A stretch of 64,000 nucleotides of DNA from Bacteroidales bacterium (GTDB taxonomy: Bacteria; Bacteroidota; Bacteroidia; Bacteroidales; FEN-979): contig JAQWBQ010000011.1 in assembly GCA_028706295.1 (NCBI GenBank), positions 10,506 through 74,505 on the forward strand, read 5' to 3'. How positions within the stretch are numbered: position 1 is the first letter of the stretch; each line of letters begins with the position of its first letter. Position numbers and translations under genes: made by a program. The notes beneath the pieces are model-generated. The model worked only from the letters and a program-made list of their open reading frames with translations, was not told where the DNA came from and made no database searches. Positions 1 to 64,000 of the stretch are shown here, one piece after another.

Positions 1-1
1 G

Positions 2-715
2 ATCAGTTACCGGATCAACCAGATAACCAACGCTAACAGCAAAGTAGTTCAGGTGAAAACAGAATTTATCACCGAGGCCATGGGTGCCTATCTGCATAAC
101 GCATTTGCATTTCAATTGCCTTCTGCTCCCGACATGGTCACTTCGGTTTCGGGATATTCGCTGAAACACAACCTGGTGACGCTTTCTGCCAACGGAACAG
201 AGGCCGGACAATCGAAAGCGGTTGTCGTGGTTTACGACGATGCCTACGACCGCCTTCCGCCTCCCGGAATCGGGGTGGGATCAAATACCGAGAAAGGGGC
301 GCCCTATATTACACCGGATACCATCAGGCTGACCATTAACTATAATGCAGGAGGAATCAGCGCTTCCCAGGCCGGAACGCCGCCCTACAATCCTTTCATC
401 ATCGTGGGAGGCAACAGGAATCGTGAAGTTCATCTTTCCGATTACGCGCCTACCGACCTGGTGAACGGTTCCGATTTCGGTACTTACGACGACGACAGCC
501 GGCCTGATCAGAATCGCTACTACAAGACAAAAACCAACCTGCCCTGGGCCATTCACATCGCAGGGAAGTTCAGCTATGTCTATGAGCGGCAGGCAGTGAA
601 CACCGGGTACCTGAAATTCAACCAGTGGGCCGAAAGTTCGGGATCTTCCTATCCCGACTGGTATAGCAATACGGAATCTGGTTATCGCGACAATTCAAAG
701 ATCTACACCCACTAA
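2..715 (+). CDS. LruC domain-containing protein, C-terminal fragment (5' end lies outside the window)
   Basis: The frame is open back to the window edge, upstream of the listed ORF 53..715. The C-terminal sequence 'YKTKTNLPWAIHIAGKFSYVYERQAV...YLKFNQWAESSG..YPDWY' resembles the conserved LruC-domain tail as I remember it from Bacteroidota proteins. Confidence 0.5.
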   Translation: MSYRINQITNANSKVVQVKTEFITEAMGAYLHNAFAFQLPSAPDMVTSVSGYSLKHNLVTLSANGTEAGQSKAVVVVYDDAYDRLPPPGIGVGSNTEKGAPYITPDTIRLTINYNAGGISASQAGTPPYNPFIIVGGNRNREVHLSDYAPTDLVNGSDFGTYDDDSRPDQNRYYKTKTNLPWAIHIAGKFSYVYERQAVNTGYLKFNQWAESSGSSYPDWYSNTESGYRDNSKIYTH

Positions 716-756
716 ACGGTACCCTGTCGGGGTGCCCTCACCCTGACGGAGTTCCC

Positions 757-1446
757 TCACACGGTCGGGATCGTCCCGGGTAAAACGGTGGGATCATCAG
801 TTAAATAAACGGGCGTCCCCTGCGGGTTGCGAATCATCAGCACCTTCCCGTAATCGTCGGACCACTGGTCTTGTTCAACCCTTTTCCATTCTCCTTTTCC
901 CAACACGGCGATCGTTTCACCCGCTTCAATGACCCCTTCGCGGTACCTCAGTGTCCGGTTCCACCCGATCATGTTAGTACTCTCCTTGCCATGCCGGCTG
1001 AGATATCGCTCGAGGTTCTCTTGTGCATCATGCATGAAACCGGATGCATATTTCCGGTCCTGGATGATGTAACTTTTCACATTGCTGCAATCGACCACCG
1101 CACAGTACTTTCCATCGCGTATGCCAAACTTGCCGGCAACCTCTTCCTCAATATATTTTTGCCAGTGAGCACCTTTCCCGGTGCTGACCTGTTGCTCGAT
1201 CAAGACATAATAATAAGCACACTTTCGCCCGGAAAGCGGCGCCGTAAGCGGTTCACCGGTTAATTCAACCTTGCCTGTTATCCGTGCAGTCTCACCCTCG
1301 ACGAAATTTGAGATCCTCCTTGCAGTGGCTTTTTTCAGCTTCCGTCTGACCACCGACTTTTTACTGAAGTAATTTGCTGACCAGATGATCGAGCCGGTGA
1401 TCAGAACGCCGGCAATGATCGCGATGATCGCGGTATTCGTTTCCAT
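757..1446 (-). CDS. N-terminally membrane-anchored protein, possibly GIDE-domain family
   Basis: 229-aa ORF with one N-terminal TM helix (AIIAIIAGVLITGSIIW). The following 'ARITGKVELTGEPLTAPLSGRKCAYYYV' pattern recalls bacterial GIDE (PF12483-like) proteins. The family call is from memory only. Confidence 0.5.
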   Translation of the reverse strand: METNTAIIAIIAGVLITGSIIWSANYFSKKSVVRRKLKKATARRISNFVEGETARITGKVELTGEPLTAPLSGRKCAYYYVLIEQQVSTGKGAHWQKYIEEEVAGKFGIRDGKYCAVVDCSNVKSYIIQDRKYASGFMHDAQENLERYLSRHGKESTNMIGWNRTLRYREGVIEAGETIAVLGKGEWKRVEQDQWSDDYGKVLMIRNPQGTPVYLTDDPTVLPGTIPTV

Positions 1447-1495
1447 ACAGCATAAATGTATGCAGACAAAGGTACCCTGTTTTGGGTTGTCCTCC

Positions 1496-2620
1496 TTACA
1501 AATTTGCGAGTAAAACGATGGTGGCGATCATAAATGATTGCGCTGGTATACCAGTATCACAATTAGCCACGACGATTAGCGTGGTTTTCCTGGCGGAGTT
1601 GTACCAAACCTGCGTATTGAAACCGGGCATGGTACCCGGGTGGCCAACCCATAACTCTTTCTTATACTTAGCCGATTCAACACAGAAACCATAGTTGTCG
1701 GAACCGAAGTTAAAGCGTTCGGTTTTCATGGCTTCCGACAGCAAAGCTCCATCGGCCAGGTAACGGGCCCACTTTTTCATATCCGCAAGATTGGAAACCA
1801 TCGCTCCGGCTGTATAACCCCAGGAGGGATTCCAGTTCGTGGTATTCAACATCCCTTCATCCCTGATGGTATATCCATGGGTATAAGGGGTATTCATATA
1901 GAACGGGCCTCCCAAATAGGTCCTGGTCAGATTCAGGGGAGCAGTCACTTTTTCACGGATAACATCAGCGGCCGGTTTCCCGGTAATTTTTTCCAGTAAA
2001 ACCCCGAGTAACACCGTATTGGTATTGCAGTATTCGTATGCCGTGCCCGGAGGGAAGTTCAGCGGATGACGGAATGAAGCTGCAAGCAGTGAATCGGGCG
2101 GGAATTCCAACGTGTAGCCGCTGGCAATAAAGGGTTCCCAGAATTCCGGGTCATCGGAATAGTTGAACAACCCGCTCCTCATGTTCCCCAGCATGCGAAC
2201 GGTAATGATGTCGCCAGATGGTATATGATATTCAGGAAGGTAAACTGAAATGGCGCTGTCCAGATGGATCAATCCTTCATCGGCGAGCATCATGACCGCG
2301 GTGCCTGTAAAGGTCTTGGTGACACTGGCAATCCTGAAAGAATTGTTTTCATGCATCGGCTCGTTGGTTGTAAGATTTGAGGTTCCCCGTTTGATAATGT
2401 AATCCGGTTCACCTTCCACCGATAGGAGTGCAATGATCCCGGGTGCATAAGTCTTCGGGAAAACACTGTCAGCCATGGCTTCCAGTTTAGCCTTGACTTT
2501 CGGTGTCAGAATTTTAGCCGCTGAAAGATTATCGTAATCTGTCGATTCCTTCTTACAGGAAGTTATCACCTGTGCGCCGATCAGCAAAACCATAAAAAAG
2601 AAGTGTGCCGTTTTCTTCAT
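1496..2620 (-). CDS. Serine hydrolase, beta-lactamase / class C-like family, lipoprotein
   Basis: 374-aa ORF with a signal peptide and lipobox (VITSC). It has an SxxK motif (ASVTKTF) and 'YEYCNTN', typical of the beta-lactamase/transpeptidase-like fold. Confidence 0.8.
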   Translation of the reverse strand: MKKTAHFFFMVLLIGAQVITSCKKESTDYDNLSAAKILTPKVKAKLEAMADSVFPKTYAPGIIALLSVEGEPDYIIKRGTSNLTTNEPMHENNSFRIASVTKTFTGTAVMMLADEGLIHLDSAISVYLPEYHIPSGDIITVRMLGNMRSGLFNYSDDPEFWEPFIASGYTLEFPPDSLLAASFRHPLNFPPGTAYEYCNTNTVLLGVLLEKITGKPAADVIREKVTAPLNLTRTYLGGPFYMNTPYTHGYTIRDEGMLNTTNWNPSWGYTAGAMVSNLADMKKWARYLADGALLSEAMKTERFNFGSDNYGFCVESAKYKKELWVGHPGTMPGFNTQVWYNSARKTTLIVVANCDTGIPAQSFMIATIVLLANL

Positions 2621-2762
2621 GATATCGTTGTTTGAATAGGTAATATTGACCCTGACCTGTTTCCGGATGTGCGAATATAACCCCGTGGTAAAAGAAACAC
2701 AAAGCTACAAATAAACAAAAAGAATAAGGAAATAAGGAGATCCCCACCCCGACGGGGTCCCC

Positions 2763-3683
2763 TCAGTGAGCCGTGGGCGCAGTCTTTCTGATTGGTAAGT
2801 TCCGCGAAGGCTCTCGGCCATATCCGCTGATCAGGATACTGTCGTCAGTCAGGGTCACCGTTGCAAAGGCATTGACAGGGGTGTCGACCATTCCATGGAA
2901 ATTCACCAGGTGGATGCCATCTTTTTCCTGGTAACCGCCAGCATGGTAATGACCACAAAACCATGCTTTTACGCAGGAATAGGGTCGGATCAGGGCGAAG
3001 ATTTCACGGTTGTTGAACAGAGTATGGTTGTGGGGGGCAACCAAGGGAAAATGACACAGCAGGATAACCTTTTTCCCTTCTTCCTCTGCCCGGGATAACT
3101 GTTCTTTCAGCCATTGAGCCTGGGCTTTGCCGATCCCCCCGTTCCAGGCCATACCTGAAAACCGAAGGCTGGAGAACAGGTCGGCAACCATATCATTCCG
3201 TTCTTGTTTTTGCGCTTTTGATTGGGGGGCAAAGTAGCTCAGATCGTTTCCATTCAACGCCAGAAACAGCCAACCGCCCAGATCGACTGCATAATAGCTG
3301 TTTTGCAGGCCAAGAAGGCCGGGCACCTCCTGTTTACGCGCCCCGCGGATCATGTAATCGTGGTTGCCAGAAACCGGATAAAAAGGCGCTGTAAGATTTC
3401 TGAACCGGGGGAGAACACTATCGTAACTTTCGTACTGATGATCGATCATGTCGCCCAGACAAAAGACTGCATCCAGGGGCAATGTATTGAAGGTTGCGAC
3501 ACAACTGTCGAGTTTGGCCGCCGATAACCGGTAATTCCGGACGCCCAGCGGATCGCAGTCGCAATATTGCACGTCGGTCAGAATGCCCAGGACAAGGGGT
3601 TTGGATGGCTGTGCCCATACGCCGATCCAAAGTACCGCAAACCATACTGAAAAGAGTCCTCTATTTTTCATTAAAATCATCAT
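2763..3683 (-). CDS. Metallophosphoesterase (calcineurin-like)
   Basis: 306-aa ORF with a signal peptide. The phosphoesterase motifs GDMIDH, GNHD and GHYH are present. Confidence 0.8.
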   Translation of the reverse strand: MMILMKNRGLFSVWFAVLWIGVWAQPSKPLVLGILTDVQYCDCDPLGVRNYRLSAAKLDSCVATFNTLPLDAVFCLGDMIDHQYESYDSVLPRFRNLTAPFYPVSGNHDYMIRGARKQEVPGLLGLQNSYYAVDLGGWLFLALNGNDLSYFAPQSKAQKQERNDMVADLFSSLRFSGMAWNGGIGKAQAQWLKEQLSRAEEEGKKVILLCHFPLVAPHNHTLFNNREIFALIRPYSCVKAWFCGHYHAGGYQEKDGIHLVNFHGMVDTPVNAFATVTLTDDSILISGYGREPSRNLPIRKTAPTAH

Positions 3684-3806
3684 TTTCTTACCCTTTTCTC
3701 CGTGAATCTCTGTGGCTTCTCTGTGGTTCTCAGTGTAATAAATTTCACTGAAGAAAAATTGTTGAATATCCGGGCTTGATCCTATTGTGATAACAACCTG
3801 TTTTTA

Positions 3807-4766
3807 TCAGCATTTCTGTTCCGAATCGGCATTATTTACCAAACTATTTTGCCCACCACCGAGATAAGGCTTGGGCAGGATGTTGAACGATAAATCGGGG
3901 AAGACAGCGTTCAGCTTCGTGTACATTCGTCCTTGAATAAACGCGGTCTGAGCCACGGATGTCGCTTCATCAAAATACACCTCAATGTCGATAAACACCC
4001 TTCTTCCCGACCGGCGGGTAAGGATGTTGCCAATGTTTTGGTAATTCGGAAATTCATCAGCAAGAACCCGCAAAATCCTGAGCTGTTCATTTTCGGATAT
4101 CGGAAAATCAATAAGTTTCAGAAAATTTTTCTTGATGAGGCCGACTGCCAGATAGATGAGGTAGCCGGTGCCGATCAGAGATGCCACCGCGTCGGCGTAG
4201 GCGGTGAAAAGATGGTGACCGCGGATTGACAGAATCAGGTTGATCAACAGCACGATGACCACACAAAAAGCGCCAATGGAGTCTGCTTTGAAAATGGCCT
4301 GGTACGCCTCGGCAATGGGACTTCCGGTTTGCCTGGTGATCCTGCGCGAAATGAGGAATAACCAGATTGCCCGGATGAGTTTAATGATCATGATGAGCTC
4401 CGGCAACCCAAATGTGATGTCCATGCGGGGGTGGATCAGCCGTTGGATGCCAAACCAGATCAGAATGATACCGCCCGGAAGACTTAAAGTGCCATAAAGA
4501 AAACCGGAGAAATTTTCCAGTTTGCCTGTACCGTATGTGTGCTTCAGGACAGAAGGACGCATCATGAAACGAACAGAGATGAATGAAAAAATATGCACGA
4601 TGAAACAGCAGGCCATGTCGACCGTGGAGACCCAAAGAATGAGAGAATGGCTCCGGATACTTCCCGCGAGACTGACAGCGCTCAAAAGAAAAAAAGAGTA
4701 AAAAACAAAGTCTATTAATTTCTTCATTTCTTTCGTTACAAAAGCATCATTGGATTTGTACGACAT
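3807..4766 (-). CDS. Cation diffusion facilitator (CDF)-like membrane protein, atypical
   Basis: The ORF runs to 4952, but the ATG at 4766 (MSYKSND...) precedes the first TM helix and removes an AT-rich low-complexity extension. It has six TM-like segments and a 'YGTGKLENF' loop equivalent to the CDF 'GYGRAE' motif. The C-terminal 'ILRVLADEF...RRSGRRVFIDIEVYF' resembles the CDF cytoplasmic domain. Confidence 0.6.
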   Translation of the reverse strand: MSYKSNDAFVTKEMKKLIDFVFYSFFLLSAVSLAGSIRSHSLILWVSTVDMACCFIVHIFSFISVRFMMRPSVLKHTYGTGKLENFSGFLYGTLSLPGGIILIWFGIQRLIHPRMDITFGLPELIMIIKLIRAIWLFLISRRITRQTGSPIAEAYQAIFKADSIGAFCVVIVLLINLILSIRGHHLFTAYADAVASLIGTGYLIYLAVGLIKKNFLKLIDFPISENEQLRILRVLADEFPNYQNIGNILTRRSGRRVFIDIEVYFDEATSVAQTAFIQGRMYTKLNAVFPDLSFNILPKPYLGGGQNSLVNNADSEQKC

Positions 4767-4984
4767 CGGGCTTCGATGATAAAATGTTGGTTCTTTTAAA
4801 AAGTAATCGGGTAAAATTAAATGAAAAAGTAAGAAGTAAAGAGAAATGTTCACACGGGAAGGAACATAAACACTTATTTGGTATACATTATCTGATTCGG
4901 AATGATATTTTTTACCTTTGACAATCTGCTGCGGTCGGAAACCTGGAAACAACTGCTTGCCGGATTGTTAAAAGTTTTTACAGT

Positions 4985-5950
4985 ATGAATTTCAACGAAG
5001 AATTCAAGAGCCTGAGAATGATCAGTGGGATCAGTCTCATCACTTCGCTCATCATCACCCCGCTCTCCATTGCTTTTTCAGTGATCACGGGCTCGGTCAC
5101 CCTGCTTATCTATTTTATCTGGGCCGCTACCGCTATTGCCGTGAAGCTCTTTGCCCTTATCTCCCTGCAAATCATGCAGAAGGAAAACCTGTTCATGTTC
5201 CCGTACGGCACGGGAAAACTTGAAAATTTTTCCTCCTTTTTCTTCGGATGCTCCATCGTACCGGTGGGGATATATTTTCTTATCGACGCTTTGGTGAGCC
5301 TGTTCGCTCCTTTGCCTGCAGTCACTTACCTGCTTTGCCTTGCGCCGGTTGTGCTATCGTTTCTCCTCACCCTGGGGCTGCTGTGTTACACCGACCGGCT
5401 CCTTCGCCGGAATAACAACCCATCGCCCCTGCTGAAGGCTTACAATGTTAATTTCAGGGTATCCCTGGCCTCCGACGGATTCCTCATGCTTGGTTTCCTG
5501 GCAGGCTACATCCTCTCGGCTAACGGTGCTCAGTTTCTCAGCCTCCGCATCGATCCTTTTCTTTCCATACTTCTTTCATTGTACATGATCAGGGTCGGAT
5601 TACCACTGATCATCCATAATTTCAGATCACTTGTAGACCTGCCCCTGCCTGAAAAAGAGATGCTGAAGATCCTCCGGGTGATCGCCGGGTTCAACCACCA
5701 TTATTCCGAATTGGGACTGATTTTCTCGAGAAGGAGCGGTAAACACAGGATTGTTGAGATCGAACTGTACTTCCCGTCAACAGCCAAGCTGCAGGATATT
5801 TACGCCGTTGAAAAGGAAATGGCATCCGCACTGCAAAACCTCATTCCCGGACTGAATTTCAGGTTACTTCCTAAAATTTTAGAAACGCAAGGCCTGGATC
5901 AGCCATTGACAAACCTGACCAGCGAAAACCAGCCTGGAGGATCAGTGTAG
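4985..5950 (+). CDS. Cation diffusion facilitator (CDF)-like membrane protein, atypical paralog
   Basis: 321-aa ORF, paralogous to 3807..4766 (shared 'PYGTGKLENFSSFFFG' and 'ILRVIAGF...SRRSGKHRIVEIELYF'). The two genes are divergently arranged across a 218-bp intergenic region. Confidence 0.6.
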   Translation: MNFNEEFKSLRMISGISLITSLIITPLSIAFSVITGSVTLLIYFIWAATAIAVKLFALISLQIMQKENLFMFPYGTGKLENFSSFFFGCSIVPVGIYFLIDALVSLFAPLPAVTYLLCLAPVVLSFLLTLGLLCYTDRLLRRNNNPSPLLKAYNVNFRVSLASDGFLMLGFLAGYILSANGAQFLSLRIDPFLSILLSLYMIRVGLPLIIHNFRSLVDLPLPEKEMLKILRVIAGFNHHYSELGLIFSRRSGKHRIVEIELYFPSTAKLQDIYAVEKEMASALQNLIPGLNFRLLPKILETQGLDQPLTNLTSENQPGGSV

Positions 5951-8268
5951 ATATTCGCGGGAGTCAGATTCATGACCGCGGAAAACCCTTCAATATCCGC
6001 CGGAGTATATTTATGGGAGTTTTCGGTATGTATTCTTTCGCCTTTGCGAAATGACAGAACCCGGTCGAAGCCGTGAATAACGGTTTCAAGATCCCTTTTA
6101 GCCACTAGATACATCTCAACACGGTGGTTGTCCTCGTTGTAAACGGCCTGGTGTTCGAAATCACTGCTGTTAAATCCGGTTCCCGCGAGGGCGTTGACGG
6201 CGTTCAGGATATTCAGGTTGAATGCTGCTGTAATACCCTGCCGGTCGTTGTACGCATCGTGAAGCATCCGCCGGTCTTTGACCATATCAAGGCCCAACAG
6301 GAATACAGCTCCCGGTTCCATCAGTTTTTTTATTCTTAACAGGAATTCATGGGCAACAGCAATATCCATGTTCCCGATAGTACTTCCGAAAAAGCAAAAA
6401 AGTTGTCGGCTGTTTCCGTTAATGGCCGGCAGTACTTTCATGAAATCAGCGACAATTGCATGAACGCGAAGAGCGGGGTACCGTTCCTTCAATCCGGCTG
6501 CCGATGTGGTCAAAGCCGATTTACTGACATCCACCGGGAAGTAGCGGACATCCCCGATCCGGTCTTCGGAAATGGCATCAAGGAGCATGGCAATTTTTAC
6601 ATGGTTTCCGCTGCCCAGCTCAATGATATCAAGGGTACTGAAATCACCAAGAATTGAATTAGCGTAGGTTTTCAGGATCGAAAGTTCGGTGCGTGTCGGA
6701 TAATATTCAGGCAGCGCGGTGATTTGTTCAAACAGGAGCGACCCCTTTTCATCGTACAAGAAATGGCAGGGAATATACTTTTTTTCACTGGTCAATCCTG
6801 TAATAAGCTGTTGAACAAGCTCAGCCTTCTTTTCGTTCTCAAGCAGGTTTGTTATCATAAAACCTGCGTCATCGCGCTCCCCGTAGGAACTTTCGGGTGA
6901 AAAGAGGGCGGGCATCTGAACCGGGATTCCCACGTCGACCAGATTGGCAGGATCGGCGCTCCATTCCAGCCATCCGCCATCGTATACCGACACCCGGGGC
7001 CACCCCATGAGCCAGGCATTGAACCAGGCTTCGCTTCCCCGCCATCCGGTGCCGCAGTAGAACGCAAGGCGCTTTTCGGGGACGATCCCGTTCTTTTTCC
7101 AGTTGGCGCTGATCTCGTGGTATTCGCGACAGGTCAGATCCAGATTCCGGTAATGCTCCATGTGGTAGGCATCGCTGCCCCCGTCGGCAAATAATGCTCC
7201 GGGAATCCTCCCTTTTTTGTCGATATAATGATATCCCGAAACGGCGCCGATGTATTCAGGCCAGCTCCTGACGCAGACCAGCGCGGCATCGGGCGAAGCG
7301 AGATATTCCCGGGCTTCAGGAAGGTCGATGATGAGTTCGGGATTCGCGGGGATAAATCCTCCGAAATCGGCTACCGGTTTTCTAGGTTCATCGGAATAGG
7401 AGATTTTAAAACCTTCATCGCTCCACGACTGGAACCCACCGTTAAGCGTCCTGACATCCTTCACTCCTGCGTACATCAGGATGGAGGCGACCCGCAGGGC
7501 TCCGATATCCCCGGCAGCGCTTCCGGGGAAGGCGTCCCTGTGGTCGGGATCCATGTACTTGCCATAAACAACTACGGTTGTATCGGCAGTGATCCCATGC
7601 GCCTCAAATACGCTTTTCAACGTTGGCGGACTGCACCGGTTCCAGTCGCCCGGGGTCTCCACAGCAAGGGTGTCGATATCGATGGCGCCCGGTATATGTC
7701 CCGAAAGGTAGGCCTCCCGGTTGCGGTAATGAACATGCAGGATGATGAAGCGTTCAAATCCCGGATGTTCCGTCGGAAGTCCGTTGATTTTGGATCGAAC
7801 CCAGGAGGCCGGAACCAGGTGGCGGTAATGGGGCAGAAATTCCATCGGCATCTCATCGCGGGAGACCCAGTCATCGACGAAACGACGGTAAACCGAAACA
7901 TCGGAATAACCTGCTTTTATGAAACAATTCGCGACTTGATCCGCAGGGCTGTCGTTGTACCCGTAGAGAATGATCTTTTCACCCGGGAGAATGTTCTTGT
8001 TCCTCACCGTTTCGATCCAGTCGATATAGTTTGTCCATTTTGCCGGCAAACTCCTTGCGCCGGGGATATGACCTCCCCGCACCTCATCCCGCAGTTTCCA
8101 TCCGTTGTAAGCATCGACAGGCCTGATGTCGATCAAGTGAACCCCTGTCATCCCCAAAAGGCGCTTCAACTCCGCGGTGGAGCATTCCCTTATTGTTCCG
8201 GCCATGGACTTTTTTTTGATCCGTATATCAACCGACATTTGACGATCTTGCGGATTCACTGATCGCAA
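5899..8268 (-). CDS. Fusion protein: EanB-like rhodanese-domain sulfurtransferase (N-terminal ~470 aa) plus EgtD/EanA-like L-histidine N-alpha-methyltransferase (C-terminal ~320 aa)
   Basis: The N-terminal part has repeated rhodanese modules (GHIPGA x3) and the active-site loop 'AFYCGTGWRGSEAW'. The C-terminal part aligns by eye with mycobacterial EgtD: 'LFEQITALPEYYPTRTE', 'IIELGSGNHVKIAMLL', 'YFPVDVS', 'FFGSTIGN', 'GITAAFNLNILNAVN', 'FEHQAVYN...RVEMYL'. The start codon is uncertain (8268, 8238 or 8205). Confidence 0.75.
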   Translation of the reverse strand: MRSVNPQDRQMSVDIRIKKKSMAGTIRECSTAELKRLLGMTGVHLIDIRPVDAYNGWKLRDEVRGGHIPGARSLPAKWTNYIDWIETVRNKNILPGEKIILYGYNDSPADQVANCFIKAGYSDVSVYRRFVDDWVSRDEMPMEFLPHYRHLVPASWVRSKINGLPTEHPGFERFIILHVHYRNREAYLSGHIPGAIDIDTLAVETPGDWNRCSPPTLKSVFEAHGITADTTVVVYGKYMDPDHRDAFPGSAAGDIGALRVASILMYAGVKDVRTLNGGFQSWSDEGFKISYSDEPRKPVADFGGFIPANPELIIDLPEAREYLASPDAALVCVRSWPEYIGAVSGYHYIDKKGRIPGALFADGGSDAYHMEHYRNLDLTCREYHEISANWKKNGIVPEKRLAFYCGTGWRGSEAWFNAWLMGWPRVSVYDGGWLEWSADPANLVDVGIPVQMPALFSPESSYGERDDAGFMITNLLENEKKAELVQQLITGLTSEKKYIPCHFLYDEKGSLLFEQITALPEYYPTRTELSILKTYANSILGDFSTLDIIELGSGNHVKIAMLLDAISEDRIGDVRYFPVDVSKSALTTSAAGLKERYPALRVHAIVADFMKVLPAINGNSRQLFCFFGSTIGNMDIAVAHEFLLRIKKLMEPGAVFLLGLDMVKDRRMLHDAYNDRQGITAAFNLNILNAVNALAGTGFNSSDFEHQAVYNEDNHRVEMYLVAKRDLETVIHGFDRVLSFRKGERIHTENSHKYTPADIEGFSAVMNLTPANIYTDPPGWFSLVRFVNG

Positions 8269-8342
8269 AGATATATTTAATTCAAAGTACTCCGGGATCG
8301 GAAGCGACGGAGTTTTTGGGAGCCACAGTAAGAATTACCTGA

Positions 8343-11300
8343 CTATTCCTTTAATTTTCGAAGCAGATCCTCAACCTGCTGTTTCAAAAGTTCAATTTGT
8401 CTTTGTTGGTCCTCGATCATGGTTTGCTGTTCCTGGATTGCCTTTACCAAAGGTACTACCAATTGACCATAGGCAATCCCGTAGTTGTCGTTATCATCCC
8501 GGGGTATGTAAACACCATCAAAGTCATAACCAGCCTCCCTGGCTGCCTGCTCAACTTCCTGCCCGATAAAACCGCTGTGCCTGATGGAGGTCGAAGGGCT
8601 GAAATCCTTTTTATCGAGGTAAATTTTCTTTAGACTGTCGGGCAGATCTTTCGTGAGAAATTCGGTAAACCGGTAGGTGTCGAAATTGTAGACCACCGGG
8701 CGCAGTCTTTTGATGAATGTAAGCCCTTTTACATCCTCAGTGATATCAAACTTAAACCTTCCGTCTGACACTGCAACAAACGGCACCTGGCCTTCAATCG
8801 ATGTAATGTAGGCATCACCAATGCGCACCTTGTTCGAAGCATTCACCAGCGCCGCATCCCCCAAAGCCATACTGTTGCTGAGCGAAGCTGCACTTACATT
8901 GGCCCCGTGCCCCAAGGCGGTATTCCAGTTCCCGTTCGACGCTGCCAGGGCATCTTGTCCAACCGCAGTACAATTGCTGCCGGTCGTATTCAGGGACAAT
9001 GAATGCTGGCCAACTGCCGTGTTGTTGTCGCCCGACTGGTTAGCATACAGCGCTCCCTCTCCCTGGGCTGTGTTGTTCTCCCCATCCACATTGGCATACA
9101 GGCAATTGGATCCGGTTGCCGAATTTCTGGTTCCGAAGGTGTTGGCCTGTAACGCCTGCGCTCCAACCGCAGTGTTCAAACCGGAGGTGTTCAGGAATAA
9201 AGCATGAAAACCATACGCGCTATTGCTGTTGCCCGTCTGGTTGGCAGCCAGGGATGAGACGCCGGATGCAGTATTATAACTGCCCTGCGTGTTTAAATAG
9301 AGCGCATAGGTTCCCAATGCTGTATTTTCTTGGCCACTGTTATTTCCAAACAATGTTTGCAGCCCGACCGCCGTGTTGGAATAACCAGTTGTGTTCGCGT
9401 AGAGCGACTTTGAACCCACTGCCGTATTGTATTTTGCCTGATCACCCGAAGCGCCCGCTCCATTGTTATACAGGGCAGAATCTCCGACTGCCACCAGGTT
9501 GCTGTGGGTGTGGTTATTGTACAAAGACTTCGCTCCTACAGCTACATTACAGTGGCCAGTTCCGTTATAAAATAGAGATCGATATCCAATGGCTAAATTA
9601 CTATTACCCGAGGAGTTGGCAGCGAGAGCGTCATAACCACTAGCCATATTGAAATTTCCAGTAGAATTACCTGTTAGTGCATAATAACCAACAGCTGTAT
9701 TGTAATCTCCTTCCAAATTATTAGCAAGTGATGTATATCCAATGGCAGTATTTCCACTTCCTGAGGTAACGTTTAGGAGCGCCTGGCATCCAATGGCTGT
9801 ATTTTGAAATCCTGTGGTTTGACTATTAAGTGCTCTGGCTCCAATTGCAGTACTCGAATATCCCTCGGTGTTGTTCAAAAGAGCCTGAAATCCATTGGCT
9901 GTATTCCACCATCCCGAGGTGTTCGAATAAAGTGTTTTGGAGCCGACAGCGGTGTTGCCTGTGCCTGATCCATTGTTATACAGGGCCGAATCGCCGATTG
10001 CAACAAGATTGCTGCGATCGGTGTTATTGTAAAGTGACCGGAATCCGACCGCAGTATTTGAATAACCAGAGGTATTGGAAAACATATTTTCACTGCCGAT
10101 GGCCGTATTGTTCCTTCCTTGAATGTTGTGCGCCATAGCGCTATACCCATTGGCAGTATTGTTTGAACCGGTAACAGCGCCCAAGTTTCCCTCTAATGCA
10201 CCTCTTCCGGTAACTGTATTATTCGAGCCGGTCGTGTTATGGTGAAGAGCCCAGGCGCCTAAGGCGGTATTTCCAGTACCAATTGTATTATCTTTCAGAG
10301 AATAGGCGCCCATGGCTGTATTGTCATTTGAAAGATTGGATCTTAAAGTATATGCACCCATTGCCGTATTACTCCAACCGCTAAGATTAGAATATAATGC
10401 CGCCTTTCCAACAGCGCTATTATCAAATCCGATAGTATTGTTAAACAACGCTTTTGATCCAATTGCCGTATTCGAAGAACCAAACTGTAATTCGGAAGCG
10501 CCAATGCCATTGTTAAATAAAGCCGAATCTCCAACAGCCACCAGGTTTTTCCCGTTATTACCTGAAAACAGGGCACATACCCCGACTGCCACATTGGAAT
10601 AACCTGTTTGGTTCGATGAAAGTGCATTCTGCCCAACGACGGTATTTGAATTCCCGGTCGTATTGGCAAACATGGCCCCGCTTCCCAACACGGTGTTGTA
10701 TTGCCCCGTATTGTAAACTCCCGCATTTATACCGATGAAGTTGTTGTTTCCGGGACCATGGAATTCCATCCGGTTTCCGTCCAGCCGCATTTTTTCGTTC
10801 CCCGCTAAGGTGAACCGGATGATATCCTCATTAGGATATTTCTCCACCTCCACCTTTGTATCACCGTTGGAGTCCTTTAAGATACCAGAACTGGCCGCTG
10901 CCAGTTTCGCCCATGCCGTGCCGTTATAAAAGTAAATCGTCTGGTGGTCAGTACTAAAAACAAGCAATCCCGTTGCGGGTGATGCAATGGCGCTCATTTG
11001 GGCAGTGGTGACGCGGGGTATCAGCAGACCCTTGTCTGTTGATGAAACCTCCAGTGCTGCAGAATTTGCCGACGCCGTCGTTCCAATCCCAACATTTCCG
11101 GCATTGTAATATATGGACGTTCCACTCGTAATCCATTGGCTGGAGACTTTGCCATTAAACAGGTTCCAGTCCTCTGTGGTCAGATAGCCGCTGGTTGTTG
11201 CATTGGCTGCCACCATGAATCCATGTAAAACATTGTTCTCAATGACCAGCGTCAGGGGAGAGGAACCATTCACCGAGCTGATCCGGTTCGAATAGGCCGT

Positions 11301-11648
11301 ATTCCAGTTGTCGATCAGGGTTGCATTGATCCCATACGACGGATGGGCCAGGAAAACCGGGTCTGTTTCCGTAAAGGTCATCTCGTTGAATTTTTTCCAC
11401 ACCGTGCCGTTGAACCAATAAAGAGCCCCGGCAGAGGTGTTATAAACAAGTAAACCGTCGGGCGGCGATACCACGGCAGTCATCTGCTCAGTAGTCATTC
11501 GTGGAGGAAGCAATCCTCTTGTTGTCGATTTTACGTCGAGCATGGCGGCATTGTCGGGTAAGCTGTTATCGTGGTTGATTGCCACCTGACCGACGGCAAA
11601 AAGATTGACGGTAAGAATCAAAGAAAAAAATACAATTCCTTTTTTCAT
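8343..11648 (-). CDS. Large secreted tail-fibre-like repeat protein with a C-terminal peptidase S74 intramolecular-chaperone domain
   Basis: 1101-aa ORF with a signal peptide and two N-terminal 'LLPPRMTT.QM.A..SP..GLLVYNT....Y.YNGT.W.K' modules. About 600 aa follow of degenerate ~14-aa 'SNTA.G..AL..NT.G' repeats. The C-terminus ('DGRFKFDI..DVKGL..I..LRPV.Y.F...GFI.QEVE......YGI.Y.QL...L.KAIQE' plus a coiled-coil tail) resembles the S74/endosialidase chaperone domain. Confidence 0.7.
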   Translation of the reverse strand: MKKGIVFFSLILTVNLFAVGQVAINHDNSLPDNAAMLDVKSTTRGLLPPRMTTEQMTAVVSPPDGLLVYNTSAGALYWFNGTVWKKFNEMTFTETDPVFLAHPSYGINATLIDNWNTAYSNRISSVNGSSPLTLVIENNVLHGFMVAANATTSGYLTTEDWNLFNGKVSSQWITSGTSIYYNAGNVGIGTTASANSAALEVSSTDKGLLIPRVTTAQMSAIASPATGLLVFSTDHQTIYFYNGTAWAKLAAASSGILKDSNGDTKVEVEKYPNEDIIRFTLAGNEKMRLDGNRMEFHGPGNNNFIGINAGVYNTGQYNTVLGSGAMFANTTGNSNTVVGQNALSSNQTGYSNVAVGVCALFSGNNGKNLVAVGDSALFNNGIGASELQFGSSNTAIGSKALFNNTIGFDNSAVGKAALYSNLSGWSNTAMGAYTLRSNLSNDNTAMGAYSLKDNTIGTGNTALGAWALHHNTTGSNNTVTGRGALEGNLGAVTGSNNTANGYSAMAHNIQGRNNTAIGSENMFSNTSGYSNTAVGFRSLYNNTDRSNLVAIGDSALYNNGSGTGNTAVGSKTLYSNTSGWWNTANGFQALLNNTEGYSSTAIGARALNSQTTGFQNTAIGCQALLNVTSGSGNTAIGYTSLANNLEGDYNTAVGYYALTGNSTGNFNMASGYDALAANSSGNSNLAIGYRSLFYNGTGHCNVAVGAKSLYNNHTHSNLVAVGDSALYNNGAGASGDQAKYNTAVGSKSLYANTTGYSNTAVGLQTLFGNNSGQENTALGTYALYLNTQGSYNTASGVSSLAANQTGNSNSAYGFHALFLNTSGLNTAVGAQALQANTFGTRNSATGSNCLYANVDGENNTAQGEGALYANQSGDNNTAVGQHSLSLNTTGSNCTAVGQDALAASNGNWNTALGHGANVSAASLSNSMALGDAALVNASNKVRIGDAYITSIEGQVPFVAVSDGRFKFDITEDVKGLTFIKRLRPVVYNFDTYRFTEFLTKDLPDSLKKIYLDKKDFSPSTSIRHSGFIGQEVEQAAREAGYDFDGVYIPRDDNDNYGIAYGQLVVPLVKAIQEQQTMIEDQQRQIELLKQQVEDLLRKLKE

Positions 11649-11995
11649 GGTTGAAAAATTGATTGATAAAAATCCTGACTGAGTATGACTTATTAATTCA
11701 CATCTAAGTTAATACAATAAAAACCGATTTTACCTTCACCGGTCGAAATTTTACACCATTCATGGCTTAAACGTCTTTCAGTTTCCCACTAAAGAATAGT
11801 GATCAAAAAGAAAAGTATTGAACTGTACGCTTGTTCAGCTTTGCATGCGTACATGGCCACTGTCCTTCAAAACGAAAAGTCAATTCATTAAATGAACAGA
11901 ATGATTATATTTGAAAAATCAACAGTGGAAGGATGGAACAGGTATTGTTTTCATGCTTTTTTTGATTCGGAAATCGTATTTTTTTGACAAATAAT

Positions 11996-12688
11996 ATGAA
12001 CGGAAAATCAGCGAAATATACCCTTGGGCTGTTATTTTTCATCCTGTGTAGTCTGACCGTTTCCGGTCAAAAAACAGTTTTCAATCCAAAGGAGCTTGAT
12101 AGTAAGTTTGCCCAGATATGGAAAACCAGTGAGGCGACCCGGAAAAAATACACCTGGAAGGCCAGCACAGAGGTCATCCGTGACGGTAAGGTCATGCAGT
12201 TCCTCGTTGAAGAAATTTCCTACGGAGCCGATGGCAGGCAGATACGAAAAGTCATTAGTAACAGAGAAACCCCGCTTCCTTCGATTTTCCTGATTCGGAA
12301 GGTGGCAGAAGACCAGAAGGCAAAAATCGTCGCCTTCATGGGTGAACTTCGTTCGTTTCTTGAGAAATACGCGCTGGATGATGACGGCGTGAGGCGCTCT
12401 TTTTTTTCATCAGCCAACATGGGCGTACCCGACGCCAACGGACAGTTACTGGTTTCGGGTTCCGATGTCTTTGCCCGGGGCGACGAATTGAAATGGTGGA
12501 TCGACACCAGGTTTTACACCATCACGAGGGCGACGATTTCGACGACTTATAAAGGCGTCAGGGCTGAATTTTCAGCGAAGTATTATTTCCTGCCGGGCCT
12601 GAATTATATGGTTGAAGCCACGATCCGGATACCCTCGAAAGAGATGGTAATTAACCTGCGGTTTTACGATTTTGTACGGCAATTGTAG
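11996..12688 (+). CDS. Hypothetical secreted protein
   Basis: The ORF track starts at TTG 11984. The ATG at 11996 gives 'MNGKSAKYTLGLLFFILCSLTVSGQ', a plausible signal peptide. I recognise no family. Confidence 0.6.
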   Translation: MNGKSAKYTLGLLFFILCSLTVSGQKTVFNPKELDSKFAQIWKTSEATRKKYTWKASTEVIRDGKVMQFLVEEISYGADGRQIRKVISNRETPLPSIFLIRKVAEDQKAKIVAFMGELRSFLEKYALDDDGVRRSFFSSANMGVPDANGQLLVSGSDVFARGDELKWWIDTRFYTITRATISTTYKGVRAEFSAKYYFLPGLNYMVEATIRIPSKEMVINLRFYDFVRQL

Positions 12689-12758
12689 GGTATCCCCGGG
12701 TATTATCGGTACTGTTTTTCATGCAGGGATTTGAATGCTCATCATTCGGGTGAGCCGG

Positions 12759-12904
12759 TCAATGAATGATCACTTTATTGGCATAAACCGTCACGTCAAT
12801 CCCGGTTCTCAGAAAATAAAACCCCGGGGAAAGTTTGTCAACATCTGCTGAAAAATGAAGGGGGCCTGCTTCGGCGCAAGGCGAACATCCTGGAGTTCGT
12901 TTCC
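12759..12904 (-). pseudogene. Out-of-frame, N-terminally truncated remnant of a T9SS C-terminal sorting domain immediately after the sialidase stop
   Basis: A different frame from the sialidase reads '...AEAGPLHFSADVDKLSPGFYFLRTGIDVTVYANKVIIH*'. This matches the last strands of Por/T9SS CTDs (L.pG.YflR.....K.i). It has no independent start context. Confidence 0.4.
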
Positions 12905-14476
12905 CTATTCCTTCATGCCTGCCGGGAAGGTGAAGGTGTCGTTGCCATCGGTAAGCCATTCCAATGAAAATCGGGCGAAATAGAGCTGATACTCTTCAAA
13001 TTCCCCGTTCTCGTAAAAGCATCCGATGGTACCGTCGCTCAGAATGGTGAGGCTTGAATAACCCGAAGCATCGGGATTGATGACCTTCGACACGCCCCAG
13101 CTCTGGCCTTCATCATAACTGAGGAAGACCGTCAGATTTTTCCTGAGGATGGGATGTGAAGCCAGGCTGAAGAGCAGGCGGCTTTTGTCGTAACCATCGA
13201 GAATGGATGTGTACCTGATGAAATCCCCGTTCACGGCCGGATCGGGAAGGTCATACTGAAAATAGGGCGTTCCCCACGTATCCCCATGGTCCTTGCTGAC
13301 GACGATTTTCCGGCAATCCGGCGTCTTATTACGGATATTCATCATGAGGCTGCCCTTGTCCAACTCCACGATCTTGGCTTCATCGCCGGCCGGGGAGGCT
13401 TCGTCCGGTTTGTAATGCCATGTCAATCCCACGTCATCACTGTAGATCATAAAGTTGTCAATGGTAGTTCCGGAGCTCTTTCTTACTCCGACGGCCCCGA
13501 TGATCCTGCCGTCGCGCTGCTGATGCGCGTTGCCGGAGGCCAGCCAGGCCGCGTACCATCCCGGGACATAGATCTCCGGCGTATGTTCCACGGGCGGGCT
13601 CCAGGTGAGCCCGTTGTCGGCGCTGCGACAAACCTGGAACCGGATGGGATTGGCCGGTGTAGAGGCCATCAATCCCTGGTGGGAGGCGAACATGCACAAA
13701 AGGGAACCGGTGCTGCGGTCTTTCACAAGCGCCGGGTCGCTGGCGCCGTAGGATCCGAAATCGGCGATGGTCAGCGGTTCCGACCAGGTGTGCCCCATGT
13801 CGGCGCTCCGGCGTATACGGATGTCGATGTTGTTGGGCAGATCGCCTGCCCGTTCAATGCGGGCGTCGGCGGCCGTGACCAGGGTTCCGTCGTCAGCGGT
13901 TATGATTGCAGGGATCCGGTAGTTGACCGAACCATAATCCCCGCCCGAATAGAGCAGTTTGTGTTCCAGCATGATCAGCCGTTTTGATACAGCAGTTGCC
14001 GGAATGACCTGACAGACCTGACCGTCGACTTTCACCGAATCGACATTCCCCTGAAGAAAATGTCCTTCCGGAGCTCCGGGTAAAATTTTCACGGTGATCC
14101 GGAAATAGTTGTTCCCATCCGACAAAAGGCAATTTCCGGCAATTGTGATGGATCCCGGCATAACCGGGCCGGTTCCGAAAAGAGTTCCCCCGACCGGCCG
14201 GGGATTGGCGCCGGTGTACCAGATCCCGAGGCTGTCGAGATCGTTCAGGTCGGTGGTTCCGGTAAGGTTAAATGTAACGGAATTCAGCGAAACGGGATTT
14301 GCCGTATCCTGGGTTTGCACATTCAGCGAAACCACCCGTTCAGCCGGTTCCCCGCGTCCGGCCGGGATGGTGACTGCAATCACATTGCATTGTTTGAACA
14401 TCATGTCCGGCTGTGCCACCGCACCTTTCAGGATGCACAAAACAATCAGAAGCGCCGGTAATGATTTTGTTTTCAT
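12905..14476 (-). CDS. Exo-alpha-sialidase (GH33 family)
   Basis: 523-aa ORF with a signal peptide and the 'YRIPAI' (RIP) motif. Five Asp-box/BNR repeats are present: SADMGHTW, SADNGLTW, SDDVGLTW, SKDHGDTW, SYDEGQSW. An N-terminal non-catalytic domain precedes the beta-propeller. Confidence 0.85.
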   Translation of the reverse strand: MKTKSLPALLIVLCILKGAVAQPDMMFKQCNVIAVTIPAGRGEPAERVVSLNVQTQDTANPVSLNSVTFNLTGTTDLNDLDSLGIWYTGANPRPVGGTLFGTGPVMPGSITIAGNCLLSDGNNYFRITVKILPGAPEGHFLQGNVDSVKVDGQVCQVIPATAVSKRLIMLEHKLLYSGGDYGSVNYRIPAIITADDGTLVTAADARIERAGDLPNNIDIRIRRSADMGHTWSEPLTIADFGSYGASDPALVKDRSTGSLLCMFASHQGLMASTPANPIRFQVCRSADNGLTWSPPVEHTPEIYVPGWYAAWLASGNAHQQRDGRIIGAVGVRKSSGTTIDNFMIYSDDVGLTWHYKPDEASPAGDEAKIVELDKGSLMMNIRNKTPDCRKIVVSKDHGDTWGTPYFQYDLPDPAVNGDFIRYTSILDGYDKSRLLFSLASHPILRKNLTVFLSYDEGQSWGVSKVINPDASGYSSLTILSDGTIGCFYENGEFEEYQLYFARFSLEWLTDGNDTFTFPAGMKE

Positions 14477-14593
14477 GGGTAATCCATTCGCTGGTCAGGG
14501 TAGTTCAAAGCTATTAATATTTTTAGAAAATTAAATCGATAATACTGTTCCATTAAGAATCAGAACCTGAAATCGCTGATTAAGAAACAGGAA

Positions 14594-15960
14594 GTTTCAA
14601 TCCACGCCCACCACGAGGGGTGCGACCATATTCAGTTCGCAAGTTTTGCTTTACAACTGTTTCAATCCACGCACCCCTCGCGGGGTGCGACACGATCAAC
14701 TCGACAACATGGAAGCTGACGGGCGTTTCAATCCACGCACCCCTCGCGGGGTGCGACATCCGACGCCGGTTAAATACATGGGCCCGCCGGTGTTTCAATC
14801 CACGCACCCCTCGCGGGGTGCGACTTTTGCAGCGTCTTTTAATCCCAATGCCGCTTCACGGTTTCAATCCACGCACCCCTCGCGGGGTGCGACAAAACGG
14901 TGTTTTTACGGTTATGGTTTTCTTAAAGTTTCAATCCACGCACCCCTCGCGGGGTGCGACGCGAAGCGATCATAAAAACAGATGTACTGATTGCAGGTTT
15001 CAATCCACGCACCCCTCGCGGGGTGCGACACCGGACTGATTCGCTTTGGTTGACTTATTCTTCGTTTCAATCCACGCACCCCTCGCGGGGTGCGACGGAG
15101 CCGCTTCCGGGGTTCCGCCGTTGTTTTTTGTTTCAATCCACGCACCCCTCGCGGGGTGCGACTCTTTCGGCCGATGGATCCAGCTTACCGGAGTTGTTTC
15201 AATCCACGCACCCCTCGCGGGGTGCGACTCACAGGGAAAATCTGATAATTCTCTTTAAGGTGTTTCAATCCACGCACCCCTCGCGGGGTGCGACCGATTA
15301 CGCTTGTATTCGTTACCGCAATCCTTTGTTTCAATCCACGCACCCCTCGCGGGGTGCGACGTTGAGCGTCATCGAAGTTCGCCCGGCGGTATCGTTTCAA
15401 TCCACGCACCCCTCGCGGGGTGCGACACCAAATCAAACCCCAATAACCATGAAAACAATCGTTTCAATCCACGCACCCCTCGCGGGGTGCGACCAATAGT
15501 CGCAATTCGTTTTATGAGTATGAGAAGGTTTCAATCCACGCACCCCTCGCGGGGTGCGACAAAAAGCAAGGGAGCGCGTGGCATTGCACTACGAGTTTCA
15601 ATCCACGCACCCCTCGCGGGGTGCGACATAGTCCGGCCGAACGGAAAATAGTTTGAGGAGTTTCAATCCACGCACCCCTCGCGGGGTGCGACAATGAAGA
15701 TGATCCTGATACGGACTATACCGATGTTTCAATCCACGCACCCCTCGCGGGGTGCGACTCAGGTTAAGTCAAACAATCAAAACTAATAAGCCATGTTTCA
15801 ATCCACGCACCCCTCGCGGGGTGCGACGAGTTCTTTCCCTGTCTGCAGAGTATCGAGATAGGTTTCAATCCACGCACCCCTCGCGGGGTGCGACGCCTAT
15901 GCCGAGGCTGATGATGAAACCAGGAAGGTTTCAATCCACGCACCCCTCGCGGGGTGCGAC
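14594..15960 (-). CRISPR. Type I-C CRISPR array, 21 repeats of 33 nt and 20 spacers of 32-36 nt
   Basis: The plus-strand repeat is GTTTCAATCCACGCACCCCTCGCGGGGTGCGAC. Its minus-strand form, GTCGCACCCCGCGAGGGGTGCGTGGATTGAAAC, has the I-C hallmark ATTGAAAC 3' end and a 7-bp GCACCCC/GGGGTGC stem with a GCGA loop. Repeat starts are 14594, 14659, 14725, 14792, 14861, 14928, 14997, 15064, 15130, 15196, 15262, 15328, 15394, 15461, 15528, 15595, 15660, 15726, 15795, 15862 and 15928. The repeat farthest from cas2 (14594) has 4 mismatches, consistent with a trailer-end repeat. Confidence 0.97.
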
Positions 15961-16127
15961 TGTCAAACTATAAAATGTTAAAAAACAAATACATGTAAGC
16001 AGATTCCTGCGAACCTGGTTTTAAAAAATCTTTTTGCATTCAAAATCCCATCATAATTCACGTAAATGACTTATTATGAGGTGTTGCGAGTTCTCCGGAG
16101 TTTTACTGTTCACTCCAGGTTCGCGCA
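15961..16127 (-). promoter_or_regulatory. Putative CRISPR leader
   Basis: A 167-bp AT-rich non-coding stretch lies between the cas2 stop and the first perfect repeat. Orientation is inferred from the repeat polarity and the degenerate distal repeat. Confidence 0.6.
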
Positions 16128-16421
16128 TTAAACATATAGACAATCTGTTTCAGGATTGATAGATGATTTTGTTCCCACGTGCTCCACCTTGCCCGACCAT
16201 TTGGAACCTAAATGGTAAAACCGCAAACTATCCTTTTCTTTATCTATTACATCAATTAACCTGAATCTCAGTTCTGTAAATTGTCCCTGGTCCAAAACAC
16301 ACTCAAAAACTGAGTTTTGCACGCGCTGACCATAATCCTCACACATTTTAGCTACAGTCCTCAGGCGTTTCCTTCCTTTTCGATCCTGGGTCTCAACATC
16401 ATAGGTTATAAGTATCATCAT
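16128..16421 (-). CDS. cas2: CRISPR-associated endoribonuclease Cas2
   Basis: 97-aa ORF starting 'MMILITYDV...RLRTVAKMCEDYGQRVQNSVFEC', a typical Cas2 ferredoxin-fold N-terminus. It is adjacent to cas1 and the array. Confidence 0.9.
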   Translation of the reverse strand: MMILITYDVETQDRKGRKRLRTVAKMCEDYGQRVQNSVFECVLDQGQFTELRFRLIDVIDKEKDSLRFYHLGSKWSGKVEHVGTKSSINPETDCLYV

Positions 16422-16430
16422 ATCGTCACA

Positions 16431-17462
16431 CTATTTCACAATAAAAACAGGATAATTGTTCAGATCTCCTCTTAAATACCTGGCAAATAGTAATGCTTGT
16501 ACATAGGGTAATAATCCAATCGGGATTTCCTCATGCAAAAATGGATGGACGATTTTTTCCTGTTTTCGTTTTTGCCAGGCAGTAATTAATTCTTTCCGGG
16601 TATCGTCTTTCATTATTACATCGCCTGCATCAGTGTGTAAAAAACCATGTGAATTGATTTGCTTCCTGTTTATAAGCGAAAGAACAAGACGATCAGCAAG
16701 ATAAGGCCTGAATTCCTCCATCATATCCAGTGCGAGCGAGGGTCTGCCCGGCCTGTCACAATGTAAGAAACCGACATAAGGATCTAAACCAACAGTTTCA
16801 ATTGCTGATTGGATATCATGCATCAAAATGGTATAAACAAACGAGAGCATGGCATTGACATTATCCTTGGGTGGCCTCCTGTTTCGACCATGAAAAAAGA
16901 ATTCATCTTTTTGGCAAAGAATCATATGATCAAAGGAGGCAAAATATGCCAAAGCAGCTTCACCTTCGTATCCCCGGAGTTCATCTAAAGATGTAGCTCT
17001 GGAAATACTTTTCAACTTGTACTGAAGAACGGTGATTGACTCTTCCAATGCTTTGATATTCAATGATGGTCCGTGATCACGTATCACCCTTAGCAGGATT
17101 GACCGGCAATTGGATATCTTACCAAGAATAAAGATCCGTGAGATTGAAGTTATGGCCTCTTCCGAGTCTGCCTGACGATACTGTTTCCGTCGGAGTAGTA
17201 CATTCCCACTCACATTTCCCTGGAACCGTCCGATAAATTTGCCTGAGGGAGAAACGAAAGATAATCCGACATTCTTCTCGGCACACATTCCCATCAAACC
17301 GGGACTTGCTCCTAAATATCCAAAACAAACGATCCCTTCAATATTATGAATCGGTATTCTGAATTTTTCATTATCATTAACTTTAACAACCACATTCTCT
17401 CCATCTTTTGTCAGATAGGAATCGGGTGTTGTCACATATAGCGTATTCAGAAGTTTTCGCAT
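16431..17462 (-). CDS. cas1: CRISPR-associated endonuclease Cas1 (type I-C)
   Basis: 343-aa ORF starting 'MRKLLNTLYVTTPDSYL.KDGENVVV', with the Cas1 C-terminal alpha-helical region (GLDPYVGFLH). Its position between cas4 and cas2 fits. Confidence 0.9.
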   Translation of the reverse strand: MRKLLNTLYVTTPDSYLTKDGENVVVKVNDNEKFRIPIHNIEGIVCFGYLGASPGLMGMCAEKNVGLSFVSPSGKFIGRFQGNVSGNVLLRRKQYRQADSEEAITSISRIFILGKISNCRSILLRVIRDHGPSLNIKALEESITVLQYKLKSISRATSLDELRGYEGEAALAYFASFDHMILCQKDEFFFHGRNRRPPKDNVNAMLSFVYTILMHDIQSAIETVGLDPYVGFLHCDRPGRPSLALDMMEEFRPYLADRLVLSLINRKQINSHGFLHTDAGDVIMKDDTRKELITAWQKRKQEKIVHPFLHEEIPIGLLPYVQALLFARYLRGDLNNYPVFIVK

Positions 17463-17488
17463 AGATTGTAATCATCAGTAAAAAATAA

Positions 17489-18175
17489 TCATTGATAGTC
17501 CCGGGGAAATATTTCATTCAGGTATTGGTCAACATCAGTACCACCTTCCGAAGCCTTTGGCAGGCAAACATCCATCAGCGAGCACGATCTGCAATGCGCC
17601 ATAAAAACAGCCGGTGGCGTTTTCCCGGTATCAAAAAGTTCATGCATTCTTTTCGAAAATGAACAAACCAGTGATCGAAGTTGTATAGAGAATTCAACTT
17701 CATGCCGGTGTCGGGTTTCACCATAATAAAGAAATCCGATTTCAATCTGAATTCCATACATCTCTTCCAAACACATAGCTTGAGCACAAAGTTGCACCTC
17801 GTCACGCTCATCGGATTTGGGCTTTCCTCTTTTATACTCCACAGGCACCATCTCCCAATACCCTTGCCTTCCATCAATAAAAACAGATTTTTTCTTATCC
17901 CCCTTGAACGATCTTGTAAGCTCAACAACATCTGCCCGACCATATAATCCTAATGTGTATGAAATCAGAGGTACTGCTCGGAGCGTGTTTGTATTCGCTC
18001 TCAAATCTTGTTCCATTGGATCGTCCACTTTTTTATGCAGGAACTGGCCTTCGACAGTTAATTTGTTTTCCAACCATTGCTGTTCTACATGGATAAGCGC
18101 CCATTGTCGTTCGCAAAAGGCGATATGCTGAATGCCTGACAGCATCAACAGATCCTCATCCTTAAACAGGTCCAT
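17489..18175 (-). CDS. cas4: CRISPR-associated exonuclease Cas4
   Basis: 228-aa ORF with an N-terminal Cys (AFCERQW) and a C-terminal 'CRSCSLMDVC' cluster typical of the Cas4 Fe-S site. A RecB-like 'D..E.K' core (ADVVEL...VEYKRGK) is present. Confidence 0.88.
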   Translation of the reverse strand: MDLFKDEDLLMLSGIQHIAFCERQWALIHVEQQWLENKLTVEGQFLHKKVDDPMEQDLRANTNTLRAVPLISYTLGLYGRADVVELTRSFKGDKKKSVFIDGRQGYWEMVPVEYKRGKPKSDERDEVQLCAQAMCLEEMYGIQIEIGFLYYGETRHRHEVEFSIQLRSLVCSFSKRMHELFDTGKTPPAVFMAHCRSCSLMDVCLPKASEGGTDVDQYLNEIFPRDYQ

Positions 18176-18184
18176 GGTTAATGA

Positions 18185-19219
18185 TTAAATTTTTTTGTTC
18201 CCGATTAATCCTTTTTTCCTGATTTCTTTATCAAAATCCGATTCAATGATTTTGTCCCGTACTATCCTGTATTTTTCAAATTCATTTTCAGCAAGGGACA
18301 TTGCCAATTCATGTGACACTGTCCCCGGATGCAAAAGCACCTCCTTTTCGTTAAAACGAAGAAAGGCATCAAGCTTCTCAACCCAATCTTTCATAAACAT
18401 GATTATTCCCTTCTTTGCTTGTGTTTCAGCATAATCGAGATACATACTTACGATTCGGTTTAATGCTTCCAATTCAGTTTCATTCAGATAATTCTTTGCA
18501 ATCCCGATATCAGTTTTGCGGATACTGCCGGATGGAGCATTTTTCCAGTTTGTCAATCCCATATTTTCTACTGAACTGTCGGCTCTTGCTGCAATAATTT
18601 CAGCCGCGGTTTTGCCTGTTATAGCCCAATGAAGTTTATTTTGCACGGTAGAAAAAAATTCAGTGGTAATTCTCGCATTGGCATTGTAATCGGCGCTGCA
18701 TTGACTGTAGATATCGGTTATTTTCTGATAAAAACGTCGTTCACTCGACCTGATATCGCGTATGCGGGCGAGTTGTTCCTCAAAGTAATCTTTCCCAAAT
18801 ATATTTTCAGGATTTTTCAGGCGTTCATCATCCATAGTGAAGCCTTTGATAATATACTCTTTCAGCCTTTCGGTAGCCCAAATTCTGAAATGGGTGGCCT
18901 GAATACTGTTTACGCGATATCCCACCGAAATAATTGCATCCAGATTATAGAACTGGGTTGAATATTTTTTTCCATCAGCGGCAGTATGTGCAATTATTGC
19001 ACATACTGAATCTGGCTTTAACTCATTACTGATGAAGATATTTCTTAAATGCTTGGTTATTACAGTCCTGTCAACTCCAAACAGCTCGGCAATTTTTAGT
19101 TGTGTCAGCCAAATGGTTTCGTCACGAAGAAATATTTCAACTTTAACTTTTCCGTTCGGGGTCGTGTAAAGGAGGATTTGGTTGAAGCCTTCCCGTGCAG
19201 GATAATTTTTTTTACCCAT
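18185..19219 (-). CDS. RhuM-family protein embedded in the cas operon
   Basis: 344-aa ORF. 'ILLYTTPNGKVKVEIFLRDETIWLTQLKIAELFGVDRTVITKHLRNIF...' and 'YNLDAIISVGYRVNS..ATHFRIWAT..L' match the conserved N-terminal half of RhuM (PF13310-type) proteins as I remember them. The gene ends 9 bp before the cas4 start and begins 71 bp after the cas7c stop, on the same strand. Confidence 0.75.
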   Translation of the reverse strand: MGKKNYPAREGFNQILLYTTPNGKVKVEIFLRDETIWLTQLKIAELFGVDRTVITKHLRNIFISNELKPDSVCAIIAHTAADGKKYSTQFYNLDAIISVGYRVNSIQATHFRIWATERLKEYIIKGFTMDDERLKNPENIFGKDYFEEQLARIRDIRSSERRFYQKITDIYSQCSADYNANARITTEFFSTVQNKLHWAITGKTAAEIIAARADSSVENMGLTNWKNAPSGSIRKTDIGIAKNYLNETELEALNRIVSMYLDYAETQAKKGIIMFMKDWVEKLDAFLRFNEKEVLLHPGTVSHELAMSLAENEFEKYRIVRDKIIESDFDKEIRKKGLIGNKKI

Positions 19220-19290
19220 CTTGTTTGGAATAAATTTGTTGACAATAAAAAATGGTTGATAATAACTTTATCCGCGTAATTCATTTAGAA

Positions 19291-20127
19291 TTAAAGCATT
19301 TCGATAAGTTCAACGCCCGCAGGCATAGATTTGTTTATGGTAACTGAATAATCGCCCCAGGACCTGGGTAGTTCGTTGTTTTTTACAATCTGGACCTTGT
19401 CAAAAAGTTCACCGGATCGGGCTGACCCCAGATGATTATTATGCTTGAAAACAATTAATTTCCTTGGGTTCATTTCTCCCCGGGCAGCAGCACGATCATG
19501 TTCAAAGGCATTAAGCAATGCTTCCCACAATAATGTCAGGTCTTCTTCTGAAAATCCAGATTTCATTGCATCAACAGCTGAAACAAATCCATGCATTCGG
19601 TAAAGTGCATATGGAACTGTAGATTTGCGGCCGAAAGTAGAAGCATTTTCCCTTTTTTCCTGTGATTTTGCCTCTTTTTCAGTTGTAACAGCGCAGCGTG
19701 TTATTGAATGCTCAGCCTGGTATATCCGGTCCTCAGAACGTGAAAAGGTGAACTGCACGGGGCCCCTGACAGTTCCTGCGCCTTTTTCTCCTACACTTAA
19801 AACGGCTCCAAAGGCACGTATGTCATAATAATCTTTACACAAATTATTTTGTCTTTCCGGAATTGTGTTTCCAAGTGTATTGTCAATAATCGGAGCTAAG
19901 ACATTTCCCTGTCTGATAAAAATATCGTTGGGTTTACTTAAATTATCCTTTAACTGCACATAATTCCGGACTTTCCGTTTAATACATACATCTGTGATTA
20001 TTCCCTCCTGGTTTTCCGCATCCACACGTGGAAGATTTGCCTGATCCGGATCACCGTTAGGATTTCCGTCTTTTACATCAAATAGAAAAACAAAGTCGTA
20101 ACGATTTTTAATTGTTTTTGTTTCCAT
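19291..20127 (-). CDS. cas7c: Type I-C Cascade subunit Cas7c (Csd2)
   Basis: 278-aa ORF. 'RYDFVFLFDVKDGNPNGDPD' is the Csd2/Cas7 signature N-terminus. Confidence 0.9.
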   Translation of the reverse strand: METKTIKNRYDFVFLFDVKDGNPNGDPDQANLPRVDAENQEGIITDVCIKRKVRNYVQLKDNLSKPNDIFIRQGNVLAPIIDNTLGNTIPERQNNLCKDYYDIRAFGAVLSVGEKGAGTVRGPVQFTFSRSEDRIYQAEHSITRCAVTTEKEAKSQEKRENASTFGRKSTVPYALYRMHGFVSAVDAMKSGFSEEDLTLLWEALLNAFEHDRAAARGEMNPRKLIVFKHNNHLGSARSGELFDKVQIVKNNELPRSWGDYSVTINKSMPAGVELIEML

Positions 20128-20130
20128 GTT

Positions 20131-21948
20131 TTAATCCTCCTGATTTTCTAATAATGGTTGAAGTTCTTTATTGATTTTTGCATTGTCATAATCCTGCTGT
20201 TTCTGATGGTAATATCCGAGTGCAAACTGCCCTTGTTCTTCAAGCGAAAAGATTGTTGGAAATCCATCAATATTGTTGCACAATTCCTGTAGTTGCCTGT
20301 CAAGTAATACGGCGAGTCCGGGCTTGTCGTGTTTAAGTTTTGAAATGTGATTTTGCGATAATTTCATCAACCTGCCATAAGCAGGAGCCGGGCTGGTAGA
20401 AGCAAAAGAGAAAAATCGTTCACGAATTCCTGCATTTAGATCTTTGCCTTGTGCTGCTCGTTGAATACTTTCCATCACTGCGAAAATTTTACCGCAAACA
20501 ATAGCTGGGCTCTTATCGTTCGGGTCATTTTGTTCTTTTATCATAATTCCTCCGTTTTTATTATTTCTGTTTAGAATAAACCTTATTAATGCTGCTCTAT
20601 CGGGTGTAACTGGATCTTTTATCTCTCCATTCTCTGAACTCTCGGTAAAACGAATCCTTTTCAGTATTGCTGCTAAAATCCACAATGGAGGTGTTGAATT
20701 TTTTAGCGCAGCATTCCACAGATGTGTTGCTATCCGGGCCTTCGTCTGATCATTGACAGATTTGACATTTTGACCGGCCATTGCCAATAGGTGTAAGGGA
20801 GCATACCTTGTTTCACCGTATGCATGGATGGCGATTTCCTTAAACCATTTTGCAATGTTATTTCTGTAATCATCCAGGCTTATCTCAATCCAATCACGCA
20901 CAGCTATGCGTGCTGCAGCGCCTGATAGTGTGAGAGAATAAAATTGGTTCGGCTTAATACCCCTGACAGTCCTTTTATCACCCTGACTAACAGAGTCAAA
21001 TAGCTTTGTGATTTCACCCGGATCAGGATTATCAAGTAAATGAATATCATCTATTGATTCTTCTTCTCGTGTCCAATAAATGTTCGCGGTATCTGAACCT
21101 AAATTTTTGCGATTGGTGAAAGAAAAATATTGTTTTTCCTTTCCTTTTTTATCAGTAATGGTATTTTCACTGCCATTAGCCAATAACCAATTTAGGCCTT
21201 CCACGTAATTTTTAGCACAATTGGTGCAAATAGAAGAGTTATCATTCCCTTTTAAGTTGTATGATTCAAATGCTTTTTCATTATATGAAACCAAAGCACA
21301 ACCTGCTTTTTGCCCATCAGGAACCCTTTTGATCATTCCATGTGGTTGATCTAAAACCGGAAAATCGCTCTTCCCACATATCGAACAAACCTTTTGTTGT
21401 CCAGATAACTGTGCTGCCTGTTCTATTTCGAACTTTTCGATAATAGCATTATATACCACTTGCTGCTCATGAAGCCTGTCATCCTTAATCCGAAAAGCAA
21501 TATTCCCTAATCTGTCTTTTTCGCCAACCTGATTTTCAAATTCACGAAAAGCTTTATCCAGCCCATTTTCCCGGTTATCATAATAAAAGTCAAAAACAGG
21601 TTTTAAAACATCCAATTCCTTATATAATTGCAATTTTTTTAAAAAAAGTTGATGCTTATACTGTAATGCGGATTCAGCCTTATTTTGTTTTTCTGATTTC
21701 TCATTTTCAGGAATATTTGAACAAAAACCAGAATAATTCAACACCTCACTTGCTTTATCAAGTAATAGTCGCGCTTTTCCTTTTTTTGAGGTTATGGCTT
21801 CTGCCGGCCTACTTATTTTGTCAATTACCGAAAACGAATGAAACGAGCCGTCTTCATTGATCACCAAATCAACTGAAATAGGCTCGTCTTTTAACGCATC
21901 GTGTCCCTTTCGTATCCGTTTTCCAAACTCCGCTAATTCCTTGATCAT
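20131..21948 (-). CDS. cas8c: Type I-C Cascade large subunit Cas8c (Csd1)
   Basis: 605-aa ORF between cas5c and cas7c. It has a Cys-rich 'CSICG...C..C' segment and an alpha-helical C-terminal third. In characterised I-C systems that region also yields an internally translated Cas11c. Confidence 0.85.
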   Translation of the reverse strand: MIKELAEFGKRIRKGHDALKDEPISVDLVINEDGSFHSFSVIDKISRPAEAITSKKGKARLLLDKASEVLNYSGFCSNIPENEKSEKQNKAESALQYKHQLFLKKLQLYKELDVLKPVFDFYYDNRENGLDKAFREFENQVGEKDRLGNIAFRIKDDRLHEQQVVYNAIIEKFEIEQAAQLSGQQKVCSICGKSDFPVLDQPHGMIKRVPDGQKAGCALVSYNEKAFESYNLKGNDNSSICTNCAKNYVEGLNWLLANGSENTITDKKGKEKQYFSFTNRKNLGSDTANIYWTREEESIDDIHLLDNPDPGEITKLFDSVSQGDKRTVRGIKPNQFYSLTLSGAAARIAVRDWIEISLDDYRNNIAKWFKEIAIHAYGETRYAPLHLLAMAGQNVKSVNDQTKARIATHLWNAALKNSTPPLWILAAILKRIRFTESSENGEIKDPVTPDRAALIRFILNRNNKNGGIMIKEQNDPNDKSPAIVCGKIFAVMESIQRAAQGKDLNAGIRERFFSFASTSPAPAYGRLMKLSQNHISKLKHDKPGLAVLLDRQLQELCNNIDGFPTIFSLEEQGQFALGYYHQKQQDYDNAKINKELQPLLENQED

Positions 21949-22655
21949 AATACCTCCATTTCTTCTTTCTGGTTAAACCCGTATATAACTGATGAAACCT
22001 TGCTATCCATTTCCGGTTGAAAATGGGATGAAAGCATCATTTTTTCGTTCTCAGATTTGGGGCACATCAGGATGCCGTCTACCACGGCAACATCATAAAA
22101 AAACAAAGGTGATGGGTTGCCTTTTTCATCAAAAAAAATGTCGAAAAGCATACTGCCAATTGGTATTGTTTCCCGTATAGGTTGTTCAGTGCCATCCGGG
22201 GCACAAAATTCTGCAGCAAATTCACGTGTTCCTAAAAAAGGTCTTCGCCAACATTGGCCTTTCTTTACGCGTCGCCGAAACATTTCAGTATACTTCTTTA
22301 GATGATTAACAGGATTAAAGTTTTTTTGAAATACAGAAGCTTCGATGATGTATGCAACATCCTTTAAAATAATACTGTTTCTCTGGGCCCGTCTCTCCTC
22401 TATTAAAATCGGTGTTTTCCCTTGTTTGGCGTTAATTTCATTCCGTCTGACCGAGAAAAATTTAACCGGATTAAGCACAACAATCCTATGTATCCACCAT
22501 TGAAATTCAGGCTTCCAAAGAATTGAATCGAGCACCCCCCTTGCAGCAGATGGAGTCATGCATGGATAGGTCATTCGTTCAACTTTCAAGTCGGGCCTGG
22601 TAAAGCAGGCAAATTCACCTGTCACTTTTACACGTAAGATTTCATTATCTATCAT
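21945..22655 (-). CDS. cas5c: Type I-C Cas5c (Cas5d) pre-crRNA endoribonuclease
   Basis: 236-aa ORF. 'VKVTGEFACFTRPDLKVERMTYPCMTPSAARGVLDSILWKPEF' is the canonical Cas5d N-terminus. Its stop overlaps the cas8c start by 4 nt. Confidence 0.9.
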   Translation of the reverse strand: MIDNEILRVKVTGEFACFTRPDLKVERMTYPCMTPSAARGVLDSILWKPEFQWWIHRIVVLNPVKFFSVRRNEINAKQGKTPILIEERRAQRNSIILKDVAYIIEASVFQKNFNPVNHLKKYTEMFRRRVKKGQCWRRPFLGTREFAAEFCAPDGTEQPIRETIPIGSMLFDIFFDEKGNPSPLFFYDVAVVDGILMCPKSENEKMMLSSHFQPEMDSKVSSVIYGFNQKEEMEVL

Positions 22656-22671
22656 AATTCTGTTTTATAAG

Positions 22672-24837
22672 TTATATAATGTAAGTATCAGGTTGAGTAT
22701 TACTGGAGATACCGTAATCAGGGTCGTACATACCGTACCATTTCCAATAACCTTGGGGTTCTTTCCCCATTTTGTCAAAATTTTCATTAATAAAATTGTC
22801 ATAGACCTGCACTGAATACTGCTGCATAGATCTGAAGTCGGATCGTGATAATATTGGCTTATATCTTATTTTCTCATACAAATCCCTGCTTTCGTTACAA
22901 AGTATAAAAACAGGCGTTGTCTGTTTTTCAATTAATTGATATGATTCAGAAACGGTTTTAAAATTGAATCCCAGTCTGGCCTGACCAATGTTTTTTTTGT
23001 CTTCAGGAATAAAAAGTGTGAAGGCTTTTCGATAATACTCCTTAAAGAAATCATGTTCAAAAAGCAGAGCTTCTTTTCCTTTGTACAAGCTATTTGCGAA
23101 TTCAGCCAAGGATCGATATTGCTTATCAGGCGAGCCTGCCCCTTCAATTGAAAATATGTAAACCCTGCCAGGCTTATCCAATTTTCCTTCACGATTGCAT
23201 CGTCCGGCCGACTGAATAATTGATTCCAAAGGAGCGAGCTCCCGGTAAACATTTGGAAAATCGAAATCAACTCCGGCTTCAATTAATTGGGTAGAAGATA
23301 CCAATATCTTTTCCTTGTTGCTCAAACAATTTCGAATGGCTCTAATCACTGCTTTGCGGTGTGCCGGATACATGCCTGTTGATAAATGAAAGACTTTATC
23401 GTTTGGGCAATTACGAATTGCATTAAAAAATAGCAAAGCTTGTTTTTTGGTATTGAAAACACACAAGGTCGAACCATCGCGCGCTACCACGTTATCACAT
23501 AATTCATCAATTGTTATCGGTTCGTAATTGTTTAACGGCAGGTAAACAACCCTCCTGGTAGCTTCAAACACTTCTTTTGGATTTTCAACCAAGGACTGAA
23601 TAGAATCAATACCATCAAAAATTTCACTTTTTTCAAAAGCCGGTTGTGTTGCCGTGCAAAACAGAAATGAAGTTTCCATAACTTTCTGAACATTTTTTAA
23701 CATGGTAAGGGTAGGCAATACCAATTCTTTCGGGAGCGTTTGGACTTCATCAAATATTACAACCGATTGAGCGATGTTGTGAACTTTCCGACATCGGGAC
23801 GGCTTGTTTCCAAATAATGATTCAAAAAATTGTACTGATGTAGTAACGATGATCGGGTAGTCCCAGTTTTCGGTAGCTAATCTCTTCGTATAGGTTTCGT
23901 TTGTCAGAATTTCATTTGCTATTTCTTTATTAGTTTCCTCATCTTCATTGAAGTTTGAATGATGTTCAAGCACCCACTCTTCGCCAAAAATGCGTTTCAA
24001 TTCCTGTGCAGTCTGGTCAATAATACTTATGAACGGTAGAACAATGATTATTCTCTTCAAACTGTTATGCTGAGCATGATGCAAAGCCCAACTAACCGAT
24101 GTTAATGTTTTACCCATCCCTGTCGGAAGCGTCATAGAAAAAAAACCAGTATCGGCCCTGGCTTTTAAAATTGCATAATTTCGAACGCTGTTTCGCAATG
24201 TGTTTAAATAACCTTCCTTGCTTTTTCCATCAATCTCCTTTTCAAATTTTGCTAACAGATATTGAGGATCAAGTACTATCGAATTTCGTCTCTCAGACTC
24301 AGATGGACTAAAATGCCGTTCAGTATCTAACCAATCCGCATCCGTCAACGCACTAAACAGCATCCGGATAAACAATTCTTTATCAATACCTCTCAAGCCA
24401 GTATCTTGATAACCCAAATCATCTGCCTTAATTGAGTTTTCTTTTAAAAACTCTGGCATTATGGAAGTCAATAAAGGATGATCCGGATCATCAAATTCAT
24501 AAAGATCAGTTTTTAGATTACCCTTATCCGGAAGACCTTTATGATGGCCGTCAATCGCAAATGCAGCTTCAATTTGGTTATATTGAACAGCAATCGCTGC
24601 ACCCCAACTGGCATGGGGGACACTACCTTTCGTACCTCCTTCTGTCAGGTATTTTTGAAACGCTGGTTGGTATTTACCTAAATCGTGAAGTAATCCAGTG
24701 GTTCGAAATATCTCATTATAAATAGGATTTTCTGTTAATGAACTCATTATTTTGGAGACCCCATTCAGGTGGTCGGACAACTTATGCACGGTCCCCTGAT
24801 CATTTTTTGAATGGGCAATATATCTTTTCTCTTCCAT
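22672..24837 (-). CDS. cas3: CRISPR-associated helicase/nuclease Cas3 (HD domain plus SF2 helicase)
   Basis: 721-aa ORF with HD-nuclease motifs near the N-terminus (LLHDLGKY, IDGHHKG). Walker A 'LPTGMGKT' and the DEAD-like 'VIFDEVQ' box are present. It is the first gene of the operon. Confidence 0.9.
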   Translation of the reverse strand: MEEKRYIAHSKNDQGTVHKLSDHLNGVSKIMSSLTENPIYNEIFRTTGLLHDLGKYQPAFQKYLTEGGTKGSVPHASWGAAIAVQYNQIEAAFAIDGHHKGLPDKGNLKTDLYEFDDPDHPLLTSIMPEFLKENSIKADDLGYQDTGLRGIDKELFIRMLFSALTDADWLDTERHFSPSESERRNSIVLDPQYLLAKFEKEIDGKSKEGYLNTLRNSVRNYAILKARADTGFFSMTLPTGMGKTLTSVSWALHHAQHNSLKRIIIVLPFISIIDQTAQELKRIFGEEWVLEHHSNFNEDEETNKEIANEILTNETYTKRLATENWDYPIIVTTSVQFFESLFGNKPSRCRKVHNIAQSVVIFDEVQTLPKELVLPTLTMLKNVQKVMETSFLFCTATQPAFEKSEIFDGIDSIQSLVENPKEVFEATRRVVYLPLNNYEPITIDELCDNVVARDGSTLCVFNTKKQALLFFNAIRNCPNDKVFHLSTGMYPAHRKAVIRAIRNCLSNKEKILVSSTQLIEAGVDFDFPNVYRELAPLESIIQSAGRCNREGKLDKPGRVYIFSIEGAGSPDKQYRSLAEFANSLYKGKEALLFEHDFFKEYYRKAFTLFIPEDKKNIGQARLGFNFKTVSESYQLIEKQTTPVFILCNESRDLYEKIRYKPILSRSDFRSMQQYSVQVYDNFINENFDKMGKEPQGYWKWYGMYDPDYGISSNTQPDTYII

Positions 24838-25206
24838 AAATAAAGATAATCATGAGATCGATGCATGAACTGCCCTTAAACTGTCAACCTATGTATCTCA
24901 GATACCGGGATAACAGAATGGGCTTTTTACAACTTACGTTTGTCGGTAAAATATCAGGTAATATTATGCAAGTGATCTTCTGAAAATACTATACAAAGAT
25001 ATAACAAGAAATTTTAAATGTTCACTGTCAATAAAATATTCGTCTGTCAAACCTGAAAATTATCGTGTTAATAGGCGACAAGGCAAACATCCAAAGGATC
25101 GATTTGAACAATCATCGCTTGATTATCTCCCGAGTGAAAAAAACGAACCAAATGAATGAAGATGATCGATGAGACTGATAAATATCTGGCAAACTTTTTA
25201 AAAAAA

Positions 25207-25563
25207 TCAACCATTCTGTTGAATCTCATTTTGAGAGGCAACATCTTTATCATCGCTGCCTTGCCCGCCTCTTTTCATCTCGCTCAGCTTCCTGCCGACA
25301 ACCAGGTTATATTCATTTTGCAAATCGACCGGGGTCACTTCGTTGGAGATGCCGGCTGCTTTGTTCTGCCGATACTGGCTTGCCGCGGCCTTTGCTGCAA
25401 TCGCGAAACGACGACGGTTCTCCTTCTGCTTTTTGGTCCATACACCTTTAAAAACTGGCTTTGCCGAAAGGATTACATATTTACCGTAATTTTTCAGAAT
25501 CACCTGTTTGCCGATTGTTCCGCTGAAACATTTGACCAGCACATTGTCCTTGCTTTTTGCCAT
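25207..25563 (-). CDS. Hypothetical small basic protein (118 aa)
   Basis: K/R-rich ORF (KKQKENRRRFAIAAKAAASQYRQNK) with an acidic/polar tail. I recognise no family. It lies 156 bp downstream, in its own direction, of the 11-bp repeat array. Confidence 0.5.
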   Translation of the reverse strand: MAKSKDNVLVKCFSGTIGKQVILKNYGKYVILSAKPVFKGVWTKKQKENRRRFAIAAKAAASQYRQNKAAGISNEVTPVDLQNEYNLVVGRKLSEMKRGGQGSDDKDVASQNEIQQNG

Positions 25564-25718
25564 CGGATTGATTATTTTTGTTATTGAAATTTTCCGGATT
25601 TAAAGCTTAATCCGCCTTCACTAACAAAAGTCAACGCTCCCTCCTTCTTTTTTCCGGAATCAGCTATCTTTTTCCGGTTTTTGCTCAATTTTATATCGTT
25701 GTTCAACCGGAAGACCAT

Positions 25719-25960
25719 CGCAGGATGGACGCAGGATGAACGCAGGAAGAACACAGGATCAATGTAGTATCGACGAAGAATCTACGCGGTATGGACGCGA
25801 GATATGTGCTGGATGGATTCTAGATCAGCACGCAATCAACGCAGGATTGAGGCAAGATTGACCCAAGATTGAGCCAAGTTCAACGCCGGATTGACGTACC
25901 ATAGAGACAGTATGGACGAGGAATCAAAGCAGGATGTTCGCAGAATGGTCGCGGGATGAC
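25719..25960. repeat. Array of 22 contiguous, indel-free 11-bp units (consensus about CGCAGGATKGA)
   Basis: Units read directly from the sequence: cgcaggatgga, cgcaggatgaa, cgcaggaagaa, cacaggatcaa, tgtagtatcga, cgaagaatcta, cgcggtatgga, cgcgagatatg, tgctggatgga, ttctagatcag, cacgcaatcaa, cgcaggattga, ggcaagattga, cccaagattga, gccaagttcaa, cgccggattga, cgtaccataga, gacagtatgga, cgaggaatcaa, agcaggatgtt, cgcagaatggt, cgcgggatgac. The AT dinucleotide at unit positions 7-8 is kept in 20 of 22 units. Confidence 0.85.
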
Positions 25961-25974
25961 GCTGCCCTTTCAGA

Positions 25975-27270
25975 CTACAAAATGATCTGTTCAGGCCAGG
26001 GATTTGTTTTTGAAGTTCCCCAGAGCTTGTTGATATAATCGATCGAAAAGAAATCTTCAAAAGCATGAATCCAATAGGCGCCTCTGTCGGTCAGATTGAT
26101 CAGGTCCTGTCCGTTTTGAAGAAATCCAATTTTTTCCATCAGTGAAAAATATGTTCCATATTCTTTATCAATACTTTGGCCAAACCTTCGCTGGAAATCA
26201 CTTTTTCTGAATTTGGTTTCATAAATTCTCCAATAGAGCCACCCGGCCATTTGTGCTTTTTCTGATAAATCAAAGGATAAAGCAATGGGGGAGTTGTTGT
26301 TCTCCATAGCCCTGATATATTCTTTCACATTGAACGTGTTCACATAAAACATGTTTTTAAGATAGGAACTGCCACTGGCGCCAATTCCCAGGTATGAAGG
26401 AACCGTGACTGAACAATATTTATCCATTCCCTTTTGCGTGAAAGCCCACACCGATGAGCGTTCAAATCGTGACCCGTAAAAAATCTCTTCAATTACTTTG
26501 AGAAACTTTCTTCGGCGGAACATCGTTGAAAGGATATTGCGTTTATCAGGCAACTCTTTACCAAAGCGGGTATATTGAAATCTGAATAGTGGATACGTGG
26601 CTGCCTGGTTGATTCCAAGCTTAATCATGCTGGAGATGGCCTGCTCTACCTCAGATATCGTTTGGCCCGGTAAATCAAATATAAAATCGATGTTTAAACA
26701 CTCGAAATTTTTCCCGGCAGCTCTGCTCACAAAATCCTTAACCTCATTTTCAGTATAAGGCCTTTCCAATAATTTTAAATGCCTGTTCTGCAATGCTTCA
26801 ACGCCGACACTTAAGTATTTTACACCCAATGATTTCAGGGCATCAAGGTTTTCATTGCTCAGATGGTTGGGGTGACTTTCGATATGAATAGAACACCTCA
26901 TATTGAAATTTTTAAAAACCGCATCAAGAATCTCTTCCAGCCCCTTACCCAACATGGTTGTCGGGGTGCCACCTCCGATGTAAAAACTTGAAATGGGTTT
27001 CCCTGCCATCAGGGCTGCGTATTTTTTAACCTCCCTGACAACCGCTGCTGCATAATTCCGGGCAAGATCTTCATGAAACAGCTCTTTGTTATAGGGGCAA
27101 TAAGGACATATTTGGTTGCAAAACGGAATATGAAGATATAATCCTGTTTCGTCAAGCTCTTTAAAATTTTGAGCTATGGATGAATCTTGCGGAATAATAT
27201 TCTGAAACTTAATTTCATGTTGCCCAAAGAATTTTCCGGCTATCTTATTTCGAATAATTTCTGAAATCAT
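25975..27270 (-). CDS. HemN-like radical SAM enzyme (oxygen-independent coproporphyrinogen III oxidase family / class C radical SAM)
   Basis: CxxxCxxC motif 'CNQICPYCPY', then 'FYIGGGTP' and a HemN-type C-terminal domain. The track ORF extends to 27384, but that extension translates the TCGTAAA repeat element (MFNRKFYLIVNRKS...). The ATG at 27270 (MISEIIRNK) is the more likely start. Confidence 0.8.
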   Translation of the reverse strand: MISEIIRNKIAGKFFGQHEIKFQNIIPQDSSIAQNFKELDETGLYLHIPFCNQICPYCPYNKELFHEDLARNYAAAVVREVKKYAALMAGKPISSFYIGGGTPTTMLGKGLEEILDAVFKNFNMRCSIHIESHPNHLSNENLDALKSLGVKYLSVGVEALQNRHLKLLERPYTENEVKDFVSRAAGKNFECLNIDFIFDLPGQTISEVEQAISSMIKLGINQAATYPLFRFQYTRFGKELPDKRNILSTMFRRRKFLKVIEEIFYGSRFERSSVWAFTQKGMDKYCSVTVPSYLGIGASGSSYLKNMFYVNTFNVKEYIRAMENNNSPIALSFDLSEKAQMAGWLYWRIYETKFRKSDFQRRFGQSIDKEYGTYFSLMEKIGFLQNGQDLINLTDRGAYWIHAFEDFFSIDYINKLWGTSKTNPWPEQIIL

Positions 27271-27364
27271 TTCTGTTGATATCTTCTGATTCGATCCTCC
27301 GTGGCTTGATCCGGGATCCGGGCCGAAATTTACGATTAAACAAGATTTACGATTGACGATTAAA

Positions 27365-27404
27365 TAAAATTTACGATTGAACATGATTTACGATTTACGA
27401 TTGT
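27365..27404 (-). repeat. TCGTAAA-heptad element, copy A (core, reverse orientation), inside a cluster of ATTTACGATT-like units at 27326..27427
   Basis: The minus strand reads ACAATCGTAAATCGTAAATCATGTTCAATCGTAAATTTTA, identical over 40 nt to 34679..34718 on the plus strand. The surrounding region holds at least 5 further direct copies and 1 inverted copy of TTTACGATT. Confidence 0.9.
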
Positions 27405-27472
27405 ACTATTTTTAATCATAAATCGTAGTTTGAAGGTTTTTTCAAGACAAATCAATTTTAACAGACTCCCGG

Positions 27473-28351
27473 TTAAAAATATTTCAGTGCATTTAAAAGC
27501 GCCCCTGGACGCAATTTCAAGGCCTGGTTGATTTCTGCATAACTCAGATACCCGCAGTCATGGCATACCTCACCATTATTGTTTTCCCTGCAACAATTAT
27601 AAAACCGGCCCTCTTCGTAAACCCTGCAGATCTTTAAGTTTTTTTTCCAGTCATTTCGGATAGCAGATTTCAACCCGGTCGTGGAATTCAGGATTTTATA
27701 TTTTCTCTTCAGATTCAGGAGCTGATGCAGGATTTCATTTCTGACCGGTGCATCCAGATACAACTTATCGTATCCGTAATACGGTGTGTGGAAATAAAAA
27801 AAGGTGCCTTTAATTTGAGGGATTTTATCGATGAAGGCACAGAAATCAGCTATCTCAGATTTATTTTCAGAATTGATGGTATAGTTGATGAAGACCGAAG
27901 GGTGTGTTGATTCCCGGATATTCTTCATGATGGTATCGAATGACCTTCCCCTGAGCTTATCATGCGTGTCTTTCAGTCCGTCAACGCTGAGAAAAACCGT
28001 ATCGGCATGTGAAATAAGCGGTAATGTTCCGTTGGTATATACGACTACAGTGTAATAGCCCTTTTGGTGAGCATAATCAATCACATCGTTTAAGGTGTAT
28101 GCGTGATCATTCCAAAGAAGCGGCTCCCCGCCTTCCAGGTAAAGACACCGTCCTCCGTCGGTATAAAACTTATCAATAATGTCAAGGGTTTCCCCGAATT
28201 TCATCTTCGCTTCCGGTCTTTCGAAAATGGTACAATGCCGGCATCGTAAATTACATTTGTTATGTAAAACCAATCCGCATATTAATGGTTTATTGCGATC
28301 ATGAAACCAGTAATTAAAAATGTATTTTATGCCAAATATGATATATTTCAT
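27473..28351 (-). CDS. Radical SAM protein with a C-terminal Cys-rich (twitch/SPASM-like) motif
   Basis: 292-aa ORF with 'CNLRCRHC' (CxxxCxxC), 'LEGGEPLL', and C-terminal 'CRVYEEGRFYNCCRENNNGEVCHDCGY'. Confidence 0.8.
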   Translation of the reverse strand: MKYIIFGIKYIFNYWFHDRNKPLICGLVLHNKCNLRCRHCTIFERPEAKMKFGETLDIIDKFYTDGGRCLYLEGGEPLLWNDHAYTLNDVIDYAHQKGYYTVVVYTNGTLPLISHADTVFLSVDGLKDTHDKLRGRSFDTIMKNIRESTHPSVFINYTINSENKSEIADFCAFIDKIPQIKGTFFYFHTPYYGYDKLYLDAPVRNEILHQLLNLKRKYKILNSTTGLKSAIRNDWKKNLKICRVYEEGRFYNCCRENNNGEVCHDCGYLSYAEINQALKLRPGALLNALKYF

Positions 28352-28465
28352 TTACACCTTTTATGCGAATAGGTTGGAAATTCCATCAGGTTAAATTTAA
28401 AGTATACGGATCCTGTTGTCAAGGCTATGTACAAACATAGATTCAGACTAAATAGAACTCAGGCC

Positions 28466-28499
28466 GATTTGACAAATCTTTCTTTATTATTGTCAAATC
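28466..28499. terminator. Perfect 10-bp inverted repeat, GATTTGACAA-(14 nt)-TTGTCAAATC; possible terminator or operator
   Basis: Read directly from the sequence. It lies about 80 nt downstream of the stop of 28576..29865 and upstream of the radical SAM gene. No clear U-tract follows, so the function is uncertain. Confidence 0.25.
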
Positions 28500-28575
28500 T
28501 TGCTGTACAGACTATAAGTTGTTGAGCGAGGATCCCGGTTCGAAAGGAATTGTCATTGCCGGCAATCCTGACCTG

Positions 28576-29865
28576 TCAGTCGTGTACGCACCGTACCGAG
28601 AACCCGCAGATCTTCTGGTTCCCGCCACGCACAATGCTGGCGACGCTGTAATCGGGGCTCCGGCTCCATGCGCTGCCGGTGTTGAGCTGCGTCGAACTCC
28701 ACCAGAACCCGTAAGTGCCCTGGTAGGCAAAAGATCCGGATTCATCCCGGTCGCCCGATGGAAGTCCTGTAAACGCGCTTTCATTGGTCGCTCCTTTGTT
28801 TGGTTGGTGCCACAATCCGGTCCCTGCCTCCAGCGTGCCGGTCGACTTCATCTTGCCGCCTGCATTCTGACCGCTCCAGCCGATTGCATTGCAATTCACC
28901 GTCGGATCCAGGTACTGCGTCAGGGTACACCATTCGGCATCGGTCGGAATGTGCCAGCCTGTCGGACAAAGGCCCTGCGCTCCGGGCGTCGTGGTGTACT
29001 GCATCAGCTCATTCCACTGGTACAGCCCGCCGTGCGGCATACAGGCATCCGCATCATCCTGGTAGCAATACTTTTCGATGATTCCGTTGTCGGTCTGATT
29101 TTGCACGCCGTCAATCCGGGTACCCACGTTCAGGTTTGCCGCCATCCAGGTCTGACTCCCGATCACCACGGTGGGATAGTGGTTGTTATCGGCATCGGTA
29201 CAGGCTGTAAATGTGAACAGGATCGTCTTACTGGCCACAGGAACATCCGAAATGTAGGTGCTGTAATTACCCGATATTCCCCAGAAAAATAACCGATCGC
29301 CGGTGTGATACGGCATGGTAAACTGGGTTGAAATGCTCTTAGGTAGGTCAGTGGGGAGACTATTTTCATCTACAATAAGCGTGATCTCCGGTATCTGCGT
29401 ACCCGTGCCTGAGCTGATCAGTTTCGTATGATACGCGAAACTGCTGCCCGAAACATGCACCAAATAGAGGCCCTGATTGATTCCGGTAATCCTGAAACGG
29501 CAGGTTCCGGCCTGCAACTGTTCGCGATACTGCATGATGGTCTTACCGGTCATATCGAGCACCCGAATGGTGGTGAGGCCGGTTTCAGGCACGCTGCAGG
29601 TGAGTTGTGATGTATTGATCATCGGATTCGGATAAATCACAATGGGATCATTGTTTATTTCTGCGGATGGTATCCCGACTGCCTCGACCAGGTGCAGTGT
29701 GTCGTCGCCGGGCACAGCGATCTGGACACCGCTGTTGAGGTTATGCACATAGACCGACGAAACCTTATTCGTATCACCTGTCGCGTCAAAGGTGATGAGG
29801 TAATCCTGCGATTGTACCGTCAGAAACAGGAAGCTAAACAGGAATAGGAGGGAGCTTGTTTTCAT
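28576..29865 (-). CDS. FISUMP (Fibrobacter succinogenes major paralogous) domain protein with an internal T9SS-CTD-like beta-sandwich
   Basis: 429-aa ORF with a signal peptide. The C-terminal half has FISUMP hallmarks: 'YPTVVIGSQTWMAANL', 'GGLYQWNE', 'CPTGWHIPTDAEW..L', 'AGGKMK', 'NESAFTGLPSG.R', 'GFSVRCV'. Residues ~74-150 ('IVIYPNP...IRVLDMTGK...GINQGLYLVHV....HTKLI') resemble a T9SS sorting domain. Confidence 0.8.
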   Translation of the reverse strand: MKTSSLLFLFSFLFLTVQSQDYLITFDATGDTNKVSSVYVHNLNSGVQIAVPGDDTLHLVEAVGIPSAEINNDPIVIYPNPMINTSQLTCSVPETGLTTIRVLDMTGKTIMQYREQLQAGTCRFRITGINQGLYLVHVSGSSFAYHTKLISSGTGTQIPEITLIVDENSLPTDLPKSISTQFTMPYHTGDRLFFWGISGNYSTYISDVPVASKTILFTFTACTDADNNHYPTVVIGSQTWMAANLNVGTRIDGVQNQTDNGIIEKYCYQDDADACMPHGGLYQWNELMQYTTTPGAQGLCPTGWHIPTDAEWCTLTQYLDPTVNCNAIGWSGQNAGGKMKSTGTLEAGTGLWHQPNKGATNESAFTGLPSGDRDESGSFAYQGTYGFWWSSTQLNTGSAWSRSPDYSVASIVRGGNQKICGFSVRCVHD

Positions 29866-30050
29866 AATGCATGAGAGTTAAACTCCAAAGATATTCCATT
29901 TACCGGTCATATACTATTGATGTCGATATTTTTTTGATTTTTCACCAGAATAAGGGATGTGTCTCCAAATCTGAAAGTATTATTGTCCTGAATCTTTGAA
30001 TATTATAGAATAATAAGCGGTCAAGCTCCGTGATTCAGGTTCGGATCATC

Positions 30051-30902
30051 CTACTCATTTTTCAGAATTCCTCCCAGAGGTTTACTGGCCAAAACACCGT
30101 TCTCGTAATATATCTTCATGGTCTCCCCGCCAGGAAATGAACGCGTCCATTCTCCGGTTTTCCGGTTATTCGAAAAATTTCCCGTTAACATTATTCTGCC
30201 ATCCACGTTCCAGTATGTCCACAATCCTTCGCTCAGTCCAAAAACGCAGTTGCCTTTAAACATCATATTCCCGTTTTCGAAATACCCCGTCATGTAATTC
30301 AGTTGTCCATCTTTATATTTTTCAGCCGTTTTTATCTGTCCGGCTTTATAAAAATAATTCCAGATACTATCCTTTCGCCCGTGATAAAAGTTACCTTCCG
30401 ATTGCTTTTCCCCCGTATCAAACCAATATTCCCATTTACCCTCACTACGATCATCAACAAATGCTCCTTTTGATTTTATACTCCCGTTTTCATGCCAATA
30501 GGTCCATTGATCCTGTCGCAAGTTATTCCTGAACATTCCTTCCGATTTTTTCTGACCGTTTTCATACCAAAAGACCCATTTACCCTCATTTTTATTTTTT
30601 ACAAAATCACCTTCCATATCTTTTCTCCCGTTTTCATAGAAATAGATAAAATGACCCTGCCTTGTATTGAATTTTTTAGATTTGAAGGTACCCGTCATCT
30701 GAATTTTATCACTGATATAATAATCATGAACCAACCAGTTCTGATTGTTGCTGTCGGGGAAGGCCTTCCTGTAATAGGTTGCCTGATTTTTATAGGGAAT
30801 CTCAACCCAATCTTTATTGTAATATACGGTAATGGTATCTTGCGCCGAAACACGGCAGGGCAACCATAATATGAACAGGGAAACAATTATCAGGGAACGC
30901 AT
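30051..30902 (-). CDS. MORN-repeat-variant protein (YwqK-like)
   Basis: 283-aa ORF with a signal peptide and about 8 repeats of 'G.W..WYENG.K..EG.F......G.W'. Confidence 0.75.
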   Translation of the reverse strand: MRSLIIVSLFILWLPCRVSAQDTITVYYNKDWVEIPYKNQATYYRKAFPDSNNQNWLVHDYYISDKIQMTGTFKSKKFNTRQGHFIYFYENGRKDMEGDFVKNKNEGKWVFWYENGQKKSEGMFRNNLRQDQWTYWHENGSIKSKGAFVDDRSEGKWEYWFDTGEKQSEGNFYHGRKDSIWNYFYKAGQIKTAEKYKDGQLNYMTGYFENGNMMFKGNCVFGLSEGLWTYWNVDGRIMLTGNFSNNRKTGEWTRSFPGGETMKIYYENGVLASKPLGGILKNE

Positions 30903-30908
30903 AACGAT

Positions 30909-32855
30909 CTATTTATTAAAATAAATAATGATGGGCAGAGTCTTGGCAATCTTGCTTTTTTCTTCGCAAATTTTCTCGTAATCACCGGCTTTAATGATCT
31001 GAGATTTTGTTTTGTAGTTATAAATTACCTGGAATGAGTTACTGCTCAATTGTTCAATTTTTTCATCAAAAGAAAAAGATTCATTTTCATATTTTGTGTA
31101 TTTATCATAAACCAACAGATCTTTGGGGCAATGAAAGATAACCGTATAGGTCATGTTTAAGGGAAAATTCAAGGCATAATCGAATGTTCTTTTCATACAC
31201 CCTTTAAGATTAAAATCGGTGTACAACGTAAAGGGCTCAAATTTAAAGAACCAGTAACCGGCTGATTCTTTATCCGGCATCTTGTCCCCATCCTGCCAGA
31301 ATCCGTCAATTTCATATTGATAGGTCATTGAAAAAACATTTTTATCAATATCATCTTCAATTTTCAAATCTTTAGTTGTATTTACGGTAGGGTAATATCG
31401 TTTTAAATCTTCAGTAACACGCTTTGAAAACTCATCGGCCGGATGTTGTTCGAACAGGATCCGTCGGATATCGGCTTCAAGACCATGACGTACCGACTTT
31501 ATCACGAGTGATGCAGGATCGGTAAACGATTTCATTAAATACTCGTCGGTTATTTTGATATTATAGATGCCTTTCCCGGCGGGCATTTCCGACAAGGTAT
31601 CGGAAGGAATCCCTATGACAAGCGCTTTTCCATGATCGATTATCGATAAATTTTTCCAGTCACCCCCTTGTTGCGTAAGCGTGGGATCAACCCAATGGGT
31701 AGTATCATTGAATTCGAATTTTACAATACAGTGATTGAAAACTTCATTACTGGGATAAAATTCATCGAGGTTCTGTTTCATATTGGTATTCACCAAAACA
31801 GGATAGGCCTTATCGATACCGATTTTTTTAAGCAACGAAACCAATAGGAGTGATTTGTCTTTACAATCGCCGAAACGTTGTTTTACTACCTGGTCGGGAG
31901 GAAAAGGTTTAATGCTTCCGATCCCCGATTCAATGCCCATGTACCTGATATCATCCTGTACATAATTGATCACCTTGTTGATTTTTTCATCCATGGTCTC
32001 ATTCCCCGAAAAAATTTCGTTGAAAACGACAGTCAGATCAGGCTCGTTTTGTAATGCAAAAACCTGCTGAGCCCAGGTATTTACCTCTTTCCATGTTTTA
32101 AAACTACTCAGTGAGAAATACTTAAAGGGAATAACCCACCCGGGGATATTATCTTCAAGCTTAACAGGTTTAATATTGTATAAACTGATTTCCAATTGAC
32201 GGTAATGCCCCACCTCACTGCTTGTAATTATTGTGGCGCTGTCGCACCCCGTGCATTTATTTTGGTAATCTTTATCCTTTGAATACCATATTCTGATGCT
32301 GTATAAGTCGATGGGATTGTTACTTTCAAGCGGAATGAATAAATATTTCCCGTCATTAAAAATCGGATTTTTCCCAACCAGGGTATATGAAAAATCGATT
32401 AAATCGTCTTTTCTGATATCGTTAAGGTTGCAATAGGCAGTGATCAAACCCATATAAATTCCAATATGAAGGTTATACTCATTATTGAGAATTTTAAAGC
32501 TTAAGTCGCCTGTCCGGTCAATTTTATCGCCATTGCGCCATATATACAGATGGTGTATCTTCAATTGCTGATACGAGGTATCATAGGTGACAGAAAGCTG
32601 CGAGGCTTGCGTAATTCCGCTATAGGAGACCACATTTATTACATCGCGGGTGTAAGAAGCATTTTGATCCAGGTTGATCTGACGGTCGGCCAAGGTCAGA
32701 TAATATCCTGCTGAAACATCGTACTTTTTGACCAGGCTTTTCCTGGGGATATCGACCAATTTTATCCAATCCGCTTCTTTCTCAATACGGAACTTCTGAG
32801 AAAATGCCATGGAGGAAGAGAGGACCAGGGAAACGAAAAATAAACGATAATACAT
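30909..32855 (-). CDS. DUF3857-type protein with a transglutaminase-like cysteine protease core
   Basis: 648-aa ORF with a signal peptide. 'RFGDCKDKSLLLVSLLKKIGI' matches the transglutaminase-like Cys core. The overall architecture resembles DUF3857/DUF3858 proteins of Bacteroidota; this is a call from memory. Confidence 0.65.
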   Translation of the reverse strand: MYYRLFFVSLVLSSSMAFSQKFRIEKEADWIKLVDIPRKSLVKKYDVSAGYYLTLADRQINLDQNASYTRDVINVVSYSGITQASQLSVTYDTSYQQLKIHHLYIWRNGDKIDRTGDLSFKILNNEYNLHIGIYMGLITAYCNLNDIRKDDLIDFSYTLVGKNPIFNDGKYLFIPLESNNPIDLYSIRIWYSKDKDYQNKCTGCDSATIITSSEVGHYRQLEISLYNIKPVKLEDNIPGWVIPFKYFSLSSFKTWKEVNTWAQQVFALQNEPDLTVVFNEIFSGNETMDEKINKVINYVQDDIRYMGIESGIGSIKPFPPDQVVKQRFGDCKDKSLLLVSLLKKIGIDKAYPVLVNTNMKQNLDEFYPSNEVFNHCIVKFEFNDTTHWVDPTLTQQGGDWKNLSIIDHGKALVIGIPSDTLSEMPAGKGIYNIKITDEYLMKSFTDPASLVIKSVRHGLEADIRRILFEQHPADEFSKRVTEDLKRYYPTVNTTKDLKIEDDIDKNVFSMTYQYEIDGFWQDGDKMPDKESAGYWFFKFEPFTLYTDFNLKGCMKRTFDYALNFPLNMTYTVIFHCPKDLLVYDKYTKYENESFSFDEKIEQLSSNSFQVIYNYKTKSQIIKAGDYEKICEEKSKIAKTLPIIIYFNK

Positions 32856-32856
32856 A

Positions 32857-33666
32857 TCAGTATACTTTGTTTTCTAATATAAATTTTATCGGCAGATTAA
32901 ATTGAACCCTGACCGGTGAACCTCTTTGCCTGCCCGGTATCCATTTGGGCATCATTTTAACCACCCTCACCACCTCTTCGTCACACCCGCTGCCAATACC
33001 TTTCAGAACCTTGATATTGCTCAGGCTCCCTTCTTTTTCAACCACGAAAGTAACAAACACCGTCCCACGAATATCATTTTTTACTGCCGATTCGGGGTAA
33101 TGAATATTATTTGATAAAAATATGAGTCGGGCCTCTTCTCCGCCTGGGAAACGGGGTTGTTCTTCCACAACGGTGAAAATTTCGTCAGTTTCATAGGAAA
33201 CCGTGCCGGTATCGGCCGGGATATCTTTTGCTGATAATATTTTTTTAAGGGTATCAACCCGGATTTTTTTTATTAAGAATTCGGTATTCGTGACAGTTTT
33301 TTTCTCCAGATCAAAGAACAGATGATTTTCAACGCCTTTTTTAACCTGGATTTTATATTTTAAAATTTTATCCCGGGCCGTGACACGGATCTGGTATTTG
33401 GCCGGAGGAATATACTCAATGATCAGGGCTTTATCGGTCTTTGGGCACTTGATGTTCAAACCGGGAATTTCAACCTCAACTTCAACCGGATCGGAATTGA
33501 TCACAATATTTCCATAAGGTGGGAAAAACAATCGGTTGTAAACGGCTATTGGTTCAGGATCTATGCTAAAAATCTTGTATGATACTGTGTCGGGCTTCTG
33601 TCCGTATACGGTAAAATTAATACAAAGCAGTAACAGGAAACAGATCGCATTTGATTTCATGGTCAT
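32857..33666 (-). CDS. TonB C-terminal domain protein
   Basis: 269-aa ORF. The C-terminal 'EEQPRFPGGEEA...YPE.A..N.I.GTVFVTFVVEKEGSLSNIKVLKGIG.GCDEE..RVVK.MPKW.PG.Q.G.PV.V' is a canonical TonB-C/energy-transducer domain. It starts 1 nt after the upstream gene ends. Confidence 0.8.
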   Translation of the reverse strand: MTMKSNAICFLLLLCINFTVYGQKPDTVSYKIFSIDPEPIAVYNRLFFPPYGNIVINSDPVEVEVEIPGLNIKCPKTDKALIIEYIPPAKYQIRVTARDKILKYKIQVKKGVENHLFFDLEKKTVTNTEFLIKKIRVDTLKKILSAKDIPADTGTVSYETDEIFTVVEEQPRFPGGEEARLIFLSNNIHYPESAVKNDIRGTVFVTFVVEKEGSLSNIKVLKGIGSGCDEEVVRVVKMMPKWIPGRQRGSPVRVQFNLPIKFILENKVY

Positions 33667-33728
33667 CCTTCATTCGTTTATTTTATCAGACCCACAGTAC
33701 CCTGTTTCAGGTTTTTTATGTTCAGAGT

Positions 33729-34463
33729 TCAATCTTTAATACAACGAACGGAGAATCCGTAAGTCTTGCCTGGATTATAACGAATGCATCCATCCTGACC
33801 CACATAAAGGAAACGACACCATACCGAACAATTATCGACCTCGGTACTGCTCCAAAAAGTACAATTAACCGAAAATGCACCCGAAGAATTATCGCGCATG
33901 CCTGCCGGCAAAGCCGTGAACCCGCTTTCGTTGGTTGCATTCGGATCGGGATTAACCCAGTGTGGTTGCTCTTTCTCTTTCATTTTTCCTCCGGCCACCG
34001 AATCACCTCCCAGGAAGTTGGTCAACGTTGTCCACTCTTCATCTGTCGGTATGTGCCAACCCAATGGAGCCAGGTTGCGGCTGTCGTTGACCGCTAACCA
34101 ATTATACAACCTGCCAAAGGTGGCAATCGTATCAACATTCTCCGTGTTGTTAAAATTGCAAAAACCCCCTGCGATCAATCCCGGCCAGTCTTCATCCGGT
34201 TTTATTTGCGGAATCGGATCGCCATTTCGATACCTTGTTGTTCTGAGGTTTTCAGCCATCCAGGTTTGAGTCCCGATCGTAATAGTTTTGTAAATATTGC
34301 CATCTATATCCGTTAAGGTTCCATACGATTTATCGGGATTAAAAATCGCAAAGGTTCTTCCGTTATAAGGATTAACCGGAACCGGTTCCTCCTCCTTTTT
34401 ACAACCATATAAAAAGGCGGCAGACAGTGCAACCATGATAATAAAAAGCCGAAGATGTTTCAT
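33729..34463 (-). CDS. FISUMP domain lipoprotein
   Basis: 244-aa ORF with a lipobox (FLYGC). FISUMP hallmarks present: 'TIGTQTWMAENL', 'GRLYNW', 'GWHIPTDEEW..L', 'AGGKMKE', 'NESGFTALPAG.R', 'GFSVRCIKD'. Confidence 0.85.
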   Translation of the reverse strand: MKHLRLFIIMVALSAAFLYGCKKEEEPVPVNPYNGRTFAIFNPDKSYGTLTDIDGNIYKTITIGTQTWMAENLRTTRYRNGDPIPQIKPDEDWPGLIAGGFCNFNNTENVDTIATFGRLYNWLAVNDSRNLAPLGWHIPTDEEWTTLTNFLGGDSVAGGKMKEKEQPHWVNPDPNATNESGFTALPAGMRDNSSGAFSVNCTFWSSTEVDNCSVWCRFLYVGQDGCIRYNPGKTYGFSVRCIKD

Positions 34464-34678
34464 ATCTGCATGGATAAATGGATTGTTGTAAACATGCTAC
34501 CATAGTCCTGACATCCAAATTTATTAAAAATATGTTTTTCTTTCTTATATTTTAAAAAGTTTAATTTGCCTTGCCATTCACAAGCCTGAAAACAAATTTT
34601 AGGTTGTAGTTTAATTTTAACACGAAAAGATATAAGATCATACCTTAAGATGATAGCTGTTAATCCGAAATCGAATCT

Positions 34679-34718
34679 ACAATCGTAAATCGTAAATCAT
34701 GTTCAATCGTAAATTTTA
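34679..34718 (+). repeat. TCGTAAA-heptad element, copy B
   Basis: ACAATCGTAAATCGTAAATCATGTTCAATCGTAAATTTTA, in the intergenic region between 33729..34463 and 34771..37575. It is an exact 40-nt match to the reverse complement of 27365..27404. Confidence 0.9.
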
Positions 34719-34770
34719 AACAGCCTTTAAATGATTCGGGTGTCAGGTAATACCCTCCCGGTTGTATTAT

Positions 34771-37575
34771 TCAGTTTTTGATGTGTTCCCGGATCACCCG
34801 GAGTAAATCATCCTTCCTGACAGGCTTCGCAATGTGATCGTTGCAGCCTGCTTCAAGGGATCTTTGACGGTCACTGTGCGCGGCATGGGCCGTCTGCGCG
34901 ATGATAACCACTTGGGAATTGAATGCCCTTATCGCACGGGTCGTTTCATACCCGTCACCCCCGGGAATCCGGATGTCCATGAGGATCACATCGAGGTTTG
35001 GATGTTCTGATGCCATCTTAACCGCTTCCCGGCCGGTTTCGGCAAAATGGAGTTCCCGGGCAGATCCTTTCAGTATGATCCGGAGATACTCAATGGATGT
35101 CGGATCATCTTCAACCACCAGGATGCTGACTTTCTGACCATCAACGGGATCGGCTTCCCCGATCGGCTGTTCAATTGCCTTTACCGGTTTTGAAGGCGCT
35201 TTTGATCCGGCCGGCAACGTGACGATGAAAGTCGACCCTTTACCCGGAGCGGATTCAACCTGAATGGTCCCGCCCAGGAATTCTGCGTAGGATTTGCTGA
35301 TCGACAACCCAAGCCCGGAACCTTCATAAATCCTCGAAGGATCAGGATCTACCTGCTCAAAACGGTTAAAAATAGCTTCAAGCTTATTCTCCGGAATCCC
35401 GATACCTGAATCTTTGACGCTGAATTTCAGTTGTTCCGCTGTCACGATCAATTTTACATGGATGAAGCCACTGTCGGTGTATTTTATGGCATTCTTGATC
35501 AGATTGGTTACGATGGAGGTGAATTTTCCCTTGTCGGTATGAACCACCGAACCGGCCGGTTCAGCCTCAACTTGGAACAGGAGCCCCTTTTTCTCGGCTT
35601 CGGGCCGCAGGAAGTTGCACAGCTCAACCATCGTTTCGTACGTATTCATTTCTGATATCAGCAGACTCAATTGTCCCGTCTCAATCATCGACACTTCAAT
35701 AATATCGTTGAGGGTACTCAACATCCTTTGTCCGCTTTTGTGAATAATATCGATATACCGGTCCTTCTCTTCCCCGGTCAGATCCGGCTCAGAAAGCAGG
35801 TTGGTAAAGCCGAGGATCCCGTTCATGGGAGTCCGGATCTCGTGGCTCATGTTCGCAAGAAAAGCCGATTTGAGCCTGTTGCTTTCTTCGGCAGCCTCTT
35901 TTGCCCGGATGATCTCTGTTTCTATCAGCTTTCGTTCGGTGATATCGGTATTGAATCCATACCACAGGATGGTGCCATCGGCTAACTGCTCCGGTGTAGA
36001 ATGCCCGAACATCCACCGGGTCTCCTTTCCCGGAACCTTTACCCGGTATTCACACTGCCAGGGTGTCAGCAATTCAGCCGATTCTGCAATCGACCGGAGG
36101 ACTTCAGGCCGGTCGTCGGGATGGAACACCGCGATGATGGGAGAAAAATCATCTTTGACATCACCGGGTGAACAACCAAAGATATCCCGAATAGCATCGG
36201 TGGTGAAGGGAACGCAGTATGATCCGTCGGGCCGTTTCATGAATTGATAAATCATCCCGGGAACATGTTTCGACAATTTGCCAAGTGTGATATCGTTCTC
36301 TTTCAACGCATTTTCAACACGCTTACGTTCTGAAATATCCAGGTAACTTCCCAAAACCCCGACTACCTTACCTGCATCGTCCTTTAAAGGGACTTTACTG
36401 GTTAACAGATAATTGATAACCCCGCCGGGCCCGGTTTTTTGTTCTTCATACAGGATCTTTGATTCACCCGATTCAATTACCGAACAGTCGTCTTCCCGGT
36501 AGTTTCCGGCTACCGCACTCCAGGGAAGCGACAGGTCGTCCTTTCCGATAATATCATCGGGGCTGGAAAACCCTGCATCCTCTGCAAACGACTTATTGCA
36601 ACCGACATAAACTGAATCGGAATTTTTCCAGAATATGCGAACCGGTATTGAATCCAGAATGGCATGAAGCAACTCATTGGTTTTCTGCAATTCCCGGTTG
36701 GCAAGGTCGAGGGAGTTACCAAAATTCCGGGAGATCCAATAAAAAAGATAACCGGCAACAGAGATAAAGATCAGCTCCAGGACAAGCACGGTATAAACCG
36801 GGTGGGTGCCCAGGATTGGCAATATTCTGATGGTGATAAAATCCTCTAAAAATATCAGCGCCAGGGTCACAGGAAGAAATAATTTAAACAACCGTGCCCT
36901 GATCGAGCCGCTTTGAATTCGCCGCACAATATAGGTCTCTTTATCGGTGGTGGTAATCAGTCCGAGGAATATCAACAGGAACATCCCTGTAGCGAGCGCC
37001 GATGGCGGTATGAAGTCGCCCTGGTAATAAAACGGTGCGCCATACATGTATCCCATAAACAAAATGGCGCTTGCGATCAGCATCACCAGGATAAGTATAA
37101 CACGTAAGGTTTGCCAGATCTTGCTTCTTGATGCGGAGAGAAGAAATATAAAGCCTGAAGTTACAAATATCAATGCCGTGACCAGCGAAATATGCTCTAT
37201 CATGAACGGAAGGTCATGTTGCGGAAAGTTAAAGAAATGTTCCAATCCTGTCGGGATATACATTATTCGCGCAATAGCCAGAAACCCTGAAAGGAGAACA
37301 ACCAGGGAGGCAGGCAGCAGAAACAGGAGACGATTTTTGTTGGTTTTTTGAAAACGGATCAGTGCAAGAAGCGCCAGACTGCATATTACAAACAGGAAGA
37401 TCGTTATAGGGGCAATCGGAACCTGGGTTTCTGCAAACCGGGTCAACCACATCGTCCCGCTTATCCATCCGGTCAACGATATAAGTCCGATGAGAATAAC
37501 CAGCCAGGCTACCGCAACTGCAAACCGGTTTGATTTCCTGAACCGGGGCCCCTCATCATGTATGAGATTGTTCAT
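34771..37575 (-). CDS. Hybrid sensor histidine kinase / response regulator (multi-TM sensor, PAS domains, HisKA, HATPase_c, REC)
   Basis: 934-aa ORF. The N-terminal ~290 aa form a polytopic membrane domain. It has an H-box 'FLANMSHEIRTPMNGI', a G-box 'GSGLGLSISK', and a receiver 'ILVVEDD...VILMDIRIPGGDG...K'. Confidence 0.9.
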   Translation of the reverse strand: MNNLIHDEGPRFRKSNRFAVAVAWLVILIGLISLTGWISGTMWLTRFAETQVPIAPITIFLFVICSLALLALIRFQKTNKNRLLFLLPASLVVLLSGFLAIARIMYIPTGLEHFFNFPQHDLPFMIEHISLVTALIFVTSGFIFLLSASRSKIWQTLRVILILVMLIASAILFMGYMYGAPFYYQGDFIPPSALATGMFLLIFLGLITTTDKETYIVRRIQSGSIRARLFKLFLPVTLALIFLEDFITIRILPILGTHPVYTVLVLELIFISVAGYLFYWISRNFGNSLDLANRELQKTNELLHAILDSIPVRIFWKNSDSVYVGCNKSFAEDAGFSSPDDIIGKDDLSLPWSAVAGNYREDDCSVIESGESKILYEEQKTGPGGVINYLLTSKVPLKDDAGKVVGVLGSYLDISERKRVENALKENDITLGKLSKHVPGMIYQFMKRPDGSYCVPFTTDAIRDIFGCSPGDVKDDFSPIIAVFHPDDRPEVLRSIAESAELLTPWQCEYRVKVPGKETRWMFGHSTPEQLADGTILWYGFNTDITERKLIETEIIRAKEAAEESNRLKSAFLANMSHEIRTPMNGILGFTNLLSEPDLTGEEKDRYIDIIHKSGQRMLSTLNDIIEVSMIETGQLSLLISEMNTYETMVELCNFLRPEAEKKGLLFQVEAEPAGSVVHTDKGKFTSIVTNLIKNAIKYTDSGFIHVKLIVTAEQLKFSVKDSGIGIPENKLEAIFNRFEQVDPDPSRIYEGSGLGLSISKSYAEFLGGTIQVESAPGKGSTFIVTLPAGSKAPSKPVKAIEQPIGEADPVDGQKVSILVVEDDPTSIEYLRIILKGSARELHFAETGREAVKMASEHPNLDVILMDIRIPGGDGYETTRAIRAFNSQVVIIAQTAHAAHSDRQRSLEAGCNDHIAKPVRKDDLLRVIREHIKN

Positions 37576-37735
37576 AGGTCAGGTTTTGAAAATCAAATAT
37601 ACAATACAAAAACGCATGAAGTCAATCACATGACTTCGAAGTACATGCTTCAATATCTACCCATCTTCCGATTCCCCGGGGGGGGTGACGTTAAGTCAGT
37701 GAACAGCGGTCAGTATCCTGTCCCGGACAGGAAGT

Positions 37736-38560
37736 TCAGAATTTGAACTTTACTCCGAAATTCACCGCAAAAGTGCTGAAGGGATAAGTCTGACGCAGCG
37801 CTTTCCGGGGATTATCTTGTGAAGGATCTACATTAAACTGGATTTTATCCACGTACTCCGTCTTCTTTTGATAGGGCGTCAGCGTCGATAGCCGGTCTTC
37901 ACCGTTAACGGTGTATTCGATGATTTCGCTGTAGTTGGGCGACCAGGTTGCATGCGAAAAGGAGAGTTCGACAAAGAGATTAATGAGTTTGTTGAGGTTG
38001 AAGTCGCAGCCGCCGGCAGCCGAATACCCAAGCGCCACCCCACCGTAAAAACTGTTGGTCAACTTGGCGCTCTGCGGAGGATTCACAGTCGGATTTTCCG
38101 CTGTATAACGTTGGAACAGCATCGGGAAGGCTCCGATCAGCACGCCAAAACGGGCATAAGGATTTACTTTTTCCAACCCTGCCGTGATGACGATCCCCGG
38201 GATAAAACTGATCAGGTCGCCGGCAATCTTTACCTCCGATCTGGATGATCCGAGCAGGCTCGATACCGAATCGCTCCCGGTCGGGAACCCCATAAATCCG
38301 TTAACGGTCAGATCCACGCCCAGATACTTGTTGAACAGATACCCGAACGAGAGGTTGCCGTTGACCCCGTTGCCAATCCCGACCGGGACAACCGACAAGT
38401 ACGAGGAGGTTCCGTCGGTTTCGTATTTATAAATCAGGTCGAGACTTGCAGAGGTGCTGATGCCTCCGCCGACGCCTACACGGGCGTAGAATTTCTGCGC
38501 GTGGGTCATGTTCCATCCCACGAGTGAAATCAGGATGATGCAGATAATCTTTTTTTTCAT
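37736..38560 (-). CDS. Outer-membrane beta-barrel protein (porin-family fold)
   Basis: 274-aa ORF with a signal peptide. It shows an alternating hydrophobic pattern, is Gly/aromatic-rich, and ends in 'FGVKFKF' with a terminal Phe. Confidence 0.7.
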   Translation of the reverse strand: MKKKIICIILISLVGWNMTHAQKFYARVGVGGGISTSASLDLIYKYETDGTSSYLSVVPVGIGNGVNGNLSFGYLFNKYLGVDLTVNGFMGFPTGSDSVSSLLGSSRSEVKIAGDLISFIPGIVITAGLEKVNPYARFGVLIGAFPMLFQRYTAENPTVNPPQSAKLTNSFYGGVALGYSAAGGCDFNLNKLINLFVELSFSHATWSPNYSEIIEYTVNGEDRLSTLTPYQKKTEYVDKIQFNVDPSQDNPRKALRQTYPFSTFAVNFGVKFKF

Positions 38561-38646
38561 GATTTTTTTTGATTGTGGGTTTGTTGTTTTATCAGGTTTA
38601 AAGTGTGGTTATGGATAAGATTTTATATTGCTGGAAACCATTTTCG

Positions 38647-39168
38647 TTAGAATTCCATGTTTTTTAATGCCATCACCACCGGGTAAACCAATCCCAGTAT
38701 CAAAAGTATAACAATGAACGGGCGGTTGATGTTCTGCCATCTGTAGTTTTTCCGTTTGATGGCATCGACCGCGTGGTTCACCCCCGAAAAAAAGAAAAAG
38801 AAAAGAAATGTAAAGAGGATGGTGAGTTCTGCCCTGATCCCCCAGTCATAAAACCATACCACCAGCGAAATGACTGCATACGACAACATGGCTATTGCAG
38901 ATTGACGCTGGTAATTGCTGCCGGTTTCATACCCTTTCAGCGCCGCAGCCTCCTTACCGAAGAATAATCCTTCGAGCCCCGATAACCCGGCTATGGCGGT
39001 AATGATTACCGGTATCATGAAATGCAACTGCGCGATGGGATCATACGCTTTTGCAAATCCAATACTGTACCCGATAAAAAAAGCAAGGCAAACGATTACA
39101 ATTCGCAGAATATCTAAAAATCTTAACATCTTGATATCAAAAAATATAAAGCGAAATTTGGATAACAA
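38647..39168 (-). CDS. Hypothetical integral membrane protein
   Basis: 173-aa ORF with 4-5 predicted TM helices. An alternative start at 39129 (MLRFLD...) is possible. I recognise no family. Confidence 0.55.
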   Translation of the reverse strand: MLSKFRFIFFDIKMLRFLDILRIVIVCLAFFIGYSIGFAKAYDPIAQLHFMIPVIITAIAGLSGLEGLFFGKEAAALKGYETGSNYQRQSAIAMLSYAVISLVVWFYDWGIRAELTILFTFLFFFFFSGVNHAVDAIKRKNYRWQNINRPFIVILLILGLVYPVVMALKNMEF

Positions 39169-39253
39169 AGAACTTCAAGAAATAATGATGAATTATGAAT
39201 CCCCGAATGTGTAAAAATATATTAATTTTATGAGATCTTCAAATATATAAATT

Positions 39254-40507
39254 ATGAAAACATATTTTCTTCGGATAATAATCATGGTCCTTTTACTGGC
39301 AGTGATTTCCTGCAAAAAGGATGATCCGGAAAACGATAACGGGAGCGATCCGTCGCCTGTTACACTGACCGGGAACGTACAGAAGGGTCCCTTCATCACC
39401 GGTACTACAATAACATTACATGAACTCAACGAGAACCTTGGTCAAACAGGTTCTTCCTTCACCGCCTCCATCCTGACCAACGCAGGCGATTTTGAGATAC
39501 CGAACATTTTACTCGGATCAACACATGCCTTATTTACTGCCAATGGGTTTTATTTCAATGAATCGTATGGCGAATTATCCGCGGCTCCTTTAACGCTGCA
39601 GGCCCTGACTGAACTTTCGGGTTCATCCCGGATCAACATAAATGTCATGACCCACCTGATCAAAGAGCGGATCATGAAACTGAGTTCGGATGGAATCCCC
39701 TTTCAACAGGCAAAAGCGCAGGCACAGACCGAACTGCTCGCTTTCTTCGGGATTACCCTCCCCACAGGGTCAAACGATTTCGAGAAAGCGGATATCACCC
39801 AGAACAGCGACCTGAATGCAACCCTGCTTGCCGTTTCGGTCGTGGTTCAGCGGTACACCACCTTTTTGATGGAGATACCGACACTCACTGCAGAACTAAC
39901 CCAGCTTTTATCGAACATGAGTTTTGATTTTAAGGAAGATGGCGTCATCGGCAGTCAACAGATCAAAGATACCCTGCTGCACAACATCTCCCGGGCAAAC
40001 CTCATAAAGATCAGGCAAAACCTGGAGAAACGCTATGCAGATCTCGGTTTGACAGTTACGATTCCTGATTTTGAAAAATATGTCGACATCATCCAGAAAC
40101 ATCTTTCGGAAATCATATACGCGGATTTCATCTATCCCGAACAAGCTTCACCTTACATTCAATTTCAGGGCGATACCACGGCATGGACCATGAATTTCTT
40201 GAACCTGAACACCTTTGTTTACGGATCGAACCGCGACTATTGTGTGGCCGCCATCGTTCCTTTTGATTCGGTTCTCACCGTAAAATTCAAAATCCTCTCG
40301 GGAAGTTATAACACTTCGCCACCGGGTCACGGATGGCAGGTGATTCAGAAAAATTCTTCGGGAATAACCCTCCGTTCCACGCTGCAGAATACCATCATTA
40401 CCCTGCCGCTTGGATTTAATTCCTGGTCACGGGCAAGCGCGATCATCGAGATTTATCAAAACGATACCATTACGCCCGTCCGGGTGAAGAATATCACCAT
40501 CCAGTAA
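39254..40507 (+). CDS. Hypothetical lipoprotein
   Basis: 417-aa ORF with a signal peptide and lipobox (LAVISCKKDD). I recognise no family. Confidence 0.6.
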   Translation: MKTYFLRIIIMVLLLAVISCKKDDPENDNGSDPSPVTLTGNVQKGPFITGTTITLHELNENLGQTGSSFTASILTNAGDFEIPNILLGSTHALFTANGFYFNESYGELSAAPLTLQALTELSGSSRININVMTHLIKERIMKLSSDGIPFQQAKAQAQTELLAFFGITLPTGSNDFEKADITQNSDLNATLLAVSVVVQRYTTFLMEIPTLTAELTQLLSNMSFDFKEDGVIGSQQIKDTLLHNISRANLIKIRQNLEKRYADLGLTVTIPDFEKYVDIIQKHLSEIIYADFIYPEQASPYIQFQGDTTAWTMNFLNLNTFVYGSNRDYCVAAIVPFDSVLTVKFKILSGSYNTSPPGHGWQVIQKNSSGITLRSTLQNTIITLPLGFNSWSRASAIIEIYQNDTITPVRVKNITIQ

Positions 40508-40544
40508 TGAAGTGGGCTTAAAAAGGGTATTACCGGATAATCGC

Positions 40545-42542
40545 CTAATGACGGATAACCAGTTTCAGTTGTGCGGAATGTTTTCCGGCATTTATTTTAC
40601 ACAAGTAGAGACCGGAGCTGAAGTTGGAGAGATCCAGGGTTATATTTTGGCTCCCGCGCGACCTGAATTCGGGCTGTGAACCCCAGAGAATCTTGCCAAA
40701 AACATCAGAAACCGTCACGGTAACCATAGCAGGTTCATCGAGCAGGAACTGCAGGGATGAAGTTCCGTTAGCGGGATTTGGTGTGCACCGGACGGCCGAC
40801 AAACCATTATCCGGCAGCTCTGCAGAAACCGAAACCAGCGTGCTTCCTCCTTTTAAGACGATCTGGTTCGAAGGATCGAACACCAAATAAACAGGTTGTT
40901 TGTCGAAAATCCACGTGAATTGCTGGAAATTCACATCATTCATCACCCGGATGGTCGTATCGGTGTCGTCGGCAAATCCGAACTTCACCTCAACAGGCAT
41001 CCTGAAGAACGGGGCATTGCTCTGAACCTGCTTCATGAAAAAATTGACCTTCCACCGGCCCGATCCCAGGTCTTCAAAATTATAGGTGTTCTCATAAACC
41101 GGGTGGTTGGGCTGATAGATCCACTGATCAAAGAACCAGCCGTAATCCGTCCCGGTCACACTGTTTACCTGTTCGATGAAGTCGGAAATGGTAGCAGATT
41201 GAAACTTCAGATCGGGATCGGAAAGGTAGGACTGCAGAGTCAGGAAAAACAGGGAATCACCCAGAACGTAACGCAGCATGTGGCTCACACAGGCTCCCTT
41301 CGTGTAGGTGATCGCGTAATCGAACAGGGTATCGTCAGAGGGAGTGTAAACGGCCCACGATGGCAGCGAGATGGCCCAGCCTGGATTGTACTGAAGATAA
41401 TAGAGTGCATTCTGATCGATCAGTGTCTTGTACTCCGGATATCCCCCGTTTTTCTCCGCCCAGAAGGCTTCCGACCAGGTACCCAACCCTTCGTTGAGCC
41501 AGATATCGGCCCAGGTCTGGCAGGTGACCAGGTCGCCAAACCAGTGATGGGAGAACTCATGGGCTGCAAGTCCTTCTCCCCAGCACCCCGGACAAATGGT
41601 GATCAGGGTTTGGTTTTCCATCCCTCCCCAGGAAAACTGGTTATCGAGCGCGGCAAATCCGATCTTCTCAAACGGATATTCCACATAATGCTGCGAATAC
41701 CAATCGGCCATCTCAGGAATCAACTCCTCTACGAGCGAAGGATTTTCACCCTGGTTGAAATAGTACAGGCACGGAATACTGTCGGCGGAATTCGACAACT
41801 TATGCCAGTAACGGGTGTGCATCCTGTAATTTACCTTCGAAGCAAACGCCATAAGATAAGTGGCAACCGGGTTATCGGAGATCCAATGGTAGACCAGGGT
41901 ATCGCCGGTCAATGTCGAATCGGCCAGCCGGCCGTTCGACCCCAGCCGCACGTTTGATTTTACCCTGGCGGTGATATCGCACTGCGCTTTGTCCGACGGA
42001 TGGTCCTTGCAGGGCATCCACTTCCGCGCTCCCTCGGGTTCACTGTCGGTATAAGCCATCCCGTTGTTGCAGTAAAACCCATGGTCTACAACGTTCTTGT
42101 GTTGGTAATAAACCTTCACAACGGCCGTGTCGCCGGGGTAGTAGGTCTTGTCAAGCTGGATGGCCAGGATATCGGAATTATGACTGAAAGAAACTCCGGC
42201 CAGTTTTACGGAATCGATAATAATGGAATAGTTGTTTGCATTGAGGGCGATCTGGTTCAAGGTAGAATCAACTCTAAAACGGATGCTGCAGATCCCTTTG
42301 TAATTCCTTGGATAAGGCGATGAATAGCAAGAATAAAGATGGAAGTCAAGGGTGTATTTCAGTACGTCAAACGTCCGTGAGGGCGCCTGGTCGATAATTT
42401 CCTGACGTTTGATTCCGTTTGTTCCGTTCAATTTCTTTTGGGAGCACATCATCGCGCCACCGGGGAGATTCAATCCCTGTCCGACCATCATTCCGGTGCC
42501 CATCAGGCAGAAAGCCAATCCGATAATTACATTTCGCAGCAT
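40545..42542 (-). CDS. M1-family zinc aminopeptidase with a T9SS C-terminal sorting domain
   Basis: 665-aa ORF with 'GGMENQ', 'HEFSHHWFGD' (HExxH) and 'WLNEGLGTW' (third zinc ligand). The C-terminal 'NLSSGLYLCKINAGKHSAQLKLVIRH' is a T9SS CTD. Confidence 0.88.
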   Translation of the reverse strand: MLRNVIIGLAFCLMGTGMMVGQGLNLPGGAMMCSQKKLNGTNGIKRQEIIDQAPSRTFDVLKYTLDFHLYSCYSSPYPRNYKGICSIRFRVDSTLNQIALNANNYSIIIDSVKLAGVSFSHNSDILAIQLDKTYYPGDTAVVKVYYQHKNVVDHGFYCNNGMAYTDSEPEGARKWMPCKDHPSDKAQCDITARVKSNVRLGSNGRLADSTLTGDTLVYHWISDNPVATYLMAFASKVNYRMHTRYWHKLSNSADSIPCLYYFNQGENPSLVEELIPEMADWYSQHYVEYPFEKIGFAALDNQFSWGGMENQTLITICPGCWGEGLAAHEFSHHWFGDLVTCQTWADIWLNEGLGTWSEAFWAEKNGGYPEYKTLIDQNALYYLQYNPGWAISLPSWAVYTPSDDTLFDYAITYTKGACVSHMLRYVLGDSLFFLTLQSYLSDPDLKFQSATISDFIEQVNSVTGTDYGWFFDQWIYQPNHPVYENTYNFEDLGSGRWKVNFFMKQVQSNAPFFRMPVEVKFGFADDTDTTIRVMNDVNFQQFTWIFDKQPVYLVFDPSNQIVLKGGSTLVSVSAELPDNGLSAVRCTPNPANGTSSLQFLLDEPAMVTVTVSDVFGKILWGSQPEFRSRGSQNITLDLSNFSSGLYLCKINAGKHSAQLKLVIRH

Positions 42543-42603
42543 AGTAGTGTTTTTAAATAGTTTACAAGTTAAATGTCATGTCATATTACTGTCACAGGAT
42601 TCC

Positions 42604-43872
42604 CTACCAAAAAATAATTTTTCCTTTTTCTGATTTTTGATCAACCCGATCAAAAGTCCAGCCATAGAATCCGGGTGCGAGCGCAACGATCACTTTCATA
42701 TCGAATTGGATCCGCACCTGTTTCACCATTCTTCCCGCCGGATCAAACAGCGTTAACACCCCGTCGCCGGCACGATTCAATACATTCATGATTCCCTGAT
42801 CAGCCCTGAGAAACGTTAAACTGCTCTTCTCCGTGTGATGGTTCCCACCTCCCGTAACAACTACGGTCACCTCCTGTGTTATGGAATCACAAATGCAACG
42901 ATCACATGCCCGCAGGGTGACGGAATAGACCCCGGCATCCGCATAACAATGAACCGGTTCATATTCTTCAGCGGTGAAGCCATCGCCAAAATCCCAATGC
43001 CATGTATGGGTATTCAGGCTCAGATTTTCAGTAAAAAGTGAATCCTCAGCGACAAAGTAGTTAAAGGAGGCCTGTGGCTCATTGCCCCATAAGTTCCATA
43101 CGCCCGGATTGCCGAAAACCACGCTGTCGGCTGACTTTTGAAGATACAGGGCTGTGTCGGGCTGAAGTCCGGCCGTGAACGATAAGCCCACCGGTGATTT
43201 GTGGAACAAAACGGCATAAAATACGCAGGCAGCAAGATAGCTGCCATTCAGGTTCGGATGCGAACCATCTCCGTCATGTAAAACGATTCCGGAATTCTGA
43301 ATGACTTTGCGCCATGCTTCTCCCACCGGTGCAATCCCGCTGTCGGTAGTATCGGCAGTTAATTTATAAGCGCGGGTCAGCGAATCCTGCATCTGGAAAT
43401 AATTTGCGAATGGTACACTGCAATAAGCGGAAGTAAAACACTGGATACCCCCGAAACGCCTGCCCCAGGTCAGAAAGAAGAGCAAACGGCCACATTCGTC
43501 ACCGGAAATAACACTGTCGCGTAATACAAAACAAGAAGGTATCATGCAACTGTCACGCAGTACGGGTATCGAAGGGATCTGACTCTGCTCCTGCAGTACC
43601 ACGAAGTCCCAGTCGCCGGATGCAATCTTGGACAAGCTGACGGGATCTGTCGCATGGGCGATAGGATTCCAGCCCAGCGTGTAGCCACCCGGGCAATTGT
43701 CATCGTGAACCAGCGAATCACCTGCCGCGTAAGCAAGTGAAGCAATCAGCCCCGGAAGATCGTTTACATAAATATAGCTGTTACCTAAAAAAAGCGCTTT
43801 TCGGATTACCGGTTGGGTGAATCCCGTCAATGAAAAAAACAGGATAAATCCCAAAAGGGGCAAATTCTTCAT
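42604..43872 (-). CDS. Secreted SGNH/DUF4886-like protein with a PKD domain and T9SS C-terminal sorting domain
   Basis: The ATG at 43872 gives the signal peptide 'MKNLPLLGFILFFSL'; the track ORF extends to 43941. It has 'FLGNSY' near the N-terminus (SGNH-like) and a PKD-like 'WDFGDG.....PVH.Y...GVY.V.L'. A CTD-like C-terminus is present. Confidence 0.65.
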   Translation of the reverse strand: MKNLPLLGFILFFSLTGFTQPVIRKALFLGNSYIYVNDLPGLIASLAYAAGDSLVHDDNCPGGYTLGWNPIAHATDPVSLSKIASGDWDFVVLQEQSQIPSIPVLRDSCMIPSCFVLRDSVISGDECGRLLFFLTWGRRFGGIQCFTSAYCSVPFANYFQMQDSLTRAYKLTADTTDSGIAPVGEAWRKVIQNSGIVLHDGDGSHPNLNGSYLAACVFYAVLFHKSPVGLSFTAGLQPDTALYLQKSADSVVFGNPGVWNLWGNEPQASFNYFVAEDSLFTENLSLNTHTWHWDFGDGFTAEEYEPVHCYADAGVYSVTLRACDRCICDSITQEVTVVVTGGGNHHTEKSSLTFLRADQGIMNVLNRAGDGVLTLFDPAGRMVKQVRIQFDMKVIVALAPGFYGWTFDRVDQKSEKGKIIFW

Positions 43873-43987
43873 ATGCGCAAAGGTACGACTTTCAGGAACC
43901 CTGGAAAGTTTAAAAATCACGGTATAATCCTGATATGTCAATTAGTTATTATAAGTTTTGTATTTTAGTCAGGAAATTTATTTAAAG

Positions 43988-46165
43988 ATGGGCAAAACAC
44001 CGGTCATCATCCATGTTTTACGGGCATTGATCGCACTTTTAGTGATCCTTATGATCCTGGTTGGAACGGCTATTTTTCTGGTACAGCGTGAATCGAAAAA
44101 GAATATTCTCGATGCAACGACGGTACTTCGGGAAAAAAACAAACCCCTTGAGATCCTCGACCAGTGTATTCAGAAGATCTATAACACCGACAATGACTTT
44201 CGCCTGTACACGCTTTCTTTCAGTAAAGAAGCCTTTGAAAAGTATAAAGGGCAACTCCGGGATCTTGATGCCCTGACAACCGCGCTCGAAGCCAGTCTCT
44301 CCTCAGGACCGGGATCTAAAAACCCGGCCTACGCCCTACAGGCCGGAACCCGCGAAAAAGAAGCCCTCCAGGCAAGTTTCGGACGGTTGCGGCGGATGAG
44401 TGATTCGTTGCTCAAAGCAGCAAATTCGCTTCAGTCACTGACCGGTGATGCCGTGAAGCCCGCCGTAACGGTAATTAAAGCGTACCAGCCCGACCTGACC
44501 TTTATCTCAACGGATACCGTTCTTACCTCTACAGAGGAGACAAAAAAGAAAAAGGGATTTTTCAGTAAAGTAAAAGCCTTTTTTAAAGGGGAAACGGAGA
44601 CAAAAAAGACCAACAAACAAATTGCGGTAAAAACCGGGACCCAGTCGGGCACCACCGCATCGCTGCCGGTGACGATGGCCGCCGTGGGCATGGAGGTGGC
44701 ACGGCAAACAAACCTCTACTACGAGAACCAGCTCAAAGAACAATACAAACTGAATCAACAGCTTAAAGAAAAGGAAAAAGAGTTGCTTGAACTCAACTCC
44801 CGCCTGATGGGCAATATCTCTTCGATATTCAGAGACCTTAAAAAAGATTACCAGGTCAGGGAGAAACAGATCGATAACCTGGCCGTTGCCAACATCATCA
44901 AATATTCGCGCATCACCGAATACCTGGTGCTTGCCAGCGCCGCCCTCGCCATTCTTTTTGCCTTCCTGATTGCCCTGACCATCCGGAAAATCATTACCTA
45001 CCAGCGCGGAATAATCGCCGCCCGCAAAAAGGCCGAAACCGAAGCTGCGGAGAAAAGCAAATTTCTTGCATTCATGAGCCATGAACTGCGGACACCGCTG
45101 ACTTCCATCATCGGATTTACCGAACAACTGAAGGAGACCCCGCTCCAGGAGGATCAGCAAAAATATATCCAGGCCATGAGCGGCTCTTCCGATATCCTGC
45201 TCACCACCGTGAACGATATTCTCGATATGTCAAAACTCGACTCGGGAAAATTCAGATTTGTCAAATTTACCTTCCTCGTAAAACCGGTTTTCGAACAGGT
45301 AATCAATAGTTTGCGCCACATGGCACAGAAAAAGGGACTTTCGGTCGAATTGGTTCAGAATATTCCCGATAACCTGTGTTTTCTGGGAGATGAAATGCGG
45401 TTGAAACAGGTTCTGATCAACCTGGTAAACAACGCCATCAAATATTCTGAGAAAGGAACGATCACAGTGACTGTCGGTGCCGAAATCCACAAGGGGAAAT
45501 CAAAGTTACAGGTAGAAGTTGCCGATCAGGGAATCGGAATCGATGCCGACAAACTCCCCGAAGTCTTCAGCGAATTTTCACAGGTACATGAACAATCATC
45601 AAAAAAGTGGATCATCGGCACAGGTCTCGGACTTCCGATCTGTAAAAAAATCGTCGAACAGCAAGGTGGAACTATCCGGGTTAACAGTATCAAAGGGGAA
45701 GGTTCCACCTTTTCGTTTGTAATTCCCTATCAAACGGTAATGGCGAAACAGGAGGAAGCAGAACAGAAGGAATTGATCTTCGATCCCTCCCTTTTTAAAG
45801 AGAAGAATATTCTCGCTGCCGACGATACCGAGATAAACCTGGTATTGCTCGATTCCATTTTCAGGAAGTGGGGAGTAACTATTGATAAAGCCCGGAACGG
45901 TAAGGAAGCGCTGCAACTATTCAAAACGAAACATTACCATCTGGTGTTGAGTGATGTATATATGCCCGAAATGGATGGGATGGAACTGACACGGCAGATC
46001 AGGAACTCCGTTCGTCCGGCCAACAAAGATGTTCCGGTGATCATTCTATCAGCAAACATGATCCAGGACGAAATCGAGAAATTTAAACTCGCCGGTGTGA
46101 CCGATTACCTGCCAAAACCTTTTCTTGCTGCCGACCTTTACAAAATTGTCGCCAGACGTTTGTAA
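43988..46165 (+). CDS. Hybrid sensor histidine kinase / response regulator
   Basis: The ATG at 43988 gives MGKTPVII; the track starts at TTG 43958. It has two TM segments flanking a periplasmic/coiled region. H-box '[19 protein letters not shown]', '[10 protein letters not shown]', and REC '[11 protein letters not shown]...[13 protein letters not shown]' are present. Confidence 0.9.
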
Positions 46166-46188
46166 TTCTGACAGAAACAGATTCAAAA

Positions 46189-46608
46189 TCAAAGCGTTCC
46201 GGAGGCTGCCGAAGAAGGAACACCGAACAACCGGATCCGGTACTTTTCCGAAAACCAGGTGAAATACCAGTAAAGCTTGCGGTTTACCTCAATACCATAA
46301 TCGGTATCCGGATGATAATTGATATACGACTCAATCAACCGGGAGTACTTACCGGTCAGATAATAATCATTCCAGTTTGCAATGGCCAGCAGGTTTTTTG
46401 TCCGGTAATAATCATTCAGATGATCTTTGGCAGGGGTGTACTGCGTAAGACACCAGTGATCGAACTCCTGATCCAGGATCACAACTTCATATTCCGTGCT
46501 GTCTTTGCTGCTTTGAATCAGGCTGGCCGAAGTTTTTGATGTATGTTTCCCAGTGGTGCAGGCCCCCAGGAGAAGAACTGCCAAACCAAGGAAGATAACC
46601 GGTTTCAT
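46189..46608 (-). CDS. Hypothetical small lipoprotein
   Basis: 139-aa ORF with a lipobox (LLGACTTG). No confident family assignment. Confidence 0.6.
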   Translation of the reverse strand: MKPVIFLGLAVLLLGACTTGKHTSKTSASLIQSSKDSTEYEVVILDQEFDHWCLTQYTPAKDHLNDYYRTKNLLAIANWNDYYLTGKYSRLIESYINYHPDTDYGIEVNRKLYWYFTWFSEKYRIRLFGVPSSAASGTL

Positions 46609-46726
46609 GATAATCCTTTTTTGTTTTAACCTTATGATCCTGACAAATATACAAAAATAATCGCACTTTTCACAAACGGTAAGGGATCCTGATCCGGGTC
46701 TGACCAGTAAACTTGATCTTTATTGT

Positions 46727-46734
46727 TATTTTTG
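46727..46734 (+). promoter_or_regulatory. Candidate Bacteroidota sigma-A -7 box (TATTTTTG, fits TAnnTTTG) for the pullulanase gene
   Basis: Motif read directly 22 nt upstream of the ATG at 46756. A TTG lies about 12 bp upstream of the box. This is a motif match only. Confidence 0.3.
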
Positions 46735-46755
46735 TGATGGTTCAAATCCTGTAAT

Positions 46756-48795
46756 ATGCGGTATTCCATCCTTCTTTTAGTTTTTACGGCAATTCTGGCG
46801 CTGGCTTTTCTGCCGCGCCTGCTGGCTCAGGGCAAAAAATCCGTTGGCCGGGTTTTTCCCGCTTCCCTTGCATATAATCCCTTTGAAACCTATCCCGTCG
46901 CTCTGGAGGAAGATCTGGGAGTGACCTGGTCGGAAACCAGGACAGTCTGCAAGATATGGTCGCCTGCGGCACAGGCAATGAAGCTGAAACTCTACCGGAC
47001 TTCCACCGGGAATGACCTGATCGGGGAATTCAAATGCCGGAAAAACGACATGGGGGTTTGGTCGGTCATACTCGAGGGCGACTACCAAGGCCGCTATTAC
47101 ACCCTTCAGGCAAAGTTTAAAGGGAAATGGGGCAGCGAAGTGCCCGACCCCTATGCCCAAGCAGTAGGGGTGAACGGCATGCGCGGACAAATCATCGACC
47201 TGAACGAAACCGATCCGCCCGATTGGGATCAGGACCGGTCGCCGGAGTTCCGCAATCCCACCGATGCCGTGCTCTATGAATTGCATGTACGCGATTTTTC
47301 GGTGGCGCCCAATTCGGGGATGACAAACAAAGGCAAATTCCTTGCCTTTACCGAAACCGGAACACGCAACAGCCACGGACAAATTACGGGAATCGACCAC
47401 ATCGCCGAAATGGGGGTGACCCATGTACATTTGCTTCCTGTTTTCGATTTTTGCAGCATCGATGAATCAAAGCCGGAAGTTCCGCAATTTAACTGGGGGT
47501 ATGACCCTCAGAATTACAACGTCCCCGAAGGATCCTATGCTTCAAACCCTGAAGATGGTAAGGTTCGCATCAGAGAATTCAAGAAGATGGTCCAATCGAT
47601 GCACCGGAAAGGGCTGCGGGTCGTGATGGATGTGGTTTACAATCATACCGGACGGACCGGAAATTCCAATTTCAATCAGTTGGTCCCGGGATATTATTAC
47701 CGCCAGTGGCAAAAGGATGGAACGTACAGCAATGCCTCGGCCTGCGGGAATGAAACCGCGAGCGACCGGGCCATGATGCGAAAATTCATGATCGAATCTC
47801 TGCAATACTGGGTTAAGGAATATCATGTCGATGGTTTTCGCTTCGACCTGATGGCCATCCATGACATTGAAACGATGAACCTTATTTCGGCAACACTCCA
47901 TACCATAAATCCTTCCATCCTCCTCTACGGGGAGGGATGGACCGCCGGCGATTCACCACTGCCTGAAAACTTCCGGGCCCTGAAACAGCACGCCCGGGAA
48001 CTGGATCGGATTGCCGTTTTCAGCGATGACATCCGCGATGGCATCAAAGGAAGCGTGTTTGACGAAAAGAGTACCGGCTTTGCAAGCGGGAATCCAAGTA
48101 TGGCCGAGTCGGTCAAATTCGGAATCGTTGCGGCCGGCGACCACCCGCAGATTGACTTTACACAGGTGAACTACTCTAAAGAACCTTATACCACCAGTCC
48201 CGGCTCGGTGATCAACTATGTCTCCTGTCATGACAACCAGACCCTGTATGATAAATTGAAAGCCTCCCGCCCCGATGCCGATGAAGCGACCCTGCTGAAA
48301 ATGCATAAACTGGCCAATACCATTGTACTGACCTCGCAGGGGATCCCGTTTTTGCATGCCGGCGTGGAAATGAAAAGAACCAAAAACGGCGAACACAATT
48401 CATTCAATAAACCCGACTCGGTCAACCGGATCGACTGGGATTGGAAATTTGAGAACCGCGACCTGGTTGACTTTTACAAAGGTTTGATAAGCCTGCGCAA
48501 ATCACACCCCGCCTTTCGAATGACCACCCGGGAGATGATCAGCGAAAACCTGGCCTTTCTGCCCGTCAAAGATCCACAGCTTATTGCTTACGTGATCGGC
48601 AACCATGCGAACCAAGATCCATGGTTAAGAATTCTCGTGATCGTTAATGGTTCCGAAGAACTTAAAAAAATCGATCTTCCCGCCGGGAACTGGAGCGTAG
48701 CCCTGATGAACCATCAATTTCCCGATGCAGCACCAATGGTGTCAGGCTCCCTTGTGATTGAGCCGGTTTCGGCTACAATCCTTTTTCAGAAATGA
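46756..48795 (+). CDS. pulA: Type I pullulanase (GH13)
   Basis: 679-aa ORF with a signal peptide and GH13 conserved regions 'VVMDVVYNHT', 'GFRFDLM', 'YGEGW', 'YVSCHDN'. The N-terminal CBM48-like region is typical of pullulanases. Confidence 0.88.
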   Translation: MRYSILLLVFTAILALAFLPRLLAQGKKSVGRVFPASLAYNPFETYPVALEEDLGVTWSETRTVCKIWSPAAQAMKLKLYRTSTGNDLIGEFKCRKNDMGVWSVILEGDYQGRYYTLQAKFKGKWGSEVPDPYAQAVGVNGMRGQIIDLNETDPPDWDQDRSPEFRNPTDAVLYELHVRDFSVAPNSGMTNKGKFLAFTETGTRNSHGQITGIDHIAEMGVTHVHLLPVFDFCSIDESKPEVPQFNWGYDPQNYNVPEGSYASNPEDGKVRIREFKKMVQSMHRKGLRVVMDVVYNHTGRTGNSNFNQLVPGYYYRQWQKDGTYSNASACGNETASDRAMMRKFMIESLQYWVKEYHVDGFRFDLMAIHDIETMNLISATLHTINPSILLYGEGWTAGDSPLPENFRALKQHARELDRIAVFSDDIRDGIKGSVFDEKSTGFASGNPSMAESVKFGIVAAGDHPQIDFTQVNYSKEPYTTSPGSVINYVSCHDNQTLYDKLKASRPDADEATLLKMHKLANTIVLTSQGIPFLHAGVEMKRTKNGEHNSFNKPDSVNRIDWDWKFENRDLVDFYKGLISLRKSHPAFRMTTREMISENLAFLPVKDPQLIAYVIGNHANQDPWLRILVIVNGSEELKKIDLPAGNWSVALMNHQFPDAAPMVSGSLVIEPVSATILFQK

Positions 48796-48841
48796 AACAG
48801 TAGAATAACATATGTGTTCTTGAAAACCTGGATTTGAATTG

Positions 48842-50863
48842 ATGCAGCGAAAAAAACCAAAAAACATTGCCTCCCCGAAAAAGCCGGATCAGGGATCATC
48901 TAGGAACCTGGAGGAACCCACGAAACGGTTGACGTGGATCATCCTGGGCGGGATCATCGCTCTCACCTTCCTGGTTTACATCCCCACTGTACAAAACGGT
49001 CTCCTGGCTTGGGATGATGAACCCTACCTCACGAAAAACCAGTTGGTGCAATCAGGAAACTTATGGGAACTGTTTACGCAACCGGTGATGGGTAACTATC
49101 ACCCGTTGACCATGCTGACACTGGCGCTCGAATACCGGTTGTTCGGACCTGCCCCTGCCGGCTATCACGGGGTGAACCTGTTGTTACACCTGATCAATGT
49201 GGTCCTGGTTTTTATCGTAATAAAACGGTTGAACAGGGGGTCGGTGGTGGCGTTGGTAGCAGCCCTGCTGTTCGGGATACATCCCTTGCACGTCGAATCG
49301 GTGGCCTGGGTCGCTGAGTTGAAGGATCTGCTTTATACCTTGTTTTTCCTCTTATCCTGTATCTTCTACCTGAAATATCTTGAAGACAAATCCCGAAAGT
49401 GCTTTTTCATCACCCTGCTGTTCTTTACGGCTTCTTTGTTGTCGAAGGCAATGGCTGTATCGTTGCCGGTAGTTTTACTCCTGATCGACTATTTCAGAGA
49501 CAGAAAATTCAGCAAAATCGTTTGGCTTGAGAAAATTCCTTTTTTTGTGCTGTCGCTCCTCTTCGGTATCATTGCCATTATTGCCCAGGGATCAACCGAA
49601 GCCATCGCGGACCACGCCCGTTTCTCCTTCTTTCACAGGATCGTTTTTGCATCCTGTTCCTTCCTTTCTTATTTGGGTAAACTGCTGCTGCCCGTCAACC
49701 TGAGTGCCTTCTATCCATATCCTGTACGCAGCGGCGATCTGATCCCGGGATCCATGTACCTGTGCCTCTTCATCATGGTCGCCCTGGTTGCGGTGATGAT
49801 ATATTCCTACCGGCGCTCCAGGGATCTTTTCTTCGGGTTGAGTTTTTTCACCGTCACAATTTTTTTGGTACTTCAACTGCTGCCGGTCGGGAATGCCATG
49901 ATGGCCGATCGCTACAGCTACATACCGTCTATCGGTATCTTTTTTCTGGCTGGCATGGGTGTCAAATTCATGTGGGATAAAGGATATCGTTATGCTATCG
50001 GGGCACTGTTGATCGCATTTACGATATTTTTCGGAGTACAAACTTTTTTACGCTGCACCATATGGAAAGATGATCTCACCCTGTGGAATGATGTGATTAA
50101 AAAAGATCCGGCTGTTGAATACGCCTATAACAACCGGGGTATTGTGCTGATGAACCAGGAGCGTTACGACGAGTCGGTGAGCGACTTTACCCGTGCCATT
50201 GAACTAAATCCGGTTTACCCGATTGTCTTTTTGAACCGGGGTATTGCACGCAGCCGCCAGAATAAACATGCCGAAGCGATTGCCGACTTTGACCAGGCCA
50301 TCAATCTGAAGCCCGAAAATCCCGATGCCTGGTTTAACCGCGGCGTGGCGCTCCGTAATGTGGGAAGAAATGAGGAAGCGCTTCGGGATTTTCAGCGAAC
50401 CCTTGAATTGAAACCCCAATTCCCGATGGCTTACTATAACCGGGGCACACTGTACATGAACCTGAAACGCTATCCGGAAGCCATCGTCGATTTTACCAAC
50501 GCGATAAAGGCCGATCCTGCATTCGCCGATTCGTACCTCAACCGGGGTGTAGCGCATATGATCGGAAATGAAAAAAAGGAGGCTCTTCAGGACTTCAACA
50601 AGGCAATCGACCTGAAACCCGGATTTATCAATGCCTACTATAACCGTGGGAACTATTACCTTTCCGAAAAGGAATACCATGAAGCCATCGCCGACTACAC
50701 CCATGCCATCGAACTGAAAACCGATTACTCAGCAGCCTATTACAACCGGGGACTTGCTGCTTTCTATAAGGGCAACAAACAAGCAGCCTGCGATGATTTC
50801 AAGAAAGCGGCCACCCTGGGCTTCACCCCGGCAAAAACCGCCATCTCACAATTGTGTAAGTAG
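48842..50863 (+). CDS. Polytopic membrane protein (PMT/GT39-like N-terminal domain) with C-terminal TPR repeats
   Basis: The N-terminal ~400 aa hold about 10 TM helices. The C-terminal part has 8 or more tandem 34-aa TPR units ('A..DF..AI.L.P....AY.NRG'). Confidence 0.8.
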   Translation: MQRKKPKNIASPKKPDQGSSRNLEEPTKRLTWIILGGIIALTFLVYIPTVQNGLLAWDDEPYLTKNQLVQSGNLWELFTQPVMGNYHPLTMLTLALEYRLFGPAPAGYHGVNLLLHLINVVLVFIVIKRLNRGSVVALVAALLFGIHPLHVESVAWVAELKDLLYTLFFLLSCIFYLKYLEDKSRKCFFITLLFFTASLLSKAMAVSLPVVLLLIDYFRDRKFSKIVWLEKIPFFVLSLLFGIIAIIAQGSTEAIADHARFSFFHRIVFASCSFLSYLGKLLLPVNLSAFYPYPVRSGDLIPGSMYLCLFIMVALVAVMIYSYRRSRDLFFGLSFFTVTIFLVLQLLPVGNAMMADRYSYIPSIGIFFLAGMGVKFMWDKGYRYAIGALLIAFTIFFGVQTFLRCTIWKDDLTLWNDVIKKDPAVEYAYNNRGIVLMNQERYDESVSDFTRAIELNPVYPIVFLNRGIARSRQNKHAEAIADFDQAINLKPENPDAWFNRGVALRNVGRNEEALRDFQRTLELKPQFPMAYYNRGTLYMNLKRYPEAIVDFTNAIKADPAFADSYLNRGVAHMIGNEKKEALQDFNKAIDLKPGFINAYYNRGNYYLSEKEYHEAIADYTHAIELKTDYSAAYYNRGLAAFYKGNKQAACDDFKKAATLGFTPAKTAISQLCK

Positions 50864-53290
50864 GTGCGTGTTCACTTTTTCACAAAGAAGGGATGAAACG
50901 ATCATCGACAACCGTTTCAAAGGATAGGGCAGGGAGGTATAACAGACCATCGGAAGCACCCATTCGAGCAATGCAACGTAATAAGGAACTGAATTCTGAT
51001 CACCTTCAGCACTGGTAAAGGCATATTCCCTCATTTTAATGGTCAGACCGGCATTCTTCGCCACCTTTTCAGGATGTTTCCCTGCATAGATGATCTCCGG
51101 CCGGTCACCCAGGTTTTTACATTCATAAAAACGCCGGATAAATTCAAGGTAGGATTTCATGTCCGACTCATTCTCAATGGGAGCATTGTCGACCAGAAAA
51201 ATGGCCTCGAGCCGGGCAAAATCAGAGACGACCGACCGGGGACGGGTTTCCGAAAAATCAATCAGGTAAACATTCCGGTTCTCATCAAGAAGAATATTCT
51301 GCATGTTCAGATCTCCATGGCAGATACCGGTATTGTAATCCAGGCTCCATTCACGGTTCCGTTCGTATTCCCGTTTTAAAAACCAGTAGGGGTTCAGGAT
51401 AGGCCGCCCGGACTCGGAAATCTTCAGGTACTGCATCTCATCTGAAATGCCAAGTATTTCCTCCGCCGTTTTGTAAATATGCGGGAAAAAGGTCCGGGTG
51501 GGATCATGATCCTTGAATGGAAATATGGTCTTCTTAACCGGTTGACCGTACCAGGGCTTGAGGATCTGCAGAAATATTTTATCGAATAAGGGTTCCAGGA
51601 AATCCAGGTCCGAGTCATGGTAATAATGAGTAAGCCATTTCAACTGACTTGCCTCCCCGCCGATCCCGACAAAATTATAGCGGAGCGCCATGGAATCTCC
51701 GAAACGCTCTGTTCCCAACACCACCGCACAGTTGTTGAAAATATACGGAAGGGCATATTTCTGGCATCGTTCCGATTCCCGGGTGATCAGGGCCCGACTT
51801 GCGACTTTGAGTACCGTTGGCCGCATCTTTCTTCCCTCATGGTCGTAAGAGGTAACATGATAGGTTTGCGCCGAATACCCTCCGTGAAGGGGGTTCAGTA
51901 CCAGCCGGGAGGAATCGGTGTATAAAAGCCTTGCCAGGAATTTCTTGTTCGGTTCCAGCATCATGCCGGGCGCTGTCTCAATGATCACCCTTTTACCGGC
52001 GCCCTCGGCAATCGTTTCCGGTGAAAACAACCAGATAAAAGGATTTTCAATAAGAAGACCTGCCTCCGCCGGTACAACAGCCGTGATATTTTCAAAAGTC
52101 AGATGCCGGTCGATGAATTCGCTGAGCAGGGTAGTTTCCGTTATTTTATCAACCTTGACCAATTGGAAGGTGATCCCTGCAAACCGGTATCCCGGTTCGA
52201 TCACAGAGCCGTCTGATCCACCGATCGGATTGCCACCGGCTTGCTTTTCAGCGTCTTGTCTGCCCCAAAACCAATCGGATACATTGAAACAGTTCCCTGC
52301 TGCAGTATTCACTTCGGCATCCGTTGCCATAAGGAGTACATTCAGCGAGGGATGTTCCGCATGATGACTTACCGCTACCAGGTAAAATATATTCCCCGGC
52401 AACATGTTTTTGTCCCGGATTGTCTGAAGAGCCCGGGTTAACTGTCGTAAGTTTACGACACCCTCTGTTGCCATTCTCAATGTCCCGGATGGCGTGTTTC
52501 CGAATGAAAGCGCGTAACGCACCGGAAAACCAGTCTTTACGGGATCCGCAATAATCCTGAAATCGGGATCCGAGGCAGGATCCGCCGGGATAAACCCGGT
52601 GCAGGGACCGATCGTGACAAAAAAATCATCACCCGGGAAACCGGAACCATCAGAAACTGCACCGTAACCTAGCGCACCTTCCAGATCGCAACAGCTCAGA
52701 ATCTCTGCCTCCGTATTGATTTCCGCCTTCACAGAATGACCTCCGTTTGTCCTGTAAACGAAAATCAGCTGATCCACCGGGATAGCTGTCTCCTCGTTGG
52801 CGCCCTTTTTTGCTGCATGGATGACCGCCAGCGCACTTTCAACATCGGATGCCATGGGCAGAATCCGTTGAAGTCCGGCCATTTCAAAAATGTGTTGAAC
52901 TTCTAAACTTGCACCGACAATAAATAATTGAAATTGATTAGGTTGCAGCCGCTTCTGGGCCGATAAAAGGACCCTGATACCGGCGCTCGACAAATACGAA
53001 CATTCAGAGAGATCAAGGATAATATCACGGGCTTCCCCGGTCAGGGTAATTAATACCTGGTCCAAATCCCTGCTGGTGTTTCCGTCAAGCCTCCCGAAAA
53101 GTTTTATAACCCGTTTTTTTTCGTCAGTATTGAGTTCCATCCCTGAGATGATTTGTTTGATAACAGTCAAAAGTACAAAAAAACCGGCTCCCGCGAAGGC
53201 ACTGTGAATGACCCTGTGTAAATCGCCTCCTGTCAGCGTCACCACATTTTGTACCTTTGCAAAATCTGAAACATCATTTGTTGTTTTCAT
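50846..53290 (-). CDS. Multidomain protein: N-terminal STAS domain, unknown central region, C-terminal aminoglycoside-phosphotransferase/protein-kinase-like domain
   Basis: The ATG at 53290 (MKTTNDV) is preferred over the TTG at 53344, which would translate the repeat element. STAS-like region: 'IILDLSECSYLSSAGIRVLLSA...QLFIVGAS..VQHIFEMAGL'. Kinase-like catalytic region: 'ICHGDLNMQNILLDENRNVYLIDFSE'. Confidence 0.7.
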   Translation of the reverse strand: MKTTNDVSDFAKVQNVVTLTGGDLHRVIHSAFAGAGFFVLLTVIKQIISGMELNTDEKKRVIKLFGRLDGNTSRDLDQVLITLTGEARDIILDLSECSYLSSAGIRVLLSAQKRLQPNQFQLFIVGASLEVQHIFEMAGLQRILPMASDVESALAVIHAAKKGANEETAIPVDQLIFVYRTNGGHSVKAEINTEAEILSCCDLEGALGYGAVSDGSGFPGDDFFVTIGPCTGFIPADPASDPDFRIIADPVKTGFPVRYALSFGNTPSGTLRMATEGVVNLRQLTRALQTIRDKNMLPGNIFYLVAVSHHAEHPSLNVLLMATDAEVNTAAGNCFNVSDWFWGRQDAEKQAGGNPIGGSDGSVIEPGYRFAGITFQLVKVDKITETTLLSEFIDRHLTFENITAVVPAEAGLLIENPFIWLFSPETIAEGAGKRVIIETAPGMMLEPNKKFLARLLYTDSSRLVLNPLHGGYSAQTYHVTSYDHEGRKMRPTVLKVASRALITRESERCQKYALPYIFNNCAVVLGTERFGDSMALRYNFVGIGGEASQLKWLTHYYHDSDLDFLEPLFDKIFLQILKPWYGQPVKKTIFPFKDHDPTRTFFPHIYKTAEEILGISDEMQYLKISESGRPILNPYWFLKREYERNREWSLDYNTGICHGDLNMQNILLDENRNVYLIDFSETRPRSVVSDFARLEAIFLVDNAPIENESDMKSYLEFIRRFYECKNLGDRPEIIYAGKHPEKVAKNAGLTIKMREYAFTSAEGDQNSVPYYVALLEWVLPMVCYTSLPYPLKRLSMIVSSLLCEKVNTHLLTQL

Positions 53291-53322
53291 TCGTAAATCG
53301 TAAATCATGTTCAATCGTAAAT
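53291..53322 (+). repeat. TCGTAAA-heptad element, copy C
   Basis: TCGTAAATCGTAAATCATGTTCAATCGTAAAT, an exact 32-nt match to copies A and B. It abuts the start codon of the minus-strand STAS/kinase gene and lies 65 nt upstream of the plus-strand aldo/keto reductase start. Confidence 0.9.
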
Positions 53323-53386
53323 AGAAAGATTTTTCACCTGACAAACTAAACTTAAACAGACCCTTAACTATATAGGGAATTCATCT

Positions 53387-54289
53387 ATGAACAGAGTAAT
53401 GCTCACGGCTGATTTCGGTTTATCGCGGATCGTGCATGGACAGATGCGTATGGCCGGATGGAAGCTGACCCGCCCTGAGCTGCAATCTTTCCTGGAAGAA
53501 CTGGTCGATCTGGGTGTGACCTCATTCGATCATGCCGATATTTACGGAAACTACAGTTGTGAAACCCTCCTCGGTGAAATTCTGATGGGAAATCCCGGAC
53601 TCCGCAACCGGATTGAGATCATTACCAAGTGTGGAATCCTGTTGAAATCAGATAAATTTCCCGGCCGGAAGATCAAGTATTATGATTATAGTTTCGATCA
53701 TATCATCGCTTCGGTCGAATCTTCGTTGAAAAATTTCAGGACCGATCATATTGAGTTGCTCCTGCTCCACCGGCCTGCCCCCTTCTTTGATCCGGAAACG
53801 GTTGCCCGCGCTTTCAGAACTTTGAAAAAAGATGGTAAGGTACTTCACTTCGGGGTTTCCAATTTTACCCCTTCACAGTTTGAAATGCTGAATGCATTCA
53901 CCGATGAGAAACTGGTCACCAACCAGGTTGAAATTTCTCCCCTTACCTTGGAACATTTCGACAATGGAAACATCGATTTCTTTCTCAGGGAAAAAATCAA
54001 ACCCATGGCCTGGTCCCCGCTGGGTGGCGGCCGGATTCTCAATCCCTCCGATGACAAGGGATCCGGCGTTCTGATGACCCTGCGCGCAATTGCCGGTGAG
54101 ATGCAGGTGCGATCGGTCGATCAGGTAATTTATACCTGGCTCCTGAAACACCCGGCCGGAATCATCCCGGTGGTGGGTTCCGGAAACATCAACCGCATCA
54201 AAACGGCCTGCGAAGCGTTGGATCTCGACATGAGCCTCGAACAATGGTACCGGATCTTTACGGCCTCCCGCGGAAAGGAATTGCCATGA
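53387..54289 (+). CDS. Aldo/keto reductase family oxidoreductase
   Basis: 300-aa ORF with 'FDHADIYG', 'LLLHRP' and 'GVSNF', typical of AKR (YdhF-like) proteins. Confidence 0.85.
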   Translation: MNRVMLTADFGLSRIVHGQMRMAGWKLTRPELQSFLEELVDLGVTSFDHADIYGNYSCETLLGEILMGNPGLRNRIEIITKCGILLKSDKFPGRKIKYYDYSFDHIIASVESSLKNFRTDHIELLLLHRPAPFFDPETVARAFRTLKKDGKVLHFGVSNFTPSQFEMLNAFTDEKLVTNQVEISPLTLEHFDNGNIDFFLREKIKPMAWSPLGGGRILNPSDDKGSGVLMTLRAIAGEMQVRSVDQVIYTWLLKHPAGIIPVVGSGNINRIKTACEALDLDMSLEQWYRIFTASRGKELP

Positions 54290-56553
54290 AACGGTACCGG
54301 TTCCTGAGAAACATACTCCCGGTCATGTTGCTGATCATCCCGGTCTGCGTTCTGTCGCAGTCGAAGTTACCGCTGAACGAAACAATGCTGTTTAATTTTT
54401 CCACCCGGGGAAGCGCCGGTATGCTGGTGGATGAACAAGCACTGGCCGGTGATCCTGCAGCCGGCCAGGGCGGGGATCCCCTGACAGTTTTTTCACCCGG
54501 TTGGGTTTACGCTGAAATATCTTATCCCGCCATGGTGGTTCTCGATCTGGGAAGAAGTCATATCCTCAATGCCCTTTGGTTTTACGACGTGAATGATTGC
54601 GACACCCTCAGTATCTACACCGGCGATCCCTCCTCCTGGGAACTAAAGAGCCGCGTAATCCTCGATATGTATAATGCCTGGCGAAACATCCCCCTCCAGG
54701 ATACCAGCCGTTTTATAATGCTGAAATACCGTAGTCCTTCCGTCCGGATCGCCGAAATTGTACTTTACGGACAACCTGTTGGCAATTACCCGCCGGCACC
54801 GGTACCCGTAGTGCATCCCCGCCCTGCCGTGAATCACTTCATGGGAGTTAACGGATTTGTGGATGATCCGATTGATAAATTAGCCTGTGCCGGCTCCATC
54901 CGCGAATACCATAACTGGGGATGGGATGAGGGTAATTTAGATACCACCTACCAGGGATATCCCGATAACCAGTACGCGTGGAATCCAAGCTGGGTAAGCG
55001 GTCCGGGGTGGGCCTTCAACTTCGACGGATTTTACCAGCAACTGAAAGATCATGGACTCACCGCCAGCCCTGACCTCCAGGGTTCAGCCCTTTACATGAC
55101 AAACTTCATCGATTCACTCACCCAGAACAAACCCATCCGGAACAACGGGAATCCGCTTGATCCGGCATCCTATATCGAACATTCGGATTATATGTTTCAG
55201 TTTGCCGCAAGATACGGATCAGGTAACGTGAACGATACCTTGCTGAAACTGAGACCCGACCAACCCCGGTTCAGCGGCAGCGACCGTATTGCGTACCTGG
55301 AAAACTGGAATGAACCGGATAAAACATGGTGGGGCCGACCGGCCTATTTTACACCCGATGAATTTGCAACCCTTTGCAGCGCCGATTACGATGGCCATGA
55401 ACAGTCGCTTGGAACGGGAAAAGGAGTGAAAAATGCAGCGCCACAGATCAAAATGGTGATGGCGGGACTGACCGGTCTAAACCTGGAATACCTGAGATGC
55501 ATGAAGCTTTGGAGTGATTTTAACCGCACATCCGGATTCCCGGCTGAGGTTCTGAATTTCCACCATTATTCGGCAAATAATATCCACGGGATCAGTCCGG
55601 AAGCAGACAGCCTAAAGCAAAAACTGAAAAAAATTGTCGCATGGCGCGATTCCTGTATGCCCGGAAAAGAGATCTGGCTTTCCGAATTCGGTTACGACAC
55701 CAATCCCGAAAGCGAACAGGCAGCTGTTGCCATCGATACCAACGACATTTTTGAAGTGCAGGGAGCATGGATTTTGCGCTCGTATCTCGAGGCAGTAGCA
55801 GCCGGTATCGACAAGGCTTTTGTGTTCATGCTGCGCGATGCCAATGCTCCCAATCCAAATAAATATAACAGCTCCGGACTGACCGGTGAAATCTGGTACG
55901 GACACCAGCCAAAAAAATCGTGGTATTATGTTTCGGCCATGAAAAATCAGTTGACCGGACTTATTTTCGACCAGGAAATCCCCTCAAATCAGGACTCCCT
56001 GAATATCTACCGGTTCCTGTCGGCGGGAGGCGACACGGCCGTCCATGTCGTCTGGTGTACCAGCGCAACAAACCGGATTGTGAATGACTTTTCGATGAAA
56101 GTACCCCCGCACAGCCTGGTATGGCAAATCAGGCCCCGGATGGGATCTGCCACAGGATTGAAAACCCCTCTTCCAATCCAAAATGATACCGTTAACTTCC
56201 GGGTTACCGAACTGCCTGTTTTTATACGAATGGTTGCCCACGACAGCCTGATGCCCATCCAAATCAACCTGAACAATGTCGTGATCCCGGAAGGTGAATC
56301 CCGGTGTTTCGATGCCGTTCAGGTCATAACAACATCCGGTATTGATCCGGGATTTATGGTGGAAACTGGCGCTGCAGTTGATCTGATTGCCGGTCAGCGG
56401 ATTTCTCTTTATCCCCTTACCCGGGTTGCTGCCGGAGGAGCCTTTCATGCCCGGATCACGGAAACAGGCGTTTTCTGCGAAACCGGCATGGTTCCTGATG
56501 AAAACAGGAAATATGAATGTCCTCCTGGTATTCCACCCATATCGGCCTGGTGA
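54286..56553 (+). CDS. Secreted clan GH-A-like glycoside hydrolase with an N-terminal discoidin/F5-8-type-C-like domain and a C-terminal beta-rich domain
   Basis: The ATG at 54286 overlaps the AKR stop (ATGA) and gives the signal peptide 'MKRYRFLRNILPVMLLIIPVCVLS'. 'YLENWNEPD' (acid/base NEP motif) and 'IWLSEFGYD' (nucleophile Glu) fit clan GH-A. The exact GH family is not determined. Confidence 0.6.
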   Translation: MKRYRFLRNILPVMLLIIPVCVLSQSKLPLNETMLFNFSTRGSAGMLVDEQALAGDPAAGQGGDPLTVFSPGWVYAEISYPAMVVLDLGRSHILNALWFYDVNDCDTLSIYTGDPSSWELKSRVILDMYNAWRNIPLQDTSRFIMLKYRSPSVRIAEIVLYGQPVGNYPPAPVPVVHPRPAVNHFMGVNGFVDDPIDKLACAGSIREYHNWGWDEGNLDTTYQGYPDNQYAWNPSWVSGPGWAFNFDGFYQQLKDHGLTASPDLQGSALYMTNFIDSLTQNKPIRNNGNPLDPASYIEHSDYMFQFAARYGSGNVNDTLLKLRPDQPRFSGSDRIAYLENWNEPDKTWWGRPAYFTPDEFATLCSADYDGHEQSLGTGKGVKNAAPQIKMVMAGLTGLNLEYLRCMKLWSDFNRTSGFPAEVLNFHHYSANNIHGISPEADSLKQKLKKIVAWRDSCMPGKEIWLSEFGYDTNPESEQAAVAIDTNDIFEVQGAWILRSYLEAVAAGIDKAFVFMLRDANAPNPNKYNSSGLTGEIWYGHQPKKSWYYVSAMKNQLTGLIFDQEIPSNQDSLNIYRFLSAGGDTAVHVVWCTSATNRIVNDFSMKVPPHSLVWQIRPRMGSATGLKTPLPIQNDTVNFRVTELPVFIRMVAHDSLMPIQINLNNVVIPEGESRCFDAVQVITTSGIDPGFMVETGAAVDLIAGQRISLYPLTRVAAGGAFHARITETGVFCETGMVPDENRKYECPPGIPPISAW

Positions 56554-56624
56554 AGAACCCTTTTAATCCCTGAATCCTTAAAAACTGTCATCATGTTTTT
56601 AATAGTGCGGTGAACCTTTGATGA

Positions 56625-57302
56625 TCAACGGATGACGGTGATTTCCCGGTAGGTGTTTACCACTTCAACCTGAAAACCATCAATCAACGCTTTCACGCTT
56701 TGGAGTACCGTTTCCCATGTCCCGATTCCCCGGCATCCACCCAGATTCAGAATGACCCGGAAACCGGCCAGGGATAAGTCTTTACAGGTCTCTGCCACGC
56801 AGTAATTGGTGGCAAGCCCGCCCACGATCACCGTTGTGATCCCTTTTGAACGGTACCATTCAATCAGACCGGTCGAAATGGTCTTCCGATGGTCGTGATA
56901 GCATCCGGAATAGGGATGCATATCAGGTTCAAATCCTTTTACAACGATAAAATCGAATCCGGTTATCGGACCCATTCCGTCGATGAGTTCCACACCCGTG
57001 GTCCCGGAGATACAATGTGGATTCCAGCGAAGATCTACATTTTCACCCCGGATAGCGCTGAATTGAGGTTGCTCTTTGGTAGCGAGCCATACGGCATTGG
57101 GTGGATGAACCTCTTTCGACACTGTTCGGGAAGTAACAATTCCATTCTGACCGACCAGTTCCGGTACGATTTCGTCGCCTCCCGGAACCGGCAACTCCGT
57201 CGGACACATCGGGGTGAATCCCTTCTGTGGCTCTACACAATGAGATGCTGTTTCACGAAACCGTACCGTGATCTTTTCAATATTCGGGAGGACAATTTTC
57301 AT
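56625..57302 (-). CDS. pncA: Nicotinamidase / isochorismatase-family cysteine hydrolase
   Basis: 225-aa ORF. 'TVIVGGLATNYCV' holds the catalytic Cys context of PncA, and the gene is divergently paired with pncB. Confidence 0.75.
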   Translation of the reverse strand: MKIVLPNIEKITVRFRETASHCVEPQKGFTPMCPTELPVPGGDEIVPELVGQNGIVTSRTVSKEVHPPNAVWLATKEQPQFSAIRGENVDLRWNPHCISGTTGVELIDGMGPITGFDFIVVKGFEPDMHPYSGCYHDHRKTISTGLIEWYRSKGITTVIVGGLATNYCVAETCKDLSLAGFRVILNLGGCRGIGTWETVLQSVKALIDGFQVEVVNTYREITVIR

Positions 57303-57388
57303 CGGATCTTAATTGTATCTTTGTTATGGGACTGAGGTGAATTTTCAAATCTTCATATCGACAAAAATACTAAATAGACCTGTAACGA

Positions 57389-58597
57389 ATGACTGAGCCA
57401 TCTATCATCACTGATTTTGACGACCAGGACGCCTATAAATTTTTCATGCAATATGCCGTTCTGAAGCACTATCCGGAGGCAAAAGTAAGGTATGCTTTTA
57501 TTCTGAGAGATCCCGGGATCACCTTTCCGGAAGGTTTTGCCGGGAATCTGAAACGCCAGGTGGAACGCTTCAATGAAATCAGATTTACACCGGAGATCGA
57601 ACACTCCATGATGCTGAGAATTCCATGGTTCGACAAGGAATATTTCAATTATCTTAGAAATTACAGGTTCGATCCCGATGAGGTTAAGATCCATCAGGAC
57701 AAGGATCATCTGACTCTGGTCATCGAAGGCTATTGGCACAGTACGATTCTGTGGGAAGTTCCGCTATTGGCATGCATTTCGGAGCTATACTACACCATGC
57801 AACGGATTCCGGATGAAATTGAAGGGAATATTCACCGGTGGGATGAGAAATTCAAAAGGTTCGCAACGTTGGGGATCTCTGTAATCGAATTCGGGACCAG
57901 AAGGCGGAAATCAGGGAACGTTCAGCAGGAGGTGATCAGGCGGTTCCTGCAAACGGCTCCCGGAACCATCAAAGGAACCAGCAATGTTATGTTTGCCCGT
58001 CGGTTTAACATCCCTGCAAGCGGAACACAGGCCCATGAATGGTTTATGTTTCATGCCGCACAGTCAGGTCCTTTGCAGGCAAATCAAAGAGCACTCGGGA
58101 AATGGGTCGAAACCTACAAGGGGGCATTAGGCATTGCGCTGACAGACACCTTCACCACCGATGTTTTTTTCAGGGAATTTGATCTCCTGTTATCGAAGAT
58201 TTTCGACGGGATACGTCACGACTCCGGCGATCCTGTTAGATTCGCACAAAAAGCGATCGAACATTATCGTGATAAAAAGATTGTCCTTCCCAATGGGTGG
58301 ATTCCCAAAACGCTCGTCTTTTCCGACGGGATTGATGATCCCGGAAAGATCGAAGCCATTGAGAATGCGATCAGGAATAAAATCTTTTCGATATATGGAA
58401 TCGGTACCTGGCTTACCAACGATATCCGTTCAGCGGACGGCACCCGGGTGACCCCGCTGAATATGGTGATCAAGATGACCCATGCCAAACCCAATCCTTC
58501 CGGACCCTGGATCCCCTGTGTAAAGCTTACCGACTGTCCGGAAAAAATCACGGGTGATCCTGATAAAGTCGATGAATATATAGCGATTCTTAAATAA
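57389..58597 (+). CDS. pncB: Nicotinate phosphoribosyltransferase
   Basis: 402-aa ORF. The N-terminus 'DFDDQDAYKFFMQYAVLKHYPEAKVRYAFILRD' parallels E. coli PncB ('LLDTDAYKLHMQQAV...'). 'GTQAHEW' and 'FSDG' motifs are present. Confidence 0.88.
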   Translation: MTEPSIITDFDDQDAYKFFMQYAVLKHYPEAKVRYAFILRDPGITFPEGFAGNLKRQVERFNEIRFTPEIEHSMMLRIPWFDKEYFNYLRNYRFDPDEVKIHQDKDHLTLVIEGYWHSTILWEVPLLACISELYYTMQRIPDEIEGNIHRWDEKFKRFATLGISVIEFGTRRRKSGNVQQEVIRRFLQTAPGTIKGTSNVMFARRFNIPASGTQAHEWFMFHAAQSGPLQANQRALGKWVETYKGALGIALTDTFTTDVFFREFDLLLSKIFDGIRHDSGDPVRFAQKAIEHYRDKKIVLPNGWIPKTLVFSDGIDDPGKIEAIENAIRNKIFSIYGIGTWLTNDIRSADGTRVTPLNMVIKMTHAKPNPSGPWIPCVKLTDCPEKITGDPDKVDEYIAILK

Positions 58598-58606
58598 GGA
58601 GGTTTT

Positions 58607-59449
58607 ATGCAATGGAGAGGATTACGTCAAAGCAGTAATGTCGAAGACCGCCGGGGTCGCGGCCCCGCTAAAATTGCCCTTGGAGGCGGACTGGGAACCC
58701 TGGTAATTGTGCTAATTGTGTGGCTTCTTGGTGGCAATCCGGCTCAATTTCTTAATCTTACAGATAATCCCGAAGCGACCGGGACGTCAGCCGAATTACC
58801 TGCGAATGATACCCTGTCGCAATTTGTCTCGGTTGTACTTGCTGAAACGGAGGATGTATGGACCAAAATCTTTGAAACCACGGGAATGGATTACAGGCAG
58901 CCTAAACTGGTGCTATATAGCGATCAGATTCAATCAGCATGCGGATTCAGCAGTGCCGCTTCAGGGCCCTTTTACTGTCCGGGCGACGAAAAAGTTTACC
59001 TCGATCTGAGTTTTTTCAGGGAGATGCAAACACAAATAGGAGCTTCTGGCGATTTTGCCCTGGCCTATGTGGTTGCCCATGAAGTGGGTCATCATGTTCA
59101 AAAACTTACAGGACGACTCGATGAGGTTAACCGGTTAAGAGGTAAGACAACCGAAAAGGAATTCAATAAGATCATGGTCCGGCTTGAACTTCAGGCCGAT
59201 TATTATGCCGGAATCTGGGCTCATTACGCCGATAAATGGAAGCATATTGTCGAAACCGGTGATCTGGATGAGGCCATCCGGGCAGCAGGCGCCGTTGGCG
59301 ATGACCGGCTCCAAAAACAGTCGCAGGGATACATCGTTCCGGATTCCTTTACCCATGGAACCTCTGAACAACGAATGAACTGGTTTATGAAAGGATACCA
59401 GTCGGGAAATCCATCGGTTGCTGATCCTTTCAAAGATAATTCCCTGTAA
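58607..59449 (+). CDS. ypfJ: YpfJ-family neutral zinc metallopeptidase
   Basis: 280-aa ORF. 'MQWRG.RQS.NVEDRRG', one TM segment, 'GPFYCP.D..VY.D..F' and 'AHEVGHHVQ' are the YpfJ family hallmarks. Confidence 0.85.
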   Translation: MQWRGLRQSSNVEDRRGRGPAKIALGGGLGTLVIVLIVWLLGGNPAQFLNLTDNPEATGTSAELPANDTLSQFVSVVLAETEDVWTKIFETTGMDYRQPKLVLYSDQIQSACGFSSAASGPFYCPGDEKVYLDLSFFREMQTQIGASGDFALAYVVAHEVGHHVQKLTGRLDEVNRLRGKTTEKEFNKIMVRLELQADYYAGIWAHYADKWKHIVETGDLDEAIRAAGAVGDDRLQKQSQGYIVPDSFTHGTSEQRMNWFMKGYQSGNPSVADPFKDNSL

Positions 59450-59718
59450 CAACCCTGAACTTCTTGTCTGTTCCTGATGATTGAGTAACGATTTTTTTCC
59501 GATCCGGGGAGTAATCTACTGCAGTCTTGTTTCAATCACCTGGAATATTTTTAATCCAAAGAATTAAATTAATGATTTTTATTATATTGATAAACAATAT
59601 AATACAATGATTTCTTTACAAATATATGATCCTGGCACAAAGATTGTTATTTTTTCCCTCCGGCGCCAAAAAAATCAGTTCAGTTCACAGGAATATTAAC
59701 CTTTTAATTTGACCCGCC

Positions 59719-60984
59719 ATGAAAAAGATAATTTTTGTTCTGGCTATTATGATGGTCACAACAACATATACCGAAGGTCACAATTTTTATAACAGGCATT
59801 TGACCATTTCATTTCAAACATTCTACGATCAGTTAACCCCTTATGGCGAATGGATCAGTACCTCAGAATACGGTTACGTATGGCGTCCGTACATCGATCC
59901 CACCGAAGGGTTTATGCCCTATTCTTCACGCGGCAACTGGGCATTCACCAACCTGGGCTGGACCTGGGTTTCAGATTACGACTGGGGCTGGGCAACCTTT
60001 CATTACGGAAGATGGTACTATGATGATTTTTTAGGATGGATGTGGATTCCGGGTTATGAATGGGCTCCTGCCTGGGTGACCTGGGGTTCGTATAACGACA
60101 ACTGGGGTTGGGCTCCCATGGGGCCTTTCATGCAGGTCGGATATACATTTGCATGGCATGCTCCTGCATTCTGGTGGACTTTCGTGCCACACCGTCATTT
60201 TTGCTCAGATTACTGGCACTCGTATGCTTACAACCAACCGATCCAGATTAACAATATTACGTATATCACCAATATTTATAACTATAATAGCACTCCCGAT
60301 AATCACAACAACTGGTTTTATGGTCCAAGGGTGAATGAAGTGGAAAAACATCTGAACAAACGAGTGGACCGCGTCCAGATTGTCGATGCCGATAATCCCC
60401 GCAACACAAGGGTTGGTAAAAACCGTATCGCTGTTTATCGTCCTGAAGTCCGTAATACACGCACCGATCAGCGTCCCGAAAAATTTCAGGTTGCGGAGAA
60501 TCTCAGATCAGAAGTCCGTGCCCGGAATACAGAATCGGTAAACCCGACCCAGGGAACCAGGAACCAGGGTAATCAGGGTGTCAGTAACAATTCCCGCACC
60601 AGGCAGGTTGAACCCGTTAATTCAGGATTACGTACCCGGAATGGGGAAACCCAAAGATCAGGATCAGTCAACGGAAATGATACCCGCCCATCAACCGTCG
60701 TTAATACTACCAGAACCAATCCCGCGAATATTGGCGTAAGGTACCAGGGTAAGTCTGAAAACCAGGGAAACGCTAACATTATCAGGCAATCCGGGCGTAA
60801 CGGGAATCCATCAGGCACGGTAATCCGCAATACAGGCGGATCTCAATCCGGGTCTATGAAAAAGACTCAGAACACCCCGGTGAGGCAATCGGCAGTAAAG
60901 TCTGATCCGGTTAAAGGAAACAGAAGCGGCGTGAAAGAGGTCAGAAGCGCACCGTCATCCACGCTGGCAACAAGAAGCAGATAG
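59719..60984 (+). CDS. Hypothetical secreted Trp-rich protein with a low-complexity N/R/T/S/G-rich C-terminal half
   Basis: 421-aa ORF with a signal peptide. It has W/Y-rich segments ('DYDWGWATFHYGRWYYD', 'GWMWIPGYEWAPAWVTWG') reminiscent of WxxGxW-type repeats. The C-terminal ~190 aa are compositionally biased. Confidence 0.6.
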   Translation: MKKIIFVLAIMMVTTTYTEGHNFYNRHLTISFQTFYDQLTPYGEWISTSEYGYVWRPYIDPTEGFMPYSSRGNWAFTNLGWTWVSDYDWGWATFHYGRWYYDDFLGWMWIPGYEWAPAWVTWGSYNDNWGWAPMGPFMQVGYTFAWHAPAFWWTFVPHRHFCSDYWHSYAYNQPIQINNITYITNIYNYNSTPDNHNNWFYGPRVNEVEKHLNKRVDRVQIVDADNPRNTRVGKNRIAVYRPEVRNTRTDQRPEKFQVAENLRSEVRARNTESVNPTQGTRNQGNQGVSNNSRTRQVEPVNSGLRTRNGETQRSGSVNGNDTRPSTVVNTTRTNPANIGVRYQGKSENQGNANIIRQSGRNGNPSGTVIRNTGGSQSGSMKKTQNTPVRQSAVKSDPVKGNRSGVKEVRSAPSSTLATRSR

Positions 60985-61057
60985 CTCCTGATTACAGGGC
61001 CGGCGCTTTTATCCACCGCCCTGCAATCAGACAATTGGTTAAATTTGGTTAATCGAT

Positions 61058-61091
61058 GGGAGTGGCCAAAAGGTCACTTCCATTTTTTATT
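61058..61091 (+). terminator. Rho-independent terminator candidate
   Basis: GGGAGTGGCC-AAAA-GGTCACTTCC forms a 10-bp stem including two G-U pairs. It is followed by ATTTTTTATT and lies about 75 nt after the stop of 59719..60984. Confidence 0.55.
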
Positions 61092-61202
61092 GAAAGTCGG
61101 ATTTTCAATGACACATTAAAAACCGGCTGTCCGGTGGTACTGCCTGTCAGGCGAATTTACTGTAACTTCGCAGGCTGTTATCTTCTGTTTAAAAAATTTT
61201 AG

Positions 61203-62282
61203 ATGAAAGACCATTTAAGAAAATTTGATTTTGACGACCTTTTAATCACACCTGCTGTGATCAGCAAGGTTACTTCACGGAAAACCGTGAATTTCTTCGA
61301 TGAAAATGGTATGCTTCCCCTGTTTACGGCGCCCATGGATACAGTGGTGGACATAAGGTACCGGAACATTTTTTCTGAAAATCTGATTTATCCGATTATT
61401 CCCCGGACGCAGACGCGATTTTTTACAGAAGAAGATTATCTGAATGTCAATGATTGGATTGCACTCAGCCTTGATCAGTTTGAGCGGTTGCTCGTATCAG
61501 CCGGACCAGGGTTGACAGATCATCCGCTGAGAATTCTGATTGATATTGCCAATGGCCATATGCAGCGGTTATTGGATGTCATAATGCGGGCAAAGAGTGG
61601 TGGTAACAACCGTTGGTCATTAATGGTCGGGAATGTCGCCAATCCACAGACATTTTTTGAGCTTTCTAAAGCCGGGGCTGATTTTGTGCGTGTGGGTGTA
61701 GGCAATGGCGCCGGGTGCAGTACTTCGGTTCATACCGGGATCGGGTATCCGCTGGCCTCCCTGATTCATGATATTCAGGCCGTAAAATTGAACCACCCGG
61801 GTCCATGGGCAAAGGTTGTGGCTGATGGTGGAATCAGGAAGTACGCTGACATTATTAAAGCCCTTGTTTTGGGAGCCGATTATGTGATGTGCGGGGGACT
61901 TTTTAATAAAGCGCTTGAATCGGCCGGTAACACCTATGCTGCCAATAAAAAGTTCGAAGGATACACCATTCCGGGTGATCAGGTGGATCAATACAGCGAA
62001 GAGGTAAAAGCTGCTTTTAAGATGGGATCATTGTTCTATAAAAAGTTCCGGGGCATGAGTACCCGTGAAGTACAGCAACACCTGGGCAATGAACCACGGT
62101 CGTCGGAAGGGGTTACCCGTATGATCCAGGTTGAATATACCATTGCCGGATGGGTTGATAATTTTAAGGATTATATTTCATCGGCCATGTCGTACACCGG
62201 AAGTTTCGATCTGAAGGAATTCATCGGAAAGCCTGACTGGAATCTCATCAGTCAGAACAGTCTTAACCGCTTTAATAAATAG
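61203..62282 (+). CDS. IMP dehydrogenase / GMP reductase family protein (GuaC-like)
   Basis: 359-aa ORF. 'IDIANGH', 'GVGNGAGCSTSV.TGIGYP' (catalytic Cys loop) and 'ADGGIR...ALVLGADYVM.GG' parallel E. coli GuaC. Confidence 0.75.
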   Translation: MKDHLRKFDFDDLLITPAVISKVTSRKTVNFFDENGMLPLFTAPMDTVVDIRYRNIFSENLIYPIIPRTQTRFFTEEDYLNVNDWIALSLDQFERLLVSAGPGLTDHPLRILIDIANGHMQRLLDVIMRAKSGGNNRWSLMVGNVANPQTFFELSKAGADFVRVGVGNGAGCSTSVHTGIGYPLASLIHDIQAVKLNHPGPWAKVVADGGIRKYADIIKALVLGADYVMCGGLFNKALESAGNTYAANKKFEGYTIPGDQVDQYSEEVKAAFKMGSLFYKKFRGMSTREVQQHLGNEPRSSEGVTRMIQVEYTIAGWVDNFKDYISSAMSYTGSFDLKEFIGKPDWNLISQNSLNRFNK

Positions 62283-62376
62283 ACCGGGTTCTCCGGAGGT
62301 TTAGGATATCCGGGACCCTTCCCCGTTTATAATGTCTGTTTCGTTATCCGGATTTTTCCGGGGATCATCCATTGGG

Positions 62377-63654
62377 TTAATTTAAGAGATCTTTGAGCTG
62401 GTGCAGGTCGGTTTTAAGGGGAATGATCTGTTCGGGTTCAAGGTAGCATAACCTCCGGCCTTTTTTAAAGAGAGATTCTCCGCCTCCGGTTATATTCAGC
62501 ATGATGATGTCATCGGAAGGGATCATTTTGTTTTGTGCAAGCGTAATCAGGGAGGCTGTTGCAACAGCTGCTGCCGGGTGTATATCAATTCCCTCGGTAT
62601 GCTCAAACAATCTGGAAGCAGCGACAGCCTCTTCGTTGGTGACCTTACAAAATGTACCCTTACAGCAGGAAAGGGCGTCATACAAACCGCCCGGAATGGA
62701 ATAAGGGGGATTACGGTTTGACAGCACTTTTGCGATGATTTCTTTTATCTGGGTCCGGGCTTTATGTTCATCGACAGAAAGCAACGCCCGGGTGTTTTTC
62801 ATCCATGCATCATACATAGGCAGGAAGGGTGCATTTTGGGAAAGGACCAGTTTCATGGTATGCGTTCCGAAACGACCATCCCGGATCAGGCGAAGGTTTG
62901 CCTCATGGGCGGCGATGGCGCCGGTACCACTCCCTACGGCCTGAAAGTAATAATCGGGTATCCGTCCGATAAAGGTGGCTGCTGAAAGCACGGTAGTAGC
63001 CATCCCATCACGCCGTGCGACATTTTTCGCTCCCCCTTCCGGTATGAAGCCGGGCAGATTACACACCTTGTTGGATAACTGTATGGCGTCGAAATAGTCG
63101 CTTTCAATTGGGGTACACAAGAGCCGGACACAAGGGTCAAGTGGCTGGTCGAACCAGAGGGCGTCGGTTGCATTTGCCGGGACACAAAGCAGCAAGGGAA
63201 TTTTATTATCCGAACAGACCTGTGCAAAGGCACGTGCCGTATTTCCGGCCGATGCCACAACCAGCGTCTGTTCCGTACCGGGTGCAAGTCGTGCACAAAC
63301 CGAATAGGCCTCTGTTTCTTTGAAGGAGCAGGTTCGCATGCCGGCGCCTTTTTCCGGCCAGAAGCCGCTGAAAGTAATGTAAAGATTATTAAGACCCAGG
63401 ACGGCTGCAAGGCCTGCACTTTTATAGGTTACGGGGGCTGATGAGCCCTGAAGAATTCTTTGAATGGGCAACCAGTCAGAAAACCGATACAGCCCCAGGG
63501 ATTCGGGACCGGTGGTCAATTGTTTTTTTTCGTATTCCGTTTTCAGCAATCCGGCAGGTTCTCCGGGAGCATCGAGCATCCAACCGGTATCGGTGAAAGT
63601 CATACCGGTAACAGCCGATCTGAGTTGGTAAGAGGTAGGAATTTCAGCATCCAT
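62377..63654 (-). CDS. Threonine-synthase-like PLP enzyme, possibly cysteate synthase
   Basis: 425-aa ORF. 'CSFKETEAY' is a PLP-lysine context like the TS 'SFKD' motif, and 'VVASAGNTA' and 'AVGSGTGAIA' are also present. The size and N-terminal 'LYRFSDWLP' recall cysteate-synthase-type sequences. The subfamily call is tentative. Confidence 0.55.
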   Translation of the reverse strand: MDAEIPTSYQLRSAVTGMTFTDTGWMLDAPGEPAGLLKTEYEKKQLTTGPESLGLYRFSDWLPIQRILQGSSAPVTYKSAGLAAVLGLNNLYITFSGFWPEKGAGMRTCSFKETEAYSVCARLAPGTEQTLVVASAGNTARAFAQVCSDNKIPLLLCVPANATDALWFDQPLDPCVRLLCTPIESDYFDAIQLSNKVCNLPGFIPEGGAKNVARRDGMATTVLSAATFIGRIPDYYFQAVGSGTGAIAAHEANLRLIRDGRFGTHTMKLVLSQNAPFLPMYDAWMKNTRALLSVDEHKARTQIKEIIAKVLSNRNPPYSIPGGLYDALSCCKGTFCKVTNEEAVAASRLFEHTEGIDIHPAAAVATASLITLAQNKMIPSDDIIMLNITGGGESLFKKGRRLCYLEPEQIIPLKTDLHQLKDLLN

Positions 63655-63714
63655 TGAGAAAAAATATGTTGTGATGAGAATATTTGTGAATTTCCGATTA
63701 TCGCCCCCAAACCT

Positions 63715-63999
63715 TTACCTTCTTCTGGATCGTGTTGATCCAAAGATGCCGCCCAGGATGCCTCTGACGAGTTGTCGTCCGATCTCTGCCGAGAGCGTCC
63801 GGGTCACGGTGCGGCCTGCAGTTTGTGCAAAGTCAGCCAGGATCCCGGTCATCGGATTGACCGGTTCAGGTTTCCTATCGGCAGGAGGCGCTATCTGACG
63901 TGCCGATTCCTGTTCCTGCATTTTGCGTTGCAGCATTTCGAATGCAGAATCCCGGTCAATGATCTTTTCATAGGTACCAAAAACCAAATCGTTTCTAAG
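63715..63999 (-). CDS. HerA-like helicase / DUF853 (YjgR-like) ATP-binding protein, C-terminal fragment (5' end outside the window)
   Basis: The frame is open to the window edge. The C-terminal 'YEKIIDRDSAFEML......RQLVRGILGGIFG..R' resembles the conserved DUF853 tail. Confidence 0.5.
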   Translation of the reverse strand, partial: LRNDLVFGTYEKIIDRDSAFEMLQRKMQEQESARQIAPPADRKPEPVNPMTGILADFAQTAGRTVTRTLSAEIGRQLVRGILGGIFGSTRSRRR

Positions 64000-64000
64000 C

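Follow-up and report, generated by a model that had tools for sequence, protein, structure and literature searches.

A natural fusion of EanB and EanA in uncultured Bacteroidales, a predicted one-polypeptide route to ergothioneine without O2

Described ergothioneine enzymes and the fused locus

Ergothioneine is sought after as an antioxidant. Short pathways to it have been engineered, artificial enzyme fusions included (PMC13547098). The closest described system to the gene reported here is that of Chlorobium limicola, in which EanB and EanA (Clim_1149 and Clim_1148; 6KTV and 6H98) are encoded by separate adjacent genes, with eanB directly upstream of eanA and roughly 240-280 nt between them. 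Natural fusions of a histidine trimethylase with a C-S-bond-forming enzyme are known from fungal Egt1 of Neurospora crassa (PMC11664081), which, unlike the EanB route, depends on a further enzyme, Egt2, and from a bacterial EgtB-EgtD protein (P0288; 770 aa, DinB_2 + FGE-sulfatase + Methyltransf_33) that was seen here as a database sequence. MES of Caldithrix abyssi is also a bifunctional, O2-independent, ergothioneine-forming fusion; it occurs in anaerobe-type lineages, is co-encoded with EgtD as a separate gene, combines Mo/W-pterin sulfurase and cysteine desulfurase parts, depends on metallopterin and has no rhodanese domain (PMC9516567). From the same order as our gene comes 'EanAN' of a Bacteroidales bacterium, an EgtD-type methyltransferase that supports heterologous ergothioneine production, although as a separate 333-residue protein paired with the EanB of another organism (PMC11767532).

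The window analyzed here is a stretch of 64,000 nucleotides from a Bacteroidales genome (GCA_028706295.1, contig JAQWBQ010000011.1). Its minus strand bears a single open frame at 5899..8268, 789 aa from a TTG, with no internal stop or frameshift. The initial annotation had described this frame as a single-polypeptide EanB-EanA fusion with EanB first, set against a described pathway of two adjacent genes; both statements hold, the former on domain matches and two intact sets of catalytic residues. The protein shares enzyme families, catalytic residues and gene order with the C. limicola pair, but is one chain of 768 aa with a linker of ~22 aa. Its sulfur enzyme is a rhodanese, whereas that of Egt1 is an O2- and iron-dependent sulfoxide synthase, and its methyltransferase is C-terminal, in the opposite order to the N-terminal one of Egt1. 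Membership in the Egt1 family was rejected: the protein has no FGE-sulfatase/DinB_2 domain and its domain order is reversed, so the resemblance is one of principle only. P0288 has the same layout and a similar length, but carries a sulfoxide synthase where our protein has EanB, and is thus of the aerobic route.

The whole frame 5899-8268 had also been taken as the gene. The open frame is real, but the coding sequence more likely starts at the ATG at 8205, which is Met22 of the mechanical ORF, and would thus span 5899..8205 on the minus strand (768 aa plus stop). The 768-aa form recorded at NCBI (P0134) is identical to the ORF from Met22 onward (MAGTIRE...), and the N-termini of relatives begin at the equivalent position. 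The 21-codon TTG extension (8206..8268, minus strand), which has no counterpart in the N-termini of relatives, is likely a mere product of taking the longest ORF, and is probably 5' untranslated. Promoter and terminator scans gave no signal above chance; one TAnnTTTG-like motif (8273..8266), read with little confidence and by inspection only as Bacteroidetes -7-box-like, overlaps the mechanical TTG start, the TTG being its tail. At its 3' end the ORF overlaps a convergent CDF-like gene (4985..5950, plus strand) by 52 nt (5899..5950 of the window), as the initial annotation had it, and an identical overlap appears in the gene calls on contigs of relatives. No sulfur-supply gene adjoins the fused gene. 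In public records the fused proteins bear the name 'L-histidine N(alpha)-methyltransferase' only; because the records name just the methyltransferase, automated pathway calls will overlook sulfur transfer in such genomes.

The two catalytic halves and the linker

In the numbering of the 789-residue ORF, residues 27-449 (6922..8190, minus strand) form the predicted EanB module, a rhodanese-type O2-independent ergothioneine synthase. They align gap-free with residues 37-459 of C. limicola EanB (6KTV) at 598 bits and 61% identity over 423 residues, against 287 bits for YnjE, the nearest other sulfurtransferase, and Pfam finds three rhodanese stretches in this half. The active-site loop YCGTGWRG lies at residues 404-411 (7036..7059, minus strand). 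Cys405, Thr407 and Arg410 correspond to Cys412, Thr414 and Arg417 of C. limicola EanB and are invariant across 44 aligned rows (33 fused and 11 split). Positions were anchored on PDB point mutants, and through the Y353F chain 6KW0 the catalytic acid/base Tyr353 aligns with Tyr346 (7231..7233, minus strand). The roles of these EanB residues, including that of the persulfide-carrying Cys412, have been described (PMC10903977, PMC9103826).

The predicted EanA/EgtD module, a SAM-dependent histidine N-alpha-trimethyltransferase, occupies residues 472-784 (5917..6855, minus strand). It scores 344.4 bits against the egtD equivalog model TIGR03438 of NCBIfam, above the cut-off of 290.9 (347.7 bits in the genome scan), matches Pfam PF10017 Methyltransf_33 at residues 486-784 (E = 2e-100), and aligns with Mycobacterium smegmatis EgtD (4PIM) at 205-208 bits. 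The residues that we take to line the histidine pocket of EgtD (Tyr39, Phe47, Tyr56, Tyr206, Thr213, Met252, Glu282 and Ser284), whose numbers were compared with the 4PIM chain for consistency, are all conserved, as is the ELGSG SAM motif. Catalytic and substrate residues alike do not vary in the 33 fused rows or in the window protein. Gly628 and Asn633 correspond to Gly161 and Asn166, which govern sequential trimethylation in EgtD (PMC9103826), and are invariant in the 44 rows. Thus the initial annotation was right to read the tandem rhodanese N-terminus with its YCGTGWRG loop as EanB and the C-terminus as EgtD/EanA, and the catalytic Cys and the Tyr residues for substrate binding that it proposed to look for are present. 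We infer the enzymatic activities of both halves from their identity to characterized enzymes, 61% for the EanB half and 39% for the EgtD half.

Between the two structural alignments lies a linker, VQMPALFSPESSYGERDDAGFM, at about residues 450-471 (6856..6921, minus strand), which is where the domain junction had been placed before. The window protein has ~22 aa here, and fused relatives have anything from 0 to about 27 aa; the linker sequence is not conserved between fused clades, and junctions differ from clade to clade. The linker has a dN/dS of 0.4-0.7, compared with about 0.2 in the domains, and accumulates substitutions but no frame-breaking indels. An AF2 model of the whole chain, built on 25 aligned sequences (mean pLDDT 70.6, pTM 0.45) gives pLDDT < 50 at the linker (residues 415-447 in NCBI numbering), which is hence predicted to be disordered, and shows no defined domain interface; since its EanB half is poorly modelled, the model does not bear on domain packing or channelling. 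Residue 472 of the ORF, close to where eanA once started, is an internal Met, and extra internal initiation may occur there.

Distribution and origin of the fusion

EgtD-type genes were found in 67 of 401 genomes sampled across the order and in 142 of 401 sampled across the phylum, nearly all of them in split eanB-eanA pairs. The initial annotation had suggested ergothioneine production in a Bacteroidota lineage; genes for it are not new in that phylum. Among the EgtD-bearing genomes, the fused form accounts for 3 of 67 across the order, 1 of 142 across the phylum and 7-8 of 12 in the genus of the window. Fused proteins form 25 clusters with 53-90% identity to the query, and the fusion occurs in 12 species-representative genomes; every carrier is an uncultured MAG. 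The order also holds a second EgtD-type class, about 31% identical to the window gene. An exhaustive representative search found no reverse-order EanA-EanB fusion among the top 150 matches; the representatives were clustered at 50% identity, which hides close fused relatives, and the top match had 46% identity. The same search turned up other X-EgtD fusions.

The survey of fused against split genes that had been suggested bears out the fusion as real and rare. In a tree with 67 split pairs, 44 fused sequences fall into six groups. The trees need 5-6 state changes, four or more of them forced by well-supported branches, and at least four independent fusion or fission events are required; one split locus is nested within a fused clade. 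Each of the 72 named loci with both genes has eanA next to and after eanB, and 12 of the 72 are fused. This operon arrangement is the precursor state of the fusion: many split loci have a single in-frame stop as all that parts eanB from eanA, and in several cultured relatives the fused state is likewise a single stop codon away. The fusion probably owes its origin to this gene order, eanB directly preceding eanA in this phylum, in many cases with one in-frame stop between them. Loss of the eanB stop would have joined the two frames, and the old eanB tail, the spacer and the N-terminal tail of eanA would have become the flexible linker; uncultured Bacteroidales would have gone through this about four times or more, selection keeping the product thereafter. 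Judging from the sequences compared, the fusion, which unites two enzyme families already known, is natural, rare and repeatedly evolved. An EanB-EanA fusion was not found described in the literature searched, and a passing mention in the primary EanB papers is possible.

Proposed function and alternative explanations

We think it likely that the protein is a bifunctional enzyme, fused by loss of the eanB stop, that carries the whole O2-independent ergothioneine pathway in one polypeptide. The C-terminal EgtD/EanA half would consume three SAM molecules to turn L-histidine into hercynine by trimethylation of its alpha-amino group. The EanB half at the N-terminus would take up sulfur from a polysulfide-type donor as a persulfide on Cys405 and, with Tyr346 as acid/base, transfer it to the imidazole C2 of hercynine, the product being ergothioneine.

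A single frame could also be an artefact in which a lost stop or a frameshift merges separate eanB and eanA genes, a risk that the initial annotation had raised. Relatives mostly have split pairs, some of them one stop codon from fusion; moreover, an internal TAG is present in one fused relative, whose contig bears a coverage label of about 1.4x, so errors of low-coverage MAGs do occur in this gene family. However, a gene identical to that of the window is present on an independent Logan assembly of another run, copies with 97.7% DNA identity and the same synteny are found on two NCBI, one ENA and one Logan assembly, and in at least five other assemblies (NCBI, ENA, Logan) relatives with 92-98% DNA identity have the 2,307-nt frame intact. 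Where the DNA has diverged by 8%, the gene is as long as before and each half has a dN/dS of 0.18-0.22, which indicates equal purifying selection, and synonymous changes dominate across the whole fused gene, with no frame-breaking indels in the linker. Given also the spread of the 44 fused sequences over several clades, an assembly or sequencing artefact is rejected, and this explanation is effectively refuted. Another explanation is that the gene is fused in DNA but yields two proteins, because translation also starts near Met472 or because the linker is cleaved, and that the fusion is functionally neutral. An in-frame ATG does survive at the junction ('GFMITNLL'), the old eanA Met is kept in another fused clade ('ETGIPEMVSEIL'), and the linker is predicted to be disordered; but several fused clades lack a junction Met (e.g., 'ETGIPVTNLL'), so that full-length translation must supply EanA there, and the frame persists even in deeply diverged relatives with no more than 53% identity. 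We therefore regard two separate products as improbable. Still less probable is that one half has drifted, to a general sulfurtransferase or to a methyltransferase for another amino acid, so that the product is not ergothioneine. Many EanB-like and Methyltransf_33 proteins lack an assigned substrate (PMC9516567), and the second EgtD-type class resides in the same order. Against such drift stand the score above the EgtD equivalog cut-off, the conservation of the histidine-specifying Glu282 and Met252, of Asn166 and Gly161 for methylation and of all EanB catalytic residues, the full-length match of the EanB half to a characterized enzyme, and the equal selection on both halves. A pseudo-enzyme half is likewise rejected.

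The fusion may have been selected for channelling hercynine from the methyltransferase site to the EanB site, with a kinetic edge over the split pair, and direct channelling had indeed been proposed for this protein. The fusion arose repeatedly and persisted, Egt1 and the EgtB-EgtD protein are precedents for joining such enzymes, and EgtD is inhibited competitively by its own product, hercynine (PMC9103826), so that using hercynine up on the spot could be of help. On the other hand, the disordered linker and the low pTM leave no defined interface in the model, the linker is neither conserved nor constant in length between clades, and the active site of EanB is described as buried, with a 13 Angstrom tunnel leading to it (PMC9103826). 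In addition, split forms vastly outnumber fused ones and a split locus sits inside a fused clade, which means that any advantage should be small. Selection for channelling thus appears unlikely, and the claim of direct channelling is unsupported. It is equally doubtful that the protein is a self-sufficient synthase that gains kinetically from local hercynine use, through relief of product inhibition or channelling; if it did, this gain would account for at least four independent fixations of the fusion in Bacteroidales, and the gene would represent the simplest known genetic route to ergothioneine, with one gene, no O2 and no PLP lyase. For the preferred bifunctional enzyme, the benefit of fusion would rather lie in fixed 1:1 co-expression and proximity than in a physical channel.

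A natural one-gene O2-independent synthase would be the most compact ergothioneine route known. The same operon pair fusing repeatedly makes a clean evolutionary case, parallel to Egt1 with unrelated sulfur chemistry and the opposite order, and comparators are built in, as fused and split versions occur inside one genus and cultured relatives are one stop codon off. The window gene is the sole EgtD-type and the sole EanB-type gene in its 95.6%-complete genome, in which EgtB was not found (best score 72 bits against a 360-bit cut-off). The genome encodes cytochrome bd and two subunits of the heme-copper oxidase family, and the description of the lineage as presumably anaerobic is accordingly doubtful. 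The Bacteroidales carriers of the fusion apparently come from low-oxygen lake, groundwater and sediment samples.

Gene structure and catalytic residues

The open reading frame at 5899..8268 on the reverse strand is uninterrupted, as the initial annotation claimed, and runs for 789 codons from a TTG. Pfam identified three rhodanese stretches and the histidine-specific methyltransferase domain PF10017 at residues 486-784, and TIGR03438 (the NCBIfam egtD equivalog) scored 344.4 bits, where the curated threshold is 290.9. Of the solved structures, Chlorobium limicola EanB (6KTV, 598 bits; 61% identity over the EanB half) matches residues 27-449 in a gap-free alignment, ahead of YnjE as the second-best sulfurtransferase (287 bits), and Mycobacterium smegmatis EgtD (4PIM, 205-208 bits; 39% identity over the EanA half) matches residues 472-784. 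The NCBI record of the protein (P0134) has 768 aa and begins at Met22 of this frame (MAGTIRE...), that is at ATG 8205, where the N-termini of its relatives coincide; the 21 codons upstream make only the longest mechanical frame, and ATG 8205 is the more likely start than the TTG at 8268. This TTG forms the final three bases of TATCTTTG (8266-8273, reverse strand; 58 nt upstream of ATG 8205), a TAnnTTTG motif that resembles the Bacteroidetes -7 promoter box; no -33 TTTG is present at the proper spacing from it. The 3' end overlaps the convergent CDF-like gene (4985..5950, forward strand) by 52 nt, again as first annotated, and this overlap recurs in gene calls on the contigs of all close relatives. 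Next to the 3' end of the fusion gene lie two divergent CDF-family paralogues (3807-5950).

Published work identifies Tyr353, Cys412, Thr414 and Arg417 as essential residues of EanB, and Gly161 and Asn166 as those of EgtD (PMC10903977, PMC9103826). The EanB numbering was anchored on point-mutant chains in PDB (Y353F in 6KW0 and T414V in 6KVZ) and the EgtD numbering on 4PIM, where an offset of 2 places each named residue on the expected letter. All of these essential residues are kept in the window protein, together with Tyr39, Phe47, Tyr56, Tyr206, Thr213, Met252, Glu282 and Ser284, the eight histidine-pocket residues of EgtD. The named EanB and EgtD residues are invariant or nearly so in an alignment of 33 fused and 11 split relatives.

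A genuine fusion and its predicted function

The reality of the fusion was tested with independent assemblies. Identical DNA encoding the exact 768-aa protein as one gene call is found on a Logan assembly made from another run (SRR22315502), and a copy of 97.7% DNA identity, with neighbours and 52-nt overlap unchanged, is found in two NCBI assemblies, one ENA assembly and another Logan assembly. The genes of two species-level relatives (loci L007 and L009, 91.6% DNA identity) are exactly 2,307 nt long. Both halves show low dN/dS (0.18-0.21 for EanB and 0.21-0.22 for EanA), and the linker (6856..6921, reverse strand) is more relaxed than either (0.4-0.7, from few sites). The independent assemblies, the kept length and the dN/dS values therefore exclude, for practical purposes, an artefact in which two genes were merged. 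Against the 97.7%-identical loci L042-L045, dS within 5899-8205 is 0.012 in the EanB half and 0.125 in the EanA half, a tenfold rise suggestive of a breakpoint of homologous recombination close to where the domains join.

It is most likely, judging from sequence, that the fusion protein is a bifunctional enzyme. The EanA half would convert histidine and three SAM to hercynine, and the EanB half would convert hercynine to ergothioneine via a Cys405 persulfide and Tyr346 (numbering of the 789-codon frame). No other EgtD-type gene, EanB or EgtB was found in the window's genome (95.6% complete), and the fusion gene would therefore carry the whole inferred pathway. Direct channelling of hercynine between the two sites, as proposed initially, is unsupported, because an admittedly weak AF2 model (pTM 0.45; residues 415-447 of the NCBI form disordered) has no confident interface, linker length is unconstrained across the fused clades, and the EanB active site is reported to be buried at a tunnel end (PMC9103826). 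A modest gain from fixed stoichiometry and proximity is plausible, with relief of EgtD product inhibition by hercynine perhaps a further gain.

Origins and distribution of fused genes

Both genes are present at 72 loci in the named genome collection, 12 of them fused, and in all 72 eanB immediately precedes eanA on the same strand. C. limicola, recognised by an EanB that matches the crystal sequence at 100% identity, likewise has eanB upstream of eanA, and the order of domains in the fusion, EanB first, is therefore that of the operon. At many split loci, those of L. marinus and S. indica included, the two genes share a frame with a single stop codon between them. Maximum-likelihood trees built from the two domains joined without the linker require five fused/split state changes with 44 rows and six with 111 rows, at least four of which are forced by well-supported branches; these trees support several origins of the fusion. 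The fused sequences form six groups of 11 (including the window's gene), 26, 3, 2, 1 and 1 members, and their junctions vary from ETGIPV joined directly to TNLL, through ETGIPE-M-VSEIL with the old eanA Met kept, to linkers of 20-27 aa. Such group-specific junctions fit independent stop-loss events.

When 5.8 billion proteins were searched at full length, 25 clusters proved to have both domains on a single chain, at 53-90% identity to the query; thousands of standalone EanBs of ~435 aa ranked after them. In whole-genome surveys with an EgtD model, 12 of 37 genomes in the window's own genus carry an EgtD-type gene (seven fused, one a fused frame interrupted by a TAG, and four split), compared with 67 of 401 evenly sampled genomes of the order (three fused: G045, G426 and the window's genome, G000) and 142 of 401 in a phylum sample (one fused, the window's genome). 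Every fused locus comes from an uncultured MAG, and the isolate names (Loclat_bin, AM-..., SO_2017_GW1; CSSed... among relatives), the sole basis here, suggest lake, groundwater and sediment metagenomes. The five cultured isolates with both genes (Marinilabilia rubra, Labilibacter marinus, Sunxiuqinia indica, Thermophagus xiamenensis and Saccharicrinis sp.) are all split. The TAG-bearing fused-frame relative (L012/L064, JALNZC010000009.1) has its in-frame stop at a variable position of EanB (QSW-stop-D) on a contig whose name implies ~1.4x coverage, and is either a pseudogene or a low-coverage error. Another contig with a 90%-identical fused gene (L056, SACF01000034.1), titled 'Alphaproteobacteria bacterium isolate INTA.CYC.164', is probably mislabelled, its genome being placed in the same genus as the window's Bacteroidales MAG.

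Novelty and oxygen context

A targeted search of literature mentioning EanB, with Burn et al. 2017 and Leisinger et al. 2019 outside its scope, found no natural EanB-EanA fusion; a September 2026 review still terms this route a two-enzyme pathway, and public records label the fused proteins solely 'L-histidine N(alpha)-methyltransferase'. Joining the methyltransferase to a C-S-forming enzyme has precedents in fungal Egt1 and in a bacterial EgtB-EgtD sequence (P0288; DinB_2, FGE-sulfatase and Methyltransf_33). The fusion is of moderate interest for biocatalysis and as a case of repeated fusion, with no conceptual surprise. Besides the EanB-EanA fusions, public proteins with a C-terminal EgtD (P0288, P0265, P0285, P0311 and P0250) are of EgtB-EgtD, glycosyltransferase-EgtD and Ap4A-phosphorylase-like-EgtD types. 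A second EgtD-type class, ~30-33% identical to the window's EanA, is common in the order (L030-L040 and many of L077-L134); some of its members come after an EanB, and for many the fetched flank contains no neighbouring EanB.

Ergothioneine genes are not news for Bacteroidota: they are widespread in the order and phylum samples, and a Bacteroidales EanA has previously been employed in production (PMC11767532). The earlier description of the host as presumably anaerobic is not safe either, because the genome carries two subunit I genes of the heme-copper-oxidase family along with a cytochrome bd oxidase (G000:C21:107250-108584, C62:7805-9229 and C127:2927-4423). PF00115 also includes NO reductases. 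A microaerobic or facultative host is at least as likely as an anaerobic one, and the genome pairs these terminal-oxidase genes with a predicted oxygen-independent route to ergothioneine.

Follow-up and report, generated by a model that had tools for sequence, protein, structure and literature searches.

We report that the type I-C CRISPR-Cas operon of a Bacteroidales bacterium harbors a RhuM-family gene between the genes for its interference and adaptation modules, and that this junction is a recurring passenger slot in some CRISPR lineages, stocked with the same cargo as is seen in type I restriction-modification (R-M) operons. Our favored reading, to which we give a probability of roughly 0.55, is that the RhuM gene is an autonomous sensor-effector defence gene carried as cargo co-transcribed with cas, rather than a component of the Cas machinery.

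The window, i.e. the whole analysed stretch of 64,000 nucleotides, encodes the operon in the order cas3-cas5c-cas8c-cas7c-RhuM-cas4-cas1-cas2, followed by a CRISPR array that adjoins it on the same strand and whose repeat ends in ...ATTGAAAC as read on the cas strand (Table 1). All seven cas genes, recognized by Pfam and NCBIfam models, lie in this one operon, which lacks cas6, and this assigns the system to type I-C. The RhuM ORF, on the same strand as its neighbors, starts 71 nt after the cas7c stop codon and stops 9 nt before the cas4 start, exactly as a first-pass annotation of the sequence had claimed. Beyond the seven cas genes and RhuM no further ORF was found in the operon; in particular, no small cognate antitoxin gene lies beside RhuM, which is directly flanked by cas7c and cas4, and the arrangement is hence not that of a type II toxin-antitoxin pair. 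The neighbors outside the CRISPR-cas locus are not defence genes, and simple clustering in a defence island therefore does not account for the placement of RhuM in this window.

Table 1. Features of the type I-C locus and its RhuM gene, in coordinates of the window
Feature	Coordinates	Strand	Evidence
Bacteroidetes-type -7 motif TATCTTTG, ~160 nt upstream of cas3; candidate operon promoter	24994..25001	(-)	motif scan
cas3 (HD nuclease + helicase, 721 aa), first gene of the operon	22672..24837	(-)	Pfam: Cas3-like_C_2, DEAD, ResIII, HD
cas5c	21945..22655	(-)	PF09704, E 1.7e-21
cas8c/Csd1, type I-C signature gene	20131..21948	(-)	PF09709, E 6.7e-96
cas7c/Csd2, last gene of the interference module	19291..20127	(-)	PF05107, E 2.8e-92; TIGR02589, 295 bits
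71-nt cas7c-RhuM spacer, left edge of the block common to contig L161	19220..19290	(-)	L161 alignment collapses here
RhuM-family passenger gene, ATG start, 344 aa; PADLOC candidate PDC-S05	18185..19219	(-)	PF13310; PDC-S05; AlphaFold pLDDT 88.3
RhuM N-terminal domain, ~residues 10-135; predicted beta-strands + helices, Bro-N/KilA-N/winged-helix-like; presumed DNA- or ligand-sensing	18815..19192	(-)	
RhuM C-terminal all-helical domain, ~residues 136-335; presumed effector	18215..18814	(-)	alignment conservation
Block common to the window and metagenomic contig L161: RhuM + cas4 + start of cas1	17361..19219	(-)	blastn 1859 nt, 99.785% identity
cas4, first core gene of the adaptation module	17489..18175	(-)	PF01930, TIGR00372
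cas1	16431..17462	(-)	PF01867, E 6.7e-108
cas2	16128..16421	(-)	PF09827, E 2.6e-27
CRISPR array: 20 identical 33-nt repeats, 19 spacers; repeat on cas strand GTCGCACCCCGCGAGGGGTGCGTGGATTGAAAC	14659..15960	(-)	

Several sequence features suggest that transcription of RhuM most likely starts at the cas promoter. The 71-nt gap that precedes it displays no terminator-like hairpin, sigma-70-like site or Bacteroidetes -7 motif, and its RNA is not predicted to fold more stably than shuffled sequence (z = -0.43); an Rfam scan returned nothing except a sub-threshold match to the CRISPR repeat. When the region from 15.9 to 25.4 kb was scanned for the -7 motif, the candidate upstream of cas3 was joined by one further match, inside RhuM at 18803, a yield close to chance expectation. 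Gaps between cas genes and RhuM are 6-36 nt in most other RhuM-bearing I-C loci. Together with the shared strand and short spacings, this makes the earlier proposal of co-transcription with cas7c and cas4 plausible. The G+C content of RhuM (~39%) equals that of the cas genes, both being in a low-GC stretch (~16-34 kb) of a window that otherwise has ~48%; a recent insertion recognizable by composition was accordingly rejected.

The family assignment made in the first-pass annotation was borne out by the profile search it had proposed: residues 71-322 match the Pfam Virulence_RhuM model PF13310 over positions 1-248 of 252 (E 8.4e-110, 366.4 bits against a cut-off of 33.7). The PADLOC profile for PDC-S05 (PDLC04851) extends the match to residues 10-336, covering profile positions 7-334 of 342 and including the N-terminal domain (E 1.4e-146). 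The family is large, with 28,518 clusters at 50% identity matching at E<=1e-3. The window protein has no match in NCBIfam or PHROGs. It retains 65-80% identity across phyla, with an intact, full-length ORF in every cas-embedded case. An AlphaFold model built from an alignment of 62 sequences, with representatives 37-57% identical, reached a pLDDT of 88.3; a model from 46 near-identical homologs was unusable (pLDDT 52). Searching the better model with Foldseek against BFVD gave 34 matches to the N-terminal domain at E<=1e-3, with Bro-N, KilA-N and antirepressor proteins well represented (best E 3.9e-9; TM up to 0.69, on short targets), and against PDB it recovered winged-helix domains and DdrC (E 2e-3, TM 0.45 normalised to target). 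The resemblance to Bro-N and KilA-N is one of fold and not of sequence profile: Pfam yields no Bro-N match at E<=1 in the first 80 residues or in the whole protein, and hhalign of RhuM against the Bro-N passengers described below gives a weak probability of 10.7%.

The C-terminal domain is marked by invariant I156, R157 and N194, by conserved S159, E160, K195 and E207, and by a conserved polar cluster (alignment A4); it has no confident match among PDB folds, and a sequence search of PDB with RhuM produced chance matches only. Old annotations as "Fic" and an H-x4-G motif made a Fic domain one candidate for this region. This was rejected, as hhalign against Fic passengers gave 0.2%, no Fic fold appeared among the PDB matches, and RhuM has neither a Pfam Fic match nor the HxFx(D/E)GNGRxxR motif and fold of the Fic/DOC (Fido) proteins. 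Of the nuclease, Fic or helix-turn-helix modules for which structure prediction had been proposed, what emerged is a winged-helix/Bro-N-like N-terminal domain, with no Fic and no fold match for the C-terminal domain. A link to Fic-bearing proteins exists in another form: the PADLOC candidate PDC-S23 shares the RhuM N-terminal domain (44-50% identity over ~120 residues by BLAST), and a Fic domain takes the place of the C-terminal one.

We collected type I-C loci through their Cas1 proteins and ranked them by similarity to the Cas1 of the window. An extra same-strand ORF is present at the cas7-cas4 junction in 24 of the 59 informative loci (41%) and at cas4-cas1 in 4 of 72, and the four junctions away from cas4 are free of such ORFs (0/34, 0/33, 0/42 and 0/71 loci). 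Besides RhuM, the occupants comprise Fic/DOC proteins (SoFic/PDC-S04), fusions of the RhuM N-terminal domain to Fic (PDC-S23), YhcG (PDC-S02), Bro-N proteins, four-helix proteins resembling 23S_rRNA_IVP and one AlbA_2 protein, most of them belonging to families listed as defence candidates. Since other cargo can take the place of RhuM in this slot, a role in CRISPR function peculiar to RhuM is disfavored. The 12 plasmid-borne I-C loci examined, all from cultured bacteria, are canonical and carry no passenger, which indicates that the slot is restricted to certain lineages; consistent with this, occupancy clusters on the Cas4 tree (p ~8e-4). A functional link to adaptation could alternatively explain why passengers keep strictly to the junctions next to cas4 and to certain Cas4 lineages. 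An apparent tendency of passenger-bearing loci to have a Cas4 nearer to that of the window proved to be an artefact of mixed queries, and with window-only queries it vanished (Mann-Whitney p = 0.8).

RhuM itself occurs in at least eight I-C loci besides that of the window, spanning four Cas7 lineages and three phyla; it lies at cas7-cas4 in L004, L034, L161, L162, L163/164/165, L168 and the contig carrying P0005, and at cas4-cas1 in L080. The copies of L004, L034 and L080 are scattered among R-M-embedded copies in the RhuM tree. In the metagenomic contig L161 the RhuM-cas4-cas1 block is ~99.8% identical to that of the window, while everything upstream of the RhuM ATG is unrelated (alignment A6) and the Cas7 proteins are 29-32% identical, implying that RhuM moved together with the adaptation module. 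It does not always co-segregate with that module: between the window and L163, Cas7 is 91% identical, RhuM 79%, Cas4 58% and Cas1 64%, and exchange has therefore occurred on both sides of RhuM. RhuM is thus no sporadic insertion: it is retained in diverged I-C operons and is transported when modules are exchanged. Among loci close to that of the window, L081, with effector genes 73-83% identical, has an unrelated 225-aa ORF in the slot, and in L082 a 550-nt gap contains no same-strand ORF. Across 24 loci we detected no conserved cassette ends, inverted repeats, att-like sites or recombinase around RhuM, and the flanks are unrelated.

RhuM relatives were examined at 76 loci of different species: 20 are in type I or IIG R-M operons and 3 in type I-C operons, the rest being mostly beside unrelated genes. 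A gene for HsdS, HsdR or HsdM neighbors RhuM at 20 of the 76 loci, one contig having the direct order hsdS-RhuM-hsdR, which corroborates the link to type I R-M operons that had been stated in the first-pass annotation. The survey it had called for showed recurrence at the I-C cas7-cas4 junction and in R-M loci, and also that most family members are not in cas loci. One close homolog is a solitary gene next to a gene for a ParE toxin, and further copies are found on plasmids and Streptococcus satellite phages. A CRISPR-linked accessory gene, as reportedly framed by Shmakov and colleagues in 2018, belongs to a family found predominantly in cas loci; with 3 of 76 species-level loci in cas operons, RhuM is not of this kind. 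The closest homologs are nonetheless enriched in cas operons (5 of 7).

Under the reading that we favor, the protein would detect DNA or a phage factor through its Bro-N/KilA-N-like N-terminal domain, the conserved helical C-terminal domain serving as effector or toxin. The gene is lodged where a type I-C operon tolerates extra genes, namely the boundary between interference (cas3-cas7) and adaptation (cas4-cas1-cas2), is most likely driven by the cas promoter, and is passed on and swapped along with the cas modules. The locus would thereby provide, in addition to adaptive immunity, a second layer that is innate or abortive. An accessory immune or abortive role had been among the suggestions of the first-pass annotation, and it fits best with the identity of the gene as PDC-S05, given that one PDC-S05 gene expressed alone was reported to protect E. 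coli B against T7 and T5, with plating reduced ~1000-fold (bioRxiv 10.1101/2024.09.26.614923; PMC12881386). The autonomy of RhuM is supported by that result and by the existence of R-M, stand-alone, plasmid and satellite-phage copies. A toxin without an antitoxin gene would need auto-inhibition, which we assume here.

A different possibility, which we consider unlikely, is that RhuM and the other occupants are latent toxins silenced by intact Cascade, Cas4-Cas1-Cas2 or HsdMS and freed by a phage anti-CRISPR, anti-restriction or DNA-mimic protein, by analogy with PrrC, an anticodon nuclease combining an ABC-ATPase with a HEPN RNase. Such guards would be in keeping with the strict junction specificity by cas4, with inheritance alongside the adaptation module and with clustering by Cas4 lineage, and the missing antitoxin gene would call for another silencing mechanism; within type I R-M operons, RhuM is also placed where prrC and DOC are found (PMC3710099). 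Against this, RhuM proteins 75-80% identical to the window copy are encoded in both R-M and I-C operons and by stand-alone genes, so that a dedicated physical interaction with such unrelated complexes is improbable; moreover, the PDC-S05 gene worked alone in E. coli, and the cargo families sharing the slot are unrelated. A bolder form of the idea, distinctly unlikely in our estimate, is that the cas7-cas4 slot of certain I-C adaptation-module lineages, like the hsdS-hsdR junction, is a dedicated docking site for guard-type effectors that are wired to the host system and fire when anti-CRISPRs or DNA mimics disable it; if true, this would amount to a CRISPR-Cas system with a built-in defence against anti-CRISPRs.

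It is likewise improbable that RhuM is a selfish or neutral hitch-hiker, exploiting a boundary that tolerates insertion and gaining free transcription with no immune benefit to its host. The turnover of occupants between close relatives (as in L081 and L082), tight packing without a promoter of its own and absence from all 12 plasmid-borne loci would be expected of such an element; however, the very strong constraint on RhuM, with intact ORFs across phyla, the lack of a recombinase, inverted repeats or conserved ends that might signal autonomous mobility, and the presence of mostly listed defence candidates in the slot, together with the anti-phage activity of one family member, all weigh against it. 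Very unlikely, in turn, is an accessory CRISPR factor, whether one that binds DNA to regulate the cas genes or one that assists spacer acquisition by providing or marking DNA for Cas4-Cas1-Cas2. The modelled resemblance of the N-terminal domain to DNA-binding Bro-N, KilA-N and winged-helix folds and to the DNA-break-binding DdrC is compatible with this, as are the location directly upstream of cas4, the joint travel with cas4 and the proximity of RhuM to cas1 in a type II-C system (PMC5704556). Most RhuM family members are far from cas genes, though; Fic/DOC proteins, a PD-(D/E)XK nuclease and four-helix proteins, which have no obvious common role in adaptation, fill the same slot; and well-studied I-C systems, like the 12 canonical plasmid loci, work without such a gene. 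The autonomous defence gene carried as co-transcribed cargo remains our preferred account.

RhuM is among the largest defence-associated families lacking known biochemistry. It has been labelled a "virulence protein" since its discovery in Salmonella SPI-3, a mislabel. The recurrence at one I-C junction, the travel with the adaptation module and the interchange with Fic/DOC, YhcG and related cargo offer handles on its function, and they are relevant to the way in which one operon can combine several defence systems. A part of natural type I-C diversity evidently has a non-cas gene in mid-operon that annotation pipelines ignore; such passengers may influence immunity, the toxicity of transplanted loci or the outcome of anti-CRISPR attack by phages. 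In the literature we found no functional or structural study of RhuM and no description of passengers at the type I-C cas7-cas4 junction beyond the papers cited here.

The claim in the first-pass annotation that no such association had been described does not hold, since two hypothetical RhuM-domain ORFs were reported in 2017, in purely descriptive terms, between cas1 and cas9 of Bacteroides fragilis type II-C systems (Tajkarimi & Wexler 2017, PMC5704556). The B. fragilis case, which we liken to ours from its description, also concerns a member of Bacteroidota with RhuM inside a cas operon at the boundary of effector and adaptation genes, but its host system is class 2 type II-C as against class 1 type I-C. 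PDC-S05, to which the window gene corresponds by a full-length match, was defined as a stand-alone system, whereas the window copy lies within a different defence operon, which probably drives its expression. PDC-S23 and SoFic/PDC-S04 occupy the same cas7-cas4 or cas4-cas1 slot in other I-C loci; unlike RhuM, they have as C-terminal effector a Fic domain with the HPFxDGNGR motif. The phage Bro-N, KilA-N and antirepressor proteins and Deinococcus DdrC resemble the RhuM N-terminal domain in fold and differ in their C-terminal domains. PrrC of the EcoprrI type I R-M operon is, like RhuM, an effector encoded in mid-operon within a defence system, and provides a model for a second layer backing its host (PMC3710099); RhuM shares the embedding but not the ABC-ATPase and HEPN architecture, as judged by Pfam and a PDB fold search. 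RhuM, prrC and DOC have an intra-operon position in type I R-M operons in common (Anantharaman et al. 2013, PMC3710099), and the RhuM copies between hsdS/hsdM and hsdR resemble that of the window, with 75-80% identity and tight same-strand packing at a module boundary (PMC3710099; PMC9881135), the difference being that here the host is an adaptive type I-C system and the boundary separates interference from adaptation rather than modification from restriction.

The window holds a complete type I-C CRISPR-Cas locus, with the entire set of genes and the CRISPR array on the minus strand. As the first-pass annotation had claimed, a 344-aa ORF is lodged between cas7c and cas4 of this operon, and the gaps that it gave are exact: 71 nt from the cas7c stop to the start of the ORF and 9 nt from the ORF stop to the start of cas4. 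The proposed membership of its product in the RhuM family was likewise borne out by a match to Virulence_RhuM of Pfam (E 8.4e-110), and it matches a PADLOC candidate single-gene defence system from end to end (E 1.4e-146). The 71-nt gap is devoid of a terminator-like hairpin, a sigma-70-like site and, in a motif scan, the Bacteroidetes-type TAnnTTTG motif, its RNA structure is not stable (z = -0.43), and the same scan locates a TATCTTTG motif ~160 nt upstream of cas3; together these features make co-transcription of RhuM with the cas genes plausible.

Features of the window surrounding the RhuM gene
Feature	Coordinates	Strand	Remarks
Peptidase_S74 protein	8343-11648		1101 aa
BNR sialidase	12905-14476		G+C 55-60%
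CRISPR array	14659-15960		20 identical 33-nt repeats
Low-GC stretch	16000-34000		18 kb, ~38-41% G+C
cas2	16128-16421	minus
cas1	16431-17462	minus
cas4	17489-18175	minus
RhuM	18185-19219	minus	Pfam PF13310; PADLOC PDC-S05
cas7c/Csd2	19291-20127	minus
cas8c/Csd1	20131-21948	minus
cas5c	21945-22655	minus
cas3	22672-24837	minus
ORF	25156-25587	plus
Lysine-rich ORF	25207-25563	minus	118 aa
Two tandem arrays	25719-25894		11-nt units
Radical-SAM gene	25975-27384
Radical-SAM gene	27473-28351

The G+C content of RhuM (~39%) equals that of the cas genes, and all of them lie inside the low-GC stretch, the rest of the window being ~48% G+C. This stretch, in which a single 2-kb bin (28-30 kb) rises to 48%, was probably acquired horizontally; it comprises the cas operon, the two radical-SAM genes and genes for two Fib_succ_major-domain proteins and for MORN-repeat, DUF3857/transglutaminase and TonB_C proteins. 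The other genes near the operon (radical SAM enzymes, Fib_succ_major proteins, a sialidase and a histidine kinase) include no defence gene, so the setting is not one of ordinary defence-island clustering. The sialidase gene, which adjoins the CRISPR array, is unusually GC-rich, and the Peptidase_S74 (endosialidase chaperone) domain protein is reminiscent of a tail fibre. The 1.1-kb region between a radical-SAM gene and cas3 contains two short tandem arrays (CGCAGGATGAA x3.7 and GATTGAGCCAA x3.1) and the lysine-rich ORF; a Pfam search with the plus-strand ORF overlapping the latter gave no match.

Searching the representatives of clusters formed at 50% identity recovered 28,518 matches to RhuM at E<=1e-3. 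The window protein is 76-81% identical to many Bacteroidota proteins and 65-79% identical to proteins from Patescibacteria, Gammaproteobacteria, Omnitrophota and Planctomycetota, which is unusually high across such distant phyla for a defence-associated gene. Our genomic sample took in 80 loci with the best relatives of RhuM, each species-level genome contributing a single locus; the RhuM ORF was callable in 76. Type I or IIG R-M genes occur at most four genes away in 20 of these (hsdS in 14, hsdR in 11 and hsdM in 10), in agreement with the tie to R-M operons stated in the first-pass annotation; three copies reside inside type I-C operons and most of the remainder have unrelated neighbours. 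Immediate neighbours are usually on the same strand (117/138), at a median gap of 66 nt. The three cas-embedded copies come from a member of Bacteroidales (L004; cas7-RhuM-cas4, also with 9 nt to cas4), a gammaproteobacterium (L034; cas7-RhuM-cas4-BroN-cas1) and a member of Nitrospirae (L080; cas7-cas4-RhuM-cas1-[23S_rRNA_IVP protein]-cas2). In a tree of RhuM they are scattered among R-M-embedded copies, the nearest relative of the L034 version being the R-M copy of another gammaproteobacterium. The adaptation module (cas4-cas1-cas2) of L080 has two extra genes, or passengers: RhuM at cas4-cas1 and, at cas1-cas2, a bona fide 23S_rRNA_IVP/bAvd-like four-helix protein (L080:12063-12482; 142 bits).

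Among the closest database homologs, five (P0001, P0002, P0003, P0005 and P0008) are situated at the cas7-cas4 junction of I-C operons; the first three are 99%, 81% and 79% identical to the window RhuM, and P0003 is found on three contigs, including genome GCA_025355465.1 with a full operon. P0007 is a stand-alone RhuM adjoining a ParE toxin gene and P0009 lies between hsdS and hsdR. Among 72,556 plasmid records RhuM was detected in 112, and among 50,697 phage records in 48, these 48 being mainly from satellite phages of Streptococcus and from phage WO of Wolbachia. The homologs in the satellites Javan* and MissB2 (matches H30-H40) and in phage WO (H26-H27) are full-length and 46-61% identical; many Streptococcus satellite genomes have the gene near one end, and Wolbachia WO prophages also carry it, consistent with RhuM being accessory or defence cargo of these mobile elements.

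Independently of RhuM, we gathered 80 metagenomic type I-C loci through a Cas1 alignment and measured every gene junction, counting as a passenger any additional ORF on the same strand that was 80 aa or longer. Among informative loci there was none at cas3-cas5 (0/34), cas5-cas8c (0/33), cas8c-cas7 (0/42) or cas1-cas2 (0/71); passengers were present at cas4-cas1 in 4/72 and at cas7-cas4 in 24/59, a figure drawn from loci ranked by similarity to the window Cas1, which may not represent type I-C overall. The commonest occupants of the slot, in 11 loci, are ~190-aa proteins that resemble the four-helix 23S_rRNA_IVP family at a sub-threshold level, alongside one clear member of that family. The others are Fic/DOC proteins matching SoFic/PDC-S04 (6 loci), fusions of the RhuM N-domain to Fic corresponding to PDC-S23 (3 loci and a fragment), a YhcG/DUF1016 PD-(D/E)XK nuclease (PDC-S02), a Bro-N protein, an AlbA_2-HATPase_c_4-Fic-like_C protein, a HEAT-repeat protein and several unclassified ORFs. 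The metagenomic locus with interference genes nearest to those of the window (L081; 73-83%) has an unrelated 225-aa ORF in place of RhuM.

An independent set of annotated I-C loci on plasmids, 12 in number and covering 12 genera of cultured bacteria (Nitratidesulfovibrio vulgaris Hildenborough among them), has cas7c and cas4 adjacent throughout and no passenger (0/12; Fisher p = 0.006 relative to the metagenomic loci). A Cas4 tree showed passenger-bearing loci to be concentrated in two clades, that of the window and a large one including L080, with two further clades almost free of them. The nearest Cas4 neighbour is also passenger-bearing for 21 of the 27 passenger-bearing loci, where 11.5 would be expected (p about 8e-4 by permutation). 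This clustering indicates that the slot is a heritable trait of particular lineages of the adaptation module, and that its occupant turns over.

Comparison with contigs of the closest homologs pointed to exchange between modules. Over 1,859 nt (window 17361-19219 against L161:1104-2962), a metagenomic Logan assembly contig from another sample (L161; SRR8925765) matches the window at 99.8% identity; the shared block extends from the RhuM ATG through cas4 into cas1, up to the end of the contig. Directly upstream of the ATG the two are unalignable, and their Cas7 proteins are 29-32% identical. A near-identical block beneath unrelated upstream DNA implies that RhuM-cas4-cas1 was very recently joined to two different interference modules (cas3-cas7), and the alignment places the breakpoint of the exchange just upstream of the RhuM ATG. 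L163 shows the opposite pattern: Cas7 is 91%, Cas3/5/8c 76-83% and RhuM 79% identical to the window versions, as against 58-64% for Cas4, Cas1 and Cas2, and DNA similarity stays at ~77% through RhuM and about 120 nt of cas4 before it falls. These opposite patterns show exchange on both sides of RhuM, with the gene being kept at the junction. It is paired with four Cas7 lineages, represented respectively by the window, L162 and L163/164; L161, L004 and L034; L168; and L080. RhuM is flanked by neither conserved DNA ends nor repeats nor recombinase genes.

A sequence search of solved structures with the window RhuM gave no match. An AlphaFold model based on a shallow alignment (pLDDT 52) was discarded; a second alignment of 62 sequences, including 37-57% identical representatives, yielded a confident model (pLDDT 88.3, pTM 0.76). 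Its N-terminal domain (about residues 10-135), in which beta-strands are mixed with helices, has 34 matches at E<=1e-3 among predicted viral structures (best 3.9e-9), many of them Bro-N, KilA-N, "repressor domain" and antirepressor proteins, and in the PDB resembles winged-helix domains and the DNA-break-binding DdrC (E 2e-3, TM 0.45 on target). A Bro-N profile aligns weakly with RhuM and the Pfam Bro-N model does not match it. Bro-N-domain proteins (L034:11471-12532, L086:4092-4943 and R-M-embedded neighbours) fill the same operon slots; their weak alignment with RhuM spans 177 columns and runs past the N-domain (hhalign E 0.003, probability 10.7%), hinting that both may belong to a wider RhuM/DinD-like superfamily. 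The C-terminal domain (about residues 136-335) is all-helical in the model; across an alignment spanning 37-81% identity I156, R157 and N194 are invariant and S159, E160, D177, Q193, K195, T204, E207, R212, D237, K242, N243 and E249 nearly so. It has no confident relative among PDB folds, and kinship with Fic was rejected, no relationship being detectable by profile-profile comparison. PDC-S23 proteins, in which the RhuM N-domain is fused to a Fic/DOC domain, bear the signature of a shared sensor/adaptor with exchangeable effector domains, in agreement with the view of RhuM, proposed in 2013, as a toxin domain that is the positional equivalent of DOC (PMC3710099).

We favour, with a probability of roughly 0.55, the reading that RhuM is an autonomous two-domain defence gene stacked in the cas operon. 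The Bro-N-like N-domain would serve as sensor and the conserved helical C-domain as effector, and the gene, placed at the interference-adaptation boundary, would be expressed along with the operon and inherited together with its modules. This is suggested by the predominantly non-cas distribution of RhuM, the interchangeability of slot occupants, the domain-swap relationship with Fic and the reported activity of one PDC-S05 member as a single gene, which lowered T7 and T5 plating about 1000-fold (bioRxiv 10.1101/2024.09.26.614923); we infer defence activity for the window copy as well. A role as a guard of the PrrC type, coupled to the host system, would fit the position of RhuM in the operon, the restriction of the slot to certain Cas4 lineages and the lack of an antitoxin beside it, but is unlikely given that near-identical RhuMs also stand alone or belong to unrelated operons. 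Equally doubtful is a selfish or neutral hitch-hiker, against which stand the strong constraint on the RhuM sequence and a slot cargo of defence-candidate families. A role as regulator or adaptation helper appears more improbable still, as the occupants are heterogeneous and canonical I-C systems function without a passenger.

The association of RhuM with cas genes, which the first-pass annotation took to be undescribed, does have a precedent in B. fragilis type II-C, where RhuM-domain ORFs between cas1 and cas9 were described without analysis (PMC5704556). Already known, too, are RhuM within type I R-M operons (PMC3710099; PMC9881135), its standing as the PADLOC candidate PDC-S05 and the single functional assay of a PDC-S05 gene. 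RhuM, Fic and DUF1016 go unmentioned in the 2018 preprint of a systematic CRISPR-linked gene screen and in a Cas4 phylogenomics paper, and we found no description in the literature of RhuM recurrence at cas7-cas4 of type I-C, of its co-transfer with the adaptation module, or of a Cas4-lineage-restricted junction slot that draws on the same pool of cargo as type I R-M operons. What emerges is an under-noticed trait of natural type I-C loci, rather than a demonstrated new mechanism, and a solid lead into the function of the very large uncharacterised RhuM family. Type I R-M operons are reported to hold DUF1016, RhuM, Fic/DOC and GIY-YIG as cargo between their core genes (PMC9881135), and the cargo of the I-C slot is largely the same; the R-M-embedded RhuM loci of our genomic sample have Bro-N, KilA-N and DUF1016 neighbours too. 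The window gene belongs to a known family, and its setting fits the known theme of defence genes embedded in defence operons.

What the first reader, a model, noticed from the sequence alone, without database searches (positions are those of the whole stretch)
25590..25960. 22 phase-locked 11-bp iteron-like units plus three TTTTCCGG boxes upstream of a small basic protein gene
Positions 25719-25960 consist of 22 head-to-tail 11-bp units (consensus about CGCAGGATKGA) with no indel across 242 bp. An AT dinucleotide is kept at the same unit position in 20 of 22 units while other positions drift. All three plus-strand frames hit stops inside it, and 11 is not a multiple of 3, so it is not an ordinary coding repeat.

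An 11-bp period is about one helical turn, which would place every conserved AT on the same face of the DNA. That geometry is expected for cooperative protein filament binding or intrinsic curvature. The best-known example is the 11-bp iterons of the plasmid R1 parC centromere bound by ParR.

Between the array and the next gene lie three TTTTCCGG boxes (25590, 25650, 25670), spaced 60 and 20 bp apart. The next gene on the minus strand (25207-25563) encodes a 118-aa K/R-rich protein of unknown family, about the size of a ParR-type or RHH adaptor. It could be the binding partner. The whole block sits between a radical-SAM pair and cas3. Nothing I know explains this structure.
Basis: seen in the sequence. 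Interest (0 to 1): 0.75.

Follow-up and report, generated by a model that had tools for sequence, protein, structure and literature searches.

The report
CAGGAT repeat array paired with small protein
The 22-unit, 11-bp repeat is real, and the same CAGGAT repeat sits beside every examined relative of the neighbouring small basic protein gene in at least two bacterial phyla, so the two probably form an undescribed protein and binding-site pair, though binding itself is untested.

Summary
Positions 25719-25960 are 22 in-phase 11-bp units (consensus CGCAGGATGGA) with no indel. Lag-11 identity is 0.59, against 0.26 +/- 0.03 in shuffles. AT is kept in 20 of 22 units, and all six frames contain stops.

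The array is not a structured RNA, a coding repeat, an A-tract bend, or a parC-type centromere.

The decisive result is comparative. The 118-aa gene belongs to an unannotated family of about 100-aa, very basic proteins (at least 162 clusters, no Pfam, NCBIfam, PHROG or PDB relative). Of six homologue lineages sampled from the protein side, four carry a strong 11-bp-phased CAG(G/T)AT array next to the gene and two a weak one. Identity to the window protein is as low as 26-40%. Three loci retrieved by the DNA pattern alone also encode a homologue beside the array.

Neighbouring genes are not conserved, so the radical-SAM pair and cas3 are incidental.

Array orientation and position differ by clade, which favours DNA recognition over RNA recognition.

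The array is a VNTR. It gains or loses one unit among strains about 98% identical in DNA, and has 6-7 units in a lineage about 91% identical.

The best reading is that the small protein binds head-to-tail on its own iteron array. Binding is inferred, not shown.

The parts
25719..25960 (.). Array of 22 head-to-tail 11-bp units. The consensus is CGCAGGATGGA on the + strand, which reads TCCATCCTGCG on the - strand, the coding strand of the small gene. The core is CAGGAT. 13 of 22 units have at most 1 mismatch to CAGGAT.
   Evidence: Strain alleles differ by whole units at the gene-proximal end. A lineage about 91% identical in DNA has 6-7 units at the same site.
25207..25563 (-). Gene for a 118-aa basic protein. 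The N-terminal 70 aa have pI 10.6 and the C-terminal tail is acidic. It belongs to an unannotated family of about 100-aa proteins with the motif SGxxG...P...WSxxQ..R.RF..A...A.
   Evidence: dN/dS is 0.43 against the L011 orthologue. There is no Pfam, NCBIfam, PADLOC, PHROG or PDB match. The AlphaFold2 model has pLDDT 62: a beta-hairpin, a long basic helix and a second helix.
25564..25718 (-). 155-bp spacer between the array and the ATG of the small gene. It presumably holds the promoter. It is unusually variable between strains about 98% identical overall (about 17 differences in 150 bp), while the array itself is identical.
   Evidence: No sigma-70-like promoter or terminator was found here.
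25590..25597 (-). CCGGAAAA box 3, 27-34 nt upstream of the ATG. It overlaps the imperfect palindrome CGGATTTAAAGCTTAATCCG at 25595-25614.
   Evidence: Conserved in the same species and in the L011 lineage.
25650..25657 (-). CCGGAAAA box 2.
25670..25677 (-). CCGGAAAA box 1. This box and the array-proximal flank ATGGTCTTCCGGTTGAA have a counterpart in metagenome locus L151.

Best explanation
The array and the small gene form one self-contained module.

Proposed mechanism (inferred):
- The roughly 100-aa basic protein recognises the hexamer CAGGAT, extended to CAGGATGG in Bacteroidota-type members.
- It binds head-to-tail to copies spaced exactly 11 bp apart, coating the array as a short filament.
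- Because an array always lies beside the protein's own gene, the first function is feedback control of that gene.

Two architectures are seen:
- In Chloroflexi-type members, 4 units sit between a -10 box and the ribosome-binding site, which is an operator position. In L066 the promoter is near-consensus; in L201 the -10-like box was read by eye.
- In Bacteroidota-type members, including this window, the array lies 80-210 bp upstream of the ATG with ATCCTG on the coding strand. In the window it directly follows the stop codon of the upstream radical-SAM gene. There it could tune the promoter or block read-through.

The window's lineage has expanded the array by unit slippage to 22-23 units, from the 2-8 units seen next to other family members. 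Expansion may raise binding capacity or change the set-point.

Shown: the periodicity, the copy-number variation, the family, and the co-occurrence with its statistics.
Inferred: direct binding, polymerisation, and autoregulation.
For: 1. Protein-side sampling. All six homologue lineages with upstream DNA have a phased CAG(G/T)AT array next to the gene: L192, L195, L196 (weak), L197, L200 and L201.

2. Statistics. The phased 5-unit CAGGAT scores for those six loci are 25, 22, 18, 19, 22 and 27. The maximum over 183,196 background positions is 21.

3. DNA-side sampling. Among about 170 loci fetched only by the repeat pattern, a profile of the protein family hits an ORF beside the array in L066 (E 3e-23), L157 (2e-22) and L164 (1e-17). 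This family has only about 162 clusters among 5.8 billion proteins.

4. Spacing is exactly 11 bp in every member, and the core is conserved (CGCAGGATGGA, CGCAGGATGGT, CACAGGATGGA, TACAGGATGGA, TACAGGATGAG). The most divergent protein (26% identity) has the most divergent core, CAGTAT.

5. Sense and position relative to the gene differ between clades. A DNA reader tolerates this; an RNA reader does not.

6. In L066 the array occupies about +5 to +50 of an 11/12 sigma-70-type promoter.

7. All members are very basic, pI 10-11.

8. No other neighbouring gene is conserved.

9. Within the window array, phase is kept over 242 bp and A7/T8 are near-invariant while positions 9-10 drift.
Against: - No binding data exist.
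- The protein has no recognisable DNA-binding fold. The AlphaFold2 model is only moderate (pLDDT 62) and Foldseek against the PDB gives nothing.
- L196 and L197 have weak arrays, with per-region p of about 0.10 and 0.03.
- In L164 the array is downstream of the gene.
- Many CAGGAT arrays elsewhere have no homologue nearby: the Cloacimonadota elements, other Bacteroidota loci and viral contigs. The repeat type is therefore not exclusive to this protein, and part of that set is an artefact of searching for the pattern.
- Orthologous units diverge between the window and L011 at about the same rate as the flanking genes, so there is no sign of extra constraint at that short distance.
- An AT-biased mutation spectrum could explain part of the A7/T8 conservation.
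Confidence: 0.55

Rival explanations
1. The array is a cis-regulatory site for a different, unidentified trans-acting factor that controls this gene family. The small protein is only the regulated product.
For: Arrays of the same unit occur at loci with no homologue nearby. Examples are L141, L149, L189 and L177 in related low-GC contigs and about 50 elements in two Cloacimonadota MAGs. The small protein has no recognisable DNA-binding domain.
Against: This requires a second factor conserved across Bacteroidota and Chloroflexota that always targets this one tiny gene. No second conserved gene accompanies the module. The most divergent protein carries the most divergent core, which fits self-recognition better.
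Confidence: 0.15
2. Recognition is at the RNA level. The repeats are transcribed, as a 5' UTR or as a separate repeat RNA, and bind the protein. The models are type III toxin-antitoxin repeat RNAs or CsrB-type GGA sponges; the unit contains CAGGAUG.
For: In L066, and probably L201, the array lies between the -10 box and the RBS, so it is transcribed in CAGGAU sense. The repeats sit upstream of a small gene and often near defence or toxin-antitoxin genes. CAGGAUG matches the CsrB repeat (my knowledge).
Against: In the window, L011, L157, L192, L195 and L197 the coding strand carries the complement, AUCCUG. One RNA-binding specificity cannot read both senses. Neither strand folds better than shuffles, with z of -0.8 and -0.6. 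There is no Rfam hit. No promoter or terminator pair brackets the array. An 11-nt unit is far shorter than the 34-45-nt type III antitoxin units, and no ToxN-like domain is present. Bacteroidota are not known to have CsrA (my knowledge, not tested).
Confidence: 0.1
3. The array is a functionally neutral intergenic minisatellite (VNTR) produced by slippage. Its position next to the small gene is incidental, or a by-product of a slippage-prone sequence inherited with the gene.
For: Whole-unit gain and loss occurs among strains about 98% identical, and the unit count is 22 against 6-7 in a lineage about 91% identical. Interior units are decayed. Perfect CAGGAT-containing 11-bp repeats occur in many unrelated genomes and viruses. 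Orthologous units show no extra conservation at 91% identity.
Against: Neutral repeats would not be retained with the same core, the same 11-bp spacing and the same gene at 26-40% protein identity and across phyla. No indel occurs in 242 bp despite about 30% unit divergence.
Confidence: 0.08
4. The array is a ParR/parC-like, TubR/tubC-like or omega-like partition centromere, with the small protein as centromere-binding adaptor.
For: The 11-bp direct iterons lie next to the gene of a small basic protein, as in R1 parC, which has two sets of five iterons bound by ParR (PMC2241845 abstract).
Against: No actin-, tubulin- or ParA-type NTPase gene is adjacent in any of the contexts examined. The loci are on contigs of up to 1 Mb carrying housekeeping genes. 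No plasmid or phage markers were found.
Confidence: 0.04

Closest known systems
Omega (ω) repressor of pSM19035 and its heptad arrays
   Same: A small protein binds contiguous short repeats cooperatively. The arrays lie upstream of its own promoter and others, repeat orientation can vary, and the copy number is 7-10 (my knowledge).
   Different: Omega is a ribbon-helix-helix protein with a 7-bp unit. It is plasmid-borne and doubles as the centromere adaptor for a ParA. Here the unit is 11 bp, the fold is unknown, the context is chromosomal, and no ParA is present.
R1 ParR / parC
   Same: 11-bp direct iterons are bound cooperatively by a small protein encoded next to them (PMC2241845).
   Different: parC is 5+5 iterons flanking the parMR promoter and needs ParM. 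No NTPase is present here, there is a single block of 22 units, and the sequence and protein are unrelated.
P2 Cox / 186 Apl (and lambda Xis) phased direct-repeat binders
   Same: Proteins of about 80-90 aa coat 4-7 direct repeats spaced about one helical turn apart, and act as repressors of adjacent promoters (my knowledge).
   Different: Those proteins are prophage-encoded, winged-helix or HTH, and tied to integrase and att sites. No integrase or prophage context appears here, and there are no PHROG hits.
OmpR/PhoB-type, SARP and CarH operators (direct repeats with an 11-bp period)
   Same: The unit has a conserved 6-7 bp core followed by 4-5 variable bp, repeated every 11 bp. Several papers listed use this geometry.
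   Different: Those binders are larger proteins with receiver, winged-helix or B12 domains. Pfam finds none of these in the small protein.
Pneumococcal BOX-type modular intergenic repeats and bacterial VNTRs
   Same: The location is intergenic and the number of internal tandem modules varies between strains. The Cloacimonadota copies look like modular dispersed elements.
   Different: The window array is tied to one gene family across phyla. nhmmer finds no flanking modules of the Cloacimonadota element beside it.

Membership tests
R1-type parC/ParR centromere (type II partition) | Tandem 11-bp iterons | tested here: met
   22 in-phase 11-bp units. The sequence is unrelated to parC, which was not compared directly.
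R1-type parC/ParR centromere (type II partition) | Adjacent operon encoding an actin-like ParM (or other partition NTPase) together with the adaptor | tested here: not met
   The neighbours are radical-SAM genes and cas3. No NTPase of that kind lies next to any family member examined.
R1-type parC/ParR centromere (type II partition) | Ribbon-helix-helix adaptor protein | tested here: inconclusive
   No RHH Pfam hit. The AlphaFold2 model shows a beta-hairpin at residues 21-34 and helices at 44-70 and 84-98, at pLDDT 62. Foldseek found nothing.
Type III toxin-antitoxin (ToxIN-like) | Repeats of about 34-45 nt upstream of, and co-oriented with, a ToxN/AbiQ-fold endoribonuclease gene, separated from it by a terminator | tested here: not met
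   The unit is 11 nt. The sense relative to the gene differs between clades. There is no terminator and no PADLOC or Pfam hit.
CsrB/RsmZ-type GGA sponge RNA | Independently transcribed RNA with GGA motifs presented in hairpin loops | tested here: not met
   Fold z-scores are -0.8 and -0.6. There is no Rfam match and no promoter and terminator pair.
CsrB/RsmZ-type GGA sponge RNA | CsrA encoded in the genome | not testable with these tools
   nhmmer with either module finds nothing next to the window array; the best E-values elsewhere in the window are 0.48 for the 5' module and 7.5 for the 3' module.
Small-protein plus CAGGAT-array module (defined here) | Member of the approximately 100-aa basic family (profile A4) | tested here: met
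   The window protein seeds the family. Homologues reach E of 1e-6 with phmmer and 1e-17 to 1e-26 with the profile.
Small-protein plus CAGGAT-array module (defined here) | At least 2-4 CAG(G/T)AT cores at exact 11-bp spacing within about 250 bp of the gene | tested here: met
   The window has 22 units, 155 bp from the ATG. The other members are tabulated.
Small-protein plus CAGGAT-array module (defined here) | The protein binds the array | not testable with these tools
   This needs EMSA, footprinting, DAP-seq, or at least protein-DNA co-folding.
Bacterial VNTR / minisatellite | Whole-unit copy-number differences between close strains | tested here: met
   Three alleles among strains about 98% identical differ by single 11-bp units. 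The lineage about 91% identical has 6-7 units against 22.

The most novel reading that the evidence does not exclude
This is a previously undescribed family of small, sequence-specific, filament-forming DNA-binding proteins. Each member is encoded next to its own 11-bp CAGGAT iteron array, and the family is spread across Bacteroidota, Chloroflexota and probably other phyla. Array length is a slippage-tunable rheostat for the protein's set-point. Additional CAGGAT arrays elsewhere in the genome, up to about 50 dispersed elements in Cloacimonadota, would serve as further binding sites. That would make the protein a new kind of nucleoid-associated or island-associated regulator.
Probability: 0.4. 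Interest if true: 0.8.

Novelty: new variant of a known kind. Interest (0 to 1): 0.66.

Why it matters
If the protein binds its array, this defines a new and widespread DNA-binding fold with a simple, programmable recognition code: one hexamer per helical turn. It would also have a natural dosage dial in the form of repeat number.

The module is compact, about 0.5-0.8 kb. It occurs in phyla where transcriptional regulators are poorly charted. It often sits in variable regions next to CRISPR-Cas, Abi and toxin-antitoxin genes, so it may mark or regulate such islands.

It would give a function to more than 160 protein clusters currently labelled 'hypothetical protein'. It would also explain one class of puzzling intergenic 11-bp repeats in metagenome-assembled genomes.

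The hypothesis can be tested directly with one purified 100-aa protein and a synthetic oligonucleotide.

Tried and rejected
1. CsrB-like GGA sponge or other structured RNA. Rejected: no Rfam hit, fold z-scores near zero on both strands, RNAalifold found no consensus structure for the Cloacimonadota copies, and the strand sense is opposite in different clades.

2. Coding repeat or RiPP core. Rejected: stops in all six frames.

3. Intrinsic A-tract curvature. Rejected: no A/T run of 4 or more in the array. A full wedge-model calculation was not run.

4. Copy of the dispersed Cloacimonadota element (REP/MITE/BOX-like). Rejected: the flank modules are not found beside the window array.

5. Directional promoter element of a regulon. 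Rejected: arrays without the gene show no orientation preference relative to flanking genes.

6. Functional link to the radical-SAM pair or to cas3. Rejected: both are absent from the other family contexts, and tblastn with the two rSAM proteins against the array loci found nothing.

7. Phage origin. No evidence: no PHROG hits, and the 13 viral contigs with CAGGAT arrays lack the protein.

8. Fold assignment. It failed: single-sequence AlphaFold2 gave pLDDT 45, an 11-sequence alignment gave 62, and Foldseek and PDB profile searches were empty.

10. Two literature searches found only the known 11-bp systems (parC, PhoB, SARP, CarH, RepB) and nothing on CAGGAT repeats or this family.

Caveat: the pattern scans force CAGGAT, so the apparent taxonomic spread of 'array-only' loci is partly a selection effect.

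Full report
1. THE OBSERVATION

Reading 25719-25960 in steps of 11 gives 22 units with consensus CGCAGGATGGA and no indel.
- A7 and T8 are each present in 21/22 units, and both together in 20/22. Positions 9-10 are the most variable, at 9 and 11 of 22.
- Lag-11, lag-22 and lag-33 identities are 0.59, 0.57 and 0.52. Other lags give 0.15-0.33.
- 5000 shuffles of the array give 0.264 +/- 0.028, with a maximum of 0.372. The best 242-bp stretch elsewhere in the window reaches 0.355.
- TRF detects only the three best-preserved pieces.
- All six frames contain 2-4 stops, and there is no A/T run of 4 or more.
- The three CCGGAAAA boxes are real and clustered.

2. THE SURROUNDINGS

The window comes from a MAG labelled 'Bacteroidales bacterium' (names of identical proteins). 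Reading along the minus strand, the order of features is as follows:
- a PTO1314-like radical-SAM gene (27473-28351);
- a HemN-like radical-SAM gene (25975-27384, or 27270 for the 431-aa start);
- the array, which begins 15 bp after that gene's stop codon;
- a 155-bp spacer;
- the 118-aa gene (25207-25563);
- 369 bp of intergenic DNA;
- a type I-C cas operon (cas3, cas5d, csd1, cas7, a RhuM insert, cas4, cas1, cas2) and its CRISPR array (14659-15960).

There are no Rfam families or tRNAs in the window. Neither strand of the array folds better than shuffles. No sigma-70-like promoter or intrinsic terminator brackets the array.

3. CLOSE RELATIVES

Ten contigs carry the identical 118-aa protein and are about 98% identical in DNA to the window. 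In these the interior of the array is identical.
- They show three alleles that differ by single whole units at the gene-proximal end: the window type, a type lacking TTCATCCTGCG, and a 23-unit type.
- A lineage about 91% identical (L011-L017) has the same flanks but only 6-7 units.
- Downstream of its small gene that lineage carries unrelated genes (HTH_3, GerE) instead of cas.

So the array is a VNTR, and cas3 is not part of the unit.

4. A DETOUR

A scan of species-representative genomes for three GCAGGAT cores at 11-bp spacing returned more than 119 loci. They were dominated by two Cloacimonadota MAGs.
- In those MAGs the motif is the centre of a dispersed intergenic element of about 120 bp. 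It has a 5' module, 3-4 (up to 9) units, and a 3' module. It has no consensus RNA structure and no orientation preference.
- Its flank modules are not present next to the window array.
- Other Bacteroidota carry long intergenic arrays with the same core, again without orientation preference.

Because the pattern forces CAGGAT, this spread cannot by itself be read as enrichment.

5. THE DECISIVE EVIDENCE

The small protein looked like an orphan in a word-indexed search, which returned only relatives of at least 87% identity.
- An exhaustive phmmer search found about 100-aa homologues at 39-44% identity over the N-terminal 65 residues.
- A profile search then found 162 clusters. All are about 99-105 aa, all are labelled 'hypothetical protein', and none has a Pfam domain.
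- The 14 sequences aligned in A4 are all very basic, pI 10-11.
- dN/dS between the window gene and the L011 orthologue is 0.43.

In each case with upstream DNA, an 11-bp-phased CAG(G/T)AT array lies next to the gene:

| Locus (protein) | Units seen | Position |
|---|---|---|
| L192 (P0032) | 5 units: ...TCCATCCTGCG...ACCATCCTGCG | 83 bp upstream |
| L195 (P0031) | two good units, then degenerate ones | about 210 bp upstream |
| L197 (P0036) | TTCATCCTGTA TCCATCCTGTA, then degenerate ones | 156 bp upstream |
| L196 (P0033) | weak, 1-2 units | about 150 bp upstream |
| L200 (P0077) | 4 x GAGCAGTATGG | 38 bp upstream |
| L201 (P0081) | 4 x TACAGGATGAG | 21 bp upstream |

A phased five-unit CAGGAT score gives 25, 22, 18, 19, 22 and 27 for these six upstream regions. 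The maximum over 183,196 background positions is 21.

The converse test also holds. A profile of the protein family was searched against all ORFs of about 170 loci that had been fetched only by the DNA pattern. It hit an ORF beside the array in three of them:
- L066 (Anaerolineales), E 3e-23;
- L157, E 2e-22;
- L164, E 1e-17.

For a family this rare, the expected number of chance hits is well below 1e-3 (my estimate).

No other gene is shared among these neighbourhoods. They contain cas3; Cas9, AbiEii and TilS; an MNT-HEPN pair; thioredoxin; MazE-PIN; and an HsdM fragment with a guanylate cyclase.

6. ANATOMY ACROSS THE FAMILY

Spacing is exactly 11 bp everywhere.
- Bacteroidota-type members (window, L011, L157, L192, L195, L197) carry (C/T)(G/A)CAGGATGG(A/T). 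ATCCTG is on the coding strand, and the array lies 83-212 bp upstream of the ATG. Three of these gaps are 154-156 bp.
- Chloroflexi-type members (L066, L201, L200) carry the CAGGAT sense on the coding strand, 17-38 bp before the ATG. In L066 the four units occupy about +5 to +50 of an 11/12 sigma-70-type promoter. L201 is monocistronic, with a terminator after the gene.
- In L164 the array (8 units) lies downstream of a longer homologue.
- The protein most distant from the window (26% identity) has the most divergent core, CAGTAT.

The window's 22-23 units are the largest gene-associated array seen; the others have 2-8.

7. INTERPRETATION

The association is shown. The mechanism is inferred.
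- The sense of the repeat relative to the gene flips between clades. A double-stranded-DNA reader explains the data with one specificity; an RNA reader does not.
- A conserved 6-8-bp core, followed by variable bases and repeated once per helical turn, is the geometry used by known cooperative head-to-tail binders. Examples are ParR/parC, omega, Cox/Apl, PhoB/OmpR, SARP and CarH (for several; the rest is my knowledge).
- An array beside the binder's own gene is the classic autoregulatory arrangement, and the Chloroflexi-type position is an operator position.

I therefore favour a self-contained protein and iteron module in which array length, set by slippage, modulates occupancy.

Why this lineage expanded the array is open. 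So is whether, in the window, the coated array also insulates the small gene from the radical-SAM operon that ends 15 bp away.

8. WHAT IT IS NOT
- Not a parC-type centromere: there is no partition NTPase in any context.
- Not a type III toxin-antitoxin: the unit is too short, the sense varies, and there is no ToxN-like domain.
- Not a CsrB-type sponge.
- Not a coding repeat.
- Not an A-tract bend.

The protein matches nothing in Pfam, NCBIfam, PADLOC, PHROGs or PDB sequences. A moderate AlphaFold2 model has no Foldseek match.

9. LIMITS
- Binding is untested.
- Two of the six protein-side arrays are weak.
- Array-only loci are common, and their relation to the protein is unknown.
- Taxon labels are those of MAG submitters.

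10. VERDICT

Its central guess, an iteron array with the small basic protein as its partner, gains strong comparative support. The centromere and curvature analogies, and the role of the neighbouring genes, do not. The module appears undescribed: a new variant of the 'small cooperative binder plus iteron array' theme.

Noticed in passing
L024-L138, the loci from contigs PHBP01... and CAYSSP01...; e.g. L083:4002-4131(-), L087:4664-4793(+): Two Cloacimonadota MAGs carry dozens of copies of a dispersed intergenic element of about 120 bp. It consists of a conserved 5' module (...GCnCTCCCTTTC...CTAAA...TTGCAGGACAG...TGTTCA), then 3-4 (up to 9) units (A/T)GCAGGATnnA, then AGCATCCTATCAAGCAGAGCGC. There is no Rfam hit, no consensus RNA structure and no orientation bias. 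Copies are mostly between convergent or tandem genes. No small-protein homologue occurs in the roughly 400 kb fetched.
   Followed up: partly
window 27329-27402, 34681-34713, 53291-53321; also L151:7570-7654 and L177:4141-4222: A second dispersed motif is present: a 33-nt sequence, AATCGTAAATCGTAAATCATGTTCAATCGTAAAT, built of 7-bp sub-repeats. Two of the three window copies lie 30-90 bp upstream of gene starts in the genes' orientation, one of them before the HemN-like rSAM gene (431-aa start); the copy at 34681 reads in the opposite orientation to the adjacent gene. It is likely a lineage-specific promoter or operator element.
   Followed up: partly
L141, L149, L177, L189 and L151 (metagenome contigs; L149 and L141 share genes with the window at about 68% nucleotide identity): Related low-GC contigs carry the same unit, CGCAGGATGGA or CGCAGGATGGT (3-6 copies), at unrelated intergenic sites with no small-protein gene in the fetched DNA. 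One metagenome (Ga0247841) has three long contigs with such arrays, and one of those (L157) has the gene. These may be extra binding sites of the same protein.
   Followed up: partly
L151:7950-8080(+) compared with window 25640-25760(-): L151 shares with the window not only the units but also the array-proximal flank ATG(G/C)TCTTCCGGTT(G/T)AA and a box of the form CAAAAA(G)CCGG(G)AAAAA(GA)TAG. Its gene context is different: no rSAM genes and no small gene. A GC-rich stretch of about 290 bp and unknown nature precedes its array.
   Followed up: no
L192:3768-3829; L164:2080-2112; L186, 5' flank of the array; window 25697-25705: CAGGAT arrays are often abutted by a second, different short tandem repeat. 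Examples are TTGTTCAGTGG x5.6 in L192, GGGAGAGACAA x3 in L164, and GAACACTTCC x4 in L186. A TGTTCA/TGAACA motif recurs next to arrays, including in the window and in the Cloacimonadota element.
   Followed up: no
window 25564-25718, compared with L001-L010: The 155-bp spacer between the array and the small gene differs at about 17 positions between strains that are about 98% identical overall, while the adjacent array interior is identical. Three mosaic haplotypes exist (window/L008, the L001 type, and L011).
   Followed up: partly
window 18185-19219(-); 22672-24837(-): A RhuM-family gene sits inside the type I-C cas operon, between cas7 and cas4. cas3 is intact (721 aa) in the window and L008 but is split into 440 + 233/272-aa ORFs in most sister strains. 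L002 carries a divergent cas3-cas7 block, with an 806-aa Cas3.
   Followed up: no
contexts of L192, L195, L200, L201 and the window: The small gene with its array often lies beside defence or toxin-antitoxin genes: cas3; Cas9 with AbiEii; an MNT-HEPN pair; MazE-PIN; and an HsdM_N fragment. In the window it marks the border where synteny with the lineage about 91% identical breaks.
   Followed up: no
P0037 (273 aa), and P0039 and the L164 ORF (191-193 aa): Some family members are tandem duplications of the roughly 95-aa domain, or carry a C-terminal extension of about 90 aa. The C-terminal tails of the short members are variable, and acidic in the window protein.
   Followed up: no

Follow-up and report, generated by a model that had tools for sequence, protein, structure and literature searches.

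A string of 32 nucleotides, TCGTAAATCGTAAATCATGTTCAATCGTAAAT, is found without a single difference at three distant sites in the stretch of DNA analysed here (the window: 64,000 nucleotides, C107:10506-74505 of a 3.99-Mb, 149-contig draft genome of a Bacteroidales bacterium, referred to as G000). What is this string, and why are its copies identical? A sequence-only reading of the window had offered three answers: an operator shared by one regulator, a small dispersed element of the REP or MITE type, or a conserved 5' leader.

Copies of the 32-mer in the window

The exact matches are at 27369-27400(-), 34683-34714(+) and 53291-53322(+), and are called copies A, B and C below. Shuffles of the window are expected to contain 0 matches to the 32-mer, and none was produced; the positions were reproduced, and the exact 32-40-nt identity that had been noticed at these sites is therefore real and beyond chance. 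Between copies A and B the identity covers 41 nt (27365-27405 vs 34678-34718), and copy C matches them over 35 nt at 97% identity. The 32-40-mer is a module of unit, spacer and unit, AATCGTA-AATCGTAAAT-CATGTTC-AATCGTAAAT, and AATCGTAAA is found 11 times in the window vs about 1 expected. The mini-ORF MFNRK that had been pointed out in each copy is indeed present, but it runs into a stop after only 5-6 codons and is merely part of the repeat unit. The parts of the three copies are as follows.

27326-27404 (-): copy A, array of five AATCGTAAAT units with spacings of 17, 24, 17 and 7 nt
27405-27468 (+): copy A, opposite arm, holding an inverted unit ATCATAAATCGTAG and a 'long module', both degenerate, as well as the terminus TTTTAACAGACTC (27456-27468)
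34593-34678 (+): copy B, internal segment, homologous to the right half of 230-255-bp two-ended composites (C96 17072-17324, C75, C101 and G010:C203)
34679-34714 (+): copy B, a heptad and two 10-mer units at 17-nt spacing, containing the exact 32-mer
34715-34730 (+): copy B, IS-type terminus TTTAAACAGCCTT (34715-34727) and then TAA
53264-53290 (+): copy C, left part, a G000-specific segment ending in TTTTCAT
53291-53322 (+): copy C, the exact 32-mer
53323-53366 (+): copy C, right part, with the 28-nt 'long module' AGAAAGATTTTTCACCTGACAAACTAAA, the terminus CTTAAACAGACCC (53351-53363) and then TTA

The array of copy A holds a fourth, degenerate copy of the 32-mer, with 3 mismatches, at 27328-27359(-). 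Array and opposite arm together form a foldback-like element of about 143 bp, one end of which is degenerate; no IS-type terminus is present on the outer (low-coordinate) side of copy A. The element is placed 56 nt upstream of the likely start, at 27270, of a HemN-like radical-SAM gene. The ORF as called (25975..27384, minus strand) begins at the internal ATG of the element and is thus artificially extended, just as had been suspected. The later ATG at 27270 looks the more plausible start, and the radical-SAM domain begins about 56 residues into the ORF when this is truncated to start at 27300.

The neighbours of copy B are a FISUMP (Fib_succ_major) gene and a hybrid histidine kinase gene, and the domain context agrees with these assignments. 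From its parts copy B can be read as the right half of a two-ended composite element. Copy C, which in the same way can be read as the long-module end of a composite, adjoins the start codon of the STAS/kinase gene (CAT, 53288-53290) and is 65 nt before an aldo/keto reductase ATG at 53387, as described earlier, the reductase ATG that is conserved in the sister genome being 53399 and not 53387. The left part of copy C supplies the reverse-strand ATG of the STAS/TCAD9-kinase ORF, and TTTTCAT precedes the units at several other copies.

An assembly artefact as the source of the identity is ruled out by the same elements being found at orthologous sites of an independently assembled sister genome. 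Paralogous flanking genes as its cause are ruled out by the array-adjacent proteins, which are unrelated to each other.

A repeat family across the genome

Mapping over the whole draft gives 7 exact copies of the 32-mer, 20 copies with up to 3 mismatches and 34 with up to 6, and the core 10-mer AATCGTAAAT has 251 exact occurrences vs about 10.6 expected. A repeat family of moderately young age, whose members carry 0-6 mismatches in 32 nt, would be expected to contain a handful of exact copies, and selection is not needed to account for them.

The units form 110 clusters of at least two, with spacings of 7, 16 or 17 nt, and nearly always on a single strand within a cluster. A crude ORF map places 90 of 102 clusters in intergenic DNA, and some lie between convergent genes. 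A genome-wide bias toward 5' UTRs or promoters is not seen, placement being inconsistent: 40 of the 88 assignable clusters face the 5' end of a gene and 48 face a 3' end. The 17-nt-spacing class, which includes all three window copies, faces a gene 5' end in 13 of 20 cases, at 12-93 nt; two of its clusters overlap a called ORF start, and conserved flanks are carried along with the units. The composites have in common an internal segment of about 125 nt. A small-protein gene inside the composite element (MKTNDVW...) was considered and rejected, its ATG and reading frame not being kept in C96.

The 16-nt-spacing class has CATGTC or CTTGGC as its spacer and is read as ATTTACGATTG. In 27 of 41 cases the cluster comes 0-20 nt behind the stop of an unrelated gene, and the clusters of this class sit inside mosaics of other 7-8-nt arrays, in which a fixed order of the repeat blocks was judged by eye only. 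Five unrelated proteins (G000 C9 9645, C81 28523, C87 5392, C87 18571 and C124 7326) end in (R/Q)TN*, and in each case this ending is coded by the array head CGRACAAATTGA, so that repeat DNA supplies the last codons and the stop of these proteins.

Arrays of period 7 (308) and period 8 (266) dominate the tandem-repeat spectrum of the genome, and 65-77% of them are intergenic, with 77% for period 7. The commonest heptad array is AAATCGT, with 45 arrays. The family has the features of heptanucleotide simple-sequence repeats, in that its 7-nt units are in tandem, intergenic and more frequent than chance, their copy number is unstable in close relatives, and they are clade-restricted.

Comparison with related genomes

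A search among 25 congeners and 16 other genera finds the module abundant only in G000 and its sister species G010. The pattern of two units separated by 6-7 nt has 70 matches in G000 and 52 in G010, 0-1 in each of 23 other congeners and 0 in the 16 other genera, the reversed-pattern control giving 0. Plain TCGTAAA tandems (pattern TCGTAAATCGTAAAT) have a wider distribution, with 2-493 matches in 19 of 25 congeners and 0-1 in each of the 16 other genera; here the reversed-pattern control is 0 everywhere.

G000 and G010 were compared through flanks that are 90-99% identical. For 31 clusters of G010 with mappable flanks, units are present in G000 at 23 sites and at the other 8 there are none. 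The number of units at orthologous clusters often differs (6 vs 5, 4 vs 3, 9 vs 2), and the stop-proximal mosaics are unalignable despite flanks that are 97-99% identical. The window copies themselves behave differently from one another. Copy B is also found at the orthologous site in G010. Copy A is within a 2.7-kb block with two radical-SAM genes (window 25795-28480) that is missing from G010, where the corresponding interval is 118 bp long. Copy C has no counterpart at its orthologous site: about 111 nt (53264-53374) are replaced there by 48 unrelated or degenerate nt between flanks that are 97-98% identical, so that the difference is a replacement and not a simple insertion.

It is worth adding some observations on other parts of the window and on other congeners. 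The left edge of the 2.7-kb block falls inside an 11-bp CAGGAT repeat array (25719-25894). The gap between ORFs 46756..48795 and 48839..50863 (about 48796-48838) is occupied in G010 by a two-ended mini element of 103 bp, AAGTCTGTTTAAA...units...AAAACAGTCTC followed by TAA, whereas all that G000 has there is a degenerate 32-nt remnant of the long module. At 32954-33520 a run of 567 bp finds no alignment in G010, where the neighbouring aligned blocks are only 36 bp apart, perhaps because of an indel in ORF 32857..33666 or next to it. At 14578-15967 a repeat finder detected a CRISPR array with 21 copies of the repeat (GTTTCAATCCACGCACCCCTCGCGGGGTGCGAC). In another congener (L080, G003:C135 58200-59700) three successive spacers of one membrane-protein operon bear the heptad module 5-7 nt before the next ATG, and heptad arrays end 4-8 nt before mature tRNA 5' ends at L181 and L184 (G011), at L088 (G006) and at G000 C38 107-123.

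An IS5-type terminus beside the units

All three window copies are followed, in the correct orientation, by TTTAAACAGNCTC (27456-27468, 34715-34727 and 53351-53363). Across the genome this terminus follows many copies, either directly or after the 28-nt 'long module' AGAAAGGTTTTTCACCTGACAAACTAAA, and it is then usually followed by TTA or TAA. Among 16 unit-adjacent termini with up to 2 mismatches, TTA or TAA comes next in 12, whereas in the genome as a whole these triplets have a frequency of 2.7%. By itself the terminus pattern shows no enrichment in the window (8 matches vs 5 expected), and it is only its fixed position beside the units that is informative.

An IS5-family transposase gene is present in G000 (C87 30042-30671, with PF01609 at 95 bits), cut by the contig end, and the end of its insertion sequence reads TAA followed by GAGACTGTTTAAAATTC... 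This insertion sequence, at C87 30024-30733, stops at the contig edge and is therefore probably present in several copies, or was collapsed during assembly; C110 8221-8373 also contains a short piece of a transposase gene. Complete relatives of about 920 bp in other Bacteroidales, with 85-92% amino acid identity, have the inverted repeats GAGACTGTTTAAAAATT / GAATTTTAAACAGTCTC, and identical TTA or TAA on both sides in 9 of 13 examined. A full-length relative, L093 (86% amino acid identity), matches NF033580 at 220 bits, which identifies an IS5-family transposase; we take the insertion sequence to belong to the IS1031-like group of that family (about 0.9 kb, GAG... ends, 3-bp TNA duplication). 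The end of the repeat, AAATTTTAAACAGTCTC, agrees with the end of the insertion sequence, GAATTTTAAACAGTCTC, at 16 of 17 positions.

Some copies have such an end on both sides, and these have counterparts in G010:

C95 20360-20412: two-ended copy of 53 bp, with TAA/TAA flanks
C96 17072-17324: two-ended copy of 253 bp

Matching flanks are found only in the C95 copy, others having TCA/TAA, CAA/TAA and CTG/TTA. The repeat therefore has much that defines a MITE: it is short (53-253 bp when two-ended) and multi-copy, it is non-coding apart from chance ORFs of 5-6 codons, its terminal inverted repeats match those of an autonomous insertion sequence, and the cognate transposase gene is in the genome, on C87. 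A clean empty site, with terminus and TTA/TAA duplication, was sought at the sites that are polymorphic between G000 and G010, and none was found: copy C and four others are replaced or ragged, the indel edges being ragged at the four. At C107 1474-1541 the 'empty' allele of G010 retains ...CAGACTC followed by TAA; at C71 the indel exceeds the size of the element; at C47 only the terminus and units are missing; and an 82-bp indel specific to G010 is flanked by a GGCAA direct repeat and has no IS terminus. The insertion sequence contains no AATCGTAAAT units, and its common part with the repeat is the 16-17 terminal nt only. Moreover, most clusters have no IS terminus, chiefly those of the 16-nt-spacing class located 0-20 nt after stops, so that transposition by way of this insertion sequence cannot account for all of the family. 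Copies are numerous in G010, yet the draft assembly of that genome has no more of the transposase gene than a fragment.

We conclude, with a probability of roughly 0.6, that the 32-40-mer is a module of a lineage-specific MITE-like repeat, which has an IS5-family end and an interior derived from a TCGTAAA microsatellite that is scattered through the intergenic DNA of the whole genus. The module is repeated genome-wide and confined to one lineage; it terminates in a sequence identical to an insertion-sequence end, and its presence and structure differ between sister genomes. In the three window copies, and in about 16-25 others, it lies directly inside an IS5-family terminal inverted repeat (...AAATTTTAAACAGNCTC). 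Given the terminus beside the units and the TTA or TAA that usually comes next, the window copies would be whole or partial non-autonomous members of the MITE-like repeat. The MITE half of the REP- or MITE-like proposal is thus upheld, by the genome-wide copies, the IS5-type termini, the TTA/TAA flanks, the lineage restriction and the differences between sister genomes. The REP half falls away, since a hairpin palindrome of the REP/BIME type was looked for and the units of a cluster were all on one strand, with a fold no better than that of shuffles.

The ends of the element suggest active transposition. An IS5-family transposase acting on the terminus could have spread the copies, in which case recent insertions would be bounded by GAGNCTGTTTAAA...TTTAAACAGNCTC with a duplicated TTA or TAA. 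Slippage, deletion and recombination among the units would then have reshaped them, and the exact identity of some copies would reflect recent common descent rather than selection on a binding site. The element may bring close to a gene ATG codons, a stretch that is A/U-rich and without structure, and possibly a promoter-like TAAATTTA box that points outward, and local side effects on neighbouring genes are likely.

Operator, leader or slippage?

If one transcription factor were to bind the 32-mer and co-regulate the adjacent genes as a regulon, this would fit with the high sequence conservation, with the direct-repeat architecture, and with the location of copies A and C in promoter-proximal DNA. 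The rest of the family speaks strongly against it. More than 100 clusters are beside unrelated genes, many of them 0-20 nt from stops and some between convergent genes, and some even code the last codons and the stop of unrelated proteins. The number of units varies freely. The module is missing at the orthologous copy-C site in G010 and from 23 congeners, and the motif is not retained upstream of orthologues in congeners. The looked-for signs of a regulon site, namely orthologue retention, a fixed promoter position and related targets, were not found. On placement, lineage restriction and lack of orthologous conservation the shared operator is rejected, and we consider it very improbable. Equally hard to believe is that the copies arose site by site from a favoured heptamer, as a pure microsatellite with no copying between sites. 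Heptamer and octamer arrays do dominate the tandem-repeat spectrum and unit numbers do change between sister genomes, and slippage is part of the explanation for that change; but it cannot recreate one non-periodic string of 32-41 nt (7+10+7+10 nt) at 7 sites, nor the 28-nt long module, the 13-nt terminus and the internal segment of about 125 nt at many sites.

The 5' leader needs more discussion. As a structured or conserved leader it finds no support: an Rfam search of the window and eight composite loci matched no family, and the RNA of the module folds worse than shuffles (z +1.0 for copy B, +2.3 for copy C), and is therefore unstructured. That same lack of structure is compatible with a different role in translation initiation, in which the module would serve as a standby site, A/U-rich and lacking structure, or would be bound by a general RNA-binding protein, much as has been suggested for TAACTGA repeats, and its spread would be favoured by helping downstream expression. 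In support of this, most arrays in G011 stop 4-10 nt before an ATG, placement is alike in G003 (in the three successive intercistronic spacers), G012, G013, G004 and G014, and several cases in G000 fit as well; there is also a published precedent in the TAACTGA repeats just upstream of start codons (PMC4679880). However, the proportion of G000 clusters facing a gene 5' end is only that given above (40/88), and the 16-nt-spacing class is mostly after stop codons, in the opposite orientation. Of nine array-bearing genes in G011, only one retains TCGTAAA units upstream of its G000 orthologue, and several of the nine G000 orthologues bear different unit families at the same place. In addition, two G011 arrays stop 4-7 nt before tRNA genes, and although this is again a site just before a gene start, it speaks against a purely translational role. 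A role in initiation is therefore unlikely, although it is a better candidate than the operator. The best-supported view is that the 32-mer belongs to a family of selfish or filler repeats, dispersed and evolving fast, rather than being a site of control.

Association with IVP genes

There are 8 genes for IVP/four-helix-bundle proteins (PF05635; TIGR02436) in G000, a family which also includes Avd of diversity-generating retroelements (PMC10053308). Six of the 8 have inverted arrays on both sides, built from a 7-9-nt unit that is private to the gene:

C134 149-445: array-bracketed IVP gene
C64 6550-6867: array-bracketed IVP gene
C96 19365-19682: array-bracketed IVP gene
C100 2595-2909: array-bracketed IVP gene
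C16 10374-10667: array-bracketed IVP gene
C31 4425-4715: array-bracketed IVP gene

The unit families of the six are TCGTAAA, GCGATTAG, GCGGACAA, TTTCAGRG, GACTGATT and GGTGCCAT, and these are the families that compose the stop-proximal mosaics elsewhere in G000. At C134 the IVP gene lies between ATTTACGATTG arrays and AATCGTAAAT arrays, one kind on each side. IVP genes with TCGTAAA arms are found also in G010, G011 and G002, and the four TCGTAAA-armed proteins form one clade (UFboot 93; as clustered in 0 of 500 shuffles). Out of 25 congeners, 18 have a relative of the TCGTAAA-armed IVP (at least 47% identity), and 17 of these have tandems; 5 of the 7 without a relative are without tandems. The co-occurrence has a one-sided Fisher p of about 0.002, calculated by hand and not corrected for phylogeny. 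Variants of the unit are also common to the arms and the dispersed arrays: TCGTATA is found in both in G011 and in neither in G002, and the form made of the 10-mer plus CATGTC is found in both in G000 and G010.

These observations point to a relationship, of a correlative kind, between cassette and arrays. A tentative explanation, which we rate above a role in initiation but still as doubtful, is that the heptad arrays are the offspring or partners of one IVP cassette, and that the cassette or its protein seeds or maintains the gene-less arrays, the IS5 end being a secondary fusion. The armed architecture, which recurs in four congeners, the private arm families of the five other IVP genes, the single clade, the co-occurrence and the species-specific unit variants common to arms and arrays all argue in its favour. 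Against it, the co-occurrence lacks a correction for phylogeny; G024 has 51 tandem matches without a close IVP relative, and G025, from another genus, has a 50%-identical IVP and almost no tandems. There is no known copying mechanism, and slippage-driven homogenisation alone could make arms and arrays similar. When the window copies were examined as IVP-gene foldback cassettes, none of the three was found to flank an IVP gene.

One can speculate further, at the same low level of confidence, that each 7-9-nt intergenic family is the private arm repeat of one IVP (Avd-like) cassette, itself an autonomous foldback. The IVP protein would be a sequence-specific factor that seeds arrays beside stops and starts, arms and arrays would evolve in concert, and the 32-mer would be offspring of the TCGTAAA-IVP cassette, later welded to an IS5 end. 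The literature searched gave nothing that links IVP genes to heptamer arrays, and a literature search for the repeat sequence strings gave unrelated primers only. The link to the IVP cassette is the most interesting lead from this work.

Relation to known repeats and significance

Modular mosaics with a variable number of internal subunits are well known from intergenic DNA, as pneumococcal BOX, E. coli BIME and Neisseria Correia elements, and these can supply promoters or alter neighbouring transcripts. The present repeat resembles them in its modular build, variable subunit number and intergenic location; it has no sequence relation to them, and the TCGTAAA module is not a hairpin. Like MITEs derived from the IS5 family it is small and non-coding, with many dispersed copies in AT-rich intergenic DNA near gene starts and stops, terminal 16-17 nt that are those of an insertion sequence, TTA/TAA flanks and a related transposase gene in the genome. 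It differs from them in its interior, which is unrelated to the insertion sequence and made of a heptad microsatellite, in being found mostly as one-ended fragments, in having no clean empty site, and in that most members of the family have no IS end.

The other close comparison is with heptanucleotide simple-sequence repeats. TAACTGA repeats in Beggiatoaceae, Cyanobacteria and some Bacteroidetes are located just upstream of start codons, with unknown function (PMC4679880); that paper also reviews long SSRs with 5-11-nt units (Mrazek et al. 2007) and cyanobacterial STRRs, and GGGAATC heptamer repeats are described in Xanthomonas (PMC4692102). All are alike in having a 7-nt unit, in being intergenic and clade-restricted with copy numbers that shift in close relatives, in often being just upstream of starts or just after stops, and in having no known function. 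The unit TCGTAAA and the host clade are different here. So is the fact that the heptad is frozen as a compound unit of 16-17 nt, which is copied between sites as a fixed string of 32-41 nt, and that part of the TCGTAAA family is joined to an IS end. There is also a likeness to the cassettes of 23S rRNA intervening sequences with their IVP (S23p) genes, since the TCGTAAA heptad forms inverted arms round one IVP gene in at least four congeners. In contrast to these, the window copies have no IVP gene and are not in rRNA, and the link between cassette and arrays is correlative.

For annotation, the element explains a falsely extended radical-SAM (HemN-like) ORF, it bears the start codon of the STAS-kinase gene, and the last codons and stop of several proteins come from repeat DNA. 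It also provides a caution, namely that exact identities between intergenic regions should not be read as regulatory sites. With it, a genus of Bacteroidales joins the few clades known to be rich in heptamer repeats, whose function is unknown, and adds a heptamer repeat that hitch-hikes on an IS5-type end. Finally, the pairing of one heptad family with one lineage of IVP/Avd-like proteins is testable, and could help to explain the origin of such repeats.
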